Assembly (NCBI GenBank): GCA_000004985.1
Contig: GG738929.1
DNA length: 64,000 nucleotides
Reading direction: 5' to 3' (one strand)
From: Naegleria gruberi
Lineage: Eukaryota
Shown here: one piece after another, positions 1 to 64,000 of the stretch
How positions within the stretch are numbered: the first letter of the stretch is position 1
How the letters are laid out: each line of letters opens with the position of its first letter
Made by a program: the position numbers and the translations under genes
Notes under the pieces: generated by a model
Database searches by the model: none
Told to the model about the DNA's origin: nothing
The model's input: only the letters and a program-made list of their open reading frames with translations

Positions 1-271
1 TAGTTCTCTGAATTTTGTGATAGCCCATTATTGAATTTTTATGTGGAGTTTGGAATAGACGTTTAATAATGATGTTGTGATTATTCTTGTTTGTGCCAAT
101 GAAATGTTGTTGTCTTGATGAGAGGGAAATTAAAGATTTCATCAATTTTTTTAATTTTTAAATAAAATTTTAAATTAGCCATTTCTTGGTATTCTCTTCA
201 TAAGTAAGTACTCCAGTAGGCATGGTGCTCTATCCATTGTGCTGTTTTAACCCCATCTCTGAATTCGAATT

Positions 272-3200
272 TTATTTTTCCAAGATGGTTTTCACAACAT
301 TTCTAATTTGTGTTTGAGATATTGGTTTTAGACACACAAGATCCATTCCTGCACGTTTGCACAAGCTTTCTCCATCACTATCTCCAGTCGCACCAATTAA
401 AATACAAGAAGTAGCAGGTTTCTTTTCTGCTTCAAATAGTCTTATTTTTTCGGCACATTCCAATCCTGACATTACATCCATGTGTACATCAAGAACAATG
501 GCATCAAATTTGTTAGGGGTATCAAAATTCTCAATATAAGCATCAAGAGCCTCTTTACCATTTGAAACACCCTTAGTTTCAATCATGAGCTTGTGTGGTT
601 CATTCTTGACCTGCGAGAGATGATTTTCTAGCTCACTATTTCCAGTAAGACCACCAAATATCTTGAGCATAATATTCTTATTAATAACATTATCATCAGC
701 TACAAGTATTCTTAATTTAAGTTGTTTCTCTGATGGTCCACTATCAGATGATCCTGAGGGAGACGATTGGGGTGATGTTTCAGATGTTTGCGGATCTTTG
801 GAAATTGCTGGCAAGTTTGGCTCTGAAATTAATGCCTTCTTAGGGAATTGGAATTTTTCAAAATCATTCTTCTCCGTGCTTGAAAAGGAAACAGTGGAAT
901 TCTTCATTGTTAATATTTGTTGAATCATATATTGGAAAGAAAAAAGTGTTACAGGTTTTCTAATTGATAAATCAAACATAGACTTGTTGGATTTAGGAAG
1001 ATTTGTATCCTTTTTGATAAAACTTAGGAATCTTTTAGGTTCAAATCTATCAAACCATACAATTAATTTAGGTTGGATGACTTGATTATTTGTAGCAAAT
1101 TTAGCATTATGTGACTCTATTAATACTTTCAGTTTAGAAATGGTTGAATGAATTCTTTCAATCTCTACTGGAGAATAAATAAGAGTACTATTTCTTCTAC
1201 CAGCATTGTTTGATTGATTTGCAGCCTTAGATTCAGCATTATGGGAGGAAACATGAGCTGCAGTGAAAAGAGCATTCTCGCTCTTTGGTAGATTGTCAGG
1301 AAGGAAACAAGCGTCATCCAAAATAATGAAAGAAATAGGTTTCTTAACTAACCAATCATTAGGATTAGATGATGATCTGTGCAAGAACTCCTCAGTGAAT
1401 TGCTCTATCTTGTCAGCATTTACAAATACGTTTTCAATATTTTCCATTGTTGCAACCTTTTCATCAAACACTTCTCTTAAATAATTGGAGAGGATGTTTC
1501 TCACTTTTGATTCTTTGTAAAGTACGAGACAAATATTGTTGCCATAATTTTTGGAAAGCTTTTCCTTTACCTCCATAATCTTACTTTCATCTGTAAGAGG
1601 TAATCTCTTATCAGCTCTGTCAATAATCTTGTCATAGTCCTCTCCTCTTGCAGCCTTTTGAAAAACAACTGTAAACCAGAAATTACTTCCACTGGAACCA
1701 TTACTCTTACAACCAATGTCACCATTCATGAGGGTTGTAAGGTTTTTACAAATACTGAGACCAAGACCACTTCCTTCATACTCCTTATCCTTTTTCAATC
1801 TTGAAAATACTTTGAAAAGATCTTTTTGTTTTTCTTGAGGAATACCGATACCAGTATCACAAACTACTACAAATACTTTCACTGTGGTTTCAGTTTCTTC
1901 TGGAACATCAACCAAGACAGAAACCGATCCTGTATGAGTAAACTTGATAGCATTACCCATCAAGTTTGTTAGAATTTGTTGGAATTTGTGAACGTCACCT
2001 CTAACAACCAATGGTACTCTATGTTTAGATCCACGTTTTACATCAATTTCAAGTGCTACATCAATTCCCTTCTTAAAGGCAGTAACACTGTTAATAGAAA
2101 TAATTTCTTCAACAGAATATTGTAAATCAAAGTTTGAAACATCAAGCTCAACACTTCCAGATTCTAATTTTGATGATGAAAGAACGTCTTGAATAATATT
2201 ACTCAAAATATGGCAACTGGATAAAATCATATTCATCCATTCTAGACCTTCATGAGAATCTACTGTTTGTTGATGAACAAAGTCTTCATGCATCTTTTGG
2301 GCAATTAAATAAATCGAGTTCAAAGGATTCTTCAAATCGTGAGAAATCATACTAAAGAAAGTTGTTCTACTTTGAAGTTCTATTTGTGCTTCTCTGGCTT
2401 TTTCATTCATTAATTTAACTTGATCATTAAGTTCATTATTTCTGATGATGAACACATCAACTTTCTTAGAACTCAAAAAATCTACTTTGTGTGTGACCTC
2501 TACACCAAATCTATCACCAATCTTGGTTCTTGCCTTACATAGAGTCCACTTATCTGTTGCAATGACTGGAGGTCCAACAAGCAAATCCAAAATATTTTTA
2601 GAAGCATGTATTATTTCATCATGTTCATATCCAAACATTCTTTCAAAAGCAAGATTAACATAGATAATCTTCTTTTTCCTTCTACTCTGTATGATTATTG
2701 CTTCGTTTGTAATGTTTAGCATGTTAGATAATCTTGTTTCAACTTCTCTGATTTGAGACCTAAATGCCTGATGCATATTATTAAGAATGAGAATTGCAAC
2801 TACAAAGGGTATCGATATAAATAATATATCACAAAAGTAATCTCCATAATTTAAAGACAATCCTGGCATTAATGATTCTAACCATCCAAATTGTATGAAG
2901 GCTAGAATATATCCAATAAGAGCAACAATGGCAGTTTTGATGCTCGAAAGTCCAATAGCTGCAAAAATTGTTGGGAAAATTACGAGTCTCATGTTAGAAG
3001 CGAGAATTAGATGATTGTAAAGAGTTGTTTGATTTTGTTCAAAAATTAGAAGTGAAAGGATGGAGTTAGTATCAATGGAAGATGAAGCAAGATTAATTAG
3101 TATGAAAGGAACGGTGAGAAGGTAGAAAAGGAAAACGTAGAGGTAGGCATGTGGGAAGGGTGAACGAAAAAGGATGAATCCAACTAATGAAAATGTAGCA

Positions 3201-3858
3201 TCTAGAATGTACAGCAGTGAAAGTGTTTTAAATCTGATTAGTTGTTGTATGATCACTATAATTTAATAGAAACATTGATGATCATTTATGAATAATTTAT
3301 GAATAGGGTAAATGAATGAATATTCAATAATAAAATTTCGTACATACTTGATATGCTGAAGAAGAGATGGAAAACAAAATACACTGAATAGTAAGCTATT
3401 GATAATCTCTCGTATGGGTCCTTAATGCTATTATGTGCTCGCAAACCAGGGAAGTTTACAAACCTATATCCCATCAGAAATGATGATGATTTACTAAACA
3501 GATGCGAAATAAATCTACGGAAACGGGATCTTGGTTTTGTATCTGGTTCCTCTTCCTCATCATCATCATAATCACGGTCTCTCTCTTCCTGTTGATTATT
3601 TGGTTCGAGAGAAGGCTGAATAGCTATTGTTGTTTGGTTATTCCCCACATCATTTATAACTGTAGAAGGCTCGGATAAGTTTTGTTGTTGTTGTGTATTA
3701 GAAAGAGGTGTTGTTGTTGTTGTTGGTATATTAACTTTGTGTTCAACATTCCTACCAAGTAAATTTGTCGTCGTCGTCGTAGAAGGAGGAGTTGTAGTAA
3801 TAGTTCCTTCCACCACTATCGATGGTGATAACGGTTCGTTATTATTGGTAGAAGGCAT
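272..3858 (-). CDS. Hybrid sensor histidine kinase, two exons: join(3858..3348, 3255..272). It has an N-terminal Ser/Thr/Asn-rich region, multiple TM helices, HisKA, HATPase_c and a C-terminal receiver domain.
   Basis: H-box SHDLKNPLNSI is present. The N box NLMGNAIKFT, G1 DTGIGI and G2 GSGLGLSI are present. The receiver motifs ILVADDNVINKNIMLKIF...DAIVLDVHMDVMSGLE are present. The upstream ORF 3286..3858 is in frame across a 92-nt GTATGT...TTATAG intron (3347..3256). Its last base a plus tg from the next exon re-forms an ATG codon, which is why the track shows a GTG-started second ORF. The real ATG is at 3858. Confidence 0.8.
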
Positions 3859-4792
3859 TTTCTATTTTTTTTTGGGCTGTCCTCTGGCAACAAACTTGGC
3901 AAGAGTAAAATGCTTCATAAAGATAAAAATTCAAAACAACTTTAGCGCCAACTCCATCAAACGAATTAATGTTCTCTGGTAGTGAGGGTTTTTTTTAATA
4001 TGTGGTGATAGGGAAGCTCTATGCTGCTGCAAAATACTAATTACTACAGCAGCGAAACAAACACTGAGTGAATTGCTTTGCTCTGAAATATTACAACAGA
4101 AATAACATCTTGGAGGAATATAAACTCATAAAGCAATCTTTACCACTAAAAAAGTCCCTTAAAAACTGCTTCGAATGTGCTCATTTCTTCAATTGTCTTA
4201 ATAAAATGATGTTATAATCATCAACAGGACAAAAAATTCGGAGAAAGTGACCCAGGTTATAGCTCCAATTTATCAAATCTAGATTAAAGATAACACCATT
4301 CAGCGAAATGGTTTGTCCTGTAAAGGGCTATCAAACTATTCAGAGAAGAAAGATTACTAACAGTTCCATGATTTTGGAATGATAGAGGGACTTATCCATG
4401 TCATTGCAGCGTTATCTAACTGTTAATAAAAGAAAATTAAAACGATTCCATTTCGTATTGGATGTACATGAAAAAAACGAAGAAAAATCTTCTCACCTTG
4501 TTTGGTGCACTCCACAATTAACCAAAATCTCATCTCTACTTCTTCATTATGGTCATATCCTTGTTTCCAAAATCAAACTCAAACATGATTAAGAAATGCA
4601 CTTTATCAGTGCAGTTAAATCAAATTAGTACCCAAATACTCAATTTCTCAACGTGGAAATAAAATAACAAAAGCACTCGATGAATGGTATTCTCTGAGTA
4701 GTACTGTGCTTGATTGGCTTCTTTTCAATGTCTTCAACAATAAAATTATAAACACAAATTAAAAATTCAAATAAAATTTGAAACACAAAAAA

Positions 4793-5776
4793 ATGGCACC
4801 AAAACAAAAAGCCAAACAACAACAAGAAAAACCAAAGAAAATTGAAGTGGACAATCATTCATCATCGGATGATGACTCTGATAGTAGTGATGATGAAATG
4901 GTGACGATCAATCCTAAACAATATGCTAACAAAATAATTTCTATGGAATATAAATTAAAAGGATCTTCAAATCCACAATATATGTTTTATAGGCTTCATA
5001 ATGGTCAATTACCTTCTTCATCATCAGGGGATAAAATTGATAGAACAAGAGGACATGTTTTATTCTGTACAAATCCATCACCTTTTTTAACAGAAAATTC
5101 AATTTCCGAACTCTTTTCTAAAACCTTTGATACAGAAATTGGACATGTAGTGATGAGTCATTTGGAACCAACATTGGCCAATCAACAAGATAACAAAGCA
5201 TGGTTGGAATATCAATCCCCATTTTCAATGTACAAAGATTCACCACAACTTAAAAGTGGAACTTATCACTTGATGTTAAACAAGGCATCAGCTGTGAAAT
5301 CTGCTTTAGATAAACCAACTATCAAAACTTCACATCAAGTTGAACCATCTAATTTTGGTATTGAAAAGTATTTAAATGATTATCAACAAATTCAATTCCC
5401 ATCCGGTAAGAATGAAAGACAAGATATTAAAGCAGAACTTAATCAATATTTGAAGGAATTTGATATCAAGGAAAAGGAAAGAATGAGAGTTATCAATACT
5501 TTGAGAGGTAAGGTAGATGAAAAAGGTTGGACTAAAGTTTTCCACAGAGGTAATCAAGGTCCAATTCATGCATCTGAATTGAAACAAAAGAAGAAAGTCA
5601 AAAAGAATAATGTAAAGATTAAGCATCAATTGGATTTACCATTCTACAAGTTCCAAAAGGTTGAAAAGAAGAAGAAGGCCTTTGAGGATTTGAGAGAACA
5701 ATTCGAAAAGGACAGGGAACTCATTGAAAGAATGAAGAGACAAAAGAAATTTGAATCCATAGGTACAACTCAATAA
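4793..5776 (+). CDS. Rrp7-like ribosomal RNA processing protein (single exon)
   Basis: The C-terminal motif LDLPFYKFQKVEKKKKAFEDLREQFEKDRELIERMKRQKKF matches the RRP7 C-terminal domain signature (FYRFQ...REKKK...EDK). The N-terminus is acidic and serine-rich. The true ATG is at 4793; the track start at 4778 is a TTG. Confidence 0.55.
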   Translation: MAPKQKAKQQQEKPKKIEVDNHSSSDDDSDSSDDEMVTINPKQYANKIISMEYKLKGSSNPQYMFYRLHNGQLPSSSSGDKIDRTRGHVLFCTNPSPFLTENSISELFSKTFDTEIGHVVMSHLEPTLANQQDNKAWLEYQSPFSMYKDSPQLKSGTYHLMLNKASAVKSALDKPTIKTSHQVEPSNFGIEKYLNDYQQIQFPSGKNERQDIKAELNQYLKEFDIKEKERMRVINTLRGKVDEKGWTKVFHRGNQGPIHASELKQKKKVKKNNVKIKHQLDLPFYKFQKVEKKKKAFEDLREQFEKDRELIERMKRQKKFESIGTTQ

Positions 5777-6122
5777 ATTATTACAACAACCATATTATCT
5801 TCTTTGAATTTCATTTATTTTGCATTTCTTCAATAATTATCGTTACTAGTATATTTCTTCTTACAAGAACAAGACACTTGTGAAATATGTACTCGTAGTC
5901 AATAGATACGTTTAATCCTCTCCAATTCAGAGAATAATTCACTCATGTTCAGTGTCTTGTTCAATGATGATTGTTTTCATCATCTCCTCAATTCAACAGC
6001 CAAAGAAAAGGAATTTCATATTAGAAGCTCCGTGTCGTTTTCTGCTTCACCACTTGATTTTTCGAAAACAAATAGAAGCTGAAAATAGAACACTAAAAAT
6101 TTTAATATCAAACTGTAAAAAA

Positions 6123-7690
6123 ATGTCCTATGTAGAGTAAGTAGTCAAAATCATCGGCATCGGGAGATGTTAATTTTATCATTATATAACTATCGGATAG
6201 TTTTGTTACCCCAGCTATTGAACATGCTAGACAAGCAGCTGAGAAGGATGAAGCTAAAAGTTATGATGAAGCACAACGTCTTTATTTAAAATCGATAGAC
6301 TTTTTCATGACTGCTATTAAACGTACGTTTTTTTTGTATTCAAGATTTATATTAAATCATATGATGATCAATTAATAGATGAGACTAAAAATCCAAAAAA
6401 GAAGGACATGTTGAAACAAAAAGTTGAGGAATTGATGGGTAGAGCTGAACAAATTAAAACATTCTTGAAAGAAAAATCAGAAATAGAGAAGGGTGACGCT
6501 GATACTTCGAATGGTGGATCACCTGCTGGTGGATCAGTATCTAAAGCAAAGTAAGTATTGTTTTTGTAATATATTCATGATCATGATGATGAAATAGATC
6601 AAAGAAGGAAAAAAAAGAAGAGGATGAAAAACAACAATTGATGGGACAATTGGAAGGAGCTATTGTAAAAGAAAAACCAAATGTAAAATGGGAAGATGTT
6701 GCAGGTCTTGAAGGAGCTAAAGAAGCTCTCAAGGAAGCAGTTATTTTACCACTTAAATTCCCACAACTTTTTACAGGAAAGAGAACTCCATGGAAAGGTA
6801 TTTTACTTTATGGACCACCTGGTACTGTAAGTAGTCATCATAATAGTAGTTATTTGATACATCTTTTTTATAATTCTTCAAATCATTAACAACAGGGTAA
6901 AAGTTATTTAGCTAAAGCAGTTGCAACAGAAGCTAATTCAACATTCTTTTCTGTTTCAGCTTCTGATCTTGTCAGTAAATGGCAAGGTGAATCAGAAAAA
7001 TTAGTTCGTTCATTATTTGACATGGCCAGACAAAACAAACCAAGTATAATTTTCGTTGATGAAATTGATAGTATGTGTAGTTCTAGAGGAGAAGGAGATA
7101 ATGATAGTACTCGTAGAATTAAAACTGAATTCCTTGTTCAAATGCAAGGTGTGGGTAAGGATGACAGTGGAGTTTTGGTTTTGGCAGCTACAAATATTCC
7201 ATGGGGACTTGATCCTGCCATTAGAAGAAGATTTGAAAGACGTATTTATATTCCATTGCCAGATCTTCCAGCTAGAGTTGCAATGCTCAAGATTCACATT
7301 GGCAAAACACCAAATACTCTGAAAAAAGAAGATTTTGATGAATTAGCCAATTTAACTGACGGATATTCTGGTTCAGATATTTCTGTACTTGTAAGAAATG
7401 CACTTATGGAACCTGTTCGTACTTGTCAAATTGCAACACATTTCAAAGTTGTGTCTGGAACATGCCATTTAACAGGTCAAACTTGTGATGACATGTTGAC
7501 ACCATGTTCTCCTGGTGATTCATCTGCTATTGAAATGAGTTTAATTGATGTTCCTTCAGACAAATTATTACCTCCAGATGTATCAAAGAGAGATTTTATT
7601 AAGGCCCTTCGTACAGCAAGACCATCTGTTTCTAAGGATGACTTGCATGCTTACGACAAATTCACCAACGATTTTGGTCAAGAATGTTAA
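6123..7690 (+). CDS. vps4: Vps4 / SKD1 AAA ATPase, 5 exons: join(6123..6136, 6201..6322, 6379..6550, 6598..6826, 6896..7690)
   Basis: There is an N-terminal MIT domain ([36 protein letters not shown]). Walker [19 protein letters not shown] is split by an intron after GPPGT. Walker [10 protein letters not shown], the [15 protein letters not shown] and the C-terminal VSP/TPCSPGD...FTNDFGQE are present. Similarity to human VPS4 is very high as recalled from memory. All introns are GTAAGT/GTACGT...AG and 47–69 nt long. Confidence 0.9.
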
Positions 7691-7755
7691 TTCTCGTTGG
7701 TTAGATTGTACAATTATTTTGTAAAATTAAAATATAATTATATTATTAAATAATT

Positions 7756-9708
7756 TTATTTCGAATATTCCTTTTCAATAAAACTAATAATTTTCTTTGC
7801 TTGTTTCTTATCCATTCCATTTTCAATACCTTCCAAAGAACCATGATGAGCTCTATAAGCTGAAAGATATTCCTTAATATTTGCATCGGTGAGATCTGAT
7901 GGAATTTGAGGTGCTGGACCTTTCTTTTCAGGTGTTGCAGGAGCAGTCTTTGTATCTTCTTTAACTGGTACGAATGTATGAGGTTCTTCTTGGAAGAGTG
8001 GGTGTTTGCTGAAATCTTGTTCAGCAGCGTCCTTCTTACCTGCTGCTGCCTTTTTTGGTTTGGCGATCTTTGGCTTTTTAGCAATCTTCTTGGCTGGTCT
8101 CTTCTTGATGGCCTTCTTTTTCTTAATGATTGCCTTCTTAGGTTTCTTGTTTGCCTTAATAGGATGCTTATTCGAAACTTTCTTATTGTCTTTCTTAGGT
8201 TCTGGTTTCTTTTCAGCTTCCTTTGGTTGTTCCTTCTTTGGTTCCTCTTTTGGCAGTTCATAAGGATGTGGATCATCTTGGAAAAGTGGATGAGTGGCAA
8301 GGAGAGTAGCATCATCTAATTCCTTCTTTGGTTCCTTTGCTTTTTTGACTGGTTTCTTTTTAATTTGCTTCTTTTTCTTTGGAAGTTTCTTTTCCTTTTT
8401 CTTCTTTTCAATTGATTTCTTCTTTGGAGCTTTAACAATTGGTTTTTCAGAAGAAATCTTTGTTTCTTCTTTTGTCTTTTCCAATGGTTTCTTTGGAGTT
8501 TCAGCTTGTTTTGTTGGCTTCTCAGATTCTTCCTCTTCAATTGATTCAGGTTTTACATCTTTCACCAAATCATCTTCAGGTTTTGGATTTTCAACTTTCT
8601 TTTCCTCAACATTTGGTTTCATTTCATTTTCCTTTGGTTGTTCTTGAACTTTCTTTTCAGTTTCCTTTGGTTGTTCTTTCAATGGTTCTTGAACTATTTT
8701 CTCCTTTTCTTCAGGGGCAGGAGTATTTGGTTTGTTATCAACCTTCTTCTCAACCACAACTTCTGGTTCAGAAAGTTTCTTTTCCTCTTTTGGAATTTCA
8801 ACTGACTTTTCCTTCTTCTTTTCCAATTTTTGATTCTTTGGTTGATCTTTCTTTGGTGTAAATGGTTCTGGATCTAATTGTAAAAGTGGATGATTTTTCA
8901 AATCTTCATCAAGTGTTGTTGGTTTCTTCTTTTTTGGTTTCTTTTCATCGATGAGTTTCAAATACTTTTCAATGACTTCATCATGTTTTGCCTTCTTTTC
9001 TTGTCCTTGATAAACAATTTGCTTTTTTCTCACAATTTGGGGAATTTTCTTTTTTGGTTGAATTTTCTTTTTAATTTCCTTCTTTTCCTTTTTTTTAGGT
9101 TTTTTATCTTCTCTCAACAATTCATCTAAACTCTTTTCATCAATTAATTCTTCATCCTCTTTCTTTGATTTCTTTTTCTTTACTTGCAAAATTCCATTTT
9201 TCTTTTCTTTTTCAAGAATTTCATGTTTTTTAACATTTTCACTCTTTACAACATTATGAACATTTGCAGCACCTGAATTCTTTTCATGATGATTCAAATC
9301 AGAATTTGGTGTTGTTGGATTTACGAGGGTGGTGGCTCTTCTCTTCTGTTGCATCATCACCACCACTAGAAAATATAAACTTGCCAATAAGAAAATTAAA
9401 ATCAACAAAGTTATCAAAGTTCTTCTCATACTTCCAAAACAAGTTGAAAATAGAGAAGATTGCTTCTTTCTGAATTGATACTTGTTTTTTAAATCATCAA
9501 CATCTTGTGTTTGTTTTTGTCTAGGAGTTGTTGATTGATGTAAACTGTTACTTTCAATGTCATCGTTGGAATGATTGCTGGCAGATGAATGACCTCTTCC
9601 TCTCATTGTATGTCCATAGGAAGGAATATATTCTATTGATGAATCATTTTGATCCGGGGGTGTAATTGTTGATGATTGATGTGTGGCAGGTGTTGAAGGT
9701 GTAAACAT
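7756..9708 (-). CDS. Lys/Glu-rich type-II-like membrane protein with three HPLFQ(D/E)(D/E)P(H/E)x(F/Y) repeats (hypothetical)
   Basis: The ATG at 9708 is real. There is a single TM segment TLITLLILIFLLASLYFLVVVM after a Ser/Thr-rich N-terminal region. A very K/E/P-rich domain follows, containing the repeats NHPLLQLDPEPFTP, THPLFQDDPHPYELP and SKHPLFQEEPHTFVP. Many overlapping reverse-frame ORFs here are low-complexity artefacts. Confidence 0.5.
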   Translation of the reverse strand: MFTPSTPATHQSSTITPPDQNDSSIEYIPSYGHTMRGRGHSSASNHSNDDIESNSLHQSTTPRQKQTQDVDDLKNKYQFRKKQSSLFSTCFGSMRRTLITLLILIFLLASLYFLVVVMMQQKRRATTLVNPTTPNSDLNHHEKNSGAANVHNVVKSENVKKHEILEKEKKNGILQVKKKKSKKEDEELIDEKSLDELLREDKKPKKKEKKEIKKKIQPKKKIPQIVRKKQIVYQGQEKKAKHDEVIEKYLKLIDEKKPKKKKPTTLDEDLKNHPLLQLDPEPFTPKKDQPKNQKLEKKKEKSVEIPKEEKKLSEPEVVVEKKVDNKPNTPAPEEKEKIVQEPLKEQPKETEKKVQEQPKENEMKPNVEEKKVENPKPEDDLVKDVKPESIEEEESEKPTKQAETPKKPLEKTKEETKISSEKPIVKAPKKKSIEKKKKEKKLPKKKKQIKKKPVKKAKEPKKELDDATLLATHPLFQDDPHPYELPKEEPKKEQPKEAEKKPEPKKDNKKVSNKHPIKANKKPKKAIIKKKKAIKKRPAKKIAKKPKIAKPKKAAAGKKDAAEQDFSKHPLFQEEPHTFVPVKEDTKTAPATPEKKGPAPQIPSDLTDANIKEYLSAYRAHHGSLEGIENGMDKKQAKKIISFIEKEYSK

Positions 9709-10159
9709 TTTTTTTAAAAATGACTAGATGGGTGACAGACATTTTTGATCTTATGCTGACTCACAGTCTTATGTGTTAATGGTGGTGAGGTATTAATAAT
9801 AATGCATTGAATAAAGTGTTTCTCTGATTATAATTTTTATTAGAAAGTTCCATATTTGGTTCATTGAGGTAAAAATATTGTAATAGAAAAATAATTTGAA
9901 TCATTATCTATTATCCTTATATTTTGAAATTGAATTTCAATAATTAATATTTCACTTTCCTCTTTTTATTTGAGATGCGTAACGTTAAATAATGATATTA
10001 TTCAGTAGTTAAGCAATTTATTGGTGATCTGAATTCAACCACATACATGGATATTGCTAAAATCGATTAAATATAACTTAACCGAGCTAATATTTCAATT
10101 ATTATTAGAAAACTCGCAATTTCCTTACATAGCTCTCAATGTAAGGAACATCGATAATG

Positions 10160-10627
10160 TCAGGTTGTTCTAAGGAGTGGTAAATTTTTAGATTTCATAT
10201 CTGGTTTGATGTCATTTATAATATCCAAGTGAAGTCGAGTAATTGCACTCAGCAAGTAGAGGGAGAGATTCATTCGAGTTTGATAATCAAACTTTTCGAA
10301 TATGGAACTAGTATTAAGGGTGAAATTGAACTTTTTTGTAATTATTTCACTCCATGTTGATGCAGAGCTAGAAAATTCTACTCGGAAATAAGGAGGAATG
10401 AGATTTGCAAGCTCTTTTTGATAAATAAATTGAAAACATTGATATTCTCTTTCTAAATCTCTTGGAAGTTTTAAAATATATAATTCGGAATGATTTGTTT
10501 CTTGTTGTAGTGAAATTTCATACAAATTTACTTCTAAACATTTAAGAATTGTTATTTGACAATTTGTTGTATTGTTTGATGCTAAATTATTGTTATTCCA
10601 CTTCCTATTGATTTTCAATGATTTCAT
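10160..10627 (-). CDS. Hypothetical 155-aa protein
   Basis: This is a clean ORF with a real ATG at 10627 and a coding-like composition. I recognise no family. It starts only 5 nt downstream of the stop codon of the FG-GAP gene on the same strand. Confidence 0.4.
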   Translation of the reverse strand: MKSLKINRKWNNNNLASNNTTNCQITILKCLEVNLYEISLQQETNHSELYILKLPRDLEREYQCFQFIYQKELANLIPPYFRVEFSSSASTWSEIITKKFNFTLNTSSIFEKFDYQTRMNLSLYLLSAITRLHLDIINDIKPDMKSKNLPLLRTT

Positions 10628-10632
10628 TTTTT

Positions 10633-12825
10633 TTATTTTTGGAAACGATCAATCTTTCTGTGATAGAATGGATCGTTCAATTGAATGTATGTTGAAAGGT
10701 ACAATAATCCAACAATAACGAAAAGTGAGACAATAAGGAAGGTCAAAACTGACATGCCGGTGTGAACTCTAGTAATATAAGCATAAATGCCTTGCTTGGT
10801 GGAAACAACAATATCCAAAATATTATCACCATTAATGTCAACAAGTTGAATTGGAGAAATAGAAGGATGAGGGAGTTCAATAATTTGTTGAACGTTACCA
10901 AACAAATCAACAATAGTAATTCTCTTTTCACCAACAGCAACAACGAATGAGTGAGTTTCAAACTTTCTGAGTGGGAAAGCAACAATTTCAGGGAAAAATG
11001 ATTCAGTTTCAGCACCAGATTCAACCAAAACTCTTTCTCTTCTGAAAGAGGATGGTGTCATGACTTGCCATTTAACTCTGAATTTTGGTTCACCATTAAC
11101 GCTATTCTTTCTATCAAAAGTAATTGCAGTAACCAAACCAGTTGATGTCAAATAAACTAAATCTCTAGCTCTGTGTTGTGGCTTTTGTTCAGCAGAATAA
11201 TGTTCAATAATAGCTGGTGTGACTACATCCATTTGCTCATCCTCGTATTCTTCATCATCATCAAAGCTTTGTCTCTCTTGTTGTTCATTTGACATTAAGA
11301 ATGGAATGGAGAATTGTTCAATGAAAGAAGATGGATGAAGTTTACAGACAGACTTTCTGAAAAGAGTATCATATGGATTTGGAGCTCCACTTTCAACTCT
11401 GGCCTTACAAACTTGAGCTTCAGCAGCATCAATCATACCATCAAAGTTAATATCTTGATAGTAGGTGTTTTCCTTCAATGGTGAAAATTGAGTTAAAGTT
11501 CTACCGGTATACAAGTGAATAACTTGAATACCCTTTGAAAGATGGGCAACCATAACGTTTGGAATCTTTTCAAACTTCTTCATCAATTCAATATTCTTCT
11601 TCAATTTTTCATTGGTATCCTTAGTCTTAGTTGTAACAGTTTGAATGGTACTCTTAACCTTTTCTCCAATATCACCATAATCTTGTTTTTCAGCTCTTTC
11701 TTGAATCTTTGAAACCTTAGCTTTCTTTGTTGGTTGGAAATTGTCCAAAATAACAGAGGTATCATATGGGTGACGATAAACATGAGGTAAATGATGCATA
11801 ATCTTCTTCTTATATTCTCTCCATATAACTTCACCAGAGTCACTTAAATGTTGTTGAGCATTCAATTTGAAAGAATGTTGTTCATAAAATTCATTATCAT
11901 CCCAACTCTTAGCATTAGATTGATGCTTCCAACGAAGTTGACCTGTAGCTCCATCAAGACAGAAATATGTGATTTGAGTAGCTGTTTCTTCAGTTCTCTT
12001 GGTGCTATCATTATCAAACATTTCTTGAGGTTTACGGAAACCAATAATAACCATTCCTTCATCATTTTCATGAACTCTCCAAGGATAAACAGCAACAAAA
12101 ACTTCAAATGGTTTGAAATCATTTCTCAAATCTTCCATTTCCACATCAGTAAGCTTCATTTCAGAAACAACATGTTGCAAAAGATCAGATTCCCATTGTA
12201 AATTCAAATCAGGATCAAGACATAAAACTTTCCAATTTGAAAGAACAGCAGCAATTCTCTTTGTTCCTCTTTGTCCTTTCTTTTTCTTTACTTTAATATG
12301 ACCATGTCCGAGACCAATAATCGAATGATGAACAGTTCCTTTGTTTTTGTCCTTTTCATTAACATCAAATGATTTCTATTATTTGTAAAAATAAATAATA
12401 TTAATATTAAATAAAATTGATCATCATCATTCCTAAAAAACATACTTCTTCAGTGATTGGATTAAACATGTCTTGATGAACCAAAAGAGAGGATGAAATA
12501 GTTTTTAAGGAAACTATAGAAATTCTACCATTATCATTACTCGTTATTAAATCCTTTGATCCATCTCCATCAATATCAGTGATAATAGGCTTTGGACTAA
12601 AACGATCAAACAAGTATCAAATTTGATGACGACGATTATATTTCGGAAGGCTTTAAAAAAAACTTACACTAAATCCACTTGTCCTGTTTTTAATAAAAGT
12701 GGTTGTTGATTTGTTGTTTGTGAGAAAAAGAAAGCCTTTTCAATGGTTACACTTCCCTCTTGGTTCAAAGCAACCACCAAGAGAAGGCAAACCAATGCGA
12801 ACATTGCAAAGTCACGTTTTCGCAT
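10633..12825 (-). CDS. FG-GAP repeat-containing single-pass membrane protein (ITFG1/linkin-like architecture), 3 exons: join(12825..12668, 12596..12446, 12375..10633)
   Basis: There is an N-terminal signal peptide MRKRDFAMFALVCLLLVVAL. FG-GAP/calcium-binding-like motifs TDIDGDGSKDLI and DINGDNILDIVVS are present. A C-terminal TM SVLTFLIVSLFVIVGLLYL is followed by a short tail. The introns are GTAAGT...TTTTAG (71 nt) and GTATGT...AATAG (70 nt). Phases were checked and are in frame. Confidence 0.6.
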
Positions 12826-12987
12826 TTTTTAATTAATCCAAAAAAAAGATCAAATTGTGTGTGATGTAAGCAAAATTTTCGTCATACTATTCTCTAGTAA
12901 AATTTAGGAGAAGTAGTTAATGACGATCATCTGTTGGAACAAATTGAACGAGATTTAAAATCTTGTAATATCAAGTGAGAGTACTAA

Positions 12988-13476
12988 CTAGGGTGTTTGT
13001 TTATTGTGTTCAGCTTGTTGTTCATTCCTTACATCATTGATGGTTCTATGCTCGGAATGCTTAGTATGCAAATCATCTTTTTGTGAAGAGGCAAGAGAAG
13101 CAGCCCTCTGTTCCTCCTCCTTATTAATTTTCATCATTTTGTTATATTCTTCCTTTAATGCATCAGGGAAAGCTCCACTGTTCGATTCTTGTTCGGAAAC
13201 TGAGTAACCCATTGTTGTTGATGCTCTCTGACTATTCTCTGTGGCTCCTTTTCCACTTGTATTGGTGGTACTAGAAGAAGAAGAAGAATTGGTGTTTGCA
13301 CTTTTACCCTTAGCATTGGATTTCTCGACGGAATCTCTATTCTCTTGTGGGAGGGCTTCTTTAGGTTTGTTCAAATCACCTCTTATGATACCAAGATTAG
13401 TGGAGAAACTTTTGAAGGAAGCTTGATTGAGAGGAACCTTTCGGAGGAAAAGGTTTGAGAATTGTTTGATTTTCAT
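12988..13476 (-). CDS. Hypothetical small Ser-rich protein (possible mitochondrial presequence)
   Basis: It is a 162-aa ORF. The N-terminus MKIKQFSNLFLRKVPLNQASFKSFSTNLG is basic and hydroxylated. I recognise no domain. Confidence 0.35.
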   Translation of the reverse strand: MKIKQFSNLFLRKVPLNQASFKSFSTNLGIIRGDLNKPKEALPQENRDSVEKSNAKGKSANTNSSSSSSTTNTSGKGATENSQRASTTMGYSVSEQESNSGAFPDALKEEYNKMMKINKEEEQRAASLASSQKDDLHTKHSEHRTINDVRNEQQAEHNKQTP

Positions 13477-13760
13477 TTTGTTTTAATGGTAATAATGTTC
13501 AATCAGAATTCTGTAATACTTAATGTCTGATCCTATTCATGCTAAAATGTATATTTTCCTTTTAGGAAGAATCCTAAATTGTTTAATCCAAGAATGTTTA
13601 ACTTTCATATAGAAAACCACTTTGCATATTTGATTTTAGGTTTAAATTGAAATCTCTTCTTCAATAATAATGTGATGTGAGTTTACTCTAATTTGTACTT
13701 ACTAGGTGATATTACATTCAAGATTTCATAATGGATATAAAGTTATTAGATTTCAATAAT

Positions 13761-16700
13761 TTATTGAGCTTCAACTTGACCGCCTAAACATTTAATCAAA
13801 TAATCAATCATTGAGAAACTACTCATTTCTTCTACTAGAAGATTTGAATTCAATTCCTTCAATCGATTTGTTGCTTGTTTCAAATGAATAACAGATTCAG
13901 AATATTTGCTTGAATCTTTCTTTCCGCTTTGGAGTGTTTCTTTTGCCCATTGAGAAAGAGGATACATTCCATCATCACTCTTATCATTCTCAGTAACATT
14001 AGAAAGGAAATTGTCAAATGATGTTTCTTCTACTTTACCATAGAGATTAGGATAATTTGTCTTTAAGTGATTTAGTAACTCTTCGTGAGTTGGTGGATTA
14101 GTATTGCAAATGTGAATAATTTCCAAATCAAATAATTTGAATCGAGTGGAATTGACAATGATTTTGCTTACAAAGTCAACATTCACCAAGTTTCTAACAA
14201 TTTCTAAATTTGGAGTACTGTTAGTTCTCTTAATTGATTTTAACATTCTTTCCAATAGAAAACCTTTTGGCATTTCACCTGTTTCATTTCCAATAATTAA
14301 ACCAGGTCTCACAATCAATATTGGTAATCCCAAAATGTCTTTGGCTTGTTTCAACAAACACTCGGATGCAAATTTCGTTTGAGGATATCCGAATGTGAGA
14401 TTCATTTCTGATAGTGTTGAAATCCTCTCTATTGGTTGACCTGAATCCTTATCCAAAGGTGCAGCAGATATTGAACTAACATATAGCAATGGCTTGACCC
14501 TACTCTGAAATGAAAACTCAATCATTCGTCTTGTTCCATCAACATTCGATTCTTTCAAAGATGAAAATGGTTGAATAAAATTCACAACAGAACCACCATG
14601 ATAGACAACATCAACATTCCGAGCCAATTCATCATAGGTTGCTCTGTCCATTCCAAATAAATCCAAGCCAACATCTCCAACAAGTACTTGAACTCTGCTA
14701 ATATATTCATTCTTCCAAAGTGAATACTTTTTCATGTTATCTATTAATCTCTTAGTTGCATGATCAATACTATTACCTCTACAAATACAATAGACCATTT
14801 TCAATTCTTGTAATTCTAATAAATCTCTTAATAGGAAGGCACCCAGAAATCCAGTAGATCCAGTTAAGAGAACTTGTTCATGAATGAGTGGTTGACTGGA
14901 AGAAATACTTTGTGGAAGGGATTCCTTTGATTTTTCCAAATATTTCATTATTTCTTCATTGACAACAGGTGTTAATAATTCAGATTGATTGATTGCCTCA
15001 ATGAGTTTCTTTGGAGTGTTCATCTTGTATACTTCATCAACACTCAGTTGAACATTGAATTCATTCTTGATATAATTTCTTAATTTGATCAATGAAATTG
15101 AATCTAATCCAATATTAGTAAGTGATGTATTCAGTTCAATTGCATTTTCCTCGTTTATAAATATTTGCTTATTCATAAATTCGAGAAATTGTGAAGGTTC
15201 TGCAATTTTAGAAGCTTTCTTACTTGATTGAGGTTTCTTTACCATAATATTTTCATTCTCATTAGCAGAGGATGAAACATTGTAAAGTGAATCAATAATA
15301 TTCTTGAATACTTGTTCAGTTTTAGATCTAGAAACAAGTCCTTTCAAACTACTGGTTGGAATACTATCATTGGTTAGCAATATAAAATCCACAATTCTAG
15401 AATGGAATGGAAGTCTATTATTCATTTCAATAATTTGCTCACTAATCTTTTCCTTAATATTATTAGGTTTCTTTTTAGGATCAATTTCAATCAATGCCAC
15501 ACAGAAAGGTCTATTATGACCAATGACAGCACTTCTAACAACGGATCCATCAAATGAATCAATTTCATTCTCAATTGGTACTGGATTAGTCATTTCACCA
15601 TTAGTATGACAAAGAATATTATCAGATCGGGTATTATAGAAATAGTGATCTTTAGGATACTCAAAAAATAAATCATGAGTACAGAATATACCATCTACCC
15701 AAAACTTTGTATTATTAATGGACATGTAATCCAATGCACATGTTGGGCAACCCTTCTTTAGATTCAATAAATAACACTTTTCCATTTCATAAGGTTGCCA
15801 AACAATGTACTTTTCTGGAATGACACATTTCATTGATTTGAATGCGCCAGTGAACGGATCAGCTGCCATTACAACACCTACCTCACTCATTCCATATCCA
15901 TTTGTTATGTTAATTCTATGATCTTGGCAATAATTGATGAGATGATTTGGAGTAGAAACTCCACCAAGAGCCACAACCAGACATTCAGATAATAGTTTAG
16001 TCTTTTCCTCTGATTCCATTATTTCTTCCAATAAAATTGGAAATACAATGGCTCTAGTGGATGGTAAATGTTCCTTATGGCTCAACAATACCTGACTGAG
16101 TGTTTGAGAAATACTTTGTCTAGTTGTCTGATTAAACATTATATAATTAGTACCCTTGTAGAGACAACCCAACAAGTTATATAATCCCATTAAGTGAAAT
16201 AATGGTAGAAAGTTGATAACATATTGTTGACTTGTCGTTCCAATGGATTGTGAATAGTGAAGACTTGACATTAGTGATCTCATATTGTGAATTACTATTT
16301 TAGGAATATTAGTACTACCTGAAGTGTTCAAATAAAAGCATGGATCTTCAAATTTGAATGGTAATTTCAGTGCTTGTTTCAAATCTTCATCACTGATTGT
16401 AGTATCTAATTGATCTTTGATAGCTGAAATAATGTCGAATGGTTTCAGATAGGAAGAATATTCATGTTTCTCATAATCTTTCAATTGTTGTGAAATGTCT
16501 GATGTGATCATGTATTTATCGGCTGTTTTAAAGAATGTATCCATACTCTCCTTATCACTTGCTTTAATCATTGAATCTAGAATCTGGGGAGATAAACTAA
16601 CATATTTCACATTTCCCAATTCGAGTAGTTTTGAAATAATTCCAGGAGTCAATTTGTTATTGACTGGAAAATTAATACAACCCAAAGTCCATAATGCAAA

Positions 16701-17021
16701 CAGTAATACAGAGTAGACTATTGAGTTTTCATGTAACAAAGCAACGCAAGAACCTTTCTTTAAACTTGGCCATTGCTTCATGATTAATCTTCTGGCCATT
16801 GCAACTGATTTGGAAAATTGACCAAATGTTAAGGTTGATATTTCCAATTTGTAATCTAATGGTAATTCACCATCTGTGATCACTCTTGTGAGGAAAGTTG
16901 ATTGAGAATTGTTCAAACCATAATGTTCTACAAGTTCCAATAAGTTAAAGAATGGTTTCCTATTTAAAGGCCATTCAACTTGAATTCCTTCGTGGTCTAT
17001 AATTTCTGTTGACTGACTCAT
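13761..17021 (-). CDS. NRPS-like carboxylic acid reductase / Lys2-type enzyme: adenylation domain, phosphopantetheine carrier domain, NAD(P)-dependent thioester reductase domain (A-T-R), single exon, 1086 aa
   Basis: The A-domain cores are NTSGSTNIPK (A3) and TNGYGMSEVG (A5). The carrier Ser motif is NIGLDSISLIKL. The reductase Rossmann motif LLTGSTGFLGAFLL is present, together with a downstream YxxxK (YPQTK). The ATG at 17021 is real. Confidence 0.85.
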   Translation of the reverse strand: MSQSTEIIDHEGIQVEWPLNRKPFFNLLELVEHYGLNNSQSTFLTRVITDGELPLDYKLEISTLTFGQFSKSVAMARRLIMKQWPSLKKGSCVALLHENSIVYSVLLFALWTLGCINFPVNNKLTPGIISKLLELGNVKYVSLSPQILDSMIKASDKESMDTFFKTADKYMITSDISQQLKDYEKHEYSSYLKPFDIISAIKDQLDTTISDEDLKQALKLPFKFEDPCFYLNTSGSTNIPKIVIHNMRSLMSSLHYSQSIGTTSQQYVINFLPLFHLMGLYNLLGCLYKGTNYIMFNQTTRQSISQTLSQVLLSHKEHLPSTRAIVFPILLEEIMESEEKTKLLSECLVVALGGVSTPNHLINYCQDHRINITNGYGMSEVGVVMAADPFTGAFKSMKCVIPEKYIVWQPYEMEKCYLLNLKKGCPTCALDYMSINNTKFWVDGIFCTHDLFFEYPKDHYFYNTRSDNILCHTNGEMTNPVPIENEIDSFDGSVVRSAVIGHNRPFCVALIEIDPKKKPNNIKEKISEQIIEMNNRLPFHSRIVDFILLTNDSIPTSSLKGLVSRSKTEQVFKNIIDSLYNVSSSANENENIMVKKPQSSKKASKIAEPSQFLEFMNKQIFINEENAIELNTSLTNIGLDSISLIKLRNYIKNEFNVQLSVDEVYKMNTPKKLIEAINQSELLTPVVNEEIMKYLEKSKESLPQSISSSQPLIHEQVLLTGSTGFLGAFLLRDLLELQELKMVYCICRGNSIDHATKRLIDNMKKYSLWKNEYISRVQVLVGDVGLDLFGMDRATYDELARNVDVVYHGGSVVNFIQPFSSLKESNVDGTRRMIEFSFQSRVKPLLYVSSISAAPLDKDSGQPIERISTLSEMNLTFGYPQTKFASECLLKQAKDILGLPILIVRPGLIIGNETGEMPKGFLLERMLKSIKRTNSTPNLEIVRNLVNVDFVSKIIVNSTRFKLFDLEIIHICNTNPPTHEELLNHLKTNYPNLYGKVEETSFDNFLSNVTENDKSDDGMYPLSQWAKETLQSGKKDSSKYSESVIHLKQATNRLKELNSNLLVEEMSSFSMIDYLIKCLGGQVEAQ

Positions 17022-17215
17022 GAATTGTTTTTCTATGATATTATTTCTATCAAAAATAACTCGTGGAGTTTATATTTCTGATATTACAAATTTAGAAATA
17101 AACCTTTCTGAGGTTAAATAAATTAAGGGATTTGAACAATTGAAGGAAATGTGCGTAGTGATTCTTACAGTTGTAGATGGAATGGATATCATTTAAAATA
17201 TTTACAATATTTGAT

Positions 17216-18063
17216 TTAAGGTTCATAGGACATGAGTTCTTCCTTGTCATCTTTTGACATTTTCTCGACAGCATATCTAAGACCTTCTCTACTGAAATGT
17301 GAATAATTTTCCTTAATAAAATCAGTTACCAAATCCAAATCAGCTAAACTCAATTCTCTCAGCACCCATCCAGTTCCAAGTTGTGCAAATCTTTCACTAT
17401 TCTTCACTGTTGTACTACAAATATCAATAATCAAGTCGTTATATTCTCCATGCTTGGCAATCTTTACAAAACTAACACAAGCACTTCGTTGTTTCCACAA
17501 ATTATCGGAATCTTTCCACTTTTGAACAACTTGTGCCAAACTTGAATCTCTTTTAATGAGCTCACAAATTACAGTTGAGCTAATAGTATCACAAGTTGCC
17601 CAATCATAAACATGTTCCTTATCAAATAAATTCTCCTCAATTCCATTCACAACATATAATCCATTGACTCCAATTTCATCATCTTCAGTTGATTTCTTCT
17701 TCTTTTTTGGTACAAAGTTTTTAACATTTGATGCCAATATCTAATTCATTATTATATATTCCAAATTAAATACTCAGTTATCAAATAAAAACCAACCTTG
17801 ATTCCAATAGATTTCTCTTCAAAATATTTACTTGCTATTAATTCATAACTAACATCCACCTGATCCTTCAATTCTGGTATATTTGTTTGTAAATTACTTT
17901 TCAGAGTATCTTTCCAACATTTTTCAACAATCGGAGCCTTCAATCCATGAAATTTAATAACATTCTTCATGTAGCCTTCTTGGTGTTTAGCAGAGTCCTT
18001 GTTGGCTACTTTTAATAGTGTTGTTCGGACGAGTTTTGTAAAATTCATACGTTTGACTTCCAT
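17216..18063 (-). CDS. DNA alkylation repair enzyme family (AlkD/AlkC-like HEAT-repeat glycosylase family) protein, 2 exons: join(18063..17797, 17740..17216)
   Basis: The family call rests on pattern similarity to PF08713-like proteins, for example LKAPIVEK, NLWKQRSACVSF and GWVLRELS. A 56-nt intron (GTTGGT...AATTAG) is in frame. Confidence in the family is moderate; the gene model itself is good. Confidence 0.5.
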
Positions 18064-18451
18064 CTGTTTGTGAGAGTGCCAGCAACCTATGTGTTGATTT
18101 TTTTTATGTTTTGATTTTCAAATAATGGCGCCAATTTATTGTACTGGGTTTGAAACAGTTCGAATTTTTACAAGAAGTCCAATCAATGTGATGATTCACT
18201 AAACACATAATTTGTCCACTTCACTAACTTCACGCATGGCATGGCTACAGAAAAATCAATTCATTGGTTTTTTCTTTTTCTCTATTAAAAGCGAAATTAC
18301 AATTTACATGAACAATAGTAAAACTCCAACAATAAGAATAAAACTGAAACTATGGCCTCTATTGGGGTTTAGTGAAAAACAATTTATTTAATTATTTAAA
18401 GATTAAAAAAGATTAAAAAAATTAAACTTTCTTGGGAACAGTGTTGGAAAA

Positions 18452-20200
18452 ATGTTTTTTGATAATGATACTCTATTTGTCATTTTCCATTACATGACTC
18501 CGTGGAATTTATTATTTACAACCAGTAGAGTTTCTAAACAATGGAAATATGTTTCCTCACTCATTCCGATCCATTTAAAATTTAATCAATTTAATACTTT
18601 TCATCAAATCATGATGATGAAATTTATTACTACTCATCATCTAATTGATGATCATCAGATGAATGAAAATAATTCTTTTAAAATTGTGGAATTAAATTTA
18701 ATGAACATGTATATTAAAAAGGAAAATATTCATTTATTATATGAACACATTAATGTATTGAAATGTTCATTAACGAGTTTGAGTTTACCAAGACTTTTAC
18801 CGAGAGATGTTTTGGAGAAAATTTCAGAAATTGAAATGGAACACTTGACACAATTAATGATTGATGGATGTGAAATGAATTTAGATTGTACATTATTTTG
18901 TAAATTTAAATTAAAACAATTGAGATTAACAGAGATTATAACAGTGGAAGCATTTTCTGCTCTTGCAAAAAATGAAAATTTGTACAATTTAACAAGTTTA
19001 GACTTGTCTATTTCTCAATCTACCGTTGAAAGCATTGAAATATTGAGTAATAGTTTAATATTTAGTAATTTAACATGTTTAATTATGGAGCATAATCATA
19101 TAGATGATGAAATGGTTAAAATTCTAACAAAATGTAAATATTTATCAAAAATAAGGAAATTGAATTTATTTGCAAATGATATTGGAAATGTTGGACTACT
19201 CCACATATCATCTTGTGAATATTTGAGGCAATTAAATCATTTAGATTTGAGGAGAAATTCATTTACTGATATTGGAATCGGCTATTTGAGTAATAGTTCA
19301 AATATGCAAAATTTAGAATATTTGGATTTGAGTAGAAATGTATTGAGTGGTGATAGTGCTATATTATTATCAAATAGTCAATATTTAACAAATATTAAAT
19401 CAATTAATCTAACTTCTAATAGTTTAGGATATTCATGCGTTAAGGAAATTTCTAAATTTAAACAATTGGAAGAATTGAAATTATGTAATAATGATCTCAA
19501 CCAAGAATCCATGGAAATTATTTCCAAATCCTTCACAAAATTGAAAGTTTTAGATTTGAGTGATAATCCAATTATGGAAGGTGCTTCGCATCTTCAAAAT
19601 TTACCAAATTCCAATTTAATTCATTTAGATCTATCGCTTTGTAAACTTCCAATCAAATGTATTGTTGATTTATCAATGAGTGATTCTATATTGAATGTAA
19701 AGAAGCTATATTTGGGATTTAATCAAATTGGAGATGAAGGTGTCATGTTAATTTCGTCTAGTCTTTACAATCTCACTCATTTGTTTCTTCCATTTTCGAA
19801 TATTACATCAAGAGGTGTAAAATATTTATGTGATGGAGTGTTGGATAGAATTGAATTGTTGGATTTGGCAAATAACATGATAGGAAATGAAGGATTGACC
19901 TACATTTCACAATGTAATAATTTTTCCTATTTGGAATATCTATATTTGGATATTAATATTTTAATAAGTGATTTGAGTGAATTATTGTTTGTGAATGGAA
20001 ATTTACAAAATTTAAAACATATTTCAGCTAGAAAATGTATGATTGTTAAATTAATTGAGAAATCTGATGAAAATATTTCTTTGCCATTATTGGAATTTCT
20101 CGATATTTCAAAGAATAAGTTTGAGAAGAGTGAACTTTCTAAATTAATGAAGAAAACTTCAATTCTGCCTTGTACTCTTTCTCTAGTCATTTTGTATTAA
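18452..20200 (+). CDS. F-box / leucine-rich-repeat (RNI-like LRR) protein
   Basis: The N-terminal F-box-like motif is LFVIFHYMTPWNLLFTTSRVSKQWKYV. There are many LRRs of the LDLSxNxIGDEG type (LDLSDNPIMEG, LYLGFNQIGDEGVMLI, LDLANNMIGNEGLTYI). The ATG at 18452 is real. Confidence 0.7.
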   Translation: MFFDNDTLFVIFHYMTPWNLLFTTSRVSKQWKYVSSLIPIHLKFNQFNTFHQIMMMKFITTHHLIDDHQMNENNSFKIVELNLMNMYIKKENIHLLYEHINVLKCSLTSLSLPRLLPRDVLEKISEIEMEHLTQLMIDGCEMNLDCTLFCKFKLKQLRLTEIITVEAFSALAKNENLYNLTSLDLSISQSTVESIEILSNSLIFSNLTCLIMEHNHIDDEMVKILTKCKYLSKIRKLNLFANDIGNVGLLHISSCEYLRQLNHLDLRRNSFTDIGIGYLSNSSNMQNLEYLDLSRNVLSGDSAILLSNSQYLTNIKSINLTSNSLGYSCVKEISKFKQLEELKLCNNDLNQESMEIISKSFTKLKVLDLSDNPIMEGASHLQNLPNSNLIHLDLSLCKLPIKCIVDLSMSDSILNVKKLYLGFNQIGDEGVMLISSSLYNLTHLFLPFSNITSRGVKYLCDGVLDRIELLDLANNMIGNEGLTYISQCNNFSYLEYLYLDINILISDLSELLFVNGNLQNLKHISARKCMIVKLIEKSDENISLPLLEFLDISKNKFEKSELSKLMKKTSILPCTLSLVILY

Positions 20201-20446
20201 GGTTTTTTCAGAACTATGTTTTCGATCTTAATATTTTTTTTAGTATTATTTAGCATTGCACTGCAAGCCATAAACTTATTCATCATGTGGATTTTATAAA
20301 GATTTATCATTGCTTTCTGTGATAATTATTGCTCAGCTCTTTCAAATCATTCAAGGCTAATCCGAATGACAAGATGGAAATAATCCTTATGGCGATCAAC
20401 CAGAATCTGTCTATCCTGATATCTGCTCAAATTTAATTCTTCATGA

Positions 20447-22420
20447 TTAAATGCAATATCTTTTCACAAGGGATGAATCAATTTCAACCTTGAATAATAT
20501 TTTGAAGAGAAAGCTGTGAGTAATTCTTTCATCGTTAACAAAGTGTATTGATGAATGATTACACAACAATGCACTAATGCAGAACATGAAATCTTCCTTA
20601 AGGAATGGAGATGCATCAGAAAATGCATACTCATAGGAGAGTATGGCAGCCTTGACAATGTCAGGATTACTTTTCAATCTTGGAGAGGCAAATTTGAGTG
20701 CCATTCCACTATTCTTACATGCCGTCATGATTACTTCAAAATCATCACACAGTGGAGGGTCTGCATATTGTAATGTGTATGGATAATGTTTCACAGCATG
20801 AAGTAGCAACTCTCTGTCAGTAATTGTACTTGGATATTTGTTGAAAAAGTCGGCACTCTTTTCAACAGATGACCAAATCAATTCCTTGTCGGCTCTTAGA
20901 CTTTCTGGAATGACATCCAGGTGATCGGTTCCATATTTTTTAACAATCATCATAATTAGCTCTCTATCATTTCTAAAGGATGAATCAAGGAACTTGAATA
21001 GGCATGGATTATTCTCCACAATTTCAAAAATTAAATTTCTATCCAATTTCAACTCTGGAGTTAAAAACTTGTAGGCATTTGGTGAATATTTAAGAACCTT
21101 TTTTAGGAAATCCAAGTCCTTGACTAATTCAGGGTTCAGAAACTTTGTTCCTTCATTTGGTTTGTATTTTATGTATGCCAACAATACTTCCTTGTCGTTT
21201 CTGATATGTTTAGGCAATTTCTTATATTCTATAGCATTAAAAACTTGCATGACAACTTCTTTATCATTCCACAAATCCTCAGAGAGTTCATAAATAGAAA
21301 CTTCAAATTCTGGTACCATTTTAAGTATTAATGATCTATTACTGGATATTCTTCTTTCTATTTCATCAAAGACATGTCTTGGGTGCGATGATAAGTGAGC
21401 TCTTATTACTTCTTCATCATCCCACAGTTGATGATCTGTAACTTGGCTTAGAATAAAATCATGATCTGATGAATCTGAAACCCGTAGACAACTCAGCAAA
21501 ATTTCTCTATCATTGAAGCATGATTTTTCTAAATAATAAATAGATGACCCATTTCTGGCTATGAGTGTTTTAGCTACCTGTTTGTAGTGTGGATATTCTA
21601 GTGGAAGACAAGATAAAGATAAGTTTTTTTCCATGGCAACTTGAACTAGTTCATCAAAAAATGGCAGGTCAACTGGAACATATTTAAGATGATTACTATT
21701 TCCAGAGATTGCTTTCAATAAAATATCATAATCCAGGGCATGTTTGGTATTTTTGATATGACCATAAGGATGGTTCTCCAACACGATCAATAACAAATCC
21801 TTTCTTTCACATATCAAATCACTAGGAAGATAAGAAAGTGATATTCCACTCTTCACACACTCCTCAATAATGTCCAAATCTAGTGATTTGTAAACACCTG
21901 CTTTTAAGTAATTCAACTTTCCATGTTGTGCCAATTCCAAAACAATTTCCTTATTATCCTTAATTTCTGGATAAAATATGCCAACATTCAGTCCGTTGGA
22001 CAAACAAGCTGCGATTCTAATATCAATGTCTCTTTTCAATTCATTTGGAAGATAATCGAAAATATAACCATAAACACTGAGAGCTAACAGGGCAATATCC
22101 TTTCTCGTTTTTAAATGTTCGGGTATTTTGGAATAATTGAACCCATCCGATTCAATTGCTAGTTTGACAATTGTTTCATCATTTTTCAATCTTTCAGAAA
22201 TAAATTCAAATCCACTAAAATACTTTTTTGAACATGCCATTAATACAATTTCTCTGTCATCTCTCAATCTTTCAGAACAGAATTGAAACGCCAATGGTGC
22301 ATGTTTAATGGCCAACTCGACCACTTGTCTATCATCTTTCCAATGACTTGGAGCATATTTCAATACGTATGCGTTATGGGATACTAGCAATTTAATGACA
22401 TGTTTGTAGTAATTGACCAT
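20447..22420 (-). CDS. DUF4116-repeat protein (hypothetical)
   Basis: About 30-aa repeats of the form NDREL/NDKEVxLxxVxxNGxxLKFxxxxLxxD occur at least 12 times. The ATG at 22420 is real. The upstream same-strand ORF 22392..22673 overlaps in another frame, so a possible 5-prime extension is unresolved. Confidence 0.6.
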   Translation of the reverse strand: MVNYYKHVIKLLVSHNAYVLKYAPSHWKDDRQVVELAIKHAPLAFQFCSERLRDDREIVLMACSKKYFSGFEFISERLKNDETIVKLAIESDGFNYSKIPEHLKTRKDIALLALSVYGYIFDYLPNELKRDIDIRIAACLSNGLNVGIFYPEIKDNKEIVLELAQHGKLNYLKAGVYKSLDLDIIEECVKSGISLSYLPSDLICERKDLLLIVLENHPYGHIKNTKHALDYDILLKAISGNSNHLKYVPVDLPFFDELVQVAMEKNLSLSCLPLEYPHYKQVAKTLIARNGSSIYYLEKSCFNDREILLSCLRVSDSSDHDFILSQVTDHQLWDDEEVIRAHLSSHPRHVFDEIERRISSNRSLILKMVPEFEVSIYELSEDLWNDKEVVMQVFNAIEYKKLPKHIRNDKEVLLAYIKYKPNEGTKFLNPELVKDLDFLKKVLKYSPNAYKFLTPELKLDRNLIFEIVENNPCLFKFLDSSFRNDRELIMMIVKKYGTDHLDVIPESLRADKELIWSSVEKSADFFNKYPSTITDRELLLHAVKHYPYTLQYADPPLCDDFEVIMTACKNSGMALKFASPRLKSNPDIVKAAILSYEYAFSDASPFLKEDFMFCISALLCNHSSIHFVNDERITHSFLFKILFKVEIDSSLVKRYCI

Positions 22421-22786
22421 ATCCCATCACATCGTCCCCTTCCATACAGAGTGGAAACAAATCCTTCTCCAATTCGGTGAGTGATTCCACTTCAGATAAA
22501 ACCTTTTCATGAGTGAAGAGAAATTTAATGTACTCTCGGAGGGGAAATATCTTTAGAAGGAGCTTGGTTTCTTGAATGTATTTTGAACGGAGGAGGAAAC
22601 AACGAGGTGTTTCATCCAGAAGGATTCTCACTGCAGGTTGTATTATTTGAACTAGAGACATTTTTTGAATCAAAAAGTTTAATTCAGATCTGAAATTTAC
22701 ACTCCCAAATTCAGTTCAATTCTAAAATCCATTATTGTTATTATTGTATGAAATTTGAGTTTTACAATTTACATTACAATAATATG

Positions 22787-24331
22787 CTAATAGTAACAAT
22801 CGTCAAAAATATCATCTCCATCAAGTTCCTCAACTTTCTCAATACCATTTGTGAATGTGAATGGTTTCTTGTTTGCTCCACTCTCATCATTTCTTGAAGA
22901 GTAGAAATAATCTTGGATATTAAAGAGTTTACGTTTGTGAGTCATAGCATATGAAGCCATAAATTTCACAATATTAATTGGATCATTTGTACCATTTCCT
23001 AATATTTTCCCAATCATTGATAGATATTCTGATTCAACATTATTGGTGGGCTCATCAAATCTACTCTTTTCAGAACAGTTTTGATAAATGTAAACTGAAT
23101 CTTTTGGATTATTGAAATAACATTCGAGTCCAACATCAACAAAATCATCATCTCCAGTATAGTTTTCACATTCATATTTCAAAGAAAAGAACTTGTACTT
23201 TTCTTGGAGACTTCCTCTGATCCTTATATCAAATTCAACTTTTTCATAACAGTTCTCCTCATTAAAAATTCGAACAACAGTCACAGGAGAACACCAAGTA
23301 ACATTTTTGAAAGCTGGTGATGGAGCTTGAAGAGTTTTAGCTATCCTTGTTGATGATAAATTGTTGGCAGAGAATCGCACAAACTTCAATATTGAATTAA
23401 TTGATTTTTTTGGGATTTTACACATCTTATCAATTAGATCTGAGGCAAATTGGATTCCTTTCTTGCTTGGAACATTTTCGCACCACCCAAACTTATCAAC
23501 CCTCTCTAGTATGTTACAGCCAGGTGCTTTTGTATATGCTTCAATCAATGATTGATAAATTGTATCCATATTCTTCTCTGGAAGCAGAGTTTTAATTAAT
23601 GCTTGTATATTTCCCCTAACACCGAAGGCAGTTGTTTTCAATACAGCATCTAACCCACATTTGTCAATATCTATTTCTTCCAAACTGGCTTTTTCATAAT
23701 GAATAAGAACTCTATTATTACATGAAATGACAAATGTTGAAAGTAAGTGATTAAAAGATCGAAAAGTAGCATAATCTATCTTGATCAATAAATACTGATT
23801 CGAATCTCTTACAAGGAGTTTCTTAATTGAGGAAGTGAATGAAGAATTTCCTGTTTTAACAACATTAAAGCAAAATAAGCTTCCTAAATTCTTGTCTATC
23901 ATTATATTTTCCTTAATTTCCTTGTCCAAAATTGCAATTTCAGCATTTAATCTATAACATATTCCAAGAAAGAAGTTTCTCGTATCTACCTCTGAAGTAA
24001 ATTCTCTACATGCTTCTTTCATTAACATTGCAATCTTTCTTGATTGATAATGATATAAAAAATTATCCCCATCCATAATATTCCTAATTGATGTACAAGT
24101 TGCATACAATGAACATTGTGTATCCAAAGAGGAAAAACTACAAATTTCGTCCAAAATTCCTAATTCCATCGGAAAACATTTTGTCATCATTGAATTATTA
24201 GCTGCTGCTGCGGATGACACTGCAGAGGAATTCAATAATGGAGTTGGTGATGATGATTCATTAGAGATCTTTGCAATTTTTTGCCCTTCATATCCAGAGT
24301 TAGATTCAGCCTCTGATGATGTTCTTTTCAT
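22787..24331 (-). CDS. F-box-like domain protein (hypothetical)
   Basis: The N-terminal motif CFPMELGILDEICSFSSLDTQCSLYATCTSIRNIM is F-box-like. The real ATG is at 24331 (MKRTSSE...); the track start at 24364 is a GTG. The rest is unrecognised. Confidence 0.5.
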   Translation of the reverse strand: MKRTSSEAESNSGYEGQKIAKISNESSSPTPLLNSSAVSSAAAANNSMMTKCFPMELGILDEICSFSSLDTQCSLYATCTSIRNIMDGDNFLYHYQSRKIAMLMKEACREFTSEVDTRNFFLGICYRLNAEIAILDKEIKENIMIDKNLGSLFCFNVVKTGNSSFTSSIKKLLVRDSNQYLLIKIDYATFRSFNHLLSTFVISCNNRVLIHYEKASLEEIDIDKCGLDAVLKTTAFGVRGNIQALIKTLLPEKNMDTIYQSLIEAYTKAPGCNILERVDKFGWCENVPSKKGIQFASDLIDKMCKIPKKSINSILKFVRFSANNLSSTRIAKTLQAPSPAFKNVTWCSPVTVVRIFNEENCYEKVEFDIRIRGSLQEKYKFFSLKYECENYTGDDDFVDVGLECYFNNPKDSVYIYQNCSEKSRFDEPTNNVESEYLSMIGKILGNGTNDPINIVKFMASYAMTHKRKLFNIQDYFYSSRNDESGANKKPFTFTNGIEKVEELDGDDIFDDCYY

Positions 24332-24533
24332 TTTTTTTTTATTGTTTATTTCCAGATAACACACAACATTCTCGACATTCTTTGATGTTCCAATTTCAAT
24401 TTGATTGTAAACAAGAGTAAAAAAATTGAAGATGAGTTGAAAATCTATTTGTGTTAATATAGATTGAAGTAAATAATGGTGATTTAAAAAACACTAATAT
24501 TAGAATGAATATTAAAAAACCAATTCAAAGAAA

Positions 24534-26507
24534 ATGTACTCACTGCACCAACACACTACTCAAGATGAATGTAATGATCATTCACATTCTGATACCTTCT
24601 TCGATGATAATAGTACTATTGAGTCATTGCTCAATGATGATTTGTTTTCACACCTTGCTGGCAATACTCAAGCACCATCAGAGAGTGGAGTTTCTAATTC
24701 TTGTCATGATTTTGAAGATGATAACGATGATAATGAACGAGTTGACAATGAAGAAGAAAGTATGCCACCTTGTAAACACCTAACACCAGATGCAAAGAAG
24801 GAGAAGGAGGAATTTGTTGCTAGAAAATTAACAGAAGAGGAAATTCCAATGGAAAGAACAATATTTTGCAGTAATTGTACTTCATGCACTTCATGTGTCT
24901 GTCAGAAGAATAAGCTTCCCTGTACAGTTAAATGTGCATGTCAAATTAAATGTAAAAATTTGAGAAAAGAAGTACTAACTGATAATTGGATTCAACACAA
25001 AACCTTACCAGAAAGAAATATTGAAAGTCCACTAATAGTTGGTCCAATTAATGTGAAACAAGATTTATCCATAAAGGAATCATTTCAATTGATTTGGACA
25101 CCTGATATTATAGAACACATTTATGAGAGAACCAATAGAAAGTTTGAATATTGGCAAATTTACTCAGATGAGATTAAAATGTATAAACTTGCAATTAAAG
25201 ACAAATCCAAAAAGAGAAAGAGAATGAACAATAACACTAATCCATCTGAATCCATTGAATTATGTTCAGATATCGAATATGATCAGCCAGTTAGAACTCC
25301 AAAAAAGATATTTCCTGATTTTGATGAATATTTCACAAAATGTAAAACTGAAAACAAAATATTAGAAGAAAAGTTTTCAAGAAAGCAAATTACTAACTTT
25401 TTAAATATTTCTATATTGATGAATACTACATGTAAAATTCCAAACATTTGCAATTATTGGACAATATCAGGACTTGATGCAGCCCTTTATGGAAATGGAA
25501 TATTCAGATATTTAATGAGTAGATCAATGTTTAATCAAATCAAGCAGAATTTAACATGTGACTCTGATTTTTTGGAAATGAGAGTGAATGAGAATTCTAG
25601 AAAATTTTGGAAATGTTTCAAAGAAATTTCAGTGGATGAAATAATTGCTCCTTTCAAGGGAAAGATTAGTGACAAACAGTTTCTCCCCACCAAACCTCAC
25701 AATTATGGATTGAAATATTATACACTATCTGATTGGGTTGGGTATGTTTATGCATTTTGGTTGTCAAAACACGAACATAAATCAGATAAAATTGTTTTAG
25801 ATCTTATTGAGCATATTGATGATCCACAGAATCATATTTTAGGTGTCGACAATTATTATGGATCATTAAATTTAGCAAATCAATTATCAGAAAAAGAATG
25901 GAATTATGTCATGACAGTGAGGGCTAATAGACCAACATTTCTTTTCAGTGATGGATTGTTGAAACATCTCAAAAGAAGCAAAACTAAAAAGTGGACTCAA
26001 GCTGTCCATAAAAACAATCACATGGCTGCTGTTTCTCTCAATGATCACAAAAAGGTTAATTTTTTAACTAATTTGGGAAGTAATCAAACATTTCATTCAC
26101 AACCACTTGTTCAGAAATATGAAAGAATGGGTTGTGTTGAATTGTCTGGAATCAATCTTTACAAAATGGATGTTCCCTTCGAGGTAAATAATTGGAAAAT
26201 CATCCATCTCTTTGAAGTTCTACGTATAGCTCTCGTTAATCAATATTTAATTTATAAGCATGTTAGAAACTTAACTAATTTGACCCTCAATGAATATTTG
26301 CAAGAGGCAACATTATCTCATTGTGAATCCACCAACCCAAATTTCAAAAGAACAATACATTTCCCATCCAGTGTCAAAACTCGTGGACTTTGTGAGCATT
26401 GTAAGAATTTTCATTCTCTCACTCCTATCAAATGTCCTGCTTGTAATTCCTACCTTCATCAAAAGTGTTTTGTAGATTTTCACCTTAAAAAACACATTTA
26501 TTATTAA
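24534..26507 (+). CDS. piggyBac-transposase-derived protein (DDE_Tnp_1_7) with an N-terminal CXC/tesmin-like Cys-rich region and a C-terminal Cys-rich zinc-finger tail; probably a domesticated or solo transposase gene
   Basis: The piggyBac catalytic-core signatures are present: SVDEIIAPFKGKISDKQFLPTKPHNYGLKYY and VDNYYGSLNLANQL...VMTVRANRP. The N-terminal segment CSNCTSCTSCVCQKNKLPCTVKCACQIKC is Cys-rich. The C-terminal segment CEHCKNFHSLTPIKCPACNSYLHQKC is also Cys-rich. I found no TTAA-flanked CCCTAGAAAG-type terminal inverted repeats in the flanks. Confidence 0.7.
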   Translation: MYSLHQHTTQDECNDHSHSDTFFDDNSTIESLLNDDLFSHLAGNTQAPSESGVSNSCHDFEDDNDDNERVDNEEESMPPCKHLTPDAKKEKEEFVARKLTEEEIPMERTIFCSNCTSCTSCVCQKNKLPCTVKCACQIKCKNLRKEVLTDNWIQHKTLPERNIESPLIVGPINVKQDLSIKESFQLIWTPDIIEHIYERTNRKFEYWQIYSDEIKMYKLAIKDKSKKRKRMNNNTNPSESIELCSDIEYDQPVRTPKKIFPDFDEYFTKCKTENKILEEKFSRKQITNFLNISILMNTTCKIPNICNYWTISGLDAALYGNGIFRYLMSRSMFNQIKQNLTCDSDFLEMRVNENSRKFWKCFKEISVDEIIAPFKGKISDKQFLPTKPHNYGLKYYTLSDWVGYVYAFWLSKHEHKSDKIVLDLIEHIDDPQNHILGVDNYYGSLNLANQLSEKEWNYVMTVRANRPTFLFSDGLLKHLKRSKTKKWTQAVHKNNHMAAVSLNDHKKVNFLTNLGSNQTFHSQPLVQKYERMGCVELSGINLYKMDVPFEVNNWKIIHLFEVLRIALVNQYLIYKHVRNLTNLTLNEYLQEATLSHCESTNPNFKRTIHFPSSVKTRGLCEHCKNFHSLTPIKCPACNSYLHQKCFVDFHLKKHIYY

Positions 26508-26725
26508 ACAATTAAATCAAAGATATTTAGATTTCAATAAAGTATTGAATCTTAATACTTTTTGCCATCAAAACCTTCAGTTTAAGCGACTAGAAAATAG
26601 GGGGAACCTTTGCCAATTTTTCAATACCAAACAAAGGGATAAAAACAGTTTAATAAGTATTAAGTTATTTAATAAAATACTTTTAAGCAATCAAGATCTT
26701 GTTTTCAATCTATGACTAAGAAAAA

Positions 26726-26843
26726 GACTACAGCACCACAGGTTCCCAAGTTGTCTCCAACCTCAGTACTGATGTGGCTCGACGATGCTTAACTTCTCAA
26801 ATCGGACGGGATGAGGTGCATGAATCGTGATATGGCCGTAGCC
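26726..26843 (-). rRNA. 5S ribosomal RNA gene (copy 1), 118 nt, followed by a T-run Pol III terminator
   Basis: The reverse complement reads GGCTACGGCCATATCACGATTCATGCACCTCATCCCGTCCGATTTGAGAAGTTAAGCATCGTCGAGCCACATCAGTACTGAGGTTGGAGACAACTTGGGAACCTGTGGTGCTGTAGTC followed by TTTTTC. The universal 5S blocks are present: CTACGGCCATA, CATCCCGTCCGAT, GAAGTTAAGCA, AGTACT, GGAGAC, TGGGAA and GGTGCTGTAG. The two ends pair to form helix I. Confidence 0.8.
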
Positions 26844-26899
26844 ATTTCCTATCATTAAATCTTAATTTTGAATAAGAATATTACTGATTTTTAAATCTA

Positions 26900-27385
26900 A
26901 TGTTTTCGTCTATGAATTCTATCTATTCTAACAATATTCTTTTCAATTTACAATTAAGACGGGAAGCCTGCCAGGAATATGGCGACAATCCCGCTACAGT
27001 CTTTGACTGTATGAACAGTGAAGGCAACGATCTTGCGATAGTTGGTTTGTTCAATTTGGTTGAGGAAATTAAGAAGATAACTGGCCTACTATTTATTTGT
27101 TGGCAATTAGCAAAGTTCTTCTTAAATTTTGGTTTGATTCTTTCACAAGATCAAATTTTGAATGCTATTGGTAAACCAGTCTTATCATTTGTTGTTGCAG
27201 ATTTCGAAGATTCTGATATGGAAGAAGTTTATCCAAACGAACCAGTTTCTTTGAAGGAAGGAGAAATTTTCAAATTGTATGGTAAAATCAAAAACTCTGG
27301 AAAGGAAACAGCTAAGGTTGCTGTATCTTTCAGATATGGTTCAAAGATTTATCACATTCAAGAACTTGATATTCCAACAAGTTAA
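26900..27385 (+). CDS. Hypothetical protein (possibly with one unannotated intron around 27048..27149)
   Basis: The ORF has a real ATG. The middle segment GLFNLVEEIKKITGLLFICWQLAKFFLNFGLILSQDQ looks like intron read-through (a GTTTGT...CACAAG candidate). The C-terminal part (about 90 aa) is coding-like but unrecognised. Confidence 0.3.
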   Translation: MFSSMNSIYSNNILFNLQLRREACQEYGDNPATVFDCMNSEGNDLAIVGLFNLVEEIKKITGLLFICWQLAKFFLNFGLILSQDQILNAIGKPVLSFVVADFEDSDMEEVYPNEPVSLKEGEIFKLYGKIKNSGKETAKVAVSFRYGSKIYHIQELDIPTS

Positions 27386-27402
27386 CCGAGTTGATACAAA
27401 TA

Positions 27403-27470
27403 AACGGTGAGACGGGCAACGGGATGAACGGGATTCAGGCCGTTTCTTATTCTAAACGGGAGATTCTCTC
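27403..27470. promoter_or_regulatory. Cluster of five or six (A/C/G)AACGG(G) motifs (Myb-type YAACGG-like) in 68 bp
   Basis: The motifs are aaacggtga, gacgggcaacggg, gaacggg and aaacggg, plus an inverted ccgtttc. The cluster is GC-rich relative to its surroundings and sits in the 1.3-kb intergenic region. Confidence 0.25.
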
Positions 27471-28643
27471 CGCTTAATACTACAAGCTGGCAATTCAAAT
27501 ATGGAGAGAGAGCTTAGTAACATTAATAAAATGAATGAGACATAATTACTTTTTGAATTTTCCTTTTATATTTGAAACTTTGACTCTGCTTACTTTCAAT
27601 TGTTTGTTTAATATGGCTTGCTTGACTGAAGAATAAGCAATAACTAACACATCCAAACATCACCAAATTGGTCTGACTGGATTTTGAAGAAAAAATATTT
27701 CAACATCTAGTACGTGATGTACTTTGATGATTTACGGAGTGGTTTCACATCTTTATACCACAATAATTTCAGCCCTTCATCTATACATCATCTATATAAT
27801 AGTAGTAATAATGATTTTTATTGGAAAATTATCATCATGAAATTAGAAATCATTTTTCATCATGGAAAAATTGATGTTGGTGATACCATCATCTGATCAT
27901 TCACCAACCATCATCAATGATATTTTCCATCGATATAATAATAGTATTTAGTTATGATAGGGAAAGGTATGTGTGAAATTTGAAAATACACATGTATACT
28001 ACCCATCATGTACTTCACCAAATCAAAAAGTTTCTTCTAGTAGTACTATTTAAATTGATAATAAACATCATATTTATTATAATTTATTCCTGTTCTTTTG
28101 TGTTGGTCAGGTTCCTGTTTGGTTGACTAAGAATTGGTTATTTACTCGCCCAAATTAAATTTCCAAATCGTGCAGCTTTCCCATGTATTAGTAAATATCA
28201 AATTAATAATAAATTTCACTTTTTTTTTAATTTTTTATATAAGGCATTCCTTAACACTCTTTTTTTCCCTTAATTCTGAATAACTCTTGGATCAGATGAC
28301 GAAACTTGAATTTTTTGAATAATTATGGATATATATAAATAATGACAATGCTACTAACTGTAATTGGCATGTTTTATTCTTTGCGAATAAACTTGAAACA
28401 AATCTATTCAAAGATTTGCTAATTTGTTAGTTGAAATTACAAAATAAAACAACGAAACTTGAAATGATAACATACATGAATGCACACATCGAGTGGGGAA
28501 AGTTTCATGAAATAATAATGTGAAATTTGATCTTGGGAATGAAATCGCTAAGAACAAGTAGATTAAATCCAACAACAAATGGAATCAATTAGAACAATTT
28601 TAGAATGTTACTGTGTTATTGAGCTTAATATCCATTCTTAATT

Positions 28644-28735
28644 CCGTTTCTTACTTCAGACTGCCCCGTTGGACAGTTTCTTACTTGAGGCGGATTCCGT
28701 GAGACTGTGTGTTCCGTCACTCCGTTTCTTAGTAT
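28644..28735. promoter_or_regulatory. Second cluster of CCGTTTC / CCCCGTTGG (reverse-strand AACGG) motifs immediately upstream of the 28754 gene
   Basis: The motifs are tccgtttcttac, ccccgttgg, cagtttcttac, ttccgtga, ttccgtcac and tccgtttcttag. The cluster lies within 110 bp of the ATG at 28754. Confidence 0.25.
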
Positions 28736-28753
28736 TCACTCAGTGTCCTAACA

Positions 28754-29263
28754 ATGTTCCTGAAGAGGCTGCCATGCCAACTTTGTGGGCTCAACAAAAG
28801 ATTGACTCTCTCTCTGCATTCCCTCAACTGTGCACAAGAAGCTAAAGATAAGCAAGAAAAGGAAAAGTTAGAAAGAATTATTAGTATGTGGAAGGAAAGA
28901 GTTAATTGGCATAAGACTGACTTTAAATTACCTGAAGAAAAGCCAGAAAAGGAAAAGAAAAAGTTGGCTGCAATGGATGACTGTATTTCTGAATCTCTCT
29001 CTGTACAATCCTCTAGTTTGGATCGTTGTTGTAGATGTGAGGAGAATAGAGAATGTTGCAGACGTTCTTGTGCACCATCTCCAAGTTGTGCTAGAGGTTG
29101 TTGTTGTCGTTCTGCTAGTCCTTCTTTGAGTTGTTCAGATATCAGTTCAGGTCCACCACCACCTTCTGGAGGTGCAGGTAGTCCACCACCTCCTTCTGCT
29201 AAGTCAACAGCCTCTCAAGAAGAACCTAGTGTTGCTGGTACCATTCCATCTGGTAATTCATAA
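28754..29263 (+). CDS. Cys- and Pro-rich small protein (hypothetical)
   Basis: It is a 169-aa ORF with strong T-ending codon bias (tgt, cgt, tct, gct, cct). It has Cys clusters CCRCEENRECCRRSC...GCCCRS and PPPPSGGAGSPPPPS. Its 3-prime end overlaps the 3-prime end of the convergent actin-like ORF by about 50 bp. Confidence 0.4.
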   Translation: MFLKRLPCQLCGLNKRLTLSLHSLNCAQEAKDKQEKEKLERIISMWKERVNWHKTDFKLPEEKPEKEKKKLAAMDDCISESLSVQSSSLDRCCRCEENRECCRRSCAPSPSCARGCCCRSASPSLSCSDISSGPPPPSGGAGSPPPPSAKSTASQEEPSVAGTIPSGNS

Positions 29264-29904
29264 GAAACATCAGTCAGTGCCTTTTCATTTTCCTGTTCAA
29301 AATCCAATGCAACATAGCAAATATTATGCTTAATATCTGTCATGACATCTGTTGGATGCTCTGCAAAATATGGTATTTTACATCCAACAAATGCTTGAAC
29401 CAAATATTCAGTAATTTCCCTTCCAGCAAAATTCCAACTTGAAATGGCATGTGTCAAGGCATATCCTTCATAGACAGGAACAGCTCTTGATACCATCTCT
29501 CCCAAATCCAAAACAATTCCACTTGTCTTGCCAGATGCAAACAATGCCAACACTCCTTGCATTGCCACATAAAAATTTGATATATTAAACTCCTCAAACA
29601 CGATCTGCGTCATCCTCTCTCTATTACACTTTGGTTCCCTCACTGCTTCACTCATCAAGATTGGATGTAATTCTGGCCTGCATCTCAATTCTTCATAAAT
29701 GGTTTGTCTCCAAACTAGTTCCATATCAGATATGTTGGTAATGACACAATGTTCAATTGGATATTTCAATGTACAGATACCTCTCTTAGCAATGGCTTCA
29801 TCACCAACTACAGTGGTGCTTGTTGATTTCTTGTGATGGCCAACTATGGTTGGAAAGATTGATGTCGGAGTATTGTCTTGTTCATTTGCTATTCCTACTT
29901 TCAT
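29215..29904 (-). pseudogene. Actin-family fragment (divergent actin / Arp-like, truncated at both ends)
   Basis: It aligns to actin from about residue 15 to about residue 245: SIFPTIVG, GDEAIAKRGICTLKYPIEHCVITN, ELRCRPELHPILMSEAVREPKCNRERMTQIVFEEF, SGIVLDLGEMVSRAVPVYEGYAL, DIKHNICYVALDFEQE and YELPDG. It lacks the N-terminal phosphate-1 loop (DNGSG) and the C-terminal third, and no continuation is found downstream. Confidence 0.5.
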
Positions 29905-29958
29905 ATTACAAGATCAGTAAATAAATATCTCAGTTTAGTTTCTGAATAAAAAGTTGAA

Positions 29959-30051
29959 ACCCAGTGTCAGGACTTGAACCTGAATTATGTGATTTGGACT
30001 TGTTGTTTAAGTATCGTCAGATTCACATGTCTTTCATTAGACTACACAGGG
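29959..30051 (-). tRNA. tRNA-like element, best fit tRNA-Gln(CUG) with a 23-nt intron after position 37; possible pseudogene
   Basis: A manual fold gives the acceptor CCCTGTG/CACTGGG (6 of 7), U8, and D-stem GTCT/AGAC. The anticodon stem is TGTGA/TCACA with loop ATCTGA|intron|A. The T-arm TCAGG-TTCAAGT-CCTGA is perfect. The D-loop is short and lacks GG, which is why I suspect a pseudogene. Confidence 0.3.
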
Positions 30052-30579
30052 TTGAGTGGAATTGTTTTTTGGGTTTGATGTGTTGGCTGTGTTCAAGGAT
30101 TATGAATCAGATTTTTGGTTTCAATGAATTAACATTTTCCAAATTTACCTTTCAAAGTTTGTTAAAAATCGGATTTTTGTGGCTTAATAATATCAGAGTT
30201 GTTTCTTAAGGAATGAAGAAATGTTGTTTACCCCCGATTATTTCGTAATTTTCTGACAACCATACGCCCCTAAATGAAAAGATAGATTTCTGCACCTCCT
30301 TCACCACCTCAAACTATAATTCATGTCTCTTCCCCATCGTTTTCGGTTGTTTTAAAAAAAAGACAAAAAATAACTTGAAACCTCACTCCTTACCATTATT
30401 AAGCATTTTTCATCATTATCACACCATCAAAAATGTTGAACACCCACTAGTAATGTTCTTCTACATGGTTTTATGTAGAAACCATCTAAAATTCATCTTC
30501 ACTAGCCCAAAAAATTCATTTCCTCTGTTGAAGAATATTTTCTGGTTTCTTTTTTTCTGTTCGGATTACAATTAAAAAA

Positions 30580-32671
30580 ATGTCTACAAATGCTACCAGG
30601 GCACAACTGTTTAATCCTTTTGGTGTTTTTGTTTCATCAAATAATGAAGTTTACATTGCTGATTTTTGTAATCATGCAGTTAGAAAAATATTAGAAAATG
30701 GAAATATTGTGACAATTGCAGGAAATGGAACTGCTGGATTCAGTGGTGATAATGGTCCTGCAACAAATGCACAATTTAATTATCCTTCTAGTGTTTTTGT
30801 TTCATCAAATAATGAAGTTTGCATTGCTGATTTACATAATCATAGAATTAGAAAAATATTAGAAAATGGAAGTATTATAACAATTGCAGGAAATGGAACT
30901 GTATGGATTCAGTGGTGATAATGGTCCTGCAACAAATGCACAACTGTATAGGCCTTCTACTGTTTTTGTTTCATCAACTAATGAAGTTTATATTGCTGAT
31001 TATAGCATAATCAAAGAATTAGAAAAATATTGGAAAATGGAAATATTGTGACAATTGCAGGAAATGGAACTTATGGATTCAGTGGTGATAATGGGCTTGC
31101 AACAAATGCACAATTGTATAATCCTTGTACTGTTTTTGTTTCATCAAATAATGAAGTTTATATTGCTGATCATACAATCAAAGAATTAGAAAAATATTAG
31201 AAAATGGAAATATTATAACAATTGCAGGAAATGGAACTGATGGATTCAGTGGTGATAATGGTCCTGCAACAAATGCACAATTGTATTATCCTTCTAGTGT
31301 TTTTGTTTCATTAACTAATGAAGTTTATATTGCTGATCAACATAATCACAGAATTAGAAAAATATTGGAAAATGGAAATATTATAACAATTGCTGGAAAT
31401 GGAACTTATGGATTCAGTGGTGATAATGGTCCTGCAACAAATGCACAACTGAATCAGTCCTAATAGTGTTTTTGTTTCATCAAATAATGAGGTTTATATT
31501 GCTGATCAACAGTAATCAAAGAATTAGAAAAATATTAGAAAATGGAAATATTGTGACAATTGCAGGAAATGGAACTGCTGGATTCAGCGGTGATTCACCT
31601 TTTAATATTATAATGTATCCTCATATTGGAAATAAGTTATTAACTGGAAATAGTAGCTTGTACTCCAAAATAGAATATAATTTGAAAAAACATTCAAGAG
31701 ATCAATTATTTGGATTTCAAATTTATGGATTCATTCCACTCATTGAAAAAATTTCACCAAAATTTAGTAATATTTTGAAGAATGAAAAGATGCTTTGTTT
31801 GATGAGTTCATCACAACAAGAAATTATTCAAAAATTAATTGATTCTTTGCTGTATGATAAGAACAAGGTAAAGTTTAGCAAAGAAGAAGTGTTGGATGTT
31901 TTATTCATTTTGGGTTTATTTAAGAATGGTGAATTTATTGATTTGAAAAGATCATTGACAAGTGAATTTGTGAACTCATTCACATTAGAAAATCTTACTT
32001 TCAAATGGGAAACAATTGAAAATTTACTCAAAACTTGCAAAGAGGAATTTGGTATTCAAAATTACATTCTCGATCAATTGAATAACCATTGCATTGAATA
32101 TGCTGCTGTTCAAATGCAAACAAAAGAAGGAAACACTTTATTATCGACTCTTCCAATAATTATGAGAAATGCTACTGCCATATTTCCAAAAATGATCATT
32201 ACTGAACCAACTGCAATTAATATTGAGGAAACAATTGAAAATGAACCACAAACAATTGAATCATTATATGGTGATATGAAAACAAGTGATGTAAAAATCA
32301 AAATGGGACAAAACAAATACTTATATTGTCACAAAACTGTATTGAGTTCATCAAGTACATTGTTTAATGCATTATTTGACAGTGGATCTTGTTTCAGTGA
32401 TTTGAGTGATGATGGAATATTCACACCTGACGAATCAGAAGATTTGGAATTATTGGAAATTGTGATCAAATATTGTTATAGAATTTCAATTGACAAAATT
32501 GATGCTGTTAAAATTATTGGATTACTTGATATGGCAATGAAACATGAAATTCAATATCTAATCAATTATTGCAAGAATAACTTTACTCTATCCATTGATA
32601 ATTACTTTGCTATGCTTGAAGTTTGTGAAAATTTTTTGAATGCAATTTTTGAGAGAGATTCTCAAGTTTAG
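30580..32671 (+). CDS. NHL-repeat protein with C-terminal BTB/POZ domain; the NHL repeat array carries frame disruptions (possible pseudogene or assembly error)
   Basis: The NHL units are YPSSVFVSSNNEVYIADxxNHRIRKILENGNIVTIAGNGTAGFSGDNGPATNAQ. The C-terminal BTB is DVKIKMGQNKYLYCHKTVLSSSSTLFNALFDSG. The ORFs 30580..30918, 31281..31463 and 31466..32671 lie in different frames. Confidence 0.5.
30600..31600 (+). repeat. Tandem array of about six 177–180-bp units (each encoding one NHL repeat), 85–95% identical, several with 1–2-nt indels
   Basis: The unit recurs directly in the sequence: aatgcacaaNtgtatNatccttctNgtgtttttgtttcatcaaataatgaagtttatattgctgat...agaattagaaaaatattagaaaatggaaatattgtgacaattgcaggaaatggaactgctggattcagtggtgataatggtcctgcaacaa. 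Confidence 0.85.
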
Positions 32672-33063
32672 CATTGTCAACAGAAAACAACTCTTCATAG
32701 ATCAAAATAGAATTTCCAAATTACCTGAAAAATTTTGGCAAGAAATCTTAAAGCTTTCACAGGACTTTTGAGATTGAGACATGAAAATAATTATAATAAT
32801 TTATGTGATGCATTGTCATTGACCTTTTACTATTCGAGACGGGACTGTACTCTCTCTCCTCCTCAATAAACAACAATACTTGGTAATGACTCAGCTTCCA
32901 TTTTCTCTCAATGGTGCGTTTTGAATACAGAGGAAAAGACTAAATTATGACAAATACTTTACATTCTTAAAGCTGTGAAGTAAAAATTGAATCAGATGAT
33001 GAAAGCTACTTATCCTCTCAAATAAACGAATGTCTTACTGTTTTATTTAAAATGGTATCTAAA

Positions 33064-33522
33064 TTACATAATTAAGCATTCTTGTTGGCTTTCTTCATTT
33101 TCATTGTTTCTTCTTCCTTGTTGTTGAATTTGTTGTTGTTGTTGATTGGGAGGGTTATTATTATTGGTAGCTACATACATGGCTCCTAAAGAAACTGCCC
33201 CAACAACAGCAAGTGCTCCCCAGAATGAGCCATTTCCTTGGTTAGTAGTAGTGCTTGTTACAGGTACTTCTGAATCCAATCTTGTTGTTTGCTCAAAATG
33301 TTCTGGTTCAATGAGATCCTTTGTGTGATCTCTGAGCTCTCCATTTCGGCCATTGTAAACTCCAAATGGTTTGATTGTACCAATCGAATCTATATCCCAT
33401 TCAAGAATTTCAGTCAAATAGCGAGAGGCATTGTTGCCACATCTCGTAACTTGTTCTCTGAGTTTTTGAAGTTTTCGTTTTTGATTTCTCCAAACCACAT
33501 CTGGTGAATAGTTAATAGCCAT
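33064..33522 (-). CDS. Hypothetical tail-anchored membrane protein
   Basis: It is a 152-aa ORF with a single C-terminal TM FWGALAVVGAVSLGAMYVA followed by a Q/N-rich tail. I recognise no domain. Confidence 0.4.
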   Translation of the reverse strand: MAINYSPDVVWRNQKRKLQKLREQVTRCGNNASRYLTEILEWDIDSIGTIKPFGVYNGRNGELRDHTKDLIEPEHFEQTTRLDSEVPVTSTTTNQGNGSFWGALAVVGAVSLGAMYVATNNNNPPNQQQQQIQQQGRRNNENEESQQECLIM

Positions 33523-33674
33523 TGATTACTTGAATTTCTGGAATATGAATCAGTTCACATTTTAACTATTAAGATCTAGTTTTCGTATCCCCCAATCTTT
33601 CGAATAGTACTGAAATAGACACACGAGTAAATCATATCCAACAAAGAATTTAATCCATTAGTATAATTCATTAT

Positions 33675-35330
33675 CTACTCATAATCAACCAAATAATCAA
33701 CTAGAATTTCTCTAATACTGGAAGGAAATGATTTTGACATTACAATATTTTCAAAACTTCTTCCAGAGCTGTCTACAAACTTCTTTTTAGATCCTTTTTT
33801 TAAGAATTCCAAGAATAAATCAACCCATCCTTGTACATCAAACTTTACAAAAGCATTCAATTGACTTGATATAAAGATGAGAGGATCACAATAAGGTGGT
33901 TGAACATTTTCATCAAATACCTTATTAGAAAAATTGAATATTACTTGCACAAGTGTGTGAAACTCAGCCGGTATCCAACAGTCCCCCAATTGACAAGTGG
34001 TAATTCTGAAAATTAATGGAATTTCAGGATCATCCTCAATTTTGGAAAGGAGAATTTCAATATTGCTAATGAGTATATACTTTTTATGTCCACAGCCAAG
34101 TAGGGCCACACTTGCACTATTAATGATTTGCACAATGAAATCGACATTCAGATAGGGAATATTGTGATATTTCGAATAGGTATCAACCATGTCCAATTTC
34201 TTTGTTTCATCAATTTTATCAGTCCTATAAACCAAACAATCGACAAGGAAATTAGGAATTTCAAACCTGTACTCAGCAAGACAATATTCGAATCCATCTG
34301 AAATATCAGCAAATAATGAAATTCCAAATTTTCCTATCAAGTAATGACCGAGAAATCTTTGTGGTTTCTCAAAGAGGAATGATTTCAAGGAGGCATCTTT
34401 TGAAGTGTCATTCTCAATATGGTTTCTAATAGATTGAACGTTTTTAGGACAATATTTTGAAATAAAATCCAATACAATCTTGAAAGTTTCGAATGTGAAT
34501 GCATTGAATAATTCTATTGGAATCTCATTTGTTTCAGTAATTAATTGTAATTGATCTGACATTAGTAATGAGCTATCAAAATATTGATAAAATAACTGTA
34601 CGAATATCATTACCCTAAATCTTTGCAACAATTGACCACTTGCAATTTCTATACTAATCTTTCTTCCTAATTCGAAACTGGCTATTTTATCTTGTTTGAA
34701 AACAAGCTTCAAATCATATTTCACTCTCTTCATAAGCATTTCATTGATTGAATTACTTATATGCTGTTTCTTCAAACCATCTTTATGGAAGGAAACTCTT
34801 TCATTTAGGAATTCGCTAACTTTCTTCCACTTTCTTTCAAAAGCAACTATTCTATCAATTCTTCTTCCATCTCCTTCACCAAATACTTTTTGAAGAGGGA
34901 ATCGAATCAATTTCTTCAATTCTTTCCCTTCTCTTCCGATCAATTTTCCTATTACATAACTTTTCAATGATTTGTGATAGTCAATTGATTTTTTCTTGGC
35001 ATTTGACACTTTCTTTTCATCTTGAGTTATATCATAAAGTAATAATTCTTCAATAACATGATGATCATCACCAAATAATTTTCTATACAATTTCACACAA
35101 TAACTGGTCAATTTGACATTTGTCATTTCCTTTTCTAAATATGACATAAATAGAGCATGCCAAACACTTTGTGTCAATCCAGAGTGCCAGGTTTTATTTA
35201 TCAAAATAACTGGTAAAAGCCCATTCAATGGTAAAAATTTCAAGATATGACCAATGCAATCTCCGTAGAGTGATGACATTTTTTGTTGTGAAATTGATCC
35301 TTCTAATTGGACATGACAGGTCAATCTCAC
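33675..35330 (-). CDS. F-box-like domain protein (hypothetical, 551 aa)
   Basis: The N-terminal motif LYGDCIGHILKFLPLNGLLPVILINKTWHS is F-box-like. The probable true start is the internal M (MSSLYGD...) near 35279. The remainder is unrecognised. Confidence 0.45.
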   Translation of the reverse strand: MRLTCHVQLEGSISQQKMSSLYGDCIGHILKFLPLNGLLPVILINKTWHSGLTQSVWHALFMSYLEKEMTNVKLTSYCVKLYRKLFGDDHHVIEELLLYDITQDEKKVSNAKKKSIDYHKSLKSYVIGKLIGREGKELKKLIRFPLQKVFGEGDGRRIDRIVAFERKWKKVSEFLNERVSFHKDGLKKQHISNSINEMLMKRVKYDLKLVFKQDKIASFELGRKISIEIASGQLLQRFRVMIFVQLFYQYFDSSLLMSDQLQLITETNEIPIELFNAFTFETFKIVLDFISKYCPKNVQSIRNHIENDTSKDASLKSFLFEKPQRFLGHYLIGKFGISLFADISDGFEYCLAEYRFEIPNFLVDCLVYRTDKIDETKKLDMVDTYSKYHNIPYLNVDFIVQIINSASVALLGCGHKKYILISNIEILLSKIEDDPEIPLIFRITTCQLGDCWIPAEFHTLVQVIFNFSNKVFDENVQPPYCDPLIFISSQLNAFVKFDVQGWVDLFLEFLKKGSKKKFVDSSGRSFENIVMSKSFPSSIREILVDYLVDYE

Positions 35331-35418
35331 AAAAAGTTTTACTTTTGTATTTCTTTTATTCTTTGTTCAATAAAGAGATTTTCTCTTCTTTTGATATTGG
35401 TAACTCAACTGAATTGTC

Positions 35419-37542
35419 TCAGAAAATGTTATTTTGTTGTTGAACTTTGAAAGCATAAAGCCATGTTTTAAATTCATTCGTATTTTCCATTCTTGAAAAG
35501 GTATCTCTGAGATTTGCCAATATTTCACCTTCAAATACTAAAATCAAATCCTGAATTGTTTGTACAAAAGAATTTGATTCAGTGGATAATTCTGTTTCAT
35601 TTTGGTCTTGAATTCGTTTCCTTAATATGAAAAAGTTCTTTCTGCAAGTGCTTGAAATGTTCAATTCGAAAGTAGAGTTTTGATTCAAATAAACTTGTGA
35701 AATTTCATCCATCAACTCTATTGAAAGTTTCTTCTTTGATTTTAATTTCAATTCCAATAAAAAAGTGAAAAAGTTGTAATTCTCTAATGAAAGTTCCTTC
35801 ACACAATATTCTCTAATCAAATCTCTAAAATCCTGATGTTTCAGATAACTCTCCAGTTCACCTTCAATTTGTTGAGATTTGGAACTTTGAATTTTATCAA
35901 TCAAATATTTAATCACACAAGATCCACCACTCACTAGACAAAACAAGATAAACATGATTAATCTGAAAAAGTAAATAACATGATGATCTGAAATTGCTGA
36001 AATGATAATGAGAATTATAATGTTAAAACTGAGAAGTATCATATCTACTCTGATTAAGAATGGATCATCGAAGAATAACATGTATCTCAATCCTTTCTCT
36101 TTCCATTTCTTTATGTTTAGTATAAAATCAATGGATATTACTGACAATCCTAATATACATGCAATTCCAATAGATATTCCAGATAAAATGTTAAATACTA
36201 TATTTGGTGCCAATTCAACTATATAATACATTGCTATATATGGAATGGATATTAAAATATGAAGAAATAATGGAAAAATCAAAGTTATTACTATTCCAAG
36301 AATTATTCCACTTAATTTCAATAATGTTGAATTGATATTTTTAGAAAGTGAAAATAATCTATATAAATTATGTAAAAAATATAATCTTAAATAGGTAAAG
36401 AAATGAACTAGAATACAGAAATTCAATACAATTCCAGCAATTGCTAATGAAAGATTGAGAACTAACCAAAACATGTCAGAAGTCGCTATTTCAATAATAA
36501 TAATTGTTAGAGGTAGGTAAGGTGTGATAAGTCGTCGTTTTACAGAAGGTTGCCTTAATGCACCTGTGAAAAATAGAAAGATAAAGTGAATGATGACTAT
36601 TATAGTTTGAGGAATCAACCAATATTCGATATCATTCAAAACTATTTCAGAACAATATTCGAAATGGCAATTATGACAATTTGATGGAAGGTAGAGTGAT
36701 TCTAATTGTGAAATTGAAGAGTTTGAGTAAAATCCATAAGTTGATTGTATTTCCTGTTTGATAATATCTTGATTCGTCTTGAAATGTTATTAGAAACAAT
36801 ATTTAAGAAAACCTACTTTGGATAAAATTTTGAAATTATTCCCACAGCTTTTCAAACATTCCAAATCATAATCACTAACCATTTCTCCTCCATATTTCAT
36901 TATTCGAAATGAATTGAATAAAGGTGGTTCATAATCGAAAGATGTTAAAAGTGATGATGAATTCACACAAGATGGTTGACTAACTGAAATACTTAAATTC
37001 AATCCAGTTGCATTTTCATCCACTTGATAAACAGAATATGGATAAAGATCAATAAAGTTAAAGTCAGAAGTTTCGTATAAATGACCAACAGGTGTTCTCT
37101 TTCCACTTCCTCTATGATAATTTCTAAACATTTCCAAAAACAAATTCCTCGATGTAATGATCATATCAAAATCTTCTAAAATGTGAAATCTCTGCCCATA
37201 TCCCTTTACGAAACCATAAAAATTAACAATTCTTTTTTGATTAAAGTCTGAATTAAGTTTCGTCCAAAGTGTTGACATTTTTAGTGATGCTGGAATAAAT
37301 GCAATATCGAGTAAATTGTGTTGTTTCATTAATGTTGTTACATCTTTTGATGAAGTTAAATTGTAATTTTCTGACACATTTTTCCACACAACAGCTGTCA
37401 AGTAATCATTAACATAAACAAGAGATAGTGTCGAATCCAATTGATCAAATGTTTTACTGACAAATGAATGACCATTCACAACACAACAACAAACACAATA
37501 CAGAAACAATGTAAGCAACAATACCCACTTTAATTTAGCCAT
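35419..37542 (-). CDS. Receptor-like protein: signal peptide plus about 250-aa Cys-containing extracellular domain (37542..36817), joined to a seven-TM region with a C-terminal RGS domain (36777..35419); the join needs a 39-nt intron or a 1-nt frameshift
   Basis: The signal peptide is MAKLKWVLLLTLFLYCVCCCVVNG. There are about 7 predicted TM helices. The RGS signature is FRDLIREYCVKELSLENYNFFTFLLELK. The downstream part has no in-frame ATG. Its open frame extends upstream to 36777 with no ATG, and it joins the upstream ORF in frame via AAG|GTAGGT...TTTCAAG|ACG (36816..36778). Confidence 0.5.
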
Positions 37543-37726
37543 TTTTTAATCGACGAAAGGTCAACATGAATATCGAGAATCAAAAGGCCACAAAAAGAAA
37601 TGTCCTTCTAAAAGGTTCTCGGGAGAAATCATCAACACCTTTCGATAAATTGGGATTACAGCTTTTATGGAGCATCAAATCAGAAGCAATCAAGATCTTG
37701 TTTTCAATCTATGACACTAAGAAAAA

Positions 37727-37844
37727 GACTACAGCACCACAGGTTCCCAAGTTGTCTCCAACCTCAGTACTGATGTGGCTCGACGATGCTTAACTTCTCA
37801 AATCGGACGGGATGAGGTGCATGAATCGTGATATGGCCGTAGCC
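37727..37844 (-). rRNA. 5S ribosomal RNA gene (copy 2), identical 118-nt body to copy 1 (not compared base by base), with a T-run terminator
   Basis: It has the same sequence blocks as copy 1. The conserved 3-prime flank (about 40 nt) differs only by a 2-nt insertion, and the 5-prime flank is unrelated. Confidence 0.8.
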
Positions 37845-38162
37845 ATTCGTACTTCCAACTTGTGTAATATAAACCGATTTGATTCTCCTGGGGTGAGGTA
37901 AATAATTCAATAATTTTCATTCTTAGTATAAAAACAACCATCAATTTCAAAATACTTAATCGCAAGGAAATGTTAGTAATGTTATTTGACATTCTGAGCT
38001 CCAGTTTCTCCAACAAGTAACAAGGATATTTGTCATCAAATAAGTTACCTGTTTAAAACTCCCATCTATGTTATCGGTTGTAATTGTTTACAATAATTAA
38101 AAACTTACAAATTGCTCGCTTAATAATCAAATTAAAACCTCAAAAAAAAACACTCAAAAACA

Positions 38163-38411
38163 ATGATCAACGAACAAAGCAAAGAATTCATTCCAGCCTA
38201 TGTTCTTGAGGATGCCTGTTTACATTCAAAAGAGCAAGTTGCTGAATTCCAAAGACAGGGCAACCTATACAAATTTGAACCAATTCCTAGGAATGCTGAT
38301 CTTAGAAAATTGATACAAGAAGGAGCACAATTTGCAATTAAGAGAAAAGACTTGGAAAAGTACCTCTCCATCAACATTGAAGAGGATGATCTTATTAAAG
38401 TAAAACATTAA
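38163..38411 (+). CDS. Hypothetical 82-aa protein
   Basis: It is a clean ORF with a real ATG. I recognise no family. Confidence 0.3.
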   Translation: MINEQSKEFIPAYVLEDACLHSKEQVAEFQRQGNLYKFEPIPRNADLRKLIQEGAQFAIKRKDLEKYLSINIEEDDLIKVKH

Positions 38412-38458
38412 ATTTCGGTTAGGGATTTTTAGAGTTTCATCATATGGAAAATAAAGAA

Positions 38459-39001
38459 TTATTGGAAATTTTTTAAGCAATCGATAAATAATTGTTCAGA
38501 TTTCATTTTAGTGAGTGATTCTTCTCCAATAATAAGAATAAATTCTTCATTTAATTTGAAATAAAATCTGAACATTTTTAATATGCCATCTAGTTGAATA
38601 ACAGATTGAACCTGAAATAAATCTGGATTAATCCTATCTGTAAATGGTCTTAAAGAAACAATTCTAAATATTACACAATTATATAAATATCCATTATTGT
38701 ATCCACCATTTAAATCTTCATTAAATTACATCGTTCTTTTTACAGGTACAAAACCTCTTGTAAATCATTTTCATCATATGGAATTGATATGGTGCAATTG
38801 AGCTACTCATACCATGACATCATCACTACTTGTAAATTCATAATCAAACAAATTACGTTCCATTTTACAATTCCAACATGACACAAATGCAATCTCCTTA
38901 ACAATATGTTCCTTATCAATGAAGTTAGAACATTCGAGTTGGGTATTTGAATGAAGTATGTTGAGGCATTGGCTTTGGAAGATGAAACTTTCCAAGAGCA
39001 T
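38459..39001 (-). CDS. Small (about 113 aa) possible longin/roadblock-fold protein, 2 exons: join(39001..38813, 38611..38459)
   Basis: Exon 1 (63 aa, real ATG) ends at ATG|GTATGA. The acceptor TTTATTTCAG restores an open frame, giving VQSVIQLDGILKMFRFYFKLNEEFILIIGEESLTKM...Q*. The 201-nt intron is longer than the others seen here. The family call is weak. Confidence 0.3.
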
Positions 39002-39119
39002 GATGAAGCCTATCTAATCCAGAGGAGAATCACAGTTAAAACAAATAAATAACTTTACAAAAATGTTTTTTTATATTGTTAATATTGGATCAACAGCATT
39101 AACTGCACAATATTGTGAA

Positions 39120-39542
39120 TTAAAATTCGTATGATTTTGGCTTGTGAGCACCAGTGGAGCTGTTCAATTTAGCAATAACTTCTTCTTGAGAAAGTTGAGC
39201 ATGTTCAGAAGCTTGAATATCAATGTGAACAGAGTACTTTTGAGTAACGATGGTCTTATTAGCAGCAACCTTTGATCTCTTCATGGCATTACATTGACTA
39301 CCAGTCCAAGCAACTAAAACGAATTTAGTTCTTCTAGAATCATCATCAACAGCAACAGCACGATAAATACCAAACTTGACATCAGATGGACCGAATGAAC
39401 CCAAGAATTCATCCCAATCACCAGTACCAGTGGCATCCATGATCAAACCCGTCTTTTCTGGGACGAAAGTGAACCATTTAATGGATTCAGTCTTCAAGGA
39501 TTCCCAAGCAGCATCAATTTCTGGAGCAACGTTAGTGGACAT
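39120..39542 (-). CDS. Coactosin-like ADF-H (actin depolymerisation factor homology) domain protein
   Basis: The ADF-H pattern is KFVLVAWTGSQCNAMKRSKVAANKTIV. It is about 140 aa with a single domain. The real ATG is at 39542 (MSTNVAPEIDAAW); the track start at 39575 is a non-ATG codon. Confidence 0.7.
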   Translation of the reverse strand: MSTNVAPEIDAAWESLKTESIKWFTFVPEKTGLIMDATGTGDWDEFLGSFGPSDVKFGIYRAVAVDDDSRRTKFVLVAWTGSQCNAMKRSKVAANKTIVTQKYSVHIDIQASEHAQLSQEEVIAKLNSSTGAHKPKSYEF

Positions 39543-39759
39543 TTTGTTCTTGTGTTTTTTTTTGTGTGAAAACAACTTGATGACAGGGATTTATACTTGT
39601 CCATTGATGTGTGTGGCAGTTGTTGCTTACACGTGTTGTGGTGAAGAGAAAAAACCTGTCAACGATTGGCTTGCCCGTTAAAAAGATGACATACGTCAAG
39701 TTAAAATGTTTGATTGATGAGCAAAATTTTGATTGACAAGTTTGAAAGACAAGCAAACT

Positions 39760-39768
39760 TTTCCCGCC
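39760..39768. promoter_or_regulatory. E2F-like site TTTCCCGCC about 220 bp upstream of the coactosin gene
   Basis: This is a single consensus-like occurrence in the intergenic region 39576..40015. Confidence 0.2.
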
Positions 39769-40015
39769 CAATTAATTTTAACGTGTTAAATTGTGTGAAT
39801 CATACTCCGTACCTGACTGTTGGCTTTTTCTTATTGAATGTCCATTCATGTTCGAAGACGGCAAATCTGTAGATGAATAGAGTCCTGACATCTTTAAGAA
39901 TCCATATTTACAGTAAATTAATCTTTAATCTTTATATTGTCATCAACTACTAATAAATGTCAACTAGTAGTAGAAGCAGATTAGAGAGAAGATTATTGTT
40001 GAAAGATATAACATT

Positions 40016-40963
40016 CTATTGATGTGATGGATAAAACTTGACAAAACATCCAATGGCATCTTGTGAAATTTGTAATGGATTGAAACTTGTTTGTAAATAT
40101 CCTTCAATACTATTGTTAATACTATTGTTACTATTAATACTATTATCACTACTGTTAGTATGTGAAAAAATCATTTCACAATTTAAATTTTCCAAAATTG
40201 CAATTCTAGCATTCCAAAATCTACCATGTGAATGTTCAATAATTGGTGCCTTATTAGGATGGTCAATTGATGGTGTATCAATTCCAATAAGGAGAAGATT
40301 AGGTAATTCTCTTGATAAATATTCAGCTGCACTTGGATGAAAATGTGCAAAATCATTGGTCCATTCTTGTTCATCACTTGGTTGATTGGATCGAGTCTTG
40401 ATGATACATCTGAGAATTTTATCTTTTGGAATTTTACTCTTTTCAATTGCATTTCTAAGAATTTCTTCTGAAATTTCCAAATTATTCTTCAATTCTTCCA
40501 CTAAATTTAATACTAAACAAGCTCCATTATATTGAAGAGTGTGAAAATATTCCACAATTGGATTCTTTTCAAAATGTTTAGGTTGATCAGCATGTGTTCC
40601 AGCATGACTATTCGAAAGTATGACATTTCTAGTAACAATACAAACTCCATTACACGAAGATGAAACATCACACGATTGATTCATTAGACATGATGAACAC
40701 AATGATTTTACATTTTCCTTCTCTAATTTTAATTCCTTCTCTATTAAATCATCCACTGAAATAAATTGAGCATACGGAGTGTAATCATGATATGGAAATG
40801 AAGCATATTTAGCACACGGAGAAACAGTCAATTCAATTACATTCCATACTTTAATTGATGAAAGGCTTGATGATTTAAATTCTTCATCAATTTTAATTGA
40901 ATTTTCAAGTTTGGATTTTAATATTGTACATGGAATATCTAATAATTTGATCCATTCGATCAA
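40016..40963 (-). CDS. Cyclase-family / kynurenine formamidase-like protein
   Basis: The HxGTHxDxPxH metal-binding motif is present as SHAGTHADQPKH. The size is appropriate for the fold. The track start is TTG, so the true N-terminus is uncertain. Confidence 0.65.
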   Translation of the reverse strand: MIEWIKLLDIPCTILKSKLENSIKIDEEFKSSSLSSIKVWNVIELTVSPCAKYASFPYHDYTPYAQFISVDDLIEKELKLEKENVKSLCSSCLMNQSCDVSSSCNGVCIVTRNVILSNSHAGTHADQPKHFEKNPIVEYFHTLQYNGACLVLNLVEELKNNLEISEEILRNAIEKSKIPKDKILRCIIKTRSNQPSDEQEWTNDFAHFHPSAAEYLSRELPNLLLIGIDTPSIDHPNKAPIIEHSHGRFWNARIAILENLNCEMIFSHTNSSDNSINSNNSINNSIEGYLQTSFNPLQISQDAIGCFVKFYPSHQ

Positions 40964-41221
40964 TATAATGGTGTGTTGTATTGTTGTTGGTATTATTTCA
41001 AAGGCTTTGAAAATTTACCTTCAATTTTGCTGGTTGAGTTCATTTATTTTTTTTAATTAATTTTTAAAAGTGTATTCTTTGAATATTATTGGTTATTTAT
41101 TGATATTCAAATATTTGAATATTATATAATACCAATCAATATATGAAAATTATAAAAACTAACAAATTTGATAATCAATAAACTTTTTTCAATCATTTTT
41201 AAATTTTAGCCTTTAAAAAAA

Positions 41222-42124
41222 ATGTTCAAAAATTCAAATACATTTATTCAGCATCATTTACGTTCGATTGCTGTTCATCATAAACAACAAAAATACTATC
41301 GATTCGGACTCGGATTAATTCAAAGTAATAATAATTTATCATTAAATAATAATCAATGTAGATATTTTCTGAAGAATATTTTCGGAGGTGATAATAAATT
41401 AAAAGAAGAAGTTGAAAAGGAAAGAGAAAGATTATCAAAACATTTGAAAAATGAAAGAGATAATATCCAATCGGAAATTCACAGATATTCTCCTCTTAAA
41501 GAAATTAAATCAGTCCTCAAACATAAAGGAAAACTTTTTGTTTCCATGTCAGGACAATTAATTCCACTAGAAAAGAGTACAGTCTTTCCATCACCTGAAG
41601 TTATTCTCGGAGATGGTAGAAATAAGGCTGTTATTAAGAATATTAATGGAGAACAAGTTGATCTTGTAAAGAAAATCAAGCAATGTAGAGCAACTTTATT
41701 ATTTGTGAATTTTACTGAATATGGTTCAAATATGACAAAGGAATGGAAGGAAGCATATGAAGAATTTCAAACTCAATATGAAACTTCTAGCCCATCATCA
41801 TCTGTAAACAAAACTCAATGTATAGATTTAAGTATTAGCGAAAATTATGTCGTTTCGTGGCTTGAATCTTATGTCACTAAAAATTTAAAATCTGTAGTTC
41901 CAGAAAAGATGCATGCCAATACTTTATTAACATTCCTCAAGAATAATAATGAAACTTTCAAATTTAAGGATGCTGTAGAAATTACCAATAGTAAGACATG
42001 TTACGTTTTTGTTATTGATCAACAATGTAGAATTAGATGGAGAGGTTGTGGATCACCTGAAGGTAAAGAAAAGGATTTTATGATATCAGCCATTCAACAA
42101 TTACTCACTCAAAGAATACAATAA
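41222..42124 (+). CDS. Possible mitochondrial ATP10-family assembly factor (hypothetical)
   Basis: It has about 300 aa with a basic N-terminus. The C-terminal pattern CYVFVIDQQCRIRWRGCGSPEGKEKD resembles the conserved ATP10 (V/I)DxxGRIRWxGSG motif. This call rests on memory only. Confidence 0.35.
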   Translation: MFKNSNTFIQHHLRSIAVHHKQQKYYRFGLGLIQSNNNLSLNNNQCRYFLKNIFGGDNKLKEEVEKERERLSKHLKNERDNIQSEIHRYSPLKEIKSVLKHKGKLFVSMSGQLIPLEKSTVFPSPEVILGDGRNKAVIKNINGEQVDLVKKIKQCRATLLFVNFTEYGSNMTKEWKEAYEEFQTQYETSSPSSSVNKTQCIDLSISENYVVSWLESYVTKNLKSVVPEKMHANTLLTFLKNNNETFKFKDAVEITNSKTCYVFVIDQQCRIRWRGCGSPEGKEKDFMISAIQQLLTQRIQ

Positions 42125-42142
42125 AAAATAGGTCAATAAAAT

Positions 42143-43318
42143 TTATTCAATGCTAACAACCTTTGGACCATAACCAACAGTTGTGTGGATCAAATATCTC
42201 AATCCATCAGCATCAATCTTAACAGAAGTGGACTTCTTGAATGATTCAACCATTTCAGTATATTGCTTCATTTCAGTAACGAATGGTTCCTTAGAGAAGA
42301 ATTGTTCTTGATTTGATGGTGGGAAGAAAGCATGTAAAATAGCCAAAAACTTGTTAGTAACTTCCTTGTTAGGGAAGAAGAGAACAGCATTTGGACCAGC
42401 ATCAAAAGTATAAGCAACCTTCAAATTTTCAACACCATTTCCATCATCGAAAGCATTGAAATCCTTAACCAATTGAACAATTTGGTTAGAAGTTTCATTC
42501 ATATAATAAATAGCTGGTTCAGTATCAGCACAACAAGCGTGCATATTATCAGAATCATCCATAGTTAATGTAGCAAAAAGATTAAAATCTTTAGTCTTCA
42601 AAGCCTTATCCATTTCAATCATTCTTTGTGGAACAATTTCACTAGCTCTAACCTTCAATAATTTAGAAGTAATTACAGATTGTTGCATTCCTGATGTACT
42701 TGGAGTGTGTTTTTGTCTATCAGAAACAACACAAACAACAATATTAGTTTGCTTTGAGAAATCATCATGTTCATCCAAAACTTGAATAGCCTTACTTGTT
42801 TCATGATCGTGACCCTTTTCCCAAGCAACATATCCTCCGTACAATGATCTACAAGCACTACCACTTCCCAATCTTGCAATAATACTCAAATCAGATTTAA
42901 CTTCAAATAATTGACCCAAAGCAAAAACTAAACAACAATAACCAGAAGCACTTGATGCTAAACCAGCTGCTGTTGGGAAGTTATTGGTAGAATCAATATG
43001 AACATAAATTTCTTGATCCTTGTTTGGACGTTCAGTGTACCATTTAGCTGTAGCTGCTTTACGAATTTCTTGGAAAACTCTTTGAATACGTTTACTTCCT
43101 TGAACATCTTCCTTCTTTCCATTCAAAATTAATTCATCACAAGGAAATTCAGTACTAGCTTGAACAGTGGTAGTAGTCTTTAAATCATCTTGGTTAAGAG
43201 TAGCAGAGAGAGATGAATTTAATGGAATGTGTTCTGCTTCATTTTCCTTTCCCCAATATTTGATGACGGCAATATTAACAGGACTTGTACAAGTGAATTT
43301 AGGTGAAGTGAATGACAT
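42143..43318 (-). CDS. mvd: Diphosphomevalonate decarboxylase (mevalonate pyrophosphate decarboxylase)
   Basis: GHMP-kinase family motifs are present: NIAVIKYWGK, PTAAGLASSASGYCCLV, GSGSACRSL and AYTFDAGPNAVLF. It is a full-length 391-aa ORF with a real ATG. Confidence 0.9.
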   Translation of the reverse strand: MSFTSPKFTCTSPVNIAVIKYWGKENEAEHIPLNSSLSATLNQDDLKTTTTVQASTEFPCDELILNGKKEDVQGSKRIQRVFQEIRKAATAKWYTERPNKDQEIYVHIDSTNNFPTAAGLASSASGYCCLVFALGQLFEVKSDLSIIARLGSGSACRSLYGGYVAWEKGHDHETSKAIQVLDEHDDFSKQTNIVVCVVSDRQKHTPSTSGMQQSVITSKLLKVRASEIVPQRMIEMDKALKTKDFNLFATLTMDDSDNMHACCADTEPAIYYMNETSNQIVQLVKDFNAFDDGNGVENLKVAYTFDAGPNAVLFFPNKEVTNKFLAILHAFFPPSNQEQFFSKEPFVTEMKQYTEMVESFKKSTSVKIDADGLRYLIHTTVGYGPKVVSIE

Positions 43319-43620
43319 TTTTTTTTTAAAGGCTTGGTTGTTAAATGATTAAATTTTAACTTGAGCGAACGTTGCAAGGATGACAAAACGGTGAACGAAT
43401 TAACAAGCTATTAGGAAGCTAGGCAATTTGATCTTTTTGATGAACAGTCAGTGTGGTGGTAACCTCAGCTTGAAATTAATATCATTAGAAGTAATAATAA
43501 TAATTTGTAATTGATTCTGCTACAGCATTGAAAGCCTTGTGTGAGGAGAGGCATAGACACTTTGAAGAGAGTTGTGTGATGAAGAATTAAAAGAATCGGA
43601 AATAAATAGGAAGAAAAAAA

Positions 43621-44524
43621 ATGTCCAACAATAAACAAGAAGATTTTGATGACCTTGACGATATTCTCGAAAGTAAGTGGTTAGATTCCGATCGGATTAA
43701 AATTAAACAATCGGATCAAAATAGATGCTTTAAATGAATTTGATGAAGCACCAAAAACACCATCATCTGAAAAGAAAACATCAGCATCATCACCTGTAGC
43801 ATCATCTTCTGCTGATGCTTCTTCATCATCAAACTTGGAACCAAATGATATTGATTTGGATGATATTTTACAGAAAACATTTACTCCACAAGAAAAGGAA
43901 GTTGTAAATCATTTAACAGAACAAGTGACTAAATTTTTCAATGAATTGGAACAAACTGAAGGAGGTGAAAAGTCTAGTAATTTCCAAAATGCATTACATA
44001 ATACATTAAATTTATTAAATCAAAATGTAGAATCAATGAATGATACAACAAATACTTCTAATACTGGTAGTAGTAGTGGTGGTGATAATTCAGGAGAAGA
44101 AGAACCAGTTGATGAAGGAGCCTTTTCAAATCTTTTACAAAGTATGATGGAAGTACTAATGTCACCTGATATTCTTAGACAACCAATGGAAGAATTAAGA
44201 GAAAAATATCCAATATGGTTGGATCAAAATAGAGGAAAAGTTGCTGATGAAGAATATCAACGTATTCAAAAACAATATGATTTATGTTGTAAAATTTGTA
44301 ATGTTTATGAAACGAGCAAGTATCCAGATGCTATTGATGAATTGATAGAATTAATGAAAGCAATGCAAGAACAAGGTCAACCACCAGAAGAAATTGTTAG
44401 TCAATTATCTAAAGCTGAAGGAGGTTCTGAAGAAGAATCTCAAGTTCAAAAACTTTTACAAGGACTCAAATTTACTGATGCTGCAGGAGGTGCTGGTGGT
44501 AAAGGAGGTTGTCCAACTCAATAA
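43621..44524 (+). CDS. pex19: Peroxin-19 (PEX19), 2 exons: join(43621..43672, 43725..44524), with a C-terminal CaaX box CPTQ
   Basis: The N-terminal acidic motif is DFDDLDDILE...LNEFDEA. The central/C-terminal PEX19 core is LLQSMMEVLMSPDILRQPMEELREKYPIWLDQNRGKVADEEYQRIQKQYDLCCKICNVYE. The gene ends in CPTQ. The intron is a 52-nt GTAAGT...ATAG. Confidence 0.8.
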
Positions 44525-44673
44525 ATTCATTTCTTACAAATTTTATTAGAATGAAACTCATTAATACCTTAATGTAATGAATGCAAGTTTATAAGTTCAA
44601 TGAACTCTGACTTTCTAATAGTGTTGCCTTGTTATTCTCATTTTCCAGCCAAGTTTTATATTCCTTAATATCA

Positions 44674-44723
44674 NNNNNNNNNNNNNNNNNNNNNNNNNNN
44701 NNNNNNNNNNNNNNNNNNNNNNN
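44674..44723. other. Assembly gap (50 N)
   Basis: Run of n characters. Confidence 1.
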
Positions 44724-44972
44724 TGAGGATCCCGTGCTGATTTTTGCTGTAATTTCCATCAATTCGGAATGACTATCTTTCTGCTTAATAAAATCGAGTG
44801 GTTTCAATGAAATAATTACAGGGACAATTTATTTCTTCTATCTTTACTCTATTAGAGTTATCATATCTAGTAGAATTTATTTCTTTCATGTCTGATGAAG
44901 CCTTCGTTTTATTTCTCCTTTTGGTCGTTGTAATTTGCAAAAAAAAATTCAACTCGAAAAAAATATTTAACG

Positions 44973-46552
44973 ATGAAGATCTCAAAACTTGTTAAGAATA
45001 CCAAGAATTTAATCTCAACAAATAATAGATGCTTCTCTACTTGTGTTAATAACAAGGGAAGCGTTATTGGATCTCCTGCTGAAATTCCTCTTTCTAGCTT
45101 CTACCCAGGAGCTCCTCATCTTCCAAAGGATATTGATGCTAAAGAAGAATCACTTGTTTTCCAAACACAAACATCAACTCTTCCAAACGGTTTGAACGTT
45201 GTTTCAACTGTAAGTAATAATAATAATAACAAGAAGAGAAGACTTATTCCGCGGTAATAACGATTTTTATTGGAAATTATGATGTCAATGACGACGATGT
45301 ATTTAATGATGAAAATTTAAAAAATTAATTTTAATAGGATTCTACTTCAAGAGGAGTTAGTGTTGTCAGTCTTTTTGTCAATGCTGGATCCCGTTTTGAA
45401 ACATATCGTACAAGCGGTGTTTCTCACTTTGTTGAAAAGTTCTTCTTCTCAAGCACAAACAATAGAAGTTTGTTGAGATTGACAAGCGAATTACAAAAGA
45501 CTGGTGCTAGTGTTAGCGCTCAAACTGGTCGTGAACATATTGTATATCAAGCTGAAGCTTTGCGTGAATCAGTTCCTCTTGTTGTGGAACTTATGGCAAA
45601 CTCTGTTTTGCAAGGTAGATTGCATCCATGGGATTTGGAACCAAAGGCTGAAGCTGTTAAACGTGATATTTCTGAATTCCAAAACAATGCTCAATTCGTT
45701 TTGAATGAAGCTCTCCATCATACTGCTTTCAATGGTGAAACTCTTGGTCGTTCACTCTTGTGTCCACCACACAATGTCTCAAAGATTGATACTGATATTG
45801 TTTTGTCTTACATGAACAATTTATATGTTGCTCCACGTATGACTTTGGTTGGTACTAACATTTCACACGAAGAACTCAAAGAATTAGCTAATGTTTTGTT
45901 CTCATCAATTCCATCACAAGTTTCTGAAAGACCAGAAGGTGAACATTTCACTTTTGAAAAGTCCGAATATGTTGGAGGTGACTTGCAAATTCACGAACAT
46001 TCTCATGCTGGTACTCAAGCTATTTTGGCTTATAAGGGACCATCTCTCACTTGTTCTAAACATGTAGCATATCTTGTTTTGTCTGAACTTTTGGGACAAA
46101 CTACCAACAAGTATACTGGATCTGTTAATCACAGTGCTTCCAGATTGGCCAAGTCTGTTAAGAATGTTGAATTTGGATCTTCATTTGTTTCATCATACTC
46201 TGATAATGGTTTGTTCGGAGTCTTCCTTGCTGGTAAGAATGCTAAGGAAGTTTCCTCAGCTGTTCAATCCACAGTTGCTGAATTGAGCTCTGTTCAATCT
46301 ACTTTGACTGCTAAAGCTCTTGAAGGTGCTAAGAATCACGCTTTGCTCAAGCTCTACAACTCTGTTTCATCAAGTGTTGGTTTGCACGAACACACTGCTA
46401 CTTATGGTGGTGTCCAACAAGTAGCTCAAGCTATTTCTTCTGTCAGTGCTGCTGATGTTATTGAAGTTGCTAAGACTTTGTTGCAATCTAAGCCAACTTT
46501 GGTTTCTTATGGTGATCTTAACGGAATGATCAAGACTAGAAACATTCAATAA
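44973..46552 (+). CDS. Mitochondrial M16-family non-catalytic subunit (cytochrome bc1 core protein 2 / MPP-alpha-like), 2 exons: join(44973..45209, 45338..46552)
   Basis: There is a mitochondrial presequence. The degenerate zinc motif is HFVEK rather than HxxEH. The C-terminal segment SYSDNGLFGVFLAG matches core-2 SYSDSGLFG. The 128-nt intron is GTAAGT...TTAATAG. A 50-N gap lies just upstream at 44674..44723. Confidence 0.75.
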
Positions 46553-46652
46553 TTCTTTTTTGTTATAGAAAAACCGGTGAAAAAAAGTCAAAAGGGAGGG
46601 TCCTTTTATAATACCCTTATATAAATTAAAAAAAATCAATTTCTAAAATAGT

Positions 46653-49600
46653 TTATTTAATTTCTAATATTCCAAGTTTGAGTTCAATATCTTGTCTTGA
46701 TAAAATACGTGCTTGATGAATAACAGTATATCTATTATTGGATGAAATTGGAATTCCTTGTGAGAGCATGATATCAGTAACTTCAATAACCTTATCAGTT
46801 GCATGTAAAATTGTCAATTCCAAATACTTGTTCATTAAATCTTCAATTGAAAAGATATCTTCATATTGTAATGAATCTTGATTTTCAAATAATGATTCAT
46901 CACTCATTAATTGTTGAAATAATAAACTAGTTTCAAAATAATCTGAAAAATCTCTACAATTATGAGTTAACAAGTATAATGTTAATAAATCTCTTCTTGT
47001 TTCTCTATTTCTCAAATTATAAAAACACCACAATGCAGTAATAAATTGTCTTCTATGACATGTCATTAAAATTCCATTCAAAGTTCCAACATTATCAAGT
47101 GGAATTAGAGATTTTTCAATTAATTGTTTAATTCTATTTTGAGATTTTCCTTTCAAAATAATTAAAGTAATATAATAATAAATTTCATCATTCTTTTCAA
47201 TATTATTTTCCTTATTTGTAATTATATTTAAAATATTATTAACATGATAAGTATCATCATTTGGTAAAGTTATCATTTCTAAACCTTTCAAATAACAAGT
47301 TGTAATTAAAGTTAGAAATTTTTGAACATTTTCATCAACTTTTGAATTTTTCCAATTTAAAACAGAATTAAAAATAGATTTTTGTAATTCTGGATTTTTT
47401 CTTAAATGAATATTTTGTAATTCATTAAATAAATTTAAAACAATATCCAAAGATGGAATTAAATTATAAACTTGATAAATTTCTTTAAATATAGAAACTG
47501 CTTTTGTAAAATAATTTTTATGTTGTAAATAAGATTTAATAATTAATCTAAAAGTTTCCAAATTTGGTTTTACCATATTTTGTTTTAATTGTAAATAAAA
47601 AAATTCAATTTTTTCTAAATTTTTTTCCTTTTCATAAATTTCAATTAAAATATTATAAGCATTAACATTTTTAGGATATAATCTAATTATATTATTACAA
47701 ATTTCAATTGTTTTTTCTATATTTATATTTAAATAATATTGTGCCATTAAATCATAAGTTTCTATATTTGGAAAACTTTCTAAAAATGAAGTCATTTCTT
47801 CAATTAGTAATTTAAATGATTTTGAATTATTTTGATTTAATAAATATAAAAGTAATAAATTACAAATTTCAGTATTTAAAATTATTGAATCATTATAATT
47901 TTCAATAAATTTTTTAATTTCATCTTGTTTTTCAAAAATTAATTGTCCTTTTAAGTAAATTCTTTTTGTATTTGTATTATTTTCTAAATTTGGTAATTTA
48001 ATTAAAACATCTTGATAAAATGAAAATATTTTGTTTACATGTTTTAAATATTTTGATTCATTTAAGTGACTAGTTTCCATTTCTATAATTGTTTCAAATA
48101 TTAAATTAAATAAATTTGTTAAAAATTCAATTTTTTCATTTGTAAAATTTTTTAAATTATTAATTAAAAAATTAAAAATATTTGCTGCTATAAATGGTTT
48201 ATCTAATTTGGTACATAAAATTTCAATTACATTTTTAATAATTTCCTTTTCATTATTTAATTTTTCCAATTCAATAAAATTTAAATTTAAAATTAAATTT
48301 TCAATTAAATTATTTTCATTATTTTCATTTAAATATTTTAATTTAAATTCATTTGCAAATTCCAAATCTTTTTGTGTTGAAGAATTTTGAATTAATTTTT
48401 CATAAATTAAATTTAAAGTTTCATTTTCAATTTTTAAATTTAATTTTTTTAAATTTCCAAAAATTTCTAATGCAACATCTAAATTATTTATATTTTTAAT
48501 TAATTGATTTAAAATTTTACTTTTTTGTTCATTAGTTAAATTTGTTTGATTTTTAAAATTTCTATAAATAAATGATAAATTATTTCCAAATATAGTTGAT
48601 ATATTATTAATTAATCTATTTAAATATTCATTATCATATTCATTAATATTATTTAAATAATTATTAATACAATAATTAAAATAATTTAAAATTAATTGAT
48701 TACTATTTCCATCTTTTAATATATTTGCTTTATATGGTAATATTTCTATTCTTAATTTTGTACAAATTTCAAATAAATTTAATGATGACATGTCATTTGC
48801 CATAAATTTTAAAGCTAATTTAAATGAAATTGTAAAATTTGATTTAATTTTAGAAAATAATTTTCTAATCATTTCAATATTTCCATTTTTATCATAAAAA
48901 GTTAATAATAAAGAAAATTCTTCATCATTTAAATTATCTAAATTTGGTAAAATAAATTCATCAATTAAATTTTCATTTCCATTAAATTCAATTAATTTAA
49001 TTAAAAAAGATTTAAAATTTTTATAATTTTTAAAATTTAAAATTAATTCATTTAAATTTTTAGAATTTAAAATAAATAATTCTTTTGTTTTTTCATTAAT
49101 TAAATTATTATTTGTATTTATAAATTTAAATAATTCATCAACATTTAAATTTTTTTTAATCATATTTTCAATTACTAAATTAATTAAATCAATTTCAAAA
49201 TTATTTTTCTTTTTTAAAAATTTTGAATTTAATAATTCAATTGCTTCATTAATTCCATCATATTTAATTAAAGTTTCAATTGATTTTTTATAAATTTCAT
49301 TTTTTTTATCAATATTTCCAATATTATCAATTATTCTATTTATGGAATTTAATATACTTTTATTATAATCAATTAAATTTATATTATTTTCATTTTTATT
49401 CATTATTAATATTGTATTAAATAATTTTAAATAAATTTCACTTGTTTTATTTGGAATATTATTAAAATATAATAATCCATTTTGTAATGATTCCTTTTTT
49501 AGTATATTTTCTAATTCAATTTCATATGAAAATGTATTTTCATCTTTTTCAATATATTTTAATATTATATTTTGAATATTTTCATAAATTTCATTATAAT

Positions 49601-50153
49601 TTATATTTTCTAATTTATTAATAGGAGTATTAATAGTATTTATTGTATTATTTGAATTAATTGTTATATTTGAATTTATATTTAAATTATTATTGATATT
49701 ATTAGTATTACTGTTATTGAAAGTTGTTGAATAATTTCTAATAGAAAATAATCTTGTTGTTGTTGTTGTTGATAATACTTCGGAAGATGATGTTGATTTA
49801 AAACTAGTTAAAGATTTCTTGTTCAATTGATTATTTAAACAATCATTATGATAATATTGTTGTTGTTGATAATGATGAATTAAACGAACAATAAGATTAC
49901 TAGTAGTATTGTTGTTGTGATACACACGATGATGATTTAATAATTTAGCCTTTTGCATCATTTTTTTCAATTTTTCAAAAAAACATGAAGCATAATTAAA
50001 ATCAAGCCTTGACAAGTAAATGTGCATAATAATACTACTATCAAAAACAGAGTATATTAGTCTTAACATATCATCAACAAATACTTGGAAGAAAAAGTCA
50101 ATTTGATTGAAGCCTTTATCAAAGGCTAAAAATTCATTAAAAAAAATGAACAT
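46653..50153 (-). CDS. Very AT-rich helical-repeat protein, probably PPR/TPR-like (organellar RNA-binding type), about 1100 aa
   Basis: It is a long ORF dominated by N/I/K/L, with recurring 35-aa-like helical units (for example YNILIEIYEKEKNLEKIEFFYLQLKQNMVKPNLETFRLIIKSYL). The start is uncertain: the ATG at 50153 would overlap the NSUN gene start head-to-head, and an internal MM at 49961 is an alternative. Confidence 0.45.
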   Translation of the reverse strand: MFIFFNEFLAFDKGFNQIDFFFQVFVDDMLRLIYSVFDSSIIMHIYLSRLDFNYASCFFEKLKKMMQKAKLLNHHRVYHNNNTTSNLIVRLIHHYQQQQYYHNDCLNNQLNKKSLTSFKSTSSSEVLSTTTTTRLFSIRNYSTTFNNSNTNNINNNLNINSNITINSNNTINTINTPINKLENINYNEIYENIQNIILKYIEKDENTFSYEIELENILKKESLQNGLLYFNNIPNKTSEIYLKLFNTILIMNKNENNINLIDYNKSILNSINRIIDNIGNIDKKNEIYKKSIETLIKYDGINEAIELLNSKFLKKKNNFEIDLINLVIENMIKKNLNVDELFKFINTNNNLINEKTKELFILNSKNLNELILNFKNYKNFKSFLIKLIEFNGNENLIDEFILPNLDNLNDEEFSLLLTFYDKNGNIEMIRKLFSKIKSNFTISFKLALKFMANDMSSLNLFEICTKLRIEILPYKANILKDGNSNQLILNYFNYCINNYLNNINEYDNEYLNRLINNISTIFGNNLSFIYRNFKNQTNLTNEQKSKILNQLIKNINNLDVALEIFGNLKKLNLKIENETLNLIYEKLIQNSSTQKDLEFANEFKLKYLNENNENNLIENLILNLNFIELEKLNNEKEIIKNVIEILCTKLDKPFIAANIFNFLINNLKNFTNEKIEFLTNLFNLIFETIIEMETSHLNESKYLKHVNKIFSFYQDVLIKLPNLENNTNTKRIYLKGQLIFEKQDEIKKFIENYNDSIILNTEICNLLLLYLLNQNNSKSFKLLIEEMTSFLESFPNIETYDLMAQYYLNINIEKTIEICNNIIRLYPKNVNAYNILIEIYEKEKNLEKIEFFYLQLKQNMVKPNLETFRLIIKSYLQHKNYFTKAVSIFKEIYQVYNLIPSLDIVLNLFNELQNIHLRKNPELQKSIFNSVLNWKNSKVDENVQKFLTLITTCYLKGLEMITLPNDDTYHVNNILNIITNKENNIEKNDEIYYYITLIILKGKSQNRIKQLIEKSLIPLDNVGTLNGILMTCHRRQFITALWCFYNLRNRETRRDLLTLYLLTHNCRDFSDYFETSLLFQQLMSDESLFENQDSLQYEDIFSIEDLMNKYLELTILHATDKVIEVTDIMLSQGIPISSNNRYTVIHQARILSRQDIELKLGILEIK

Positions 50154-52022
50154 TTCAACCTTGAAGGCTTTTTCTGTTCGGAGATTAAATCATCACCATC
50201 ATCAATTCTATAATATTATCAATCCATATTCATATCATCAACAACAACAACAACAATTATTTTCAACATGTTTATTTACATTCAATAAGGATAATTTAAA
50301 TGAAAAGATTTTTAAAAATTCTAAAAAGCCTTCTTTCCAACAATCAAAACAAAGACATCATTCTAATAATACAAAACATTCTAATAATAATTCTAATAAT
50401 AATAACAAATCATCATCATATCATATAATAATAAAAAGAATGAAAAATATCCAAAAGAAGAAATTCTTGCAAAATTAGAACAAATTAAACAATTTGAAGA
50501 AAATCTTCAACAAGAATCAACATTAAATAATTTTCCATTTGTAGAAAGACATACTATATCAATATTATATCATTATCATCAAATATTAATTCAACAATCA
50601 AATTATCCATTAGATTTATTTATTTCAAATTATTTAAAAAAAAATAATATTGGAAAAAATAACAAACATTTAATTATTTCTTCATGTTATGAAATTGAAA
50701 AATTATATTTATTATTAGATTATTTAATTAAAAATTATGATTTTAAATTAATTGAATCTAAATTATTAATTTCATTAGATCAATATATAAATAGAATTAA
50801 TCAAATTAAAATTAAACAATTAGGTCCAAATTCAAATTTATTACCAAAATCAGTAACTTTTGTTGAAGAAAATAAGAAAACTGTTTTACATTGGAGATTA
50901 ATTTATTTTATTTATATTGATAGATTTTATACTAAAAATTTTATTAATTCTATAAATGATTTATATTCTCAATTTGGTAATATTCCTAAAAATATATTAA
51001 CTAGTTGTCCTTCTCAATTATTTGATTTATTTAAAGAAGATTATAATTTACAATATGCTATTGAATTATCTCAAATTAATTTAACTGAAGCTCCTGTTTT
51101 TGCTCGTTTAAATGATTTGAAATTTAATTCTCTTTCTAATAATAGTAATATTATTTCTAATAATAATAATAGTAGTAATAATACCAGTAGTAATAATAGT
51201 GAAAATAATGATAATTCTAATTCTTCTAATATTTCTAATAACAATTCAAATGAAAAGATAATATTAAAAAAGTTTATTAATAGATTATCAAATAATTATT
51301 CTGAAATTGTTGGACAAATATTACCAAGTGAAAATTCTAAATTTGGATTTAAATTTGAAAAAAAAGCAGAATTTAGACAATGGAAAGAATATAAAGAAGG
51401 ATTATTTGATATTCAAGATGAATCATCTCAATTAATAGTTCAAGAATTAATTAGAAATATTGTAATGAAAGAAATTAAAACATTAAAACCATTAATTTTA
51501 GATTATTGTTGTGGAACTGGTGGTAAAACATTTGCATTTGCAGGTTGTTTAAATGGAAAGGGACAAATTTATATGCATGATGTACGTTCTGAAAAATTAT
51601 TTCCCGAATTAAAAAGAAGAGCACAAAGATTAGGAATTGAAAATATTCAACCCATTGAACATGATCATTCACATTGGGATAAATTGAAAGATAAAATGAA
51701 TTTAGTATTGTGTGATGTTCCATGTACAGGAACAGGTACTTTGAGAAGAAATGTTGAAACCAAGTACAAGATTAATTATCAATGGTTACAAGAATTAACT
51801 GAAAAACAACGTGATATTATTCAAAAAGCAATTCCATTCGTTAAACAAGATGGTTATTTCCTCTATTCTACATGTTCAATTTTGAAAAAGGAAAATGAAA
51901 AACAATTGGAATGGATTTTGAAAAAGTACAAGAATTTCCAACTCGTTCACACTGTAAAGATTTTACCAACCATTGATGGTTCAGATGGAATGTATGGTGT
52001 TTTATTAAAGAGAATAAATTAA
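50146..52022 (+). CDS. NOL1/NOP2/Sun-family RNA (cytosine-5)-methyltransferase (short NSUN4-like form), with a frame discontinuity near 50400..50480
   Basis: Motif I is LDYCCGTGGKT, motif IV is CDVPCTGTGTLRRN, and motif VI is LYSTCSI. A long open frame runs from about 50406 to 52022. The track lists only its C-terminal 301 codons, from the first ATG at 51117. A separate ORF (ATG 50146, MNISTLKAFSVRRLNHHHH, presequence-like) ends at 50478 in another frame. Confidence 0.55.
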
Positions 52023-52123
52023 TTTATTGATATATTATTAAATGATAACTTGACTTGTTACTTTCAAGTTATTCTTCTAAATATGAAATTCTATGATAAA
52101 TAAAATGAATGAGATGAATGAAA

Positions 52124-54570
52124 TTAATTAGTTCTAACTAATTGTACAGTTGTATCAGTTGTCATCCAAATATTCAATTCTTCAAAATGATTTAAACATC
52201 TTGTAATATCTTCTTGTCTAAAACCAACTAATTCAGATTGTAAACCAGCCATATCAATAATACCATTTGTAGATTGTTGTAATCTATTTCTAATAATATC
52301 ATAAACACCATACATTGGATCAGATCTTCTTTGACTTCTATCACTATCATCTAAAAGTGAAGATCTTGATTCTAAAATTAATCTTTCTGCTTCATTAACA
52401 TCACTAATTTCAATTTTAGATGAAAATCTTAATCTTGCTTTTGATTCAGCAAGTCTATAAATTGATAAAATAGTTCTAGGTGTTGTATACATTTGAATCT
52501 TATCACTCACTTTAGAATTACGTTCATCATTTTGACGCATTGTAATATAAATTTCCTTAATCTTATTAGAGGCTGTATTGGCTCCAAATCCTTCTTGTGC
52601 TGATAAATAAGGTTCAAATGTTTTAGCTCTAGTTACAACTGCTCTAATATATTCAGGTGAAAATAATTTATTCTTCTTCATCTTCTTCATTTGAATTACC
52701 AGTAGTAGTAGTATTATTTGAATTGTTAGTATTTGAATTATTAGATGGTATTTGTGAAAATTGATGTACAAAAGTAATATGTCTTGCTAAATTCATATCC
52801 AATTCATTATTTTGTTTATCCAAAAGTAAAAACATCAAATCAAAACGTGACATTAGAGCAGGTGGTAAATTAATATTTTCAGAAACAGATCTTCTAGTAT
52901 TCCAACGACCATATGCAGGATTAGCAGCAGCTAATACACATGTACGTGCATTTAAAGTAGTTGTAATACCTGCTTTAGCAATTGAAACAGATTGTTGTTC
53001 CATAACTTCATGTAGTGCAGTTCTATCATATTCTTCCATTTTATCAAATTCATCAATACAACAAATACCATTATCTGCTAATACTAATGCACCTCCTTCT
53101 AGAATTAATTCATTTGTAAGTGGATCTTTAATAACAGCTGCAGTTAAACCAACTCCACTTGATCCTTTACCAGTTGTATAAATACCACGTGGTGATATAT
53201 GTGAAATGAAACGTAATAATTGAGATTTTGCAACACCTGGATCACCCATTAAAATTACATTTAAATCTCCTCTAATTTTTAATCCTCTAGTTTCACGTGT
53301 TTGTGCTCCAATTAACATTAATAAAAGTGCTTTTTTAACATTGGCATGTCCATATATTTCAGGTGCTATTGATTTTGATAATTTATCATACCATTGATCA
53401 TGTCCCATCTTTCTAATATCTGAATCAATTTTAATCATTAGTGCTTGTTCTTGTTCACTCAATTCACTTAAATCTGTATATCTTCTCTTATGTTTTAAAA
53501 TTGAATGTGCTTCTAAATAGGTTGTTGCAACAGGTCCTCCTCCTGAATGATGATGATTATTTCTACCACCACCACTATTACCACTACTCACTTGATAAGG
53601 TAAAAATATACCAAAACAAGTAATTGAATCACCAGGTGTACATGTTCTAGTTAATTCACCTCTCATAACAACTCTCATAGTTCTAGGTATATGTCCAGTT
53701 GGTACTTCATCTGACATTTCCTGAATAACTAATTGTTGAAATTTAACAAAACATGATTCTCTTGTTTGTTGTAATAAATTTCCTTTACATTCTTTTTGTA
53801 CACATGTTTCAATTGGAATGAATGATGTTTGATTAATTGTTTGATAAATCATTCCAGAACATGTATCACATTTATAAGTTGCTACTTTCATTTCTGCTTT
53901 AACATCTGTTTGTTTTGTTACAATACCTCTAACTGTTACTAATTTACCAATATGTTTTCCTTTAATTAATCTTAATGGTATTGTACGTTGTTGATGTGTT
54001 TTAGGTTGAAATGTTAATTCATATTTTCTATTCAATTCACTTGGTATTCCATTATTAGAACTATTGGAATTATTATTATTATTGGAATGTTCATGATGAT
54101 CATGATGATTATCATTCATTCATTAAATCATCAAATTCATCATTTTCTAATTGAATTAATTGATCAATAACATTTTCAAATAATTTTTTATATCTCATTC
54201 CATTTTCTTGTATTTTAAACATTAAATCTTTAAAACCTCCAATTTGTAAATCATCAAATTGAATGGGAAATTTAATCTTTTCATCAGAATATTCTAATTG
54301 ATGTAATTTTAATTGATCTATTAACTTTTTATATGGAAAAATCATTTCACTCTCCTGTAATAATTCATTAAATTGTACTGATGTAAATTCTAATAGGAAT
54401 TTTTTAATGGTTTCCTTTTCTCGGATATAATCTGGCATGTGAATTGATGATTTTGTAGTGTTATTATTGTCAAGAGTATTATTATTACTTCCTCCTCTAT
54501 TGTTATTGTTGGAGGCATTACCACCACTACCACCTCTCTGTTGTTGTTGTTGTTGTGAGAGTGATAACAT
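52124..54570 (-). CDS. mcm7: MCM7 replicative helicase subunit, recovered as three ORFs with two frame discontinuities (near 54112..54119 and near 52668..52771)
   Basis: The N-terminus MPDYIREKETIKKFLLEF is present. The zinc-finger/OB segment is KCDTCSGMIYQ. Walker A GDPGVAKSQLL, Walker B CCIDEFDKM and the arginine finger SRFDLMF are present. The C-terminal winged-helix-like tail matches the MCM7 order and length. Confidence 0.8.
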
Positions 54571-54615
54571 TTTTTTTTTAAAAATGTTTTTTCAACTTCA
54601 ACGTTTTGATTTGTT

Positions 54616-54628
54616 TTTTGGCGGGAAA
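54616..54628. promoter_or_regulatory. Consensus E2F site TTTGGCGGGAAA about 45 bp upstream of the MCM7 start
   Basis: There is an exact TTTSGCGC core in an otherwise AT-rich promoter. MCM genes are canonical E2F targets. Confidence 0.5.
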
Positions 54629-54721
54629 TTGAACCATCACATCATTAACAAGACCACAGTTTAAAAAAGATGAAAACGTTTTAAAAATAAATTTATATTT
54701 TTATTATTATTATTATTATAA

Positions 54722-56897
54722 TTATTGATTTGGTACTAGTTCATATTTAATATTTTGTAATAATTTTCTATCATTATAATATTGTATTATATAAATTCCA
54801 AATAAAGCAATACTAACAATGACTAGAAATGAAAATAAAATGATTGATAAAACTAAAAGTGGATCTAATTTTTTACCACTTACAATAGTTTCAACAATTA
54901 AATTATAATTAGATTCAGTATCAACAGTATTTAATACAATTATAGTAAGTGAATGTGTTGAATTTCTATTTAAATTTGAAATTTGTAAAGTTTTTTCATT
55001 AACATCTTCCAAATCATAATAATTAAAAATATTTTTAAAATTATCATTAAAATTATTTGTAATATTTAAAAATGTTTCATTATTTGGTTGTAAATATAAA
55101 TGTAATTTTCCTAATTTGGAAGTTTTAGTTAAAATTAAACGAATATCAAATAAACCAATTGAATTATCAAATGGAATTAATAAATTATATAAATGATAAT
55201 TATTACCAAATATTAAATTATTATTATAAATAGCTTGTTTACCAAATGTAATATCATTTCTAATTATAGAACAATCATTTCCATAATAACCTAATTCACA
55301 TTCACATTTAGAATTAATTAAACATTTACCATGATTTGAACATTGATTTGGACATTTCATTGTATTTGTTTGATAATCAATTTTAAAATCATTACATTCA
55401 ATTGTTGATGTTTCACTTTCCATATTTGTATAATTACAAAATGATTTTTTATATAAAAATCTTGAAATCATTTCAAATGAAGCATATGGTACATCATGTG
55501 GTGATAAATGTCCACTTGAATATAAAATTACTTGTCTTAGATTTTCATATTTTTTAAATATTCCTAAAATTATATTATTATTATTATTAGTATTACCATT
55601 TATATTATTATTATTATTATTAGAAATAGAAGAAGAATAAAAAGGATAATGTGGTTCATAATTAAAATCTTGTTTACCATACCAATTCATTAATCTTAAA
55701 TATTCATTTGTACCATAAACAGAACATCTAATATCAAATTGACCATTTATAATTAAAATTCTATATTTAGATAATAATGGAATTAAATAATTAACATAAT
55801 CAACTTGAAAATCATTTTTAAAATCATTCCATAATTTAGAACTACATTGAGTATATAAATAATCATCCTTATTTAAATTTCCTAATAAAACATTTTTAAC
55901 ACTTTCCATATTTAAATAACTTTCTAATTTTGATAAAATACTATATGTACCAATTAATCTATAATCATAAATATTAATACCACCAGATGATTGTAATAAA
56001 TTATTTAATGCACTTGAACAATAAGTTGAATCTGCTTTTGAATACATTTTTTGTTCTATAAAATCATGACATGTTTTTTGTAATGAATTAATTTGAATTA
56101 AATTTTCATAATCAATTAATCCTACTATATATGATAATAATCCATAACTATTTTCTTGTATATCAGGTGATATCCATGCATTACCCATTATTATACCTTC
56201 TAATTTTATTATAAAATATTATTTTTATATAATTAAAATTAAATATTTTAAAAAAAAAATAAAATACATACTGATTTTGTAAATTTTTTTTATCATCATT
56301 ATATTCACTAATAAATTTAGCAAATGAAATGACATATTTACCACCATATGATTCACCATATAAATAAAGTGGTCTATTTTTAAATTCACTAAATTTAGAA
56401 TAAAAATCTAATAAAGCATTTAATAATTGTTCACCAACTTGAATAGCATTCATTCCATTATTATTATTTACTTCTATATATGGACTATATCCAGCACCAG
56501 TTGGATTATCTATAAATAGAACATTAAAATTTCTAGAATAGGAATTTAAATTATCAGTCAAAGTTTGATTTAAATTAAATTTAATTGGTCCAATTTCTAA
56601 AAAAGTAGAAATTAAACTTGAACAACCAGGTCCACCATTTAAAAATATTAATAATGGATTTGTATTTGTAATTGAATTTCCTTTTTCATCATGTTGATTT
56701 ATTAATAGAAAATATAATTGACCATATTTATTATTTAAAAATCCACTATTACCTTTTAAATTCAAATAATTTGTACCTTTATAGGAAGGTAAAGATGAAA
56801 ATGAAAATTCTTGACTTGAAATACATTTAATATTTGTTATTATTAAATTATTTAATAATATTATTAGTAATAATGTTATTAATTTTATATTTTTCAT
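54722..56897 (-). CDS. Serine carboxypeptidase (peptidase S10) with C-terminal EGF-like module and TM anchor, 2 exons: join(56897..56272, 56189..54722)
   Basis: There is a signal peptide. The S10 motifs are GGPGCSS and GESYGG (catalytic Ser). The His region is YSSGHLSPHDVP. The EGF-like module is CPNQCSNHGKCLINSKCECELGYYGNDC. The C-terminal TM is LLVLSIILFSFLVIVSIALFGIYII. The 82-nt intron (GTATGT...ATTAG) is phase-checked and joins ...KNLQNQ|GIIMGNAWISPD. Confidence 0.85.
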
Positions 56898-57344
56898 ATT
56901 TTGTAATTTGTTGATCGATTATTATTATATTGATATTTGTTTAAAAATGTTATTAAAGTTGATGTAATGATTCGGAATAGATTGTTGTATTGTATTTATT
57001 AAATGATGGTGTTGATGATAAAAATATGTTTAAACTACTATTATATACTACTATCACAATTGTATTAGAATACTACAATAAATAACAATATAGTATTTGA
57101 TAGCGGTGGTGGTGATGATGATTATTGTTATGAAATTTTTTATTGATAAAATTTTTTTATGGTTTGACATTTGATTAGAGACTATGAAAATGTTCGATTC
57201 AGACCATTATCTCTCTTTTTCAATATTTTTAATTATTATTATTTGAATAGAGTTTCTTGTCTATTATATCAATAATATTATGATAATTCCTTCTAATTAA
57301 TAATAATTTAATTATTATTATTCAATTAAAATAATTAAATTAAA

Positions 57345-58145
57345 TTATTTATATAAAGGAGGAGATAATAAACCATCTGTACTATGAAAATCATAAACAT
57401 GATCATTTTTAAAATGTCCTAATTTTTCAAAAGGTTTATCTGATTTACTATTAATAGTAATTTCTAAACCATTTTCATTTGCATTTGAATAAACAGTTCT
57501 AAATCTTTCTTCTAATTGTTGTAAAGGTACTTTTAATTTAGCACCTGTTCTTAAATTAGATCTATTAATAGGATCAATTCTTTCTATATAAATTTGACTT
57601 AATTTTTTAGGTGATTTTGTAAATAAATTTCTAGCCTTGATTGATGGAAATGTATGTGGTGGATCATTTGGATATGGAATATAATAATGTTCTATTTGTT
57701 TTTTAATATTATTATTATTATTATTGGAATTAGAATTATTAGAATTATTAGAATTATTACTGATGGTTTTTCTGTATTGTTCTACATCTGATGGTGGTAG
57801 AAAATAATGTGGTCTCTCTCCAAAATAAGGTGATGTTAATACTTTCCTTATTTGTTGTTGTTGTTGATTATTTACATTTGATGATGTTATTGATGATGAT
57901 GATAAATTATTATTATTATTATTATTGGATGATTGTAGTGATGGTATTGAATTAAATGTTATTGATTTTCTATTATTATTAATTGTTTGATAATATCGGA
58001 ATCCACCTGTTATAATACTAATAATAAATATTAATATTTGTGTCAGTGATGATGAAGATGATAACTTTCCAAATAATGACAATTCACTCATCTTTTGTTG
58101 TGATGACATTAAACTATTAAATAATTGATTCAATTTTTCAATCAT
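57345..58145 (-). CDS. Hypothetical N/S/Q-rich membrane protein
   Basis: It is a 266-aa ORF with one TM near the N-terminus (LTQILIFIISIITGGF), poly-N tracts and an unrecognised C-terminal domain. Confidence 0.35.
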   Translation of the reverse strand: MIEKLNQLFNSLMSSQQKMSELSLFGKLSSSSSLTQILIFIISIITGGFRYYQTINNNRKSITFNSIPSLQSSNNNNNNNLSSSSITSSNVNNQQQQQIRKVLTSPYFGERPHYFLPPSDVEQYRKTISNNSNNSNNSNSNNNNNNIKKQIEHYYIPYPNDPPHTFPSIKARNLFTKSPKKLSQIYIERIDPINRSNLRTGAKLKVPLQQLEERFRTVYSNANENGLEITINSKSDKPFEKLGHFKNDHVYDFHSTDGLLSPPLYK

Positions 58146-58198
58146 TTTTTTTAACTTGACTTTTTATTAATAATATAATAATACTTTTACATAATGTT

Positions 58199-58255
58199 TC
58201 AATCTTCATCATCATTACACTCATCATATCTCATTACCATCATCTTATTCTTCTT
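58199..58255 (-). other. 3-prime terminal fragment of a minus-strand gene whose body lies in the assembly gap
   Basis: The sequence ...KKNKMMVMRYDECNDDED then a stop abuts the N-run directly. Confidence 0.3.
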
Positions 58256-61200
58256 NNNNNNNNNNNNNNNNNNNNNNNNNNNNNNNNNNNNNNNNNNNNN
58301 NNNNNNNNNNNNNNNNNNNNNNNNNNNNNNNNNNNNNNNNNNNNNNNNNNNNNNNNNNNNNNNNNNNNNNNNNNNNNNNNNNNNNNNNNNNNNNNNNNNN
58401 NNNNNNNNNNNNNNNNNNNNNNNNNNNNNNNNNNNNNNNNNNNNNNNNNNNNNNNNNNNNNNNNNNNNNNNNNNNNNNNNNNNNNNNNNNNNNNNNNNNN
58501 NNNNNNNNNNNNNNNNNNNNNNNNNNNNNNNNNNNNNNNNNNNNNNNNNNNNNNNNNNNNNNNNNNNNNNNNNNNNNNNNNNNNNNNNNNNNNNNNNNNN
58601 NNNNNNNNNNNNNNNNNNNNNNNNNNNNNNNNNNNNNNNNNNNNNNNNNNNNNNNNNNNNNNNNNNNNNNNNNNNNNNNNNNNNNNNNNNNNNNNNNNNN
58701 NNNNNNNNNNNNNNNNNNNNNNNNNNNNNNNNNNNNNNNNNNNNNNNNNNNNNNNNNNNNNNNNNNNNNNNNNNNNNNNNNNNNNNNNNNNNNNNNNNNN
58801 NNNNNNNNNNNNNNNNNNNNNNNNNNNNNNNNNNNNNNNNNNNNNNNNNNNNNNNNNNNNNNNNNNNNNNNNNNNNNNNNNNNNNNNNNNNNNNNNNNNN
58901 NNNNNNNNNNNNNNNNNNNNNNNNNNNNNNNNNNNNNNNNNNNNNNNNNNNNNNNNNNNNNNNNNNNNNNNNNNNNNNNNNNNNNNNNNNNNNNNNNNNN
59001 NNNNNNNNNNNNNNNNNNNNNNNNNNNNNNNNNNNNNNNNNNNNNNNNNNNNNNNNNNNNNNNNNNNNNNNNNNNNNNNNNNNNNNNNNNNNNNNNNNNN
59101 NNNNNNNNNNNNNNNNNNNNNNNNNNNNNNNNNNNNNNNNNNNNNNNNNNNNNNNNNNNNNNNNNNNNNNNNNNNNNNNNNNNNNNNNNNNNNNNNNNNN
59201 NNNNNNNNNNNNNNNNNNNNNNNNNNNNNNNNNNNNNNNNNNNNNNNNNNNNNNNNNNNNNNNNNNNNNNNNNNNNNNNNNNNNNNNNNNNNNNNNNNNN
59301 NNNNNNNNNNNNNNNNNNNNNNNNNNNNNNNNNNNNNNNNNNNNNNNNNNNNNNNNNNNNNNNNNNNNNNNNNNNNNNNNNNNNNNNNNNNNNNNNNNNN
59401 NNNNNNNNNNNNNNNNNNNNNNNNNNNNNNNNNNNNNNNNNNNNNNNNNNNNNNNNNNNNNNNNNNNNNNNNNNNNNNNNNNNNNNNNNNNNNNNNNNNN
59501 NNNNNNNNNNNNNNNNNNNNNNNNNNNNNNNNNNNNNNNNNNNNNNNNNNNNNNNNNNNNNNNNNNNNNNNNNNNNNNNNNNNNNNNNNNNNNNNNNNNN
59601 NNNNNNNNNNNNNNNNNNNNNNNNNNNNNNNNNNNNNNNNNNNNNNNNNNNNNNNNNNNNNNNNNNNNNNNNNNNNNNNNNNNNNNNNNNNNNNNNNNNN
59701 NNNNNNNNNNNNNNNNNNNNNNNNNNNNNNNNNNNNNNNNNNNNNNNNNNNNNNNNNNNNNNNNNNNNNNNNNNNNNNNNNNNNNNNNNNNNNNNNNNNN
59801 NNNNNNNNNNNNNNNNNNNNNNNNNNNNNNNNNNNNNNNNNNNNNNNNNNNNNNNNNNNNNNNNNNNNNNNNNNNNNNNNNNNNNNNNNNNNNNNNNNNN
59901 NNNNNNNNNNNNNNNNNNNNNNNNNNNNNNNNNNNNNNNNNNNNNNNNNNNNNNNNNNNNNNNNNNNNNNNNNNNNNNNNNNNNNNNNNNNNNNNNNNNN
60001 NNNNNNNNNNNNNNNNNNNNNNNNNNNNNNNNNNNNNNNNNNNNNNNNNNNNNNNNNNNNNNNNNNNNNNNNNNNNNNNNNNNNNNNNNNNNNNNNNNNN
60101 NNNNNNNNNNNNNNNNNNNNNNNNNNNNNNNNNNNNNNNNNNNNNNNNNNNNNNNNNNNNNNNNNNNNNNNNNNNNNNNNNNNNNNNNNNNNNNNNNNNN
60201 NNNNNNNNNNNNNNNNNNNNNNNNNNNNNNNNNNNNNNNNNNNNNNNNNNNNNNNNNNNNNNNNNNNNNNNNNNNNNNNNNNNNNNNNNNNNNNNNNNNN
60301 NNNNNNNNNNNNNNNNNNNNNNNNNNNNNNNNNNNNNNNNNNNNNNNNNNNNNNNNNNNNNNNNNNNNNNNNNNNNNNNNNNNNNNNNNNNNNNNNNNNN
60401 NNNNNNNNNNNNNNNNNNNNNNNNNNNNNNNNNNNNNNNNNNNNNNNNNNNNNNNNNNNNNNNNNNNNNNNNNNNNNNNNNNNNNNNNNNNNNNNNNNNN
60501 NNNNNNNNNNNNNNNNNNNNNNNNNNNNNNNNNNNNNNNNNNNNNNNNNNNNNNNNNNNNNNNNNNNNNNNNNNNNNNNNNNNNNNNNNNNNNNNNNNNN
60601 NNNNNNNNNNNNNNNNNNNNNNNNNNNNNNNNNNNNNNNNNNNNNNNNNNNNNNNNNNNNNNNNNNNNNNNNNNNNNNNNNNNNNNNNNNNNNNNNNNNN
60701 NNNNNNNNNNNNNNNNNNNNNNNNNNNNNNNNNNNNNNNNNNNNNNNNNNNNNNNNNNNNNNNNNNNNNNNNNNNNNNNNNNNNNNNNNNNNNNNNNNNN
60801 NNNNNNNNNNNNNNNNNNNNNNNNNNNNNNNNNNNNNNNNNNNNNNNNNNNNNNNNNNNNNNNNNNNNNNNNNNNNNNNNNNNNNNNNNNNNNNNNNNNN
60901 NNNNNNNNNNNNNNNNNNNNNNNNNNNNNNNNNNNNNNNNNNNNNNNNNNNNNNNNNNNNNNNNNNNNNNNNNNNNNNNNNNNNNNNNNNNNNNNNNNNN
61001 NNNNNNNNNNNNNNNNNNNNNNNNNNNNNNNNNNNNNNNNNNNNNNNNNNNNNNNNNNNNNNNNNNNNNNNNNNNNNNNNNNNNNNNNNNNNNNNNNNNN
61101 NNNNNNNNNNNNNNNNNNNNNNNNNNNNNNNNNNNNNNNNNNNNNNNNNNNNNNNNNNNNNNNNNNNNNNNNNNNNNNNNNNNNNNNNNNNNNNNNNNNN

Positions 61201-63023
61201 NNNNNNNNNNNNNNNNNNNNNNNNNNNNNNNNNNNNNNNNNNNNNNNNNNNNNNNNNNNNNNNNNNNNNNNNNNNNNNNNNNNNNNNNNNNNNNNNNNNN
61301 NNNNNNNNNNNNNNNNNNNNNNNNNNNNNNNNNNNNNNNNNNNNNNNNNNNNNNNNNNNNNNNNNNNNNNNNNNNNNNNNNNNNNNNNNNNNNNNNNNNN
61401 NNNNNNNNNNNNNNNNNNNNNNNNNNNNNNNNNNNNNNNNNNNNNNNNNNNNNNNNNNNNNNNNNNNNNNNNNNNNNNNNNNNNNNNNNNNNNNNNNNNN
61501 NNNNNNNNNNNNNNNNNNNNNNNNNNNNNNNNNNNNNNNNNNNNNNNNNNNNNNNNNNNNNNNNNNNNNNNNNNNNNNNNNNNNNNNNNNNNNNNNNNNN
61601 NNNNNNNNNNNNNNNNNNNNNNNNNNNNNNNNNNNNNNNNNNNNNNNNNNNNNNNNNNNNNNNNNNNNNNNNNNNNNNNNNNNNNNNNNNNNNNNNNNNN
61701 NNNNNNNNNNNNNNNNNNNNNNNNNNNNNNNNNNNNNNNNNNNNNNNNNNNNNNNNNNNNNNNNNNNNNNNNNNNNNNNNNNNNNNNNNNNNNNNNNNNN
61801 NNNNNNNNNNNNNNNNNNNNNNNNNNNNNNNNNNNNNNNNNNNNNNNNNNNNNNNNNNNNNNNNNNNNNNNNNNNNNNNNNNNNNNNNNNNNNNNNNNNN
61901 NNNNNNNNNNNNNNNNNNNNNNNNNNNNNNNNNNNNNNNNNNNNNNNNNNNNNNNNNNNNNNNNNNNNNNNNNNNNNNNNNNNNNNNNNNNNNNNNNNNN
62001 NNNNNNNNNNNNNNNNNNNNNNNNNNNNNNNNNNNNNNNNNNNNNNNNNNNNNNNNNNNNNNNNNNNNNNNNNNNNNNNNNNNNNNNNNNNNNNNNNNNN
62101 NNNNNNNNNNNNNNNNNNNNNNNNNNNNNNNNNNNNNNNNNNNNNNNNNNNNNNNNNNNNNNNNNNNNNNNNNNNNNNNNNNNNNNNNNNNNNNNNNNNN
62201 NNNNNNNNNNNNNNNNNNNNNNNNNNNNNNNNNNNNNNNNNNNNNNNNNNNNNNNNNNNNNNNNNNNNNNNNNNNNNNNNNNNNNNNNNNNNNNNNNNNN
62301 NNNNNNNNNNNNNNNNNNNNNNNNNNNNNNNNNNNNNNNNNNNNNNNNNNNNNNNNNNNNNNNNNNNNNNNNNNNNNNNNNNNNNNNNNNNNNNNNNNNN
62401 NNNNNNNNNNNNNNNNNNNNNNNNNNNNNNNNNNNNNNNNNNNNNNNNNNNNNNNNNNNNNNNNNNNNNNNNNNNNNNNNNNNNNNNNNNNNNNNNNNNN
62501 NNNNNNNNNNNNNNNNNNNNNNNNNNNNNNNNNNNNNNNNNNNNNNNNNNNNNNNNNNNNNNNNNNNNNNNNNNNNNNNNNNNNNNNNNNNNNNNNNNNN
62601 NNNNNNNNNNNNNNNNNNNNNNNNNNNNNNNNNNNNNNNNNNNNNNNNNNNNNNNNNNNNNNNNNNNNNNNNNNNNNNNNNNNNNNNNNNNNNNNNNNNN
62701 NNNNNNNNNNNNNNNNNNNNNNNNNNNNNNNNNNNNNNNNNNNNNNNNNNNNNNNNNNNNNNNNNNNNNNNNNNNNNNNNNNNNNNNNNNNNNNNNNNNN
62801 NNNNNNNNNNNNNNNNNNNNNNNNNNNNNNNNNNNNNNNNNNNNNNNNNNNNNNNNNNNNNNNNNNNNNNNNNNNNNNNNNNNNNNNNNNNNNNNNNNNN
62901 NNNNNNNNNNNNNNNNNNNNNNNNNNNNNNNNNNNNNNNNNNNNNNNNNNNNNNNNNNNNNNNNNNNNNNNNNNNNNNNNNNNNNNNNNNNNNNNNNNNN
63001 NNNNNNNNNNNNNNNNNNNNNNN
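58256..63023. other. Assembly gap (4768 N)
   Basis: Run of n characters. The track ORFs 58199..63043, 58240..63030 and 58245..63062 are artefacts of translating N. Confidence 1.
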
Positions 63024-63047
63024 TTGCCAAAAATCAAAAGCAAGAAA

Positions 63048-64000
63048 ATGAATCAAAGACAAACGTTTAATATTCCTTCATCATCATCCAATAATAAATT
63101 CTCTCCTCCAACATTTTCATCATTGATGAATAATACTAAATCTATTCATACTAATGGATTAATACAAAATACATCATCATCAAATAGTTTATTTAATATT
63201 AGTAGTAATTCTAAATCATCTAACTCATCTAATAGTAATAATAATGCAGATGATGATTTTCCTGATTTAGAAATTGATGATGAATTATTTGAATTAATTT
63301 CTCAAGAAGATGATGATCATCAAAATGATAAACCATCATCATCACATTCATTATTGATAAATCAATCATCTAAAAGTAGTAGTACAACAACAATCAATAG
63401 CTCTTCTTCTATTAAAACACCTCCTATTTTCATTCCACCTTTTAAATCTTTATTAAATAATTCTAATACTATTACTCCTCCATCTAATAATAATAATAAT
63501 AATATAAATAGTAATAGAGTTATTCCAATATTTAATTCACCATCAAATCAACAACAACAACAATTTAATAATATTAAACAACAACAACCTCCTACAACAC
63601 CAACTAAAAATCAAACAATATTTAATTCTAATAGATTAACACCTCCTTCATCTTCTAATATTAATAATAGTAATTTATTTACACCTCCTATTTTTAATTC
63701 ACCTACATCTCCTCCAAAATCTATTCATAATAATAATAATAATAATAATATGAATTCAATTGTTAATAATAATAATAATAATACATCTACTAATAATGGA
63801 AAGTCTAAATTTTTTATTAATAAGAATGATACATCATCTATTAGTAATAATAATACAAATATAAATATATCAAATAATAATAATAATAAATTTATATCAC
63901 CTATTAATAATAATATAACAAATAATAATAAATTTATAATTCCAGATTTAAAAAGAGATTATATTCTGAAACTATTGATAATAATCAAAATAATAATAAT
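63048..64000 (+). CDS. Low-complexity Asn/Ser/Pro-rich protein, 5-prime partial in this window (continues past the end)
   Basis: The ATG at 63048 is followed by more than 317 codons with no stop to the window end. The sequence is poly-N/S with an acidic patch DDDFPDLEIDDELFELISQEDDDHQ and repeated TPP(I/S)F motifs. Confidence 0.4.
   Translation, partial: MNQRQTFNIPSSSSNNKFSPPTFSSLMNNTKSIHTNGLIQNTSSSNSLFNISSNSKSSNSSNSNNNADDDFPDLEIDDELFELISQEDDDHQNDKPSSSHSLLINQSSKSSSTTTINSSSSIKTPPIFIPPFKSLLNNSNTITPPSNNNNNNINSNRVIPIFNSPSNQQQQQFNNIKQQQPPTTPTKNQTIFNSNRLTPPSSSNINNSNLFTPPIFNSPTSPPKSIHNNNNNNNMNSIVNNNNNNTSTNNGKSKFFINKNDTSSISNNNTNINISNNNNNKFISPINNNITNNNKFIIPDLKRDYILKLLIIIKIII

Follow-up and report, generated by a model that had tools for sequence, protein, structure and literature searches.

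A predicted stand-alone NRPS-like adenylate-forming reductase of Naegleria gruberi and its relatives in Heterolobosea

Results

In the stretch of Naegleria gruberi DNA analysed here (64,000 nucleotides, referred to as the window), we identified a gene that in all likelihood, about 80% by our own estimate, encodes a stand-alone NRPS-like adenylate-forming reductase, i.e. a carboxylic-acid reductase broadly defined, as judged from its domains, motifs and relatives. The reading frame starts with ATG and contains no internal stop codons, so that the single-exon gene for 1086 residues named in a preliminary description of this DNA is uninterrupted; it lies on the minus strand, which had not been given there (Table 1). 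By domain content, the product is a stand-alone single-module protein with adenylation (A), thiolation (T) and reductase (R) domains in that order. All three domains scored above the curated cut-offs, as the preliminary description had anticipated: in a Pfam scan, AMP-binding (PF00501) matched residues 62-387 with 104.1 bits (cut-off 29.9), AMP-binding_C_3 (PF23562) residues 467-581 with 64.4 bits (20.8), PP-binding (PF00550) residues 625-677 with 42.4 bits (20.8) and NAD_binding_4 (PF07993) residues 719-955 with 172.9 bits (20.1), while the NCBIfam thioester reductase model TIGR01746 matched residues 716-1058 with 233 bits against a cut-off of 213.35. The NAD_binding_4 match is confined to that one stretch, and the protein ends at residue 1086. 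The Pfam scan of the protein at E<=1 contained no condensation domain (PF00668) or other synthase domain, and neither a ketosynthase nor a docking domain was found by Pfam.

Table 1. Coordinates of the gene, its domains and its motifs in the window
Feature	Residues	Coordinates	Strand	Basis
Complete single-exon ORF, A-T-R adenylate-forming reductase	1086 aa	13761..17021 (stop codon included)	minus	
Adenylation domain, N-terminal core	62-460	15642..16838	minus	Pfam PF00501 + motifs
Adenylation domain, C-terminal subdomain	467-581	15279..15623	minus	Pfam PF23562
Carrier (thiolation) domain	625-677	14991..15149	minus	Pfam PF00550
Terminal thioester reductase domain	716-1058	13848..14876	minus	TIGR01746 + PF07993
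A3, TSGSTNIPK	233-241	16299-16325	minus	read from sequence
A4, LPLFH	His276	16194-16196	minus	read from sequence
A5, GYGMSE	375-380	15882-15899	minus	read from sequence
A7, THD	448-450; Asp450	15672-15674 (Asp450)	minus	read from sequence
A8 hinge, RSD, overlapping the C-terminal subdomain boundary	R465-D467	15621-15629	minus	read from sequence
A10, SLKGLVSR	catalytic Lys560 (+ Arg565)	15342-15344 (Lys560)	minus	read from sequence
Phosphopantetheine attachment, IGLDS	Ser641	15099-15101	minus	read from sequence
Reductase Rossmann motif, GSTGFLG	721-727	14841-14861	minus	read from sequence
Reductase Arg	Arg748	14778-14780	minus	read from sequence
Reductase catalytic Y879-PQT-K883	879-883	14373-14387	minus	read from sequence

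The GxTGFLG and YxxxK motifs of the R domain were found exactly as first described, and the phosphopantetheine serine, Ser641, is intact; its context, given earlier as LGxDS, is actually IGLDS, in which the GxDS core is still present. In the A domain, Asn238 of the P-loop stands at the position of a consensus Gly. The tail of A8 reads NGEMTNPVPIE and falls inside the C-terminal adenylation subdomain; the Lys of the "GEK" found here in fungal relatives is replaced by Met in N. gruberi and by Leu in Willaertia. Both Lys560 and Arg565, on the other hand, are invariant in the heterolobosean and the fungal relatives.

Over its full length (100%), the product matches a "predicted protein" of Naegleria gruberi with 100% identity. 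The gene therefore belongs to a heterolobosean, and the dictyostelid origin assumed in the preliminary description does not hold; the argument built on it, that dictyostelids do not make lysine by way of aminoadipate, is irrelevant. An exhaustive search of 1.84 billion proteins returned only two real orthologues, from N. fowleri (44% identity) and Willaertia magna (36%), and the enzyme was not found in any other lineage represented in that set; it is a lineage-specific gene of Naegleria and Willaertia amoebae. The hits ranked 4 to 11 in this search (300-370 bits; 1582-3049 aa, except for one fragment of 260 aa) were rejected as closer kin. The two of them that we scanned were bacterial PKS/NRPS proteins with two T-R copies, each scoring ~173 bits at ~30% identity, and the totals, being sums over two copies, do not mark closer relatives.

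The proteins of N. gruberi, N. fowleri and W. magna agree at all 31 motif and catalytic positions that we checked, Asn238 and Ser641 included. Identity among the three orthologues is 32-56% in the domains and 8-34% in the linkers, and the conservation of the domains while the linkers diverged indicates purifying selection on all three activities. The GC content of the gene, 32.2%, equals that of its surroundings, and the orthologues are found among eukaryotic genes on large contigs, of 612 kb in N. fowleri and 606 kb in W. magna. With GC matching the flanks, eukaryotic neighbours and orthologues in two other heteroloboseans, this is a genuine Naegleria gene.

By comparison with curated models, the enzyme belongs neither to Lys2 nor to the bacterial CARs, falling far short of the cut-off of either equivalog. 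The Lys2 equivalog TIGR03443 gave 174.6 bits (E=1.9e-51), about one sixth of its cut-off of 1030.1, and aligned only the T-R part (residues 595-1036 to model positions 835-1309) without recognising the A domain; the model is 1390 positions long and the protein 1086 aa. The bacterial CAR equivalog NF041592 aligned over residues 57-933 but reached only 155.7 bits against a cut-off of 1300. The amino-acid adenylation model TIGR01733 scored 55.2 bits with a cut-off of 317.4, and His276 occupies the A4 position where amino-acid A domains carry the Asp that binds the alpha-amino group, aligning instead with the His of MenE and FadD13 (LPLFH). These results bear out the expectation that the enzyme acts on a carboxylic acid other than aminoadipate, and the model scores and structural matches agree with its initial placement among Lys2, CARs and fungal NRPS-like reductases.

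The A domain is very divergent, its Pfam score of 104 bits comparing with 230-490 bits in the bacterial relatives scanned, and its best match outside Heterolobosea had E=1.2e-9 at 25% identity. In pairwise phmmer comparisons it is nearest to fungal NRPS-like reductases (55-84 bits, against at most 25 for any other class in the set). A neighbor-joining (NJ) bootstrap recovered a joint heterolobosean and fungal A-domain clade in 200 of 200 replicates, with the heteroloboseans as sister to all sampled fungi and fungal monophyly in 163 of 200. A family HMM gave 260-449 bits for fungal members outside the training set and at most 147 bits for non-members; the three heterolobosean sequences were in the training alignment, which makes their own scores circular. 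No fungal member that could be placed has a proven substrate, and the Mucoromycota members of this fungal group have been labelled Type II/III, probably Type III aryl-acid, reductases (PMC8070225).

The R domain gave its highest scores elsewhere. Among solved structures its nearest relative is the reductase of MxaA (4u7w, E=1.6e-46, residues 716-1014), ahead of CAR (5msc, E=6.6e-34), and in phmmer it scored 155-175 bits against bacterial NRPS/PKS terminal reductases (e.g. of a Myxococcus NRPS) versus 47-78 bits against the R domains of fungal stand-alone enzymes. MxaA is a four-electron reductase. An uncorrected NJ tree of R domains separates the heteroloboseans from the fungi and a Kimura-corrected one joins them with 12% bootstrap. 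With the two trees at odds, we do not claim a mosaic origin from a fungal-type A domain and a bacterial-type R domain, to which the phmmer scores of the single domains and the uncorrected tree had pointed.

With regard to the substrate, the solved structure closest to the family profile is that of 4-chlorobenzoate:CoA ligase (125 bits), with MenE next, and FadD13, at 99 bits, falls below the aryl-acid ligases; no solved structure attains half the score of true family members. An AF2 model from a 20-sequence alignment had a mean pLDDT of 67, with residues 317-341 poor and the R domain also poor because the alignment held few R-containing sequences; its best structural match, as a coarse fold match, was the A-PCP didomain of Segniliparus CAR (5mss, E=6e-26). 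The pocket residues mapped from the chlorobenzoate ligase through the alignment with the family profile, a weak mapping since the model is only moderate, are Tyr256, His276, Ile325, Gly353, Gly375, Gly377, Val381 and Gly382, which would form an uncharged, Gly-rich pocket. This mapping was used in place of the Stachelhaus code, which we dropped as a substrate predictor because it is not predictive for a domain of the acyl-CoA-ligase type. Of the comparison with GrsA-PheA, only positions anchored on motifs could be placed, the A4 residue His276 among them; in what we take to be the PheA numbering, these are 235 (His276), 236 (Leu277), 322 (Gly375), 330 (Val383), 331 (Val384) and 517 (Lys560). 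The substrate inferred from the sequence is, most probably, a carboxylic acid that lacks an alpha-amino group and is aromatic or hydrophobic in some other way, the classes dividing roughly into aryl or aryl-aliphatic (~45%), aliphatic or fatty (~30%) and other acids (~25%). The earlier statement that the substrate itself is not predictable from sequence alone holds.

By Pfam, the neighbouring ORFs encode a hybrid histidine kinase, RRP7, a DNA-alkylation-repair protein, an LRR protein, a DUF4116 protein and a transposase. Comparison by tblastn showed no conserved synteny with the N. fowleri locus, and the only shared element, a 25%-identical histidine-kinase paralogue, means that there is no conserved cluster; nor was any partner gene conserved beside the N. 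fowleri orthologue. No PKS or NRPS gene was present among the ORFs scanned in the 64-kb window. A phosphopantetheinyl transferase (PPTase), which the preliminary description had suggested looking for, was not found there either, as a six-frame scan of the same window contained no W/FxxKExxxK motif. The enzyme would therefore seem to act alone and not within a gene cluster, and the role in secondary metabolism first proposed finds no support from its neighbours, which are not conserved in N. fowleri.

Discussion

The most economical interpretation of these findings is that the Naegleria enzyme is, by sequence, a deep-branching member of a known enzyme type, in itself ordinary but unusual for this lineage. 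We infer its chemistry by analogy with established A-T-R enzymes, from which the general mechanism is well supported. Ser641 of the carrier would be converted to the holo form by a phosphopantetheinyl transferase encoded elsewhere. The A domain would bind ATP and a free carboxylic acid and form the acyl-AMP, a step expected to involve the P-loop (residues 233-241), Glu380, Asp450, Arg465/Asp467 and the catalytic Lys560, after which the C-terminal subdomain would rotate and the acyl group pass to the phosphopantetheine thiol. The thioester would then be carried to the C-terminal SDR-type reductase (GSTGFLG, Arg748, Tyr879 and Lys883), which with NAD(P)H, probably NADPH, would release the acyl group as an aldehyde. 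The predicted product is thus an aldehyde or an alcohol, a second reduction being possible. Given the divergent A domain, Asn238 and the Met or Leu in A8, adenylation competence is an assumption of this scheme.

It could also be envisioned, although we consider it unlikely, that two successive reductions lead to a primary fatty or aryl alcohol, with an A domain that prefers long aliphatic acids and a place in wax or ether-lipid metabolism. The kinship of the R domain to MxaA, its best relative with a structure, would fit such a pathway, as would the long-chain-fatty-acid CoA ligase models that are the best NCBIfam matches of the A domain (NF004837, 85.6 bits), the presence of FadD13 and FATP2 among the top PDB matches, and the occurrence of PF23562 as C-terminal subdomain also in proteins that carry an ACSBG or long-chain acyl-CoA synthetase annotation. 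However, those A-domain scores all lie far under the family cut-offs, the family profile is nearer to aryl-acid ligases than to FadD13, and the choice between two-electron and four-electron chemistry is not decidable by sequence. Moreover, the FAAL/DIP2-type C-terminal subdomain PF23024, which was detected in the bacterial A-T-R protein P0020, had no match in the Naegleria protein; FAALs have been reported from two Naegleria species, without the proteins being named in the text. We give hardly any credence to a Lys2-type alpha-aminoadipate reductase serving an aminoadipate lysine pathway in Naegleria. The Euglenozoa, kin of Heterolobosea within Discoba, do use this route, the A-T-R architecture is the same, the T-R region aligns significantly to TIGR03443, and the exclusion by taxon in the preliminary description no longer applies to an organism that is no dictyostelid. 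Nevertheless, the A domain goes unrecognised by the Lys2 model, TIGR03443 and TIGR01733 both fall far short of their cut-offs, A4 carries His and not Asp, the protein is shorter than the model, and the nearest A domains are those of fungal reductases other than Lys2.

The roughly twofold higher scores of the R domain against bacterial megasynthase reductases than against fungal ones could be taken to mean that the protein serves chain release or loading in a larger trans-acting PKS/NRPS pathway, its T-R part releasing a polyketide or peptidyl intermediate made elsewhere. We regard this as quite improbable, since the protein lacks condensation, ketosynthase and docking domains, neither the scanned ORFs of the window nor the surroundings of the N. 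fowleri orthologue offer a partner, and the best corrected-distance tree groups the heterolobosean R domains with those of fungi, albeit at the low bootstrap given above. Equally, the low A-domain score, the odd Asn238 and an annotation that says merely "predicted protein" might evoke a decayed, non-catalytic relic or bacterial or fungal contamination of the assembly. There is very little to commend this, as the ORF is unbroken over 3.26 kb, the catalytic residues, Asn238 among them, are invariant in three orthologues whose linkers have diverged, the GC content matches that of the flanks, the orthologues lie on large contigs among eukaryotic genes, and the heteroloboseans are not nested in any sampled fungal group in the A-domain tree.

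Bacteria and fungi are well-known sources of A-T-R carboxylate reductases, which serve as biocatalysts and as enzymes of primary or secondary metabolism. As far as the literature we searched goes, such enzymes have not previously been described in Heterolobosea; nothing useful was found on a CAR, an aminoadipate reductase, lysine or diaminopimelate in Naegleria, or on the locus tag of the N. fowleri orthologue. The present stand-alone A-T-R enzyme would add to this picture a deep-branching relative of the fungal family that, by sequence, has been kept catalytically intact in N. gruberi, the pathogen N. fowleri and W. magna. If active, it would represent an unrecognised aldehyde- or alcohol-forming step in Naegleria and Willaertia amoebae and would extend the CAR toolbox by a very divergent A domain, while our understanding of how A-T-R enzymes work would be unchanged. 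A bolder proposal, which we hold to be doubtful, is that of an ancient, separately evolving reductase lineage, which would either be sister to the fungal family as a whole or be a chimera, its A domain of fungal type and its T-R part of bacterial NRPS type, and which would make a novel aldehyde metabolite in these amoebae, the brain pathogen N. fowleri among them. To our knowledge, humans have no A-T-R enzyme, and were this proposal true, it would offer a pathogen-specific target and mean that heteroloboseans have their own specialised carboxylate-reducing metabolism.

Comparison with known systems

Among the known systems, the fungal NRPS-like reductases other than Lys2 are the only class with significant A-domain similarity to the Naegleria enzyme. 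They share with it the A-T-R order, a similar length (1014-1159 aa), an A domain composed of PF00501 and PF23562, and the signatures GR.DD.L...NGEKTNP.P.E and T.KG...R; the members, from Rhizopus, Neoconidiobolus, Blakeslea, Zychaea, Spinellus, Suillus and Xylogone, are annotated as "acetyl-CoA synthetase-like" or "NRPS-like enzyme". However, the A-domain identity is only 23-26%, and the heteroloboseans branch outside the fungal group and differ from it at A3 (Gly to Asn) and A8 (Lys to Met or Leu). In the case of Lys2 (L-aminoadipate-semialdehyde dehydrogenase), the architecture and a related T-R region are held in common, but the Naegleria A domain is of the acyl/aryl-CoA-ligase type and not of the amino-acid type. 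The bacterial CARs (EC 1.2.1.30; Nocardia iowensis 5msc, Segniliparus rugosus 5mss/5msp) likewise share the architecture and presumably the mechanism, but with an A-domain similarity of just E=5.5e-6 the Naegleria protein is not their orthologue. MxaA and the bacterial NRPS/PKS terminal reductases have in common with its R domain the TGxxGxxG motif, the Arg after beta-2 and YxxxK; those reductases end multimodular synthases, whereas the Naegleria R domain belongs to a stand-alone A-T-R protein whose A domain is fungal-like. Finally, the glycine-betaine reductase ATRR of fungi and nematodes, as described in two reports (bioRxiv 10.1101/559534; PMC11050029), has an NRPS-like A-T-R core and reduces a carboxylate that is not an amino acid, but its order is A-T-R1-R2, with two reductase domains, where the Naegleria enzyme has one and no second R domain.

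Gene and domain organization

The A-T-R (adenylation, thiolation, reductase) enzyme of Naegleria gruberi is the product of an uninterrupted minus-strand open reading frame, for which the preliminary description had given exact coordinates and length and left the strand unstated. All four of its Pfam domains score far above their gathering thresholds, residues 716-1058 match the NCBIfam thioester-reductase model TIGR01746 (233 bits against a cut-off of 213.35), and the Pfam scan found no condensation, ketosynthase or thioesterase domain in the protein. The motifs TSGSTNIPK, GYGMSE, IGLDS with Ser641, GSTGFLG and YPQTK are present as first described, and neither poor domain scores nor a disrupted carrier serine, which had been named as grounds for rejecting an intact A-T-R gene, was found; the protein has every sequence-level feature of the broad A-T-R class. 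The host had been taken for a dictyostelid. A 'predicted protein' of Naegleria gruberi, a heterolobosean amoeboflagellate, matches the A-T-R sequence in full at 100% identity, so that the argument from lysine biosynthesis in dictyostelids does not apply. The GC content of the gene (32.2%, GC3 25%) is the same as that of its surroundings. Between A5 and A7 lies a CxxC pair, KGCPTC (residues 423-428, window ~15738-15755, minus strand), which is kept in N. gruberi and N. fowleri and is replaced by EDCPVL in Willaertia.

Features of the A-T-R gene, its product and the surrounding window (nt, window position; aa, residue of the A-T-R protein)
Feature	Position	Strand	Description
A-T-R ORF	nt 13761-17021	minus	1086 aa, ATG start, single terminal stop, uninterrupted
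AMP-binding	aa 62-387		Pfam, 104.1 bits
AMP-binding_C_3	aa 467-581		Pfam, 64.4 bits
PP-binding	aa 625-677		Pfam, 42.4 bits
NAD_binding_4	aa 719-955		Pfam, 172.9 bits
TSGSTNIPK	aa 233-241		P-loop of A domain
LPLFH276			A4 motif of A domain
GYGMSE	aa 375-380		A domain
T-H-D450			A7 motif of A domain
R465-S-D467...NGEMTNPVPIE			A8 motif of A domain
SLKGLVSR			A10 motif of A domain, with lysine K560
IGLDS			Carrier domain, with Ser641
GSTGFLG	aa 721-727		R domain
YPQTK	aa 879-883		R domain
Hybrid histidine kinase	nt 272-3256	minus	994 aa; PAS, HisKA, HATPase_c, receiver domains
DNA-alkylation-repair gene	nt 17216-18063	minus	PF08713; immediately upstream of A-T-R gene
DUF4116-repeat protein	nt 20447-22420	minus	657 aa; six matched stretches, E=7e-92
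piggyBac-type DDE transposase ORF	nt 24534-26507	plus	657 aa; PF13843, E=1.6e-33
1166-aa ORF	nt 46653-50153	minus	Weak, sub-threshold PPR match
Assembly gap (N run)	nt 44674-44723		50 bp
Assembly gap (N run)	nt 58256-63023		4768 bp

Orthologues and predicted structure

No report of an A-T-R enzyme in Naegleria was found in the literature searched; the text of one paper mentions FAALs for two Naegleria species, with the proteins unnamed there. The main points of note are the unexpected lineage, the conservation of the gene in the pathogen N. fowleri and an unusually divergent A domain. Word-indexed screening of 5.8 billion proteins returned a single clear orthologue, FDP41_010104 of N. fowleri (1139 aa, 44% identical, same domains), and 1.84 billion cluster representatives, searched exhaustively with HMMER and a two-species profile, yielded a second, KAL9642249.1 of Willaertia magna (1146 aa, 36% identity along the whole length). 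The next-ranked matches (300-370 bits) looked at first like closer kin; the two that were scanned are bacterial PKS/NRPS megasynthases, each holding two T-R copies (~173 bits apiece, roughly 30% identity), and since their totals are made up of these two copies, they are no nearer to the enzyme. Judging by public data, the orthologue family is confined to the Naegleria/Willaertia group. All of the motif and catalytic positions checked (31/31), the unusual P-loop Asn238 included, are invariant across the three orthologues, and identity among them is 32-56% in the A, T and R domains as against 8-34% in the linkers. This pattern of conserved domains and diverged linkers indicates that selection acts on all three activities and speaks against a relic gene.

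Prediction with AlphaFold2 from 20 aligned sequences gave a model of moderate quality (mean pLDDT 67), good in the N-terminal A core and poor in the R domain and residues 317-341. Its top Foldseek match in the PDB was the A-PCP didomain of the Segniliparus rugosus carboxylic acid reductase (CAR; 5mss, E=6e-26), followed by NRPS termination modules and aryl-acid ligases. The model thus agrees with the assignment made from sequence, without extending it.

Genomic context

Of the ORFs lying up to ~13 kb away in each direction, three have no Pfam matches, and the others encode a hybrid histidine kinase, RRP7, a DNA-alkylation-repair protein, an LRR protein, a DUF4116 protein and a piggyBac-like transposase. 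The neighbours are eukaryotic, the DUF4116 repeat protein among them; those of the N. fowleri orthologue differ and include an RGS protein, and no synteny is conserved between the two loci. Co-expressed neighbours and a phosphopantetheinyl transferase (PPTase) gene had been proposed as things to look for; Pfam searches of the flanking ORFs (~13 kb each side) revealed no biosynthetic cluster, and no PPTase-like motif occurs within the 64-kb window. The N. fowleri orthologue, too, has a hybrid histidine kinase nearby; this kinase is just 25% identical to that of N. gruberi and is probably there by chance, as a member of a large paralogous family. The DNA-alkylation-repair gene appears as two ORFs (17752-18063 and 17216-17737), probably owing to a short intron or a frameshift, and the piggyBac-type ORF, ~7.5 kb from the A-T-R gene, is possibly an intact or domesticated transposase.

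GC content is ~32% until about 46.5 kb and then 14-22%, the AT-rich part spanning 46650-58250. Its ORFs are rich in Asn, Ile and Lys and include, besides the 1166-aa ORF, an RsmB/F methyltransferase, an MCM protein and an S10 carboxypeptidase; the earlier impression of a dictyostelid probably traces to this far end of the window. The switch falls in the ~100-bp spacer of two convergent ORFs, away from the assembly gaps, and the AT-rich part could be a natural island or a mis-join. ORFs called across 58199-63062 are spurious products of the N run.

Affinities of the A domain and its likely substrate

Taken by itself, the A domain has diverged far: among solved structures it comes closest to MenE (2e-8), FadD13, FATP2 and CAR (5e-6), and its best database match outside the heteroloboseans is a basidiomycete 'NRPS-like enzyme' (E=1.2e-9, 25% identity). 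In a domain-wise phmmer comparison with all collected sequences, fungal A-T-R proteins were the only class with appreciable similarity (55-84 bits), every other class staying at or below 25 bits. The matching proteins, annotated 'acetyl-CoA synthetase-like' or 'NRPS-like enzyme', come from Neoconidiobolus, Rhizopus, Blakeslea, Zychaea, Spinellus, Suillus and Xylogone, and a family HMM gave 260-449 bits for fungal sequences outside the training set versus at most 147 for non-members. A neighbour-joining tree of A domains recovered the heterolobosean and fungal family in 200/200 bootstraps and fungal monophyly in 163/200, with the three amoebae as sister of all sampled fungi. On sequence grounds, the Naegleria A domain groups with the fungal non-Lys2 reductases, to which it forms a deep sister branch, and it is not a recent transfer from any sampled fungal lineage. 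Several fungal CAR clades in a survey of these enzymes (PMC9605436) have no known substrates. None of the solved structures falls within the heterolobosean and fungal family, whose profile has as its top PDB matches 4-chlorobenzoate:CoA ligase (125 bits) and then MenE (121 bits).

The substrate would most likely be an aromatic or otherwise hydrophobic carboxylic acid that lacks an alpha-amino group. In amino-acid A domains the A4 position is occupied by the Asp that binds the alpha-amino group; the A4 motif LPLFH276 aligns with MenE LPLFH and FadD13 LPMFH, which places a His at that position, and this His276, together with a score far below the cut-off of the amino-acid adenylation model TIGR01733 (55.2 bits against 317.4), points to a non-amino acid. 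The aromatic or hydrophobic nature is suggested by the closest solved relatives, which are aryl-acid ligases, and by the aryl-acid reductase label carried by the closest family. In the family-profile alignment, what we take to be the pocket-lining residues of the chlorobenzoate ligase map to Tyr256, His276, Ile325, Gly353, Gly375, Gly377, Val381 and Gly382, faintly suggesting an uncharged, Gly-rich pocket in line with such an acid. Caution is due with this A domain, as its Pfam score is low, Asn238 stands where the consensus has Gly, and Met477 stands where the fungal 'GEK' has lysine.

R domain and the question of a chimeric origin

Among solved structures, the R domain is closest to MxaA, the reductase of myxalamid synthetase (E=1.6e-46), followed by a type I PKS reductase and CARs. 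Pairwise scores with bacterial NRPS/PKS terminal reductases (e.g. a Myxococcus NRPS) are 155-175 bits, and those with the R domains of the fungal proteins that match in the A domain about half of that (47-78 bits). A chimeric origin of the enzyme, with a fungal-type A domain and a bacterial-type R domain, is therefore possible but unproven, and the data would be equally well explained if the fungal R domains had evolved faster. An uncorrected neighbour-joining tree keeps the heterolobosean and fungal R domains apart, whereas a Kimura-corrected tree puts them together with a bootstrap of just 12%. Since the relationship of the R domains thus varies with the correction, orthology with the fungal reductases over the whole protein is unproven.

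Proposed mechanism and comparison with known systems

The Naegleria protein is predicted from its sequence to work like a CAR or NRPS-like reductase, in a scheme that rests on the established chemistry of A-T-R enzymes. A PPTase encoded elsewhere would convert Ser641 to the holo form, and the A domain would form an acyl-adenylate from a free carboxylate and ATP, presumably using the P-loop (233-241), Glu380, Asp450, Arg465/Asp467 and Lys560. The A domain would then load the acyl group onto the phosphopantetheine thiol, from which the R domain (GSTGFLG, Arg748, Tyr879/Lys883) would release the aldehyde using NAD(P)H; a further reduction of the aldehyde to an alcohol is possible.

Among known systems, the protein falls short of the equivalog model for Lys2, the alpha-aminoadipate reductase (TIGR03443, 174.6 bits against a cut-off of 1030.1, the T-R part alone aligning), and of that for bacterial CARs (NF041592, 155.7 bits against 1300). 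With the failure of the amino-acid adenylation model, this makes it not a Lys2 enzyme and no orthologue of bacterial CARs, and its A domain not of the amino-acid-activating type. It also lies outside the FAAL-type loaders and, having just one R domain, outside the A-T-R1-R2 glycine-betaine reductases (ATRR). With the fungal A-T-R proteins, it has in common the signatures GR.DD.L...NGEKTNP.P.E and T.KG...R.

Follow-up and report, generated by a model that had tools for sequence, protein, structure and literature searches.

The transposase gene and its conserved residues

The window analysed here is a 64-kb stretch of Naegleria gruberi DNA: one neighbouring ORF is 100% identical to a predicted protein of this species, and the two genes to the left encode exact N. 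gruberi proteins. The transposase ORF described here occurs in it once. This ORF lies at 24534..26507 on the plus strand and was recognised by ORF scan and Pfam as an intact, intronless gene of the piggyBac type, encoding 657 aa (1971 nt) with no stop codon inside the frame. Residues 279–569 (25368..26240, plus strand) match the Pfam family DDE_Tnp_1_7 (PF13843) with 116.9 bits (E=1.6e-33), against a curated cut-off of 22.4 bits, and alignment of the protein to the solved T. ni piggyBac transposase (PDB 6X67/6X68) also marks this segment as the catalytic, RNase H-like core. The piggyBac-like core of the original prediction was thus upheld, although similarity to the T. ni protein is very low at the sequence level (phmmer E=0.0011). 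A profile search returned 10240 relatives of the window protein at E<=0.001. Exact look-ups failed to find the protein in the N. gruberi protein set, and the exact product of the ORF has no gene call in any assembly on record; the N. gruberi annotation is therefore without this transposase ORF.

Two of the three catalytic aspartates are in place. In the alignment with 6x67 and the relatives, D368 (codon 25635..25637, plus strand) corresponds to T. ni D268 and D439 (codon 25848..25850, plus strand) to T. ni D346; the D368 column holds Asp in 152 of 154 relatives. Where the third, T. ni D447, would stand, the alignment of relatives shows a Glu, E536 (codon GAA, 26139..26141, plus strand), in a column that is Asp in 123/123 of the relatives covering it. 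Glu was seen in the window copy alone, and a second N. gruberi copy, XP_002667986.1 (P0027 among the relatives), has Asp at this site. Preservation of the DDD triad, which the original prediction had proposed to check, is thus incomplete. In the T. ni enzyme the change D447E gives an excision frequency of 4.4e-5, compared with 1.4e-2 for the wild type, which is a near abolition (PMC2533014). Judged from the aligned residues, the window copy is probably catalytically impaired. The equivalent of T. ni D450 is Gly in the Naegleria clade.

The C-terminal part of the protein holds a cysteine-rich domain running from H609 to H650 (26358..26483, plus strand), in which the seven ligand positions (H609, C620, C623, C634, C637, C645 and H650) are invariant across six aligned relatives. 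The region had been taken for an added fusion; it is instead the canonical cross-brace zinc finger of piggyBac, of which such a cysteine-rich domain is a regular part (PMC5861402, PMC5381638). The window protein has no match to PF13842, which relative P0004 does carry, and its C-terminal region gives weak, sub-threshold matches of the C1_1/PHD/RING kind. The finger is shared with T. ni piggyBac, as is an acidic, poorly conserved N-terminus. Further differences from the T. ni protein, apart from Glu at the third catalytic position and the lack of intact ends, are a Lys-rich insertion at about aa 206–285 and a module of nine cysteines at aa 112–140.

The nine-cysteine module

The module, CSNCTSCTSCVCQKNKLPCTVKCACQIKC, is encoded at 24867..24953 on the plus strand and has the spacing C-x2-C-x2-C-x2-C-x-C-x6-C-x3-C-x-C-x3-C. 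None of the nine Cys varies among three Naegleria proteins (window, N. lovaniensis and N. fowleri), and seven are invariant among eight members of the subfamily. The same nine-Cys array occurs in at least 13 of the relatives retrieved; it is present in P0020, P0022, P0023, P0025, P0031, P0033, P0061, P0074, P0078 and P0123. Members that bear it come from Naegleria, Acrasis, one dictyostelid and many environmental sequences, and several, including those of N. lovaniensis, N. fowleri and Acrasis kona, lie within elements with intact TTAA/CCYTT ends. The array had been read as a fused module that could retarget the protein. Because it is present in true transposons among the relatives, it is native to this piggyBac subfamily and does not mark a domestication fusion. 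Host-derived fusions do occur among piggyBac-derived genes, SCAN in PGBD1 and CSB in PGBD3; here, in contrast, the extra domain is ancestral to the transposon subfamily and there is no host-derived fusion. Accounts of piggyBac usually treat its N-terminus as disordered and lacking conservation (PMC5381638), and we found no description of a nine-Cys module on piggyBac transposases in the searchable literature.

The resemblance to CXC/tesmin modules that the original prediction pointed out is real, but it stays below every Pfam cut-off. What the array has in common with the CXC/Zn3Cys9 modules (tesmin/TSO1/LIN54, MSL2 and SUV39-type pre-SET) is a stretch of about 30 residues that holds nine conserved Cys. 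In its second half, C-x-C-x6-C-x3-C-x-C-x2-3-C, the spacing equals that of the tesmin CXC motif, whereas the first half, C-x2-3-C-x2-C-x2-C-x-C, is spaced differently. Pfam TCR (PF03638) does not match the window segment or two Naegleria homologues even at E<=10, and reaches 12.7–17 bits in three of eight relatives, under its cut-off of 23.5; MSL2-CXC (PF16682) gives a sub-threshold 14.6 bits, in relatives only. A profile of the module found nothing significant in the PDB, the top match being the SUVH4 pre-SET domain at E=1.7. AlphaFold2 models of the module were poor (pLDDT 50 with three sequences, 60 with eight), and Foldseek found no match for them in the PDB. The array is probably a zinc-cluster DNA-binding module. 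It would most likely bind zinc and add a second DNA-binding surface to the transposase, with which to contact either the transposon ends or the target.

The transposon family and the ends of the window copy

An intact element is seen in N. lovaniensis. Its protein P0001 (663 aa, 45% identical to the window protein, with the same nine-Cys array) is encoded by one intact copy lying between TTAA-CCTTTACGCCTAACGAAAAAT and ATTTTTCGATAGGCGGAAGGG-TTAA, which form a 30-nt inverted repeat that is 90% complementary; 29 PiggyBac fragments have been reported from RepeatMasker in this species (PMC6125883). In N. fowleri, three copies lie on separate contigs, at unrelated loci and with DNA 96–98% identical. 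One of them is complete: it measures 2796 bp, is bordered by TTAA at either end and has the ends CCCTTC...GAAGGG. All three are broken by stops or frameshifts. In Acrasis kona, P0023 (one copy) lies between TTAACCTTCTGACAAC and GTCGGCAGAAGGTTAA, with a TTAA duplication and CCYTT ends. The flanking genes differ among the N. lovaniensis, N. fowleri and Acrasis kona loci and the window. The second N. gruberi copy, XP_002667986.1, sits on a 1190-bp contig and is identical to the window protein at 111/126 aa (88%), which brings the N. gruberi copies to at least two. Two scans of metagenomes for close relatives with flanks returned nothing.

Overall, the relatives' elements are 2.7–4 kb long, with 5'-CCYTT...AARGG-3' ends and TTAA duplications; T. 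ni piggyBac likewise has TTAA duplications and ends beginning with CC. The window ORF would thus be one copy of a piggyBac-like family present in Naegleria and other Heterolobosea, whose transposase appears to have four native regions: the acidic N-terminus, the nine-Cys CXC-like zinc module, the DDD RNase H-like core and the C-terminal finger. The ends and duplications of the relatives argue that the family moves by the usual cut-and-paste into TTAA, the anatomy being directly visible in these elements and the chemistry presumably that of other piggyBac transposons.

The window copy has no such clean ends. No T. ni-type terminus (CCCTAGAAAG) was found at it, a search for TTAA-C...G-TTAA inverted-repeat pairs within 3 kb on either side gave none (best pair, 6/16 positions), and the N. 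lovaniensis end motif TTAACCYTTMCGCC... has no relevant match in the window. Local alignment and a MAFFT alignment do identify a degenerate right sub-terminal and terminal region at 26558..26642 (plus strand), which is similar to the final 100 bp of each of two elements, those of N. lovaniensis and N. fowleri, with P about 0.013 each. It finishes in ...AAAGGG at 26633–26638, 131 bp past the stop codon, and is followed at 26639–26642 by ATAA in place of TTAA; AAGGG occurs in the window at 0.24 per kb. On the left there is a doubtful candidate terminus, CCCTTCA at 24284..24290 (plus strand), proposed from a 7-nt identity to the start of the N. fowleri left end and from its spacing, 250 nt to the ATG as against 246 nt in N. 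lovaniensis. This candidate is flanked by TTTG and falls within what is annotated as the 5' end of XP_002669292.1, the gene next to it, and CCCTT occurs in the window at 0.33 per kb. Local alignments gave no further left-end similarity to the relatives better than that of shuffles (P 0.4–0.8), and the complementarity between CCCTTCA and AAAGGG is poor past 5 nt. At the family-type ends there is, then, no TTAA target-site duplication.

The original prediction had reported neither terminal inverted repeats nor a TTAA duplication within 150 bp of either flank. This stands as regards canonical ends; it overlooked the degenerate right end and also a 21-nt inverted repeat containing TTAA. Inverted-repeat search places the left arm of the latter, GAT-TTAA-AAAACACTAATATT, at 24481..24501 and the right arm, AATATTACTGATTT-TTAA-ATC, at 26877..26897, past a 5S rRNA gene on the minus strand (26725..26843; Rfam RF00001, 100.3 bits). 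The 5S gene adjoins the element and lies outside it if the right end is at 26638; it lies inside only if the atypical repeat forms the ends. Rfam found no 5S gene at the N. lovaniensis or N. fowleri loci, and a family-wide 5S passenger was rejected.

Could the element still be mobile, with TTAA-AAAACACTAATATT...AATATTACTGATTT-TTAA (24488–26890) as its real ends and the 5S gene as a passenger? Statistically the repeat is striking, as its 19/21 matched positions exceed 300/300 Markov shuffles and 266/266 controls slid along the real sequence, and were attained by only 4 of 3000 AT-rich real controls. Both arms carry an intact TTAA, they are the sole good matches to the motif in the 64 kb, and clean flanks of this kind would suit the open frame. 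We nevertheless consider such an element very improbable. Its ends would read 5'-AA...TT-3', whilst all relatives with defined ends have CCYTT...AARGG, and no feature of piggyBac ends is more conserved than the terminal C/G (PMC5381638). The right sub-terminal block that is homologous to the relatives would be placed about 270 bp inside the element rather than about 25 bp, the left arm is just 32 nt ahead of the ATG, the repeat runs 3 nt past the TTAA, which is unexpected for insertion ends, and E536 would be expected to cut catalysis strongly. The arms are also equidistant upstream of two convergent genes, 32 nt from the ATG and 33 nt from the 5' end of the 5S gene, which suggests a shared upstream motif (GATTTAAAAAWCASTAATATT) or chance. 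The repeat would obey the end rule of Kolobok DNA transposons, which have a TTAA duplication and 5'-RR...YY-3' ends and are reported in Naegleria (PMC9587614). However, the window protein is clearly of piggyBac and not of Kolobok type, and neither a Kolobok transposase nor further copies of the atypical ends were seen in the window.

Probable loss of mobility and the question of domestication

Although its frame is open, the window copy is probably no longer mobile, because the third catalytic Asp is Glu and because the family-type ends are degenerate, the right one flanked by ATAA and the left, itself doubtful, by TTTG. The explanation we favour, with moderate confidence, is an immobilised copy of the piggyBac-like family, either recently inactivated or decaying slowly.

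Some observations sit uneasily with a decaying copy. An intact ORF of 1971 nt in a genome of 32% GC is unexpected for an old, dead copy, and the N. fowleri copies are just 2–4% apart, yet already broken. A young copy, on the other hand, should keep clean TTAA flanks and good terminal repeats, which the family-type ends here do not. A frame that stays open while the ends are lost and a catalytic residue is altered is, moreover, what a domesticated transposase classically shows.

The original prediction had offered domestication or decay. No orthologue at a conserved locus was found in N. lovaniensis or N. fowleri by comparison of flanking genes, and the homologue loci of these two species are also unlike each other. 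Synteny was tried as support for domestication, by tblastn of the window ORFs of at least 80 aa against the 10-kb sequences flanking the homologues in N. lovaniensis and N. fowleri, and was rejected, the sole match being a weak DUF4116 paralogue, 20% identical. Human PGBD1-5 and ciliate PiggyMac/Tpb2 resemble the window gene in being transposase-derived ORFs without recognisable functional ends, and some PGBDs share with it one altered catalytic residue. Those, however, are conserved orthologues at fixed loci under purifying selection, whereas the cross-species homologues here belong to transposons and sit at unrelated loci. Comparison between species thus gives no signature of domestication, and decay is still a live reading. 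Two findings had been named as pointing to an active transposon instead: TTAA-flanked terminal repeats further out, of which we saw only one, and that atypical; and near-identical genomic copies, of which the second N. gruberi copy, 88% identical, falls short. Neither decides the matter cleanly, but with no orthologous locus in N. lovaniensis or N. fowleri and a second N. gruberi copy, domestication is weakened.

Other observations would speak for a domesticated gene of the N. gruberi lineage, in which the host would keep the frame for a function that does without full transposase chemistry while the ends and the TTAA duplication decayed. The frame is open over 657 codons despite the degenerate ends and non-TTAA flanks, and only 3 of 40 family-invariant columns are broken in a protein that is otherwise well preserved. 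E536 is unique at a column invariant in 123 relatives. Neutral decay would bring stop codons fast: in a neutral-substitution simulation, 36% of runs were without a stop at 1% divergence, 13.5% at 2% and 5% at 3%. The setting is compact and host-like, with the ORF 203 bp from a divergent neighbour gene, and the function could be, for instance, to bind specific DNA sequences by way of the Cys module and the C-terminal finger. An open frame is equally explicable, however, by a fairly recent insertion and a single D-to-E change. The proposed sign of retargeting, the Cys module, is an ancestral trait of the transposon subfamily, the homologues in N. lovaniensis and N. fowleri lie elsewhere and belong to transposon copies that have ends, the second N. 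gruberi copy is diverged, and the lack of the ORF in the N. gruberi gene set counts weakly against expression. The window protein and XP_002667986.1 differ at 15 positions; polarised under a strict rule, three of the differences were derived in the window copy, one in the other copy and 11 were ambiguous, which is too few for inferring relaxed or positive selection. On balance, domestication in the N. gruberi lineage seems rather unlikely. A recent host capture, with a D-D-E active site, two zinc modules and a frame held by selection after the ends decayed, acting as a sequence-specific DNA-binding or weakly nicking factor, is in our estimate unlikely. If it were true, Heterolobosea would gain their first described domesticated piggyBac, and the near-symmetrical motif in common with the neighbouring 5S rRNA gene could point to co-regulation.

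For the window itself, the outcome is mostly corrective, in that the supposed features of domestication are ancestral to a transposon subfamily. The intact N. lovaniensis element is a candidate active element of that subfamily. PiggyBac is a major tool of genome engineering, and if the nine-cysteine module does bind DNA, it would provide a natural case of a piggyBac transposase with an added domain for targeting or end recognition.

A piggyBac-type gene and its relatives

The ORF at 24534-26507(+) is open without interruption over 657 aa and occurs once in the 64-kb window. Its match to Pfam DDE_Tnp_1_7 (116.9 bits against a threshold of 22.4, E=1.6e-33, aa 279-569) confirms the piggyBac-like reading frame of the original prediction; the solved Trichoplusia ni piggyBac transposase (6x67) aligns to it weakly. 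The protein, looked up in three start forms, is absent from the protein collection, so the ORF is unannotated in N. gruberi. Its left neighbours, XP_002669291.1 (a DUF4116 protein) and XP_002669292.1, are exact matches to N. gruberi proteins and both annotated.

The closest protein is N. lovaniensis P0001 (663 aa, 45% identical), whose gene is flanked by TTTCC-TTAA-CCTTTACGCCTAACGAAAAAT on one side and ATTTTTCGATAGGCGGAAGGG-TTAA-GGAAA on the other. The inverted repeat at this locus (9746-9775 and 12483-12512 of L001) is 30 nt long and 90% complementary, and the element measures 2749 bp, with TTAA flanks and CC...GG ends of the piggyBac type. The repeat runs 5 nt past the TTAA duplication (TTTCC / GGAAA), so the element inserted into a perfect 14-bp palindrome, TTTCCTTAAGGAAA. 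RepeatMasker annotation of N. lovaniensis comprises 29 PiggyBac fragments (PMC6125883).

Three copies of the family, 96-98% identical in DNA, lie on three contigs of N. fowleri (P0002; P0019; P0021 with P0168), and all three contain stops or frameshifts. One is complete (L004, 5839-8634; 2796 bp, TTAA on both sides, ends CCCTTCAGC...GGCGGAAGGG), a second spans 5150-7909 of L003, and the third is 3' truncated, stopping after about aa 425 (L002, 9876-11423). The copies differ by 16 indels and 47 substitutions, a high ratio to which assembly errors may have contributed; the third catalytic position of L004 is Tyr (GCVYKSG). In Acrasis kona, another heterolobosean, P0023 is flanked by TTAACCTTCTGACAAC and GTCGGCAGAAGGTTAA. 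The genes flanking the N. lovaniensis, N. fowleri and A. kona copies differ from one another and from those in the window.

When 1.84 billion representatives were searched with a profile, the hits included the N. gruberi protein XP_002667986.1 (126 aa, on a 1190-bp contig), which agrees with the C-terminal part of the window protein at 111 of 126 positions, so that the species carries at least two copies. On this comparative evidence the ORF is a member of a transposon family. The earlier argument for domestication thereby loses its main basis.

The cysteine-rich regions

The cysteine string at aa 112-140 had been taken for a fusion foreign to piggyBac. Its nine cysteines (C112, 115, 118, 121, 123, 130, 134, 136 and 140) are all invariant in three Naegleria proteins; at least 13 of the relatives retrieved share the array, full-length proteins from sequencing runs and metagenomes among them, and the dictyostelid Cavenderia fasciculata has a variant form. 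Because elements with intact ends carry it, the array is native to a piggyBac subfamily and is no mark of domestication. The proposed relation to CXC/tesmin modules is, by profile comparison, one of resemblance and not of membership: three of eight relatives gave Pfam TCR matches (12.7-17 bits, below the cut-off of 23.5) and one relative an MSL2-CXC match (14.6 bits, also below threshold); the window segment itself had no Pfam match even at E<=10. The top match of the module in a PDB profile search was the SUVH4 pre-SET domain (E=1.7), and its structure models were too poor for use.

The C-terminal cysteine region, likewise described as fused, matches the cysteine-rich domain of other piggyBac proteins at each ligand position of the alignment. 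This domain is canonical in piggyBac, and in the T. ni transposase it binds the ends of the transposon (PMC5861402; PMC5381638).

Surrounding features and an inverted repeat

An NRPS-like gene (13761-17021, minus strand) encodes AMP-binding, carrier and reductase domains; its ORF is 100% identical to an N. gruberi predicted protein, with an N. fowleri orthologue at 44% identity and, outside Naegleria, fungal NRPS-like proteins as nearest relatives (22-25%). Rfam calls a 93-nt tRNA at 29959-30051 (minus strand, 43.2 bits), which may contain an intron; an ARAGORN scan of the window returned no tRNA. Scaffold gaps (runs of N) occupy 44674-44723 and 58256-63023. At 46000-58000, beside the larger gap, GC is down to 14-25%, and this extremely AT-rich, repeat-like DNA cross-matches simple repeats of the N. 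lovaniensis locus. Two 5S rRNA genes (26725-26843 and 37726-37844, both minus strand, 100.3 bits each) sit inside 164-bp units (26685-26846 and 37684-37847) that are 98.8% identical; their unrelated flanks indicate dispersed 5S genes and no tandem array.

The piggyBac ORF and the first of these 5S genes are enclosed by an inverted repeat, GATTTAAAAAACACTAATATT (24481-24501), which matches the complement at 26877-26897 at 19 of 21 positions. It surpassed every one of 300 shuffles and 266 slid controls; of 3000 AT-rich controls, only 4 reached it. TTAA is present in each arm, and the window copy might conceivably still be mobile by means of such atypical ends. We consider this very improbable: the ends would read AA...TT, unlike those of every relative and at odds with the terminal C/G conserved in piggyBac elements (PMC5381638), the repeat runs past the TTAA, and the homologous right end sits well within it. 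The left arm precedes the piggyBac ATG by 32 nt and the right arm the 5' end of the 5S gene by 33 nt, each standing upstream, and these near-equal distances suggest that a shared upstream motif is possible; Kolobok-type ends, of a foreign TTAA type (PMC9587614), and chance are the other possibilities. The second 5S copy lacks the repeat.

Ends, catalytic residues and state of the window copy

As originally predicted, canonical TTAA-flanked inverted ends are missing near the ORF, with no TTAA-C...G-TTAA pair within 3 kb. In the 3' flank, 26558-26621 shares homology with the right sub-terminal part of the elements in N. lovaniensis and N. fowleri (comparison with shuffles gives P about 0.013). 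The flank continues to ...AAAGGG, the family terminal motif, which ends at 26638 but is followed by ATAA. A candidate left end is CCCTTCA at 24284, the same 7 nt with which the left end in N. fowleri opens. It stands 250 nt upstream of the ATG, and the corresponding distance in N. lovaniensis is 246 nt. Its flank reads TTTG, and no similarity to the relatives' left ends beyond these 7 nt supports it. It falls inside the annotated start (24331) of the neighbouring gene XP_002669292.1. With 0.33 CCCTT and 0.24 AAGGG per kb, both motifs are rare in the window, so that finding each of them correctly placed and oriented is suggestive, though short of proof.

The catalytic triad is preserved in part. 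D368 and D439 are retained, but the third position is Glu (E536, codon GAA, 26139-26141), where all 123 relatives covering the column, including the second N. gruberi copy, have Asp. In T. ni piggyBac, D447E lowered excision in two assays, from 1.4e-2 to 4.4e-5 and from 3.2e-3 to 2.4e-4 respectively, and the authors concluded that Asp is specifically required at the third site (PMC2533014). Otherwise the protein is well preserved: of 40 columns that are invariant in the family, 3 are broken. Where T. ni has D450, the fourth Asp conserved in piggyBac, the Naegleria clade has Gly throughout, the N. lovaniensis copy with intact ends included; in the alignment of 124 relatives, this column is Asp in 99 and Asn in 15.

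The ambiguity is confined to the window copy, which combines an open frame of 1971 nt with a changed catalytic residue and the lack of clean ends. In a neutral simulation, the probability of no stop was 0.36 at 1%, 0.135 at 2% and 0.05 at 3% divergence. In N. fowleri, copies that differ by 2-4% are broken already. The window copy is therefore either young, its ends lost through rearrangement and a few mutations, or kept open by selection. Domestication specific to this lineage, to which the open frame lends some weight, appears rather unlikely to us among relatives that are transposon copies. The window copy is probably an immobilised member of this transposon family, decaying or recently inactivated.

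Follow-up and report, generated by a model that had tools for sequence, protein, structure and literature searches.

A pair of identical 5S rRNA genes 11 kb apart in Naegleria gruberi, very probably members of a large dispersed chromosomal family

In filamentous fungi and fission yeast, the literature on birth-and-death evolution describes tens to hundreds of unlinked 5S genes, which have unrelated flanks and each of which carries an internal promoter. A different arrangement is found in Dictyostelium discoideum, where the 5S gene is located on the extrachromosomal rDNA palindrome. 5S sequence can also be associated with mobile DNA: the retroelements SINE3 and Cassandra TRIM harbour promoters or fragments derived from 5S. 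Among free-living amoebae, Acanthamoeba castellanii has approximately 100 dispersed 5S copies across most of its chromosomes (Genome Res 2022, PMC9528979). For Naegleria, two sets of observations are available: the rDNA plasmid is described as carrying single copies of the 18S, 5.8S and 28S genes (PMC5805870), and Feng et al. 2012 (PLoS One 7:e36878, PMC3369914) list 279 putative 5S genes of N. gruberi in their Table S1, while scoring the species as 'tandem arrangement: yes' in their Table 1.

Here, a stretch of 64,000 nucleotides of N. gruberi DNA (hereafter the window) was analysed. It contains two full-length 5S rRNA genes, both on the minus strand: copy A at 26725..26843 and copy B at 37726..37844. 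A preliminary description of the window, made from its letters, had called a canonical 118-nt 5S rRNA on the reverse complement and had proposed a search with Rfam RF00001 on both strands. This search returned two minus-strand matches of 100.3 bits each (E 1e-20) against a curated gathering threshold of 38 bits, with both copies covering model positions 1-120 of 120; hence, the identification stands, although the Rfam length of each gene is 119 nt. The two gene bodies are 100% identical over their 119 nt, and a direct-repeat search of the window recovered them within a 132-nt exact repeat with a spacing of 11,001 bp; the repeat is not fortuitous. When the gapped alignment (blastn) is considered, the similarity extends over 164 positions at 98.8% identity, the sole difference being one 2-nt GT indel. 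The whole shared block is thus 162 nt long in copy A (26685..26846, minus strand), comprising AAT, the 5S gene and 40 nt downstream, and 164 nt long in copy B (37684..37847, minus strand), comprising AAT, the 5S gene and 42 nt downstream with the extra GT. The first four bases of the downstream part complete a T5 terminator (26721..26725 in copy A and 37722..37726 in copy B, both read from the sequence on the minus strand), whose first T is the last gene base according to Rfam; a further 36 nt (A) or 38 nt (B) then follow. Upstream of the shared block, the sequences of the two copies are unrelated.

These results agree closely with what had been noticed initially, namely a direct repeat of roughly 160 bp with sharp boundaries, 11 kb apart, in which the ends of the 5S RNA pair as helix I, a T5 terminator follows in both copies, about 40 nt of the 3′ flank are conserved with a 2-nt indel, and the 5′ flanks are unrelated. 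The block coordinates first given were correct nearly to the base, with the low end actually lying two bases further out. The term "near-identical" that was applied to the copies is appropriate for the block, given the GT indel, but understates the gene bodies, which are fully identical.

To place the pair among its relatives, we used three further Naegleria 5S genes for which flanks are available: one from an environmental contig (L002), one from N. lovaniensis (L005) and one from a Logan contig (L006). The environmental contig was the only one returned by a 21-mer scan of JGI metagenomes and comes from another Naegleria. The other two were obtained by a search with concatenated 5S translations, which was aimed at spurious ORFs lying over 5S genes. 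A scan of viral contigs for 5S copies found none. On the N. lovaniensis sequence (PYSW02000026.1), the annotated 'hypothetical protein C9374_006095' (Kelch-like, 10001-10933) overlaps the 5S gene at 10102-10220(-), and the gene model is probably misannotated in part.

By analogy with known polymerase III type 1 genes, we infer that each copy in the window would be a self-contained RNA polymerase III unit, consisting of box A, a box C-like element and the T5 terminator. Box A of copy A (26780..26794, minus strand; 5S positions 50-64, AGTTAAGCATCGTCG) is an exact match to the consensus used by Feng et al. (PMC3369914), and its equivalent in copy B lies at 37781-37795. The box C-like element (26747..26764, minus strand, in copy A; 5S positions 80-97, GAGGTTGGAGACAACTTG) has two mismatches to the 18-nt consensus, with its equivalent in copy B at 37748-37765. 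The intermediate-element consensus finds 10 matches in the 5S sequence and is too loose to be informative. An A/T-rich, TATA-like stretch approximately 20-30 nt upstream and the AT immediately before the first base would also be part of the unit: the dinucleotide is invariant at -2/-1 in all five aligned Naegleria copies (A, B and the three further genes), and the region from -10 to -30 is A/T-rich by eye in copies A and B and on the environmental contig, although these three are not alignable there. Given that the promoter is mostly internal, such a gene could in principle function at whatever chromosomal position it occupies. Among the polymerase III factors of N. gruberi, Feng et al. found TFIIIB and TFIIIC and no homologue of TFIIIA (PMC3369914).

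At the level of RNA structure, a consensus fold with 39 pairs, in keeping with the three-way junction of 5S RNA, was obtained over four Naegleria 5S sequences. Two of these pairs, 68-107 and 69-106, are kept through double changes, the helix reading CCAC/GTGG in N. gruberi and on the environmental contig versus CTGC/GCAG in N. lovaniensis and on the Logan contig. Double compensatory changes within one helix support the presence of a constrained, functional RNA.

Both genes of the window were already catalogued in 2012. Table S1 of Feng et al. (PMC3369914) lists scaffold_85:152605-152721, which corresponds to copy A, and 163606-163722, which corresponds to copy B. The spacing of this pair is 11,001 bp, as in the window, and the coordinates coincide if the window represents the last 64,000 bases of the 189,881-bp scaffold_85. 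Under this fit, the first base of the gene is the T that Feng et al. named as the transcript start. The present genes, their internal control region and the upstream TATA-like box are thus the same as those described in that work. The 3′ flank common to both copies, their TC variant and the transposon context, all described below, do not appear there.

We then analysed all 279 rows of Table S1. With entries at least 110 nt long counted as full-length, the table holds 264 such genes on 113 scaffolds. No two neighbours are closer than 1,104 bp. Nevertheless, close neighbours are more frequent than random placement in 41 Mb would give: 44 spacings below 12 kb were observed versus approximately 20 expected, and 21 below 3 kb versus approximately 5 expected. 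This excess fits frequent local duplication. The 5S family of N. gruberi is therefore dispersed with loose local clusters, in which a pair 11 kb apart is typical, and it is very probable that copies A and B are two members of this large chromosomal family. Accordingly, the initial impression that these might be "single-copy" chromosomal 5S genes has to be abandoned. Since no spacing falls below 1.1 kb and the genes are spread over 113 scaffolds, there is no classical tandem array despite the published label, with which the coordinates given in the same paper do not agree; in this respect, the present reading goes beyond the literature. Copies A and B themselves are separated by 11,001 bp that include protein-coding genes and a tRNA gene, and the preliminary description was correct in setting a tandem arrangement aside.

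How does this arrangement relate to that of the other rRNA genes? An Rfam search of the 64-kb window gave no match to SSU or LSU rRNA, and the 5S copies do lie outside any rDNA array, as had been suggested. Given that the large rRNA genes of Naegleria are located on a multicopy extrachromosomal plasmid, which leaves 5S as the rRNA genes of the chromosomes, a chromosomal 5S is the expected state. Hence, the "notable organisational difference" that was proposed initially with Dictyostelium as the frame of reference does not hold. The frame itself is also inappropriate, as the ORF for diphosphomevalonate decarboxylase (MVD, 42146-43318) is 100% identical to the N. gruberi protein, compared with 89% for N. 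fowleri, 76% for Willaertia magna and 46-48% for dictyostelids, which rules out a dictyostelid origin. Furthermore, the gene order cofilin-ATP10-MVD is kept in Willaertia. The main value of the present analysis is thus the correct annotation and taxon, with the supposed contrast to Dictyostelium removed.

The comparison with the described systems can nevertheless be made precise. D. discoideum resembles Naegleria in keeping its large rRNA genes on extrachromosomal elements; in Naegleria, however, the 5S genes are chromosomal and the plasmid is described with 18S, 5.8S and 28S. The dispersed 5S genes of fungi have unrelated flanks, whereas the pair in the window keeps an identical 3′ flank, which is a mark of very recent copying. 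A. castellanii is also a free-living amoeba with single 5S genes scattered among protein-coding genes, but it belongs to the unrelated Amoebozoa, and no extrachromosomal circular rDNA was detected in it (PMC9528979).

The shared 3′ flank beyond the T run was considered separately. In copy A it occupies 26685..26720 (minus strand) and contains a 10-nt palindrome, CAAGATCTTG; in copy B it occupies 37684-37721 (minus strand) and is the same except for the GT indel. It was not found elsewhere in the window at up to 3 mismatches, and the 3′ flanks of the three further Naegleria genes are unrelated and show no similarity to it. Its predicted fold is not better than that of shuffled sequences (z -1.3 and -0.2). 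A structured RNA or conserved element in the 3′ flank can therefore be ruled out, and the flank is best regarded as a mark of shared descent.

Within the gene, both copies carry TC at 5S positions 21-22, while the environmental, N. lovaniensis and Logan sequences all carry GA. With TC, the G-C pair at 21-57 becomes a U·C mismatch, marked by Rfam as non-canonical. In Table S1, both window copies have a similarity of 0.733, compared with 0.75 for the majority class (PMC3369914). Copies A and B could thus be slightly impaired minority variants. The identical 3′ flank together with the shared derived TC variant shows that copies A and B are sister copies of this minority variant and points to a recent common origin. 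The pair is a clean example of very recent copying with sharp edges and, in combination with the full genome, could help to clarify the dispersal of 5S genes where the remaining rRNA genes reside on a plasmid.

The surroundings of copy A bear on its origin as well. An ORF of 657 aa at 24534..26507 on the plus strand encodes a piggyBac-type transposase (Pfam DDE_Tnp_1_7, E 1.6e-33), and is arranged tail to tail with copy A, 217 nt separating the two 3′ ends, in keeping with the approximately 220 bp downstream of a piggyBac-derived gene given initially. The protein shares 45% identity with its N. lovaniensis homologue and 39% with that of N. fowleri, and its N-terminal, Cys-rich, CxC-like segment is conserved in both. 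The first two catalytic Asp columns are conserved. The conserved GGVD motif, the last column of which we take to be the third catalytic Asp of piggyBac transposases, reads GCVE in the window and GCVD in N. lovaniensis; thus, from the aligned residues, the third catalytic Asp appears to be replaced by Glu.

A comparison of the 169-bp region upstream of this ORF with the 392-bp region downstream of it revealed an inverted repeat with 21-nt arms matching at 19 of 21 positions. The left arm (24481..24501, plus strand, GATTTAAAAAACACTAATATT) is preceded by TAATGGT; the right arm (26877..26897, GATTTAAAAATCAGTAATATT on the minus strand) is followed by TAATGTT on the plus strand. The 21-nt termini of the candidate element can be written as GATTTAAAAAWCASTAATATT. 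Among 300 Markov shuffles, none gave a repeat of this quality, and among 300 real-sequence controls two did. TTAA is found in both arms at an identical offset (GAT-TTAA-AAAAC...). The 7-mers that border the arms on their outer sides agree at 6 of 7 positions, for which the chance is about 0.003. Since the arms bracket the transposase ORF and copy A together, copy A may lie inside a 2.4-kb transposon. In piggyBac elements, the termini usually start with CC and a duplication of 7 bp would be atypical. The candidate termini in N. gruberi are without this usual start, and their best flanking duplication is the 6/7 7-mer. The homologue in N. lovaniensis, on the other hand, has canonical ends, consisting of TTAA followed by CCTTT..., and a 30-nt inverted repeat. 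This apparently intact element (PYSW02000039.1, 9746-12512) reads TTAA-CCTTTACGCC...GGCGGAAGGG-TTAA, and its insertion site is palindromic (TTTCC-TTAA-GGAAA). The homologues in N. lovaniensis and N. fowleri sit among different genes.

Four alternatives to a simple duplication of functional genes have to be weighed against this evidence. That a single 5S gene was placed twice during assembly is extremely improbable: the draft assembly does contain a 4.8-kb N gap further along the window, but copies A and B have distinct, unique flanks on both sides, differ by the 2-nt indel and are separated by real genes and a tRNA gene. A recent local duplication at the DNA level of a segment of about 160 bp, or an equivalent non-reciprocal copying event, to a site 11 kb away in the same orientation would instead give rise to two such genes. 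We infer this route, the most likely one, from the shared orientation, the small separation and the over-representation of close pairs across the genome, all of which favour it, and it is given about an even chance. The preliminary description had also offered retroposition. In such a scheme, a polymerase III transcript reading through the T5 terminator would be reverse-transcribed and inserted, and the internal promoter would leave the resulting copy transcribable. At its 5′ edge the shared block begins where the RNA starts, as expected of an RNA-mediated copy: only 3 nt precede the mature 5′ end, and two of them are invariant among the Naegleria copies in any case; the upstream flanks are wholly unrelated; and AAAA follows the block in copy A. 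However, no target-site duplication or flanking direct repeat was found at either block, copy B has no A-rich tail, and the block ends approximately 36-38 nt past the T5 terminator, where there is no second T run. With no reverse-transcriptase element seen near either copy and only two copies to compare, we regard RNA-mediated copying as unlikely, and retroposition, as originally put forward, finds no support in a target-site duplication or poly(A) tail.

It is very unlikely that copy A represents the cargo of a 2.4-kb piggyBac-like element (24481-26897) and that such elements spread 5S genes. The inverted repeat, rare in controls, brackets exactly the transposase ORF and copy A, with the equal TTAA offset and the 6/7 outer 7-mers on the same side of the argument; the N. 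lovaniensis homologue has textbook piggyBac ends, and piggyBac elements are annotated in Naegleria (PMC6125883 Table 3). On the other hand, this is a single, unreplicated instance: no inverted repeats bracket copy B, and no 5S gene is present at the homologous piggyBac loci of N. lovaniensis and N. fowleri. The absence of the CC start, the atypical 7-bp duplication and the apparent Glu in place of the third catalytic Asp also speak against carriage; moreover, it is equally conceivable that the 5S block was inserted later into an element already in place, and a low-copy transposon cannot explain some 264 copies. Like SINE3 and Cassandra, copy A shows 5S sequence physically associated with a mobile element, but it is a complete 5S gene between apparent DNA-transposon termini and is known from one instance only. 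If replicated, carriage would be of moderate interest for mobile-element research. Lastly, copies A and B might be silent or decaying variants, i.e., pseudogenes in the making, given that TC disrupts a helix position at which three other Naegleria 5S sequences form a G-C pair and that their Table S1 similarity is below that of the majority class. We consider this quite unlikely, as both genes are full-length at 100 bits with box A and terminator intact, copy A is identical to copy B with no further decay, and one U·C mismatch does not exceed what is normal for a 5S RNA.

The ATG at 37542, which lies 183 nt downstream of copy B, starts a gene encoding a protein with a signal peptide, seven transmembrane segments and an RGS-like domain (35419..37542, minus strand). 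Two ORFs, 37542-36790 and 36639-35419, form its two exons and are joined by a 64-nt GT..AG intron, as read from the sequence. The placement of copy B upstream of a 7TM-RGS gene was thus described correctly, with the qualification that the Pfam RGS match is marginal (23.2 bits versus a cut-off of 23.9, E 9.8e-5). No 5S gene is present in the syntenic MVD region of Willaertia, where synteny is lost before copy B is reached, so that Willaertia offers no clean empty site for comparison. Three ORFs beside the 5S genes gave no match in exact-protein look-ups.

Between the two 5S copies and on the same strand, a third polymerase III gene encodes a tRNA (29958-30052; Rfam, 43.2 bits). Its intron measures 23 nt, and it is followed at a distance of 7 nt by a T5 run. 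ARAGORN, when introns are allowed, assigns it as Trp(CCA) with the intron at an unusual position, whereas an intron at the usual 37/38 position would make it Gln(CUG). Its D loop is atypical in having a single G. Further along, at 30500-31600, six tandem copies of a 168-nt unit encode the repeated peptide RKILENGNIVTIAGNGT.GFSGD; they lie upstream of, and run into, an ORF with a BTB domain.

At approximately 46,600, the composition of the window changes in a step, with coding GC falling from 34-39% (GC3 0.21-0.30) to 16-30% (GC3 0.03-0.13). The tail (46550-64000) contains long AAT/Asn runs together with ordinary genes, including those for MCM7, a NOL1/NOP2 methyltransferase, an S10 carboxypeptidase and a PPR-like protein; its AT- and Asn-rich character may be a source of the Dictyostelium impression. 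A chimeric scaffold or Dictyostelium contamination was considered for this part (46.6-64 kb) and ruled out, since the MCM7 ORF is closest to Willaertia magna (71%) and a 1166-aa ORF beside an M16 peptidase gene is the counterpart of the neighbour of the M16 gene in Willaertia. Its genes are heterolobosean and syntenic with Willaertia, so that contamination and a misjoin are both excluded. A run of N about 4.8 kb long marks an assembly gap at 58257-63023, and the three ORFs of approximately 1,600 aa called over this run are artefacts produced by the Ns. Finally, a 1.3-kb contig labelled as metagenomic (ENA ERZ929261, run ERR1078381, PRJEB11402) encodes a protein that is 100% identical to N. gruberi MVD; thus, the sample contains N. 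gruberi or a very close strain.

Follow-up and report, generated by a model that had tools for sequence, protein, structure and literature searches.

The NHL-BTB locus and its public gene model

The window analysed here is a stretch of 64,000 nucleotides of Naegleria gruberi DNA (contig GG738929.1), whose plus strand contains a gene with a tandem array of NHL-repeat units upstream of a BTB domain. Such an array inside an NHL-BTB gene had been the core of the original prediction, and it is borne out both by Tandem Repeats Finder and by the order of the Pfam matches. The features of the locus and of one further gene of the window are the following.

30580-32671, plus strand: span of the coding sequence of XP_002669261.1 / EFC36517.1 (NAEGRDRAFT_75816, 618 aa); the exon join translates exactly to the record
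30580-30900, 31006-31115, 31190-31456 and 31513-32671, plus strand: annotated exons of XP_002669261.1
30601-31594, plus strand: tandem array of 168-bp (56-codon) NHL-repeat units, matching six propeller blades (Tandem Repeats Finder, unit alignment, Pfam NHL)
31595-32278, plus strand: linker and helical domain between propeller and BTB, without Pfam match, specific to a narrow family
32279-32581, plus strand: BTB/POZ domain (PF00651, residues 272-372 of ORF 31466-32671)
41222-42124: ORF of the Atp10 gene, exactly XP_002669262.1 of Naegleria gruberi

The locus is already public: GenBank carries XP_002669261.1 under the title 'predicted protein' from Naegleria gruberi NEG-M. This protein (P0125 in our protein set) is a member of the 90%-identity cluster of a second family member, P0122. 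P0125 and the Atp10 gene are recorded on the same 189,881-bp contig, and three further ORFs near the locus are exact N. gruberi models from that contig as well.

Tandem Repeats Finder reports a period of 168 with 5.9 copies, 89% matches and 1% indels (score 1525), and 30601-31594 is the sole such array in the window. The unit thus measures 168 bp, or 56 codons, and not the 180 bp that had been proposed. The NHL profile PF01436 scores 51.2 bits (cutoff 20) on ORF 30580-30915, and the BTB profile PF00651 scores 40.3 bits (cutoff 20.5) on ORF 31466-32671. Inside the locus, Rfam and tRNA scans detected no RNA genes.

The window has a G+C content of about 32%, and two N-gaps identify it as part of a draft scaffold. 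Since the unique genes in the window have clean ORFs of at least 1,000 aa, base quality is otherwise good. In the neighbourhood we also observed a truncated actin-like ORF, which covers actin residues 18-247 only, and a piggyBac-type transposase. JGI metagenome contigs were scanned both with the protein and for exact 26-mers, and neither scan gave a match to the locus. From the ENA/Logan metagenome ERR1078381 we recovered contigs 96% identical to window positions 38764-40849, which represent a related strain; none of these contigs (1-2 kb) extends to the NHL-BTB gene. In the literature, no paper mentions Naegleria, NHL and BTB together, and the pangenome paper contains nothing on the NHL-BTB family.

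Paralogues, predicted fold and putative role

A homology search with the frame-repaired protein retrieved a group of ~700-790-aa 'predicted proteins' from N. gruberi that share its layout, as well as one protein from N. lovaniensis. The following relatives are used for comparison.

P0003 (XP_002668792.1, N. gruberi): 679 aa, uninterrupted six-unit array
P0122 (XP_002670611.1, N. gruberi): 390 aa, full C-terminal tail; the model begins just after the array
P0004, P0005 and P0007 (N. gruberi): ~700-733 aa; P0004 and P0005 have uninterrupted six-unit arrays
P0013 (C9374_010626, N. lovaniensis): same architecture and unit length

When comparing the locus with these paralogues, as had been proposed at the outset, it becomes clear that the intact ones encode the six-unit array continuously. 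The 345 aa that follow the array show no difference from the intact-array paralogue P0003, and the C-terminal module is 97% identical to P0122. We considered P0003 as an allele (haplotig) of the locus and dropped this idea, because the flanking genes have no copy, and no cluster mates, at 90% identity or above elsewhere. Irregular gene models are found in the family for P0002, P0007, P0122, P0126 and P0127.

For the intact paralogue P0004, an AlphaFold (AF2) model was computed with the family alignment; its mean pLDDT is 81. Residues 1-335 form six blades of four strands each (24 strands) at pLDDT >90, followed by a disordered linker (340-380), a helical domain (380-535), a BTB domain (~560-665) and terminal helices (673-732). 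In a Foldseek search with this model the best PDB matches were NHL propellers, namely a teneurin-like protein, a 'quenching protein', NHLRC2 and Pizza6; the NHLRC2 and 'quenching protein' entries were matched at E-values of 1e-14 to 1e-29 and with an rmsd of 2.3-3.5 Å. On the sequence level the propeller is closest to bacterial NHL proteins (50-57% identity). A single-sequence PDB search with the BTB tail returned no match, and a family profile was needed. This C-terminal profile matches the BTB domains of BCL6, PLZF, KEAP1 and KBTBD4, and it runs through the BTB domain into the start of the BACK domain of KBTBD4 (residues 34-196) and of KBTBD2. According to the model, the intact paralogues (~730 aa) are thus built from a six-bladed NHL propeller, a helical domain, a BTB domain and BACK-like helices.

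In an exhaustive HMMER scan, only 73 of the 1.84 billion cluster representatives searched proved to be relatives of the linker-BTB module, which makes the module a rare one. Among the relatives scanned, the N-terminus consists of NHL repeats in some and of ankyrin repeats in others, and it is unrecognisable in still others. By analogy with SPOP and the KLHL/KBTBD proteins, the family probably comprises Cullin-3 substrate adaptors in which a variable propeller face would choose the substrate.

Variability was computed over 25 units taken from six close paralogues that are intact. It is highest at codon positions 5, 7, 22, 23 and 45 of the unit, where the entropy is 1.9-2.9 bits, and most other positions are invariant. 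Going by propeller topology and the strand map of P0004, the variable positions would fall in the B-C and D-A loops on one face. Codon differences among units are non-synonymous in 139 cases versus 41 synonymous ones and cluster at the variable positions, which fits homogenised units with a putatively diversifying surface.

The reading frame breaks five times in the array and once downstream

Only two long ORFs exist at the locus, 30580-30918 (repeats 1-2) and 31466-32671 (last repeat, linker and BTB), in agreement with the original view that just the first two NHL repeats and the distal BTB part are open. Starting from the ATG at 30580, the coding path along the plus strand can be traced as follows.

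30580-30900: frame 0
30902-31006: frame 1
31006-31173: frame 0
31173-31460: frame 2
31459-31512: frame 0
31508 to the stop at 32671: frame 1

The frame therefore changes five times within the array (0 to 1 to 0 to 2 to 0 to 1). The units measure 168, 169, 170, 167 and 168 nt, and the partial last unit contains two +1 insertions. Whereas this alignment confirms the 1-2-nt indels that had been noticed in units 2, 3, 4 and 6, the number of frame breaks had been given as three; there are five, and a sixth lesion lies outside the region to which the prediction referred. All stops in the array follow from the frameshifts, and independent nonsense mutations amount to zero. All six units of this copy are present in the DNA, and they are untranslatable in a single frame. 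The six lesions are, on the plus strand:

30901-30904: indel 1, +1 nt, frame 0 to 1; GTAT versus the 3-nt codon of sister units, unit position 45
31001-31008: indel 2, +2 nt, frame 1 to 0; TATAGCAT in place of six nt, unit positions 22-23
31171-31175: indel 3, -1 nt, frame 0 to 2; CATAC in place of six nt, unit positions 22-23
31455-31458: indel 4, +1 nt, frame 2 to 0; CAGT in place of a 3-nt codon, unit position 5
31507-31513: indel 5, +1 nt, frame 0 to 1; CAACAGT in place of six nt, unit positions 22-23
32624-32660: 3' lesion, net -14 nt as deduced from the protein alignment with the closest intact tail (XP_002670611.1); CEN-FLNA replaces CENYFDLQLFEQ of that tail

The 3' lesion shifts the frame, so that translation ends at 32671 and the last ~42 conserved residues are cut off. 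While the closest intact tail reads CENYFDLQLFEQFLREILKF, this copy has CENFLNA and then continues with QFLREILKF... in another frame to a stop at 32771. The orphaned, out-of-frame tail ORF (32640-32771, plus strand) encodes the BACK-like terminal helices; from its second residue on (QFLREILKFSIVNRKQLFIDQNRISKLPEKFWQEILKLSQDF, 42 aa) it matches the C-terminus of XP_002670611.1 at 100% identity. The 3-box or BACK-like helices after the BTB domain, which are present in intact relatives, are hence lost from frame in this copy. Around the lesion, which is situated two codons past the end of the match to P0003, there are short direct repeats (AATTTTTTGA / AATTTTTGA). In view of the five indels and the 3' lesion, the sequence as assembled cannot, on conceptual translation, yield a full NHL-BTB protein.

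Indels fall in hypervariable codons and mostly resemble merged codons

All five array indels lie within the five codons that vary most among the 56 of the unit; under uniform placement the probability of this outcome would be (15/168)^5, or about 6e-6. None of the five is in a homopolymer run, of which the array has 20. Moreover, four of the five inserted or altered strings can be read as two alternative codons merged. Thus, GTAT (indel 1) is readable as GTA (Val, the P0003 residue in that unit) overlapping TAT (Tyr, as in units 3 and 5), TATAGCAT (indel 2) as TATAGC (Tyr-Ser) merged with ..CAT (His, as in unit 3 of P0003), and CAACAGT (indel 5) as CAG overlapping AGT (Ser, the P0003 residue at the site). 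The merged-codon partners that coincide with P0003 residues are Val45 of unit 2, His23 of unit 3 and Ser23 of unit 6; since P0003 was compared as a protein, these readings assume its codon choices, which leaves some freedom. Neither the -1 indel nor the net -14-nt tail lesion can be read as such a simple union, which counts against the merging in an assembler discussed below.

The lesions also bear a relation to the tract that is identical to P0003. Indels 4 and 5 and the 3' lesion are located at the two ends of this tract, with indel 5 at the 5' edge of the part that is 100% identical to P0003 on the amino acid level. Indels 1-3 lie 340-610 nt away from it, and unit 5, which is nearer, is clean.

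Taken together, the pattern argues that the array indels are non-random and differ from ordinary decay. Calling the array 'decaying' was an overstatement, as the lesions are limited to hypervariable codons and to the ends of the identity tract and are not spread over the gene. Because the indels lie in variable codons, have the appearance of merged codons and accompany 345 aa identical to an intact-array paralogue, the breaks carry a signature that points to the merging of two templates that differed slightly, at places where mismatches cluster.

Origin of the lesions

Two processes could have merged the templates, one in silico and one in the cell. We rank first, with a probability of about one half, a consensus artefact in which the merging occurred in the assembler. 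In this case the assembler would have stacked Sanger reads of near-identical paralogues, one of which shares the 345 identical residues, and would have aligned them with gaps where the codons are hypervariable and where the identical tract ends. The resulting consensus would contain bases of both templates, and the true gene would probably be intact. We infer a merging in silico rather than in the cell and place it first because the copy shows no further sign of decay and because three lesions are situated exactly where reads of the paralogue would stop matching. Residues unseen in relatives make up 11 of 279 (3.9%) after repair of the frame, compared with 1.8-6.5% in intact paralogues. Relative to intact homologues, frame-disrupting lesions are thus found in the copy as assembled, and relaxed constraint is not. 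On the other hand, the assembler reading has to contend with the fact that P0003 is not on an allelic scaffold of this region. Furthermore, an 8x Sanger assembly normally rejects overlaps at ~90% identity, and for this reason indels 1-3 are hard to explain by the assembler.

These two difficulties favour the other process, in which the lesions are real and the gene is a very recent pseudogene that arose through ectopic or intra-array gene conversion with a paralogue. We regard this as a serious possibility, though one that falls somewhat short of an even chance. The C-terminal half would have been homogenised, a heteroduplex would have extended across the diverged array, and small loops at its mismatch-rich hypervariable codons would have been repaired in such a way that bases of both strands were kept, leaving +1, +2 and -1 indels and a damaged end of the tract near the 3' terminus. 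The placement in hypervariable codons, the merged codons and the lesions at both ends of the P0003 tract fit this scenario too. The distance of indels 1-3 from the identical tract, with a clean unit 5 in between, speaks in its favour, as does the complex nature of the 3' lesion, which lies amid short direct repeats as in slippage or repair. The correct number of units and the clean unique parts of the scaffold are likewise compatible with real lesions, and so are the neighbouring truncated actin-like ORF and transposase and the irregular models of other family members. Another family member, represented by P0126 and P0127, has the same array irregularity on two separately assembled scaffolds, and therefore real array lesions or deletions do occur in the family.

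It is important to note, however, that a pseudogene would have to be extremely young, as neither a signal of relaxed constraint nor a single difference in 345 aa is seen, and yet it would have accumulated six independent lesions. To our knowledge, keeping the bases of both strands at four or five sites is no documented common outcome of mismatch repair. Of the recent pseudogene considered in the original prediction, there remains a possible, very recent event; longer decay is contradicted by repaired units without an excess of unusual residues and by the unchanged 345 aa.

A third, improbable reading holds that the indels are real and reflect a mutational process specific to the hypervariable, ligand-facing codons of the propeller. 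A candidate would be conversion-driven codon swapping between units or paralogues, which would diversify the substrate face and sometimes leave merged codons behind. If this were true, frame-broken copies would be by-products of eukaryotic repeat diversification, or would be rescued by new introns.

Annotated introns, recoding and array collapse

The GenBank record presents an intact 618-aa protein encoded with three introns; in contrast, the sequence contains five frameshifts and a truncated tail, which the model glosses over. The three annotated introns are, on the plus strand:

30901-31005: intron 1, 105 nt, GTATGG...TTATAG; encodes 35 residues of a canonical NHL unit in frame 1
31116-31189: intron 2, 74 nt, GTATAA...ATTAG; removes 25 residues of blade 4
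31457-31512: intron 3, 56 nt, GTCCTA...AACAG; removes 18 residues of blade 6

If XP_002669261.1 were correct, these GT-AG segments would be newly 'intronised' coding sequence and splicing would rescue the frame, a proposition to which we assign a very small probability. Formally the model is consistent: each of the three introns begins with GT and ends with AG, and once the exons are joined, the reading frame stays open for 618 aa and reproduces XP_002669261.1. Indel 1 even gives rise to a plausible-looking donor (GTATGG), and indels 2 and 5 are located at acceptors (TTATAG and AACAG). Against it, the removed segments, read in another frame, give canonical repeat peptide, the donor of intron 3 (GTCCTA) is weak, and intact paralogues, including the one from N. 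lovaniensis, encode the corresponding parts continuously. Together the introns delete 78 propeller residues (gaps of 35, 25 and 18 versus intact paralogues), and with the strand positions of the P0004 model the spliced product would lose ~7 of the 24 strands, which belong to blades 3, 4 and 6. In addition, such a product would still end early, without the conserved tail. Since the removed DNA encodes canonical repeat peptide that is continuous in intact paralogues, we judge the three annotated introns to be spurious and regard them as artefacts by which the gene prediction skipped the breaks. Bridges of this kind are easy for a predictor to find, because alternative ORF-preserving GT-AG pairs abound: the first pair of breaks offers 29 and the third break 14.

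The unusual micro-introns that had been raised as an explanation are not supported either, as the breaks are 1-2-nt changes relative to in-frame sister units. One 10-nt GT..AG candidate in unit 6 (GTAATCAAAG) was dropped; the other break sites have no GT and are plain 1-2-nt differences in length.

Hardly credible at all is an assembly with the wrong number of units, or programmed ribosomal frameshifting across the breaks: tandem repeats that are 89% identical are classic sites of assembly collapse, and a shifting ribosome could in principle follow the frame path 0-1-0-2-0-1, but the unit number equals that of the intact paralogues and of a six-bladed propeller, and the break sites (ACTGTATGG, TATAGCATAAT, CATACAAT, AATCAGTCC and CAACAGTAA) have no common slippery motif and would require shifts of +1, +2 and -1. 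As the unit count is the same as in P0003, P0004 and P0005, the array is not collapsed, and of the collapse or mis-assembly once envisaged, what survives is an error at the base level, the mixed-template consensus ranked first above.

Implications and comparison with known systems

The locus is an ordinary one. It belongs to an uncharacterised, lineage-restricted NHL-BTB family, is frame-broken or mis-called, and has a doubtful GenBank model. It is almost certain that XP_002669261.1 is no real product, and this may also apply to the irregular models P0002, P0007, P0122, P0126 and P0127. The main value of the analysis is therefore one of curation, as it advises caution when Naegleria BTB or NHL genes are counted or used for structural or phylogenetic work. 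If the indels are real, the locus would be a neat case of gene conversion between diverged repeats that killed a gene. Regarding the family as a whole, the narrow distribution, the homogenised units and the concentration of variation in five codons are what one would expect for fast-evolving substrate adaptors.

Cullin-3 adaptors are known in two arrangements. SPOP has the order MATH-BTB-3-box, with the recognition domain first, and the KLHL/KBTBD proteins have the order BTB-BACK-Kelch propeller. The Naegleria family resembles Cullin-3 BTB adaptors in that a BTB domain is followed by BACK-like helices, as in KBTBD4 and KBTBD2, and is joined to a potentially substrate-binding propeller. As in SPOP, the recognition domain lies ahead of the BTB domain. 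Unlike these adaptors, however, the Naegleria proteins have an NHL propeller and neither Kelch nor MATH, and a family-specific helical domain of ~150 aa is inserted between propeller and BTB; Cullin binding is putative. The fold of the intact paralogue, as modelled, resembles the six-bladed NHL propellers of NHLRC2, the teneurin NHL domain, TRIM71/Thin and Pizza6, but the Naegleria units differ from known NHL propellers in that they comprise 56 residues and are highly homogenised.

Irregular gene models in the NHL-BTB family

On other N. gruberi scaffolds, several members of the NHL-BTB family have irregular gene models (paralogue proteins P0002, P0007, P0010, P0122 and P0126/P0127). P0002 and P0010 look like two fused family copies, a unit is partly skipped in P0007 and P0126/P0127, and the model of P0122 starts immediately 3′ of the array. 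Array trouble, be it real or assembly-born, seems to be common in this family.

Genomic surroundings of the NHL-BTB gene

The following features were located in the window:

13761-17021, minus strand: ORF of 1,086 aa (domains: AMP-binding, PP-binding, NAD_binding_4)
24534-26507, plus strand: ORF carrying a piggyBac-type transposase domain (PF13843 DDE_Tnp_1_7, E = 1.6e-33)
26725-26843, minus strand: 5S rRNA gene (Rfam, 100.3 bits)
29215-29904, minus strand: actin-like ORF, 229 aa (49% identical to human ACTB)
29959-30051, minus strand: tRNA match of 93 nt (Rfam, 43.2 bits)
37726-37844, minus strand: 5S rRNA gene (Rfam, 100.3 bits)
44674-44723: second gap, 50 N
46653-50153: ORF of 1,166 aa, inside the AT-rich stretch 46000-58200
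58256-63023: scaffold gap, 4,768 N

The transposase ORF is intact (657 aa), and the NHL-BTB gene lies 4 kb downstream of it. The match of the actin-like ORF is limited to actin residues 18-247, and the C-terminal third of actin was not detected nearby; the ORF may represent either a relic gene or a model that has been split. Situated between this ORF and the NHL-BTB gene, the tRNA match received no ARAGORN call and is probably an intron-containing tRNA. The two 5S rRNA genes are dispersed and have equal Rfam scores.

The domain layout of the 1,086-aa ORF is that of a carboxylic-acid or alpha-aminoadipate reductase. Ahead of the scaffold gap, G+C falls to 14-25% across ~12 kb (46000-58200), and the 1,166-aa ORF within may be low-complexity.

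A relative in a metagenome

Contigs of 1-2 kb from metagenome ERR1078381 (ENA ERZ929261, PRJEB11402; loci L001 and L002) are 96% identical to 38764-40849 of the window, and the cofilin protein is identical between them. An organism closely related to N. gruberi NEG-M is thus present in the sample.

Bacterial likeness of the NHL units

Over the entire propeller, bacterial NHL-repeat proteins (e.g. P0006 from Spirosoma, P0012 and P0018) are 50-57% identical to the units of the array (30601-31594). Among the matches listed, they are nearer to the array than any non-Naegleria eukaryotic match. This likeness could reflect an old horizontal transfer or convergence of consensus-like repeats.

Follow-up and report, generated by a model that had tools for sequence, protein, structure and literature searches.

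The 64,000 nucleotides of contig GG738929.1 of Naegleria gruberi analysed here (assembly GCA_000004985.1; hereafter the window) change their base composition so strongly near 46.6 kb that a first-pass annotation had left three explanations side by side: a chimeric or mis-joined scaffold, sequence from two different organisms, or a genuine compositional boundary. The question is which of them holds, and what kind of boundary the break represents.

The compositional break at 46.6 kb

The G+C content is 0.319 from position 1 to 46,550 and 0.208 from 46,551 to the end of the window. A likelihood scan for a single change point finds its maximum at 46,601 (2-lnL support interval 46,541-46,851), where the fit exceeds that of a model with no break by 311 lnL units; the abrupt change described for 46,550-46,700 is thus located where it had been seen by eye. 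It falls between the convergent 3' ends of two genes, an M16 peptidase on the plus strand that ends at 46,552 and a PPR-like gene on the minus strand that ends at 46,653. The features of the window on which the following paragraphs draw are:

1..46552, G+C-normal domain of the N. gruberi scaffold; G+C 0.319, GC3 about 0.25, noncoding G+C 0.29
40019..44524, shoulder with a cyclase-like gene, ATP10, MVD and Pex19; GC3 0.11-0.22, amino-acid composition unchanged
44674..44723, assembly gap of 50 N between Pex19 and M16, within the normal domain, 1.9 kb short of the break
44973..46552, plus strand, M16 peptidase / cytochrome b-c1 subunit 2-like gene, one intron at about 45,252-45,337; last gene of the normal domain
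46553..46652, spacer of 100 bp between convergent 3' ends; site of the change point 46,601, alignable to N. lovaniensis and an ENA contig
46653..50153, minus strand, PPR-like gene of 1166 aa, first gene of the AT-rich domain; G+C 0.16, GC3 0.06
50146..52022, plus strand, NSUN / RsmB-F-type RNA methyltransferase; GC3 0.08
52124..54570, minus strand, MCM7; GC3 0.07, protein 80% identical to the ortholog of an ENA metagenome Naegleria
54722..56897, minus strand, S10 serine carboxypeptidase with an EGF domain; GC3 0.03-0.04, GTATGT..TTAG intron at about 56,197-56,270
57345..58145, minus strand, predicted protein EFC36561, 266 aa; GC3 0.07
58256..63023, assembly gap of 4,768 N within the AT-rich domain
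63024..64000, plus strand, Ser/Asn/Thr-rich ORF; GC3 0.06, the AT-rich domain continues to the window end

The change involves every class of site. Mean GC3 of true-frame ORFs is 0.245 on the left (n=28) and 0.08 on the right (n=9; Mann-Whitney p = 1.3e-5), and in genes whose frames were checked it amounts to 0.252 far left of the break, 0.256 in M16 and 0.063 on the right, with M16 staying at 0.20-0.32 as far as its stop codon. All nine ORFs on the right have a GC3 of at most 0.16, mostly at most 0.09, regardless of function or conservation; a few left-hand ORFs are also low (0.09-0.18). Between the far left and the right, G+C at four-fold sites drops from 0.19 to 0.04, the share of C in NNY codons from 0.23 to 0.03, and the share of G in Gln, Lys and Glu codons from 0.27 to 0.07. 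Noncoding DNA has a G+C of 0.29 left and 0.21 right of the break. Residues with AT-rich codons (Phe, Tyr, Met, Ile, Asn, Lys) increase from 0.34 to 0.43 of the total, and runs of four or more Asn, absent from 10.2 k residues on the left, number 12 in 3.9 k residues on the right. The contrast in codon usage and Asn tracts first described by eye is therefore real (GC3 about 0.25 against about 0.06, Asn runs on the right only), and the G+C profile and per-gene GC3 both confirm a drop at 46.6 kb. A significant change point at which synonymous sites, noncoding DNA and amino-acid usage all shift together is what is expected of an isochore-like domain.

The break is nevertheless less clean than bulk G+C implies, because a shoulder of 4-5 kb on its left, notably Pex19, is already shifted at synonymous sites. 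Pex19 (43,685-44,521) has a GC3 of only 0.11 and is fully shifted at its synonymous sites, and for Pex19, ATP10 and the cyclase-like gene the lowering of synonymous G+C is found in N. gruberi only; the shoulder genes differ from the far-left genes with p = 0.003, in a grouping that was made post hoc. In M16 and MVD, as in their N. lovaniensis orthologs, two-fold codons ending in C and T-rich four-fold sites persist, and the G+C of these two genes is thus confounded by a codon selection shared with the orthologs. Some of the visual sharpness at 46.6 kb arises from the C-ending codons that M16, like its orthologs, retains. A switch within about 100 bp between two convergent genes, as originally described, is hence correct for the position, but not for the implied absence of any shift further left.

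The predicted fold of the spacer itself is no more stable than that of shuffled copies (z = 0.37), neither tRNAs nor other Rfam RNAs that might serve as a boundary element were found near the break, and a 25-mer from the spacer has no exact match among JGI metagenome contigs. M16, the conserved gene adjoining the break, is apparently unannotated.

On the right, the AT-rich domain extends over at least 17.4 kb, including the 4.8-kb gap, up to the window end. Its gene density is normal and equal to that of the neighbouring DNA, and the block holds no satellite or dispersed repeats, only low-complexity coding and tandem repeats. The PPR-like gene has a first- and second-position G+C of 0.21 and an Asn content of 16%; its orthologs comprise 1560 aa in N. 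lovaniensis and at least 1035 aa in the ENA metagenome contig. NSUN shows one frame discontinuity (50,406-50,478) without GT..AG, MCM7 two 1-nt frame shifts (about 52,690 and 54,110) within low-complexity inserts, and the NCBI model of MCM7 is a fragment of 407 aa only. Frame shifts, a large gap and fragmentary gene models thus accompany the AT-rich side. Poorer assembly quality there, as suspected earlier, receives some support from the three 1-nt frame shifts in MCM7 and NSUN and from the large gap, which have no bearing on the join itself; of the two N gaps assigned to this side, the 4,768-N gap (58,256-63,023) belongs there, whereas the 50-N gap lies in G+C-normal DNA. The frame shifts of MCM7 and NSUN are compatible with a low-quality assembled copy or a degenerating allele.

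Conservation of the junction

Exact matches to N. gruberi NEG-M proteins are found on both sides of the break, all from one scaffold of 189,881 bp, and the best non-self matches on both sides are from Naegleria, followed by Willaertia. The resemblance to Dictyostelium discoideum that had been remarked upon is accordingly one of composition: the organism is Naegleria gruberi, with Naegleria-type proteins left and right.

In N. lovaniensis, contig PYSW02000025.1 carries ATP10(+), MVD(-), Pex19(+) and M16(+), followed across the junction by the 1560-aa gene(-), NSUN(+) and MCM7(-), an order and orientation identical to those of the window from 41.2 to 54.6 kb; the adjacency of Pex19 and M16, which in N. 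gruberi spans the 50-N gap, is also kept. ENA metagenome contig k141_1213667, from a third Naegleria species, has M16(+) and then the convergent PPR-like gene. In both, the junction aligns base for base: the nucleotide alignment continues past the M16 stop codon as far as 46,642, and for the ENA contig the codons of the PPR-like C-terminus are aligned too. In Willaertia a gene from either side is located on one contig of 425,626 bp, where the NSUN/MCM7 pair alone is conserved, and this locus consequently provides no test of the junction.

Over this conserved junction, G+C changes from 0.368 to 0.335 in N. lovaniensis and from 0.408 to 0.369 in the ENA species, compared with 0.326 to 0.212 in N. 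gruberi. About 0.035 of the N. gruberi step of 0.114 is therefore present at the orthologous junctions as well, and this share reflects gene content. As two other Naegleria possess the same gene order without the drop, the break must be genuine, and neither an assembly error nor foreign DNA.

Lineage specificity of the AT shift

The AT shift is confined to the N. gruberi lineage; it varies with position and is found in all site classes. Its lineage specificity follows from the same junction in two relatives, in which G+C decreases by no more than 0.03-0.04. GC3 values of orthologs (N. lovaniensis/N. gruberi) are 0.31/0.24, 0.38/0.31, 0.31/0.21 and 0.31/0.25 for left-hand genes, but 0.26/0.07, 0.25/0.08 and 0.22/0.07 for right-hand genes, and across three other species the orthologs of the right-hand genes range from 0.22 to 0.43, against 0.03-0.09 in N. 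gruberi. Among synonymous sites polarised by G or C in both relatives, N. gruberi retains 61 of 74 (82%) in M16, compared with 3/23 in the PPR-like gene, 14/30 in NSUN and 25/64 in MCM7 (13-47%; Fisher p = 1.8e-10 for M16 versus the right-hand genes). Left-hand orthologs show no change in G+C at first and second positions, but this value drops for the PPR-like gene (0.34 to 0.21) and for NSUN (0.37 to 0.28). The S10 gene is shifted to the same extent (GC3 0.03-0.05, against 0.27-0.33 in N. lovaniensis and N. fowleri), although its only close homologs in these two species are situated on other contigs, which argues for an effect of position.

Protein comparison among the three Naegleria species gives 0.81/0.79/0.81 for MCM7, 0.69/0.61/0.67 for NSUN and 0.77/0.79/0.77 for M16, so that MCM7 and M16 show the same equidistance, and their distance to Willaertia is similar; with only three ingroup taxa the comparison has limited power. 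In a relative-rate test the MCM7 and NSUN proteins have accelerated little and S10 moderately, a result that does not discriminate between mechanisms.

Origin of the AT-rich domain

These data indicate that an AT-rich compositional domain of the N. gruberi nuclear genome probably has its true left boundary at the break. The gene order over the edge would be ancestral for the genus, and since the split from N. lovaniensis and the third species the DNA on the right would have come under a much stronger regime of substitution from G/C to A/T than the DNA on the left. Such a regime would have driven right-hand synonymous sites to about 4-6% G+C and brought noncoding G+C down to about 21%, while weakly constrained proteins would have gained residues with AT-rich codons and runs of Asn, and essential genes such as MCM7 would have preserved their protein sequence.

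The most likely cause, as far as can be inferred, is a substitution regime confined to the domain, for example through loss of GC-biased gene conversion. Our best guess is that gene conversion of this kind, or recombination, is weak or absent here, and that composition would then decay to an AT-rich mutational equilibrium. About equally possible would be a domain-specific mutational bias tied to replication timing, chromatin state or cytosine methylation. The partly shifted left shoulder fits a graded process acting in place better than the arrival of a single foreign segment. On the other hand, intergenic G+C on the right (0.18-0.23) exceeds GC3 there (0.03-0.09), which a purely neutral regional bias would not predict unless the short spacers are constrained.

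In a more specific version, which we regard as rather unlikely, the block would be a recombination-cold domain of the N. gruberi lineage, either the flank of a centromere or a region resembling a mating-type locus. Plasmodium and some yeasts have AT-rich centromere cores, and in the centromere version the unclonable 4.8-kb gap would be an extremely AT-rich core. Literature searches on Naegleria turned up neither AT-rich domains nor isochores nor mapped centromeres.

Alternative explanations

Introgression is an alternative of low probability. A diverged and very AT-rich Naegleria lineage would have donated the right-hand block through homologous replacement, and the break would be a recombination breakpoint. 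The sharpness of the bulk-G+C boundary, with a support interval of about 300 bp, would agree with this, and so would the dinucleotide signature distance, which averages 121 between left and right but 52 among left segments; the two right-hand segments are themselves 82 apart, however, so that the measure is noisy at such a composition. Divergence from Willaertia is about 5 points higher for the S10 protein than for its homologs in N. lovaniensis and N. fowleri. Yet genes of an introgressed segment should take a discordant or deeper position, and MCM7 and NSUN, compared with M16, do not: like M16 they are equidistant to N. lovaniensis and the ENA species, with no additional depth. No Naegleria with a GC3 of about 5% is known, sequenced genomes having 35-37% G+C (PMC9928731), and a partly shifted left shoulder is not expected from a single breakpoint.

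It is much less probable that the contrast reflects codon usage gene by gene, with a highly expressed and biased M16 placed by chance beside weakly expressed low-complexity genes. The C-ending two-fold codons of M16 and MVD do inflate the contrast at 46.6 kb, a step of 0.03-0.04 in G+C occurs at the same junction in other species, and a few left-hand ORFs reach GC3 values of 0.09-0.18. But all nine ORFs on the right are low (at most 0.16) irrespective of function or conservation, GC3 is 0.22-0.43 in their orthologs from three other species, and noncoding and first- and second-position G+C fall too; the ortholog-normalised comparison largely refutes this explanation.

Similarly improbable is a degenerating haplotype, in which the right-hand block would be a decaying allele and a functional allele of normal G+C would exist unassembled. 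NSUN and MCM7 together have three 1-nt frame shifts that no intron accounts for, and the MCM7 model at NCBI has only 407 aa; both would be in line with decay, but the frame shifts lie within low-complexity inserts and could plausibly be sequencing errors. At 80% identity to the ENA protein, MCM7 is as conserved as N. lovaniensis is relative to ENA (0.81), implying that purifying selection acted all through the AT shift, and the protein collection contains neither a second N. gruberi MCM7 nor a cluster member of at least 90% identity.

An assembly chimera, or a contaminant from a second organism joined to N. gruberi, is the explanation with the least credibility. The N. gruberi sequence rests on one Sanger assembly, and the window includes two N gaps, its right-hand genes three frame shifts. 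The interval 46,550-46,700 is free of N, though, the nearest gap being that at 44,674-44,723; the spacer is unique sequence, and no gap, repeat or low-complexity stretch bridges the junction. Adjacency and orientation are identical in two independent assemblies of other species to which the spacer aligns, which refutes a mis-joined scaffold and supports the genuine boundary that had been listed as the third option. An origin from two organisms is refuted as well, because both sides match N. gruberi NEG-M, have Naegleria as best non-self matches (Naegleria and then Willaertia lead the matches on either side, as the taxon comparison proposed at the outset now shows), and contain genes, MCM7 and M16, of equal distance; the right-hand genes are of Naegleria type, and since this copy is the only N. 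gruberi MCM7 among the database matches, the block belongs to the N. gruberi genome. The only independent N. gruberi-like DNA found is a 1.3-kb ENA metagenome contig that covers MVD at 99.9% identity and sits far from the junction.

An origin from a giant virus or mobile element was rejected because the right-hand genes are collinear cellular orthologs, and a block of repeat-induced point mutation because CpA/TpG is at 1.35 and TpA at 0.79 of expectation in DNA of normal gene density.

Comparison with known compositional domains

[quoted passage not shown] 2010, PMC2997560). They were explained by a suppression of recombination and the loss of GC-biased gene conversion, differ between related species, and are gradual, 100-300 kb long and present once per chromosome at mapped or inferred centromeres (PMC2997560). 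The N. gruberi domain resembles them in a regional drop of synonymous G+C in otherwise ordinary conserved genes, a local GC3 minimum (0.03-0.09) that is absent from the relatives (0.22-0.43). It differs in its sharp bulk-G+C edge (about 300 bp) and in the extent visible, at least 17 kb, and the literature searched gave no centromere map for any Naegleria. With eukaryotic isochores it shares a strong change point and the joint shift of GC3, noncoding DNA and amino-acid usage, but classical isochores measure hundreds of kb (300 kb or more) and are conserved among relatives, in contrast to this lineage-specific domain.

The mouse gene Fxy, which spans the pseudoautosomal boundary, exhibits a compositional jump with a gain of G+C in the region of high recombination. 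Both cases feature an abrupt change in third-position and noncoding G+C at a fixed point, within collinear orthologs and in one lineage only; the direction is opposite, a gain in mouse and a loss in N. gruberi. The left arm of chromosome C in Lachancea kluyveri is an introgressed, G+C-rich compositional outlier thought to be foreign, and Mamiellales algae have low-GC outlier chromosome regions; these regions are 0.5-1 Mb in size. Like the N. gruberi block, they are sharply bounded, contain normal genes and differ from the remaining genome in composition and codon usage, but unlike the L. kluyveri arm the N. gruberi block gives no sign of foreign origin in its gene distances. The RIP isochores of Leptosphaeria maculans likewise are sharp-edged AT-rich blocks adjoining G+C-normal, gene-rich DNA. 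Those blocks, however, hold few genes and many remnants of transposons and bear CpA-to-TpA signatures, whereas the N. gruberi block is as gene-dense as its neighbour, lacks dispersed repeats and has CpA/TpG over-represented (1.35).

Implications

Our results remove a suspected mis-assembly from the N. gruberi reference and demonstrate that this genome, usually given the one figure of 35% G+C, is compositionally non-uniform. Essential genes such as MCM7 and an RNA methyltransferase have synonymous sites with about 5% G+C, compared with 20-40% in the orthologs of sister species, the transition coincides with a conserved intergenic spacer, and annotation inside such AT-rich domains needs caution. 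If domains of this kind occur once per chromosome or where recombination is low, they would mark centromeres or recombination-cold regions, which are unmapped in this lineage, and might permit separate estimates of mutation bias and gene-conversion bias. Should the block indeed be recombination-cold, it would offer a direct readout of the mutational equilibrium (about 4% G+C) without GC-biased gene conversion, and if it is a centromere flank or a region resembling a mating-type locus, it would be the first sequence through which centromeres, or sex and recombination, become accessible in Heterolobosea.

Base composition changes within a short spacer

The G+C content is about 0.32 from base 1 to approximately 46.5 kb of the window and about 0.21 to the right of it, with the lowest values (0.12-0.17) at 47.4-49.8 kb. 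In a likelihood scan for a single change point, the break falls at 46,601 (2-lnL support interval 46,541-46,851), and the change-point model is better than a model without a break by 311 lnL units. The break lies inside the 100-bp spacer separating two convergent genes, M16 and a PPR-like gene.

Features around the break
43,685-44,521, + strand: Pex19, left of the break (GC3 0.11)
44,674-44,723: gap of 50 N, G+C-normal side
44,973-46,552, + strand: M16 peptidase / cytochrome b-c1 subunit 2-like gene with one intron, left of the spacer
46,653-50,153, - strand: PPR-like gene (1166 aa), right of the spacer
50,146-52,022, + strand: NSUN, with one apparent 1-nt frame shift at 50,406-50,478
52,124-54,570, - strand: MCM7, with two apparent 1-nt frame shifts
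58,256-63,023: gap of 4,768 N, AT-rich side

The third-codon-position G+C (GC3) stands at 0.25 for genes far to the left and at 0.26 for M16, against 0.063 on the right; in 50-codon bins M16 keeps 0.20-0.32 as far as its stop codon, and the PPR-like gene, next in line, shows 0.04, 0.22, 0.12, 0.06, 0.08 and so forth. Noncoding DNA drops from a G+C of 0.29 to 0.21, and runs of at least four Asn, absent from 10.2 k residues on the left, occur 12 times in 3.9 k residues on the right. Because G+C, GC3, noncoding G+C and Asn runs all change there, the first-pass annotation was correct, coordinates included, in describing an abrupt break in composition and codon usage near 46.6 kb. The spacer contains a short palindromic motif, AAAAGG-GAGGGT-CCTTTT (46,585-46,610), which is kept in N. 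lovaniensis and partly in a third Naegleria species known from an ENA metagenome contig; taken whole, the spacer shows no more folding potential than shuffled versions of it (z = 0.37).

Bulk G+C makes the edge look sharper than it is. Pex19 is shifted in all synonymous classes (four-fold-site G+C 0.06, C at NNY codons 0.10, G at Gln/Lys/Glu codons 0.06; against 0.20, 0.24 and 0.27 in the ortholog from N. lovaniensis), and its amino-acid composition and flanking intergenic G+C (0.29-0.38) are normal. ATP10 and the cyclase-like gene display a partial synonymous shift. In MVD and M16 the four-fold-site G+C is just 0.04-0.08 and C-ending two-fold codons are kept, as in their orthologs, a pattern suggestive of codon selection in well-expressed genes. 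A four-gene shoulder at 40.0-44.5 kb (cyclase-like, ATP10, MVD and Pex19), a post hoc grouping, has a mean GC3 of 0.17 compared to 0.26 further left (p = 0.003). It is only at 46.6 kb that amino-acid composition and noncoding G+C begin to change and Asn runs set in.

Both sides belong to Naegleria gruberi

The possibility that two organisms contributed the sequence is dismissed by exact protein look-ups, in which both sides correspond to N. gruberi NEG-M entries of one shared 189,881-bp scaffold, with relatives in Naegleria and Willaertia.

Exact N. gruberi NEG-M entries
MVD, left side: EFC36555
MCM7, right side: EFC36558
266-aa protein, right side: EFC36561

For the right-hand MCM7 exon the first match, at 100% identity, is an N. 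gruberi predicted protein of this contig; next come the ENA metagenome Naegleria (81%), Willaertia magna (70%) and Acrasis kona (61%). The MCM7 of the window is the sole N. gruberi MCM7 among the database matches, and therefore the AT-rich block belongs to the N. gruberi genome. The left-hand M16 has its best matches in N. lovaniensis and this ENA metagenome, at 79% each, and in Willaertia at 58%. A collection of 5.8 billion proteins contains no N. gruberi entry for it, and this conserved gene appears to be absent from the N. gruberi annotation. The likeness of the right-hand genes to Dictyostelium holds for composition but not beyond it, the organism being Naegleria.

A chimeric or mis-joined scaffold had likewise been proposed, and is rejected on the conserved adjacency. 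The independently assembled N. lovaniensis contig PYSW02000025.1 carries ATP10(+), MVD(-), Pex19(+), M16(+), a 1560-aa gene(-), NSUN(+) and MCM7(-), identical in order and orientation to 41.2-54.6 kb of the window, and its nucleotide alignment continues past the M16 stop, reaching 46,642. The 4.8-kb metagenome contig has M16(+) and then the convergent PPR-like gene, and its alignment also takes in the final codons of the latter. There is no assembly gap at the junction. In Willaertia the genes of both sides share a single 425,626-bp contig, and the convergent NSUN/MCM7 pair is kept. About 2 kb past this pair, one gene further along, W. magna has 3 kb without called genes (16,000-19,000 of locus L002; G+C 0.08-0.14).

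Poorer assembly on the AT-rich side, as the first-pass annotation remarked, is borne out by frame shifts, the 4.8-kb gap and fragmentary NCBI models, and is irrelevant to the join; of the window's two N gaps only the larger lies there, which corrects the annotation on this detail. The MCM7 frame shifts fall at about 54,110, within 'aatgaatgaatgataat', and about 52,690, within 'gaagaagaataaatta'. These and the NSUN shift are all inside low-complexity inserts without GT..AG boundaries, and represent real lesions or else errors made in sequencing AT-rich, low-complexity DNA. NCBI models MCM7 only as a 407-aa fragment; the split in S10 is an ordinary intron.

An origin of the block in a deeper lineage is not indicated either, since the three Naegleria species are equidistant in protein identity for MCM7 (0.81/0.79/0.81) and M16 (0.77/0.79/0.77) and NSUN behaves alike; N. 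gruberi is merely 2-3 points further from Willaertia in MCM7 and M16 alike. S10 is accelerated by about 5 points.

The shift is specific to the N. gruberi lineage

On crossing the orthologous junction, N. lovaniensis goes from a G+C of 0.368 to 0.335 and the ENA species from 0.408 to 0.369; N. gruberi falls from 0.326 to 0.212. These comparisons show that the composition shift is not ancestral but specific to the N. gruberi lineage. GC3 of left-hand orthologs (N. lovaniensis/N. gruberi) is 0.31/0.24, 0.38/0.31, 0.31/0.21 and 0.31/0.25, and that of right-hand orthologs 0.26/0.07 (PPR-like), 0.25/0.08 (NSUN) and 0.22/0.07 (MCM7). Where all three Naegleria species encode an identical residue and both relatives have G/C at the third codon position, N. 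gruberi retained G/C in 82% of cases in M16 and in 13%, 47% and 39% in PPR-like, NSUN and MCM7, respectively (Fisher p = 1.8e-10). Every synonymous class shifts jointly from left to right: four-fold-site G+C from 0.19 to 0.04, C at NNY codons from 0.23 to 0.03 and G at Gln/Lys/Glu codons from 0.27 to 0.07. Left-hand orthologs show no change in amino-acid usage or in first- and second-position G+C; in weakly constrained right-hand proteins this G+C declines (PPR-like 0.34 to 0.21, NSUN 0.37 to 0.28) and amino-acid usage is also shifted.

The only close homologs of the S10 carboxypeptidase in N. lovaniensis and N. fowleri are on a different contig, in both species about 25 kb from the contig end. 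The N. gruberi gene may not be their strict ortholog, because its identity to N. lovaniensis (0.53) equals that between N. lovaniensis and Willaertia. GC3 is 0.27-0.33 in the homologs versus 0.03-0.05 in N. gruberi, so that S10 is as AT-shifted as its neighbours despite homologs elsewhere, which speaks for an influence of chromosomal position in N. gruberi. Its place beside MCM7 (about 54,600) is an apparent rearrangement breakpoint within the AT-rich block, or alternatively reflects paralogy.

Other loci of the window

Two neighbouring genes of N. lovaniensis (L003, 2124-4381 and 4680-5099) have orthologs about 26 kb apart here (approximately 12,830-39,120), and the segment is therefore lineage-specific. 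It contains repeat-family genes, two 5S rRNA genes with identical scores and one tRNA match.

RNA genes of the segment
26,725-26,843, - strand: 5S rRNA gene
29,959-30,051, - strand: tRNA match, 93 nt
37,726-37,844, - strand: 5S rRNA gene

A 168-bp tandem repeat (5.9 copies, 89% identity; 30,601-31,594) lies inside an NHL-repeat gene, where ORFs have a GC3 of 0.09-0.10 and frame discontinuities. A 250-aa predicted protein (36,790-37,542, - strand) recurs in part, with at least 90% identity, as the 186-aa EFC35917.1 of another N. gruberi scaffold (14,937 bp), which could reflect a haplotype scaffold left unmerged or else recent duplication. Over 1,213 bp the MVD gene is matched at 99.9% identity by ENA metagenome contig ERZ929261, but the initial 118 nt of that contig have no alignment with the upstream region (43,346-43,463); this could be strain variation in a divergent promoter or a chimeric metagenome contig.

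Possible causes of the boundary

A position-dependent AT-biased substitution regime, acting in place in the N. gruberi lineage, fits the data. The leading candidate is GC-biased gene conversion that is weak or absent in a recombination-cold domain; GC-poor troughs around yeast centromeres are a documented analogue, although far wider and more gradual than the N. gruberi edge (PMC2997560). An alternative of roughly equal standing is a mutational bias specific to the domain. CpG is under-represented (observed/expected 0.38 left, 0.24 right) and TpG/CpA over-represented in the whole window (1.31-1.35), which is compatible with cytosine methylation in N. gruberi; methylation, however, cannot account for G/C loss in every context. 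Dinucleotide composition bears no mark of repeat-induced point mutation. On the right, G+C is higher between genes (0.18-0.23) than at third codon positions (GC3 0.03-0.09), which we would attribute to constraint on these very short spacers, one being conserved across species.

The N. gruberi genome has been summarised as 35% G+C (PMC9928731). In the literature, which we covered incompletely, we found no account of Naegleria AT-rich domains, isochores or mapped centromeres, and this is absence of evidence only. With gene order conserved and the shift confined to the N. gruberi lineage, the genuine compositional boundary offered as a third alternative is supported: the break marks the real edge of a compositional domain specific to this lineage, and is a fresh instance of an already known kind of feature.
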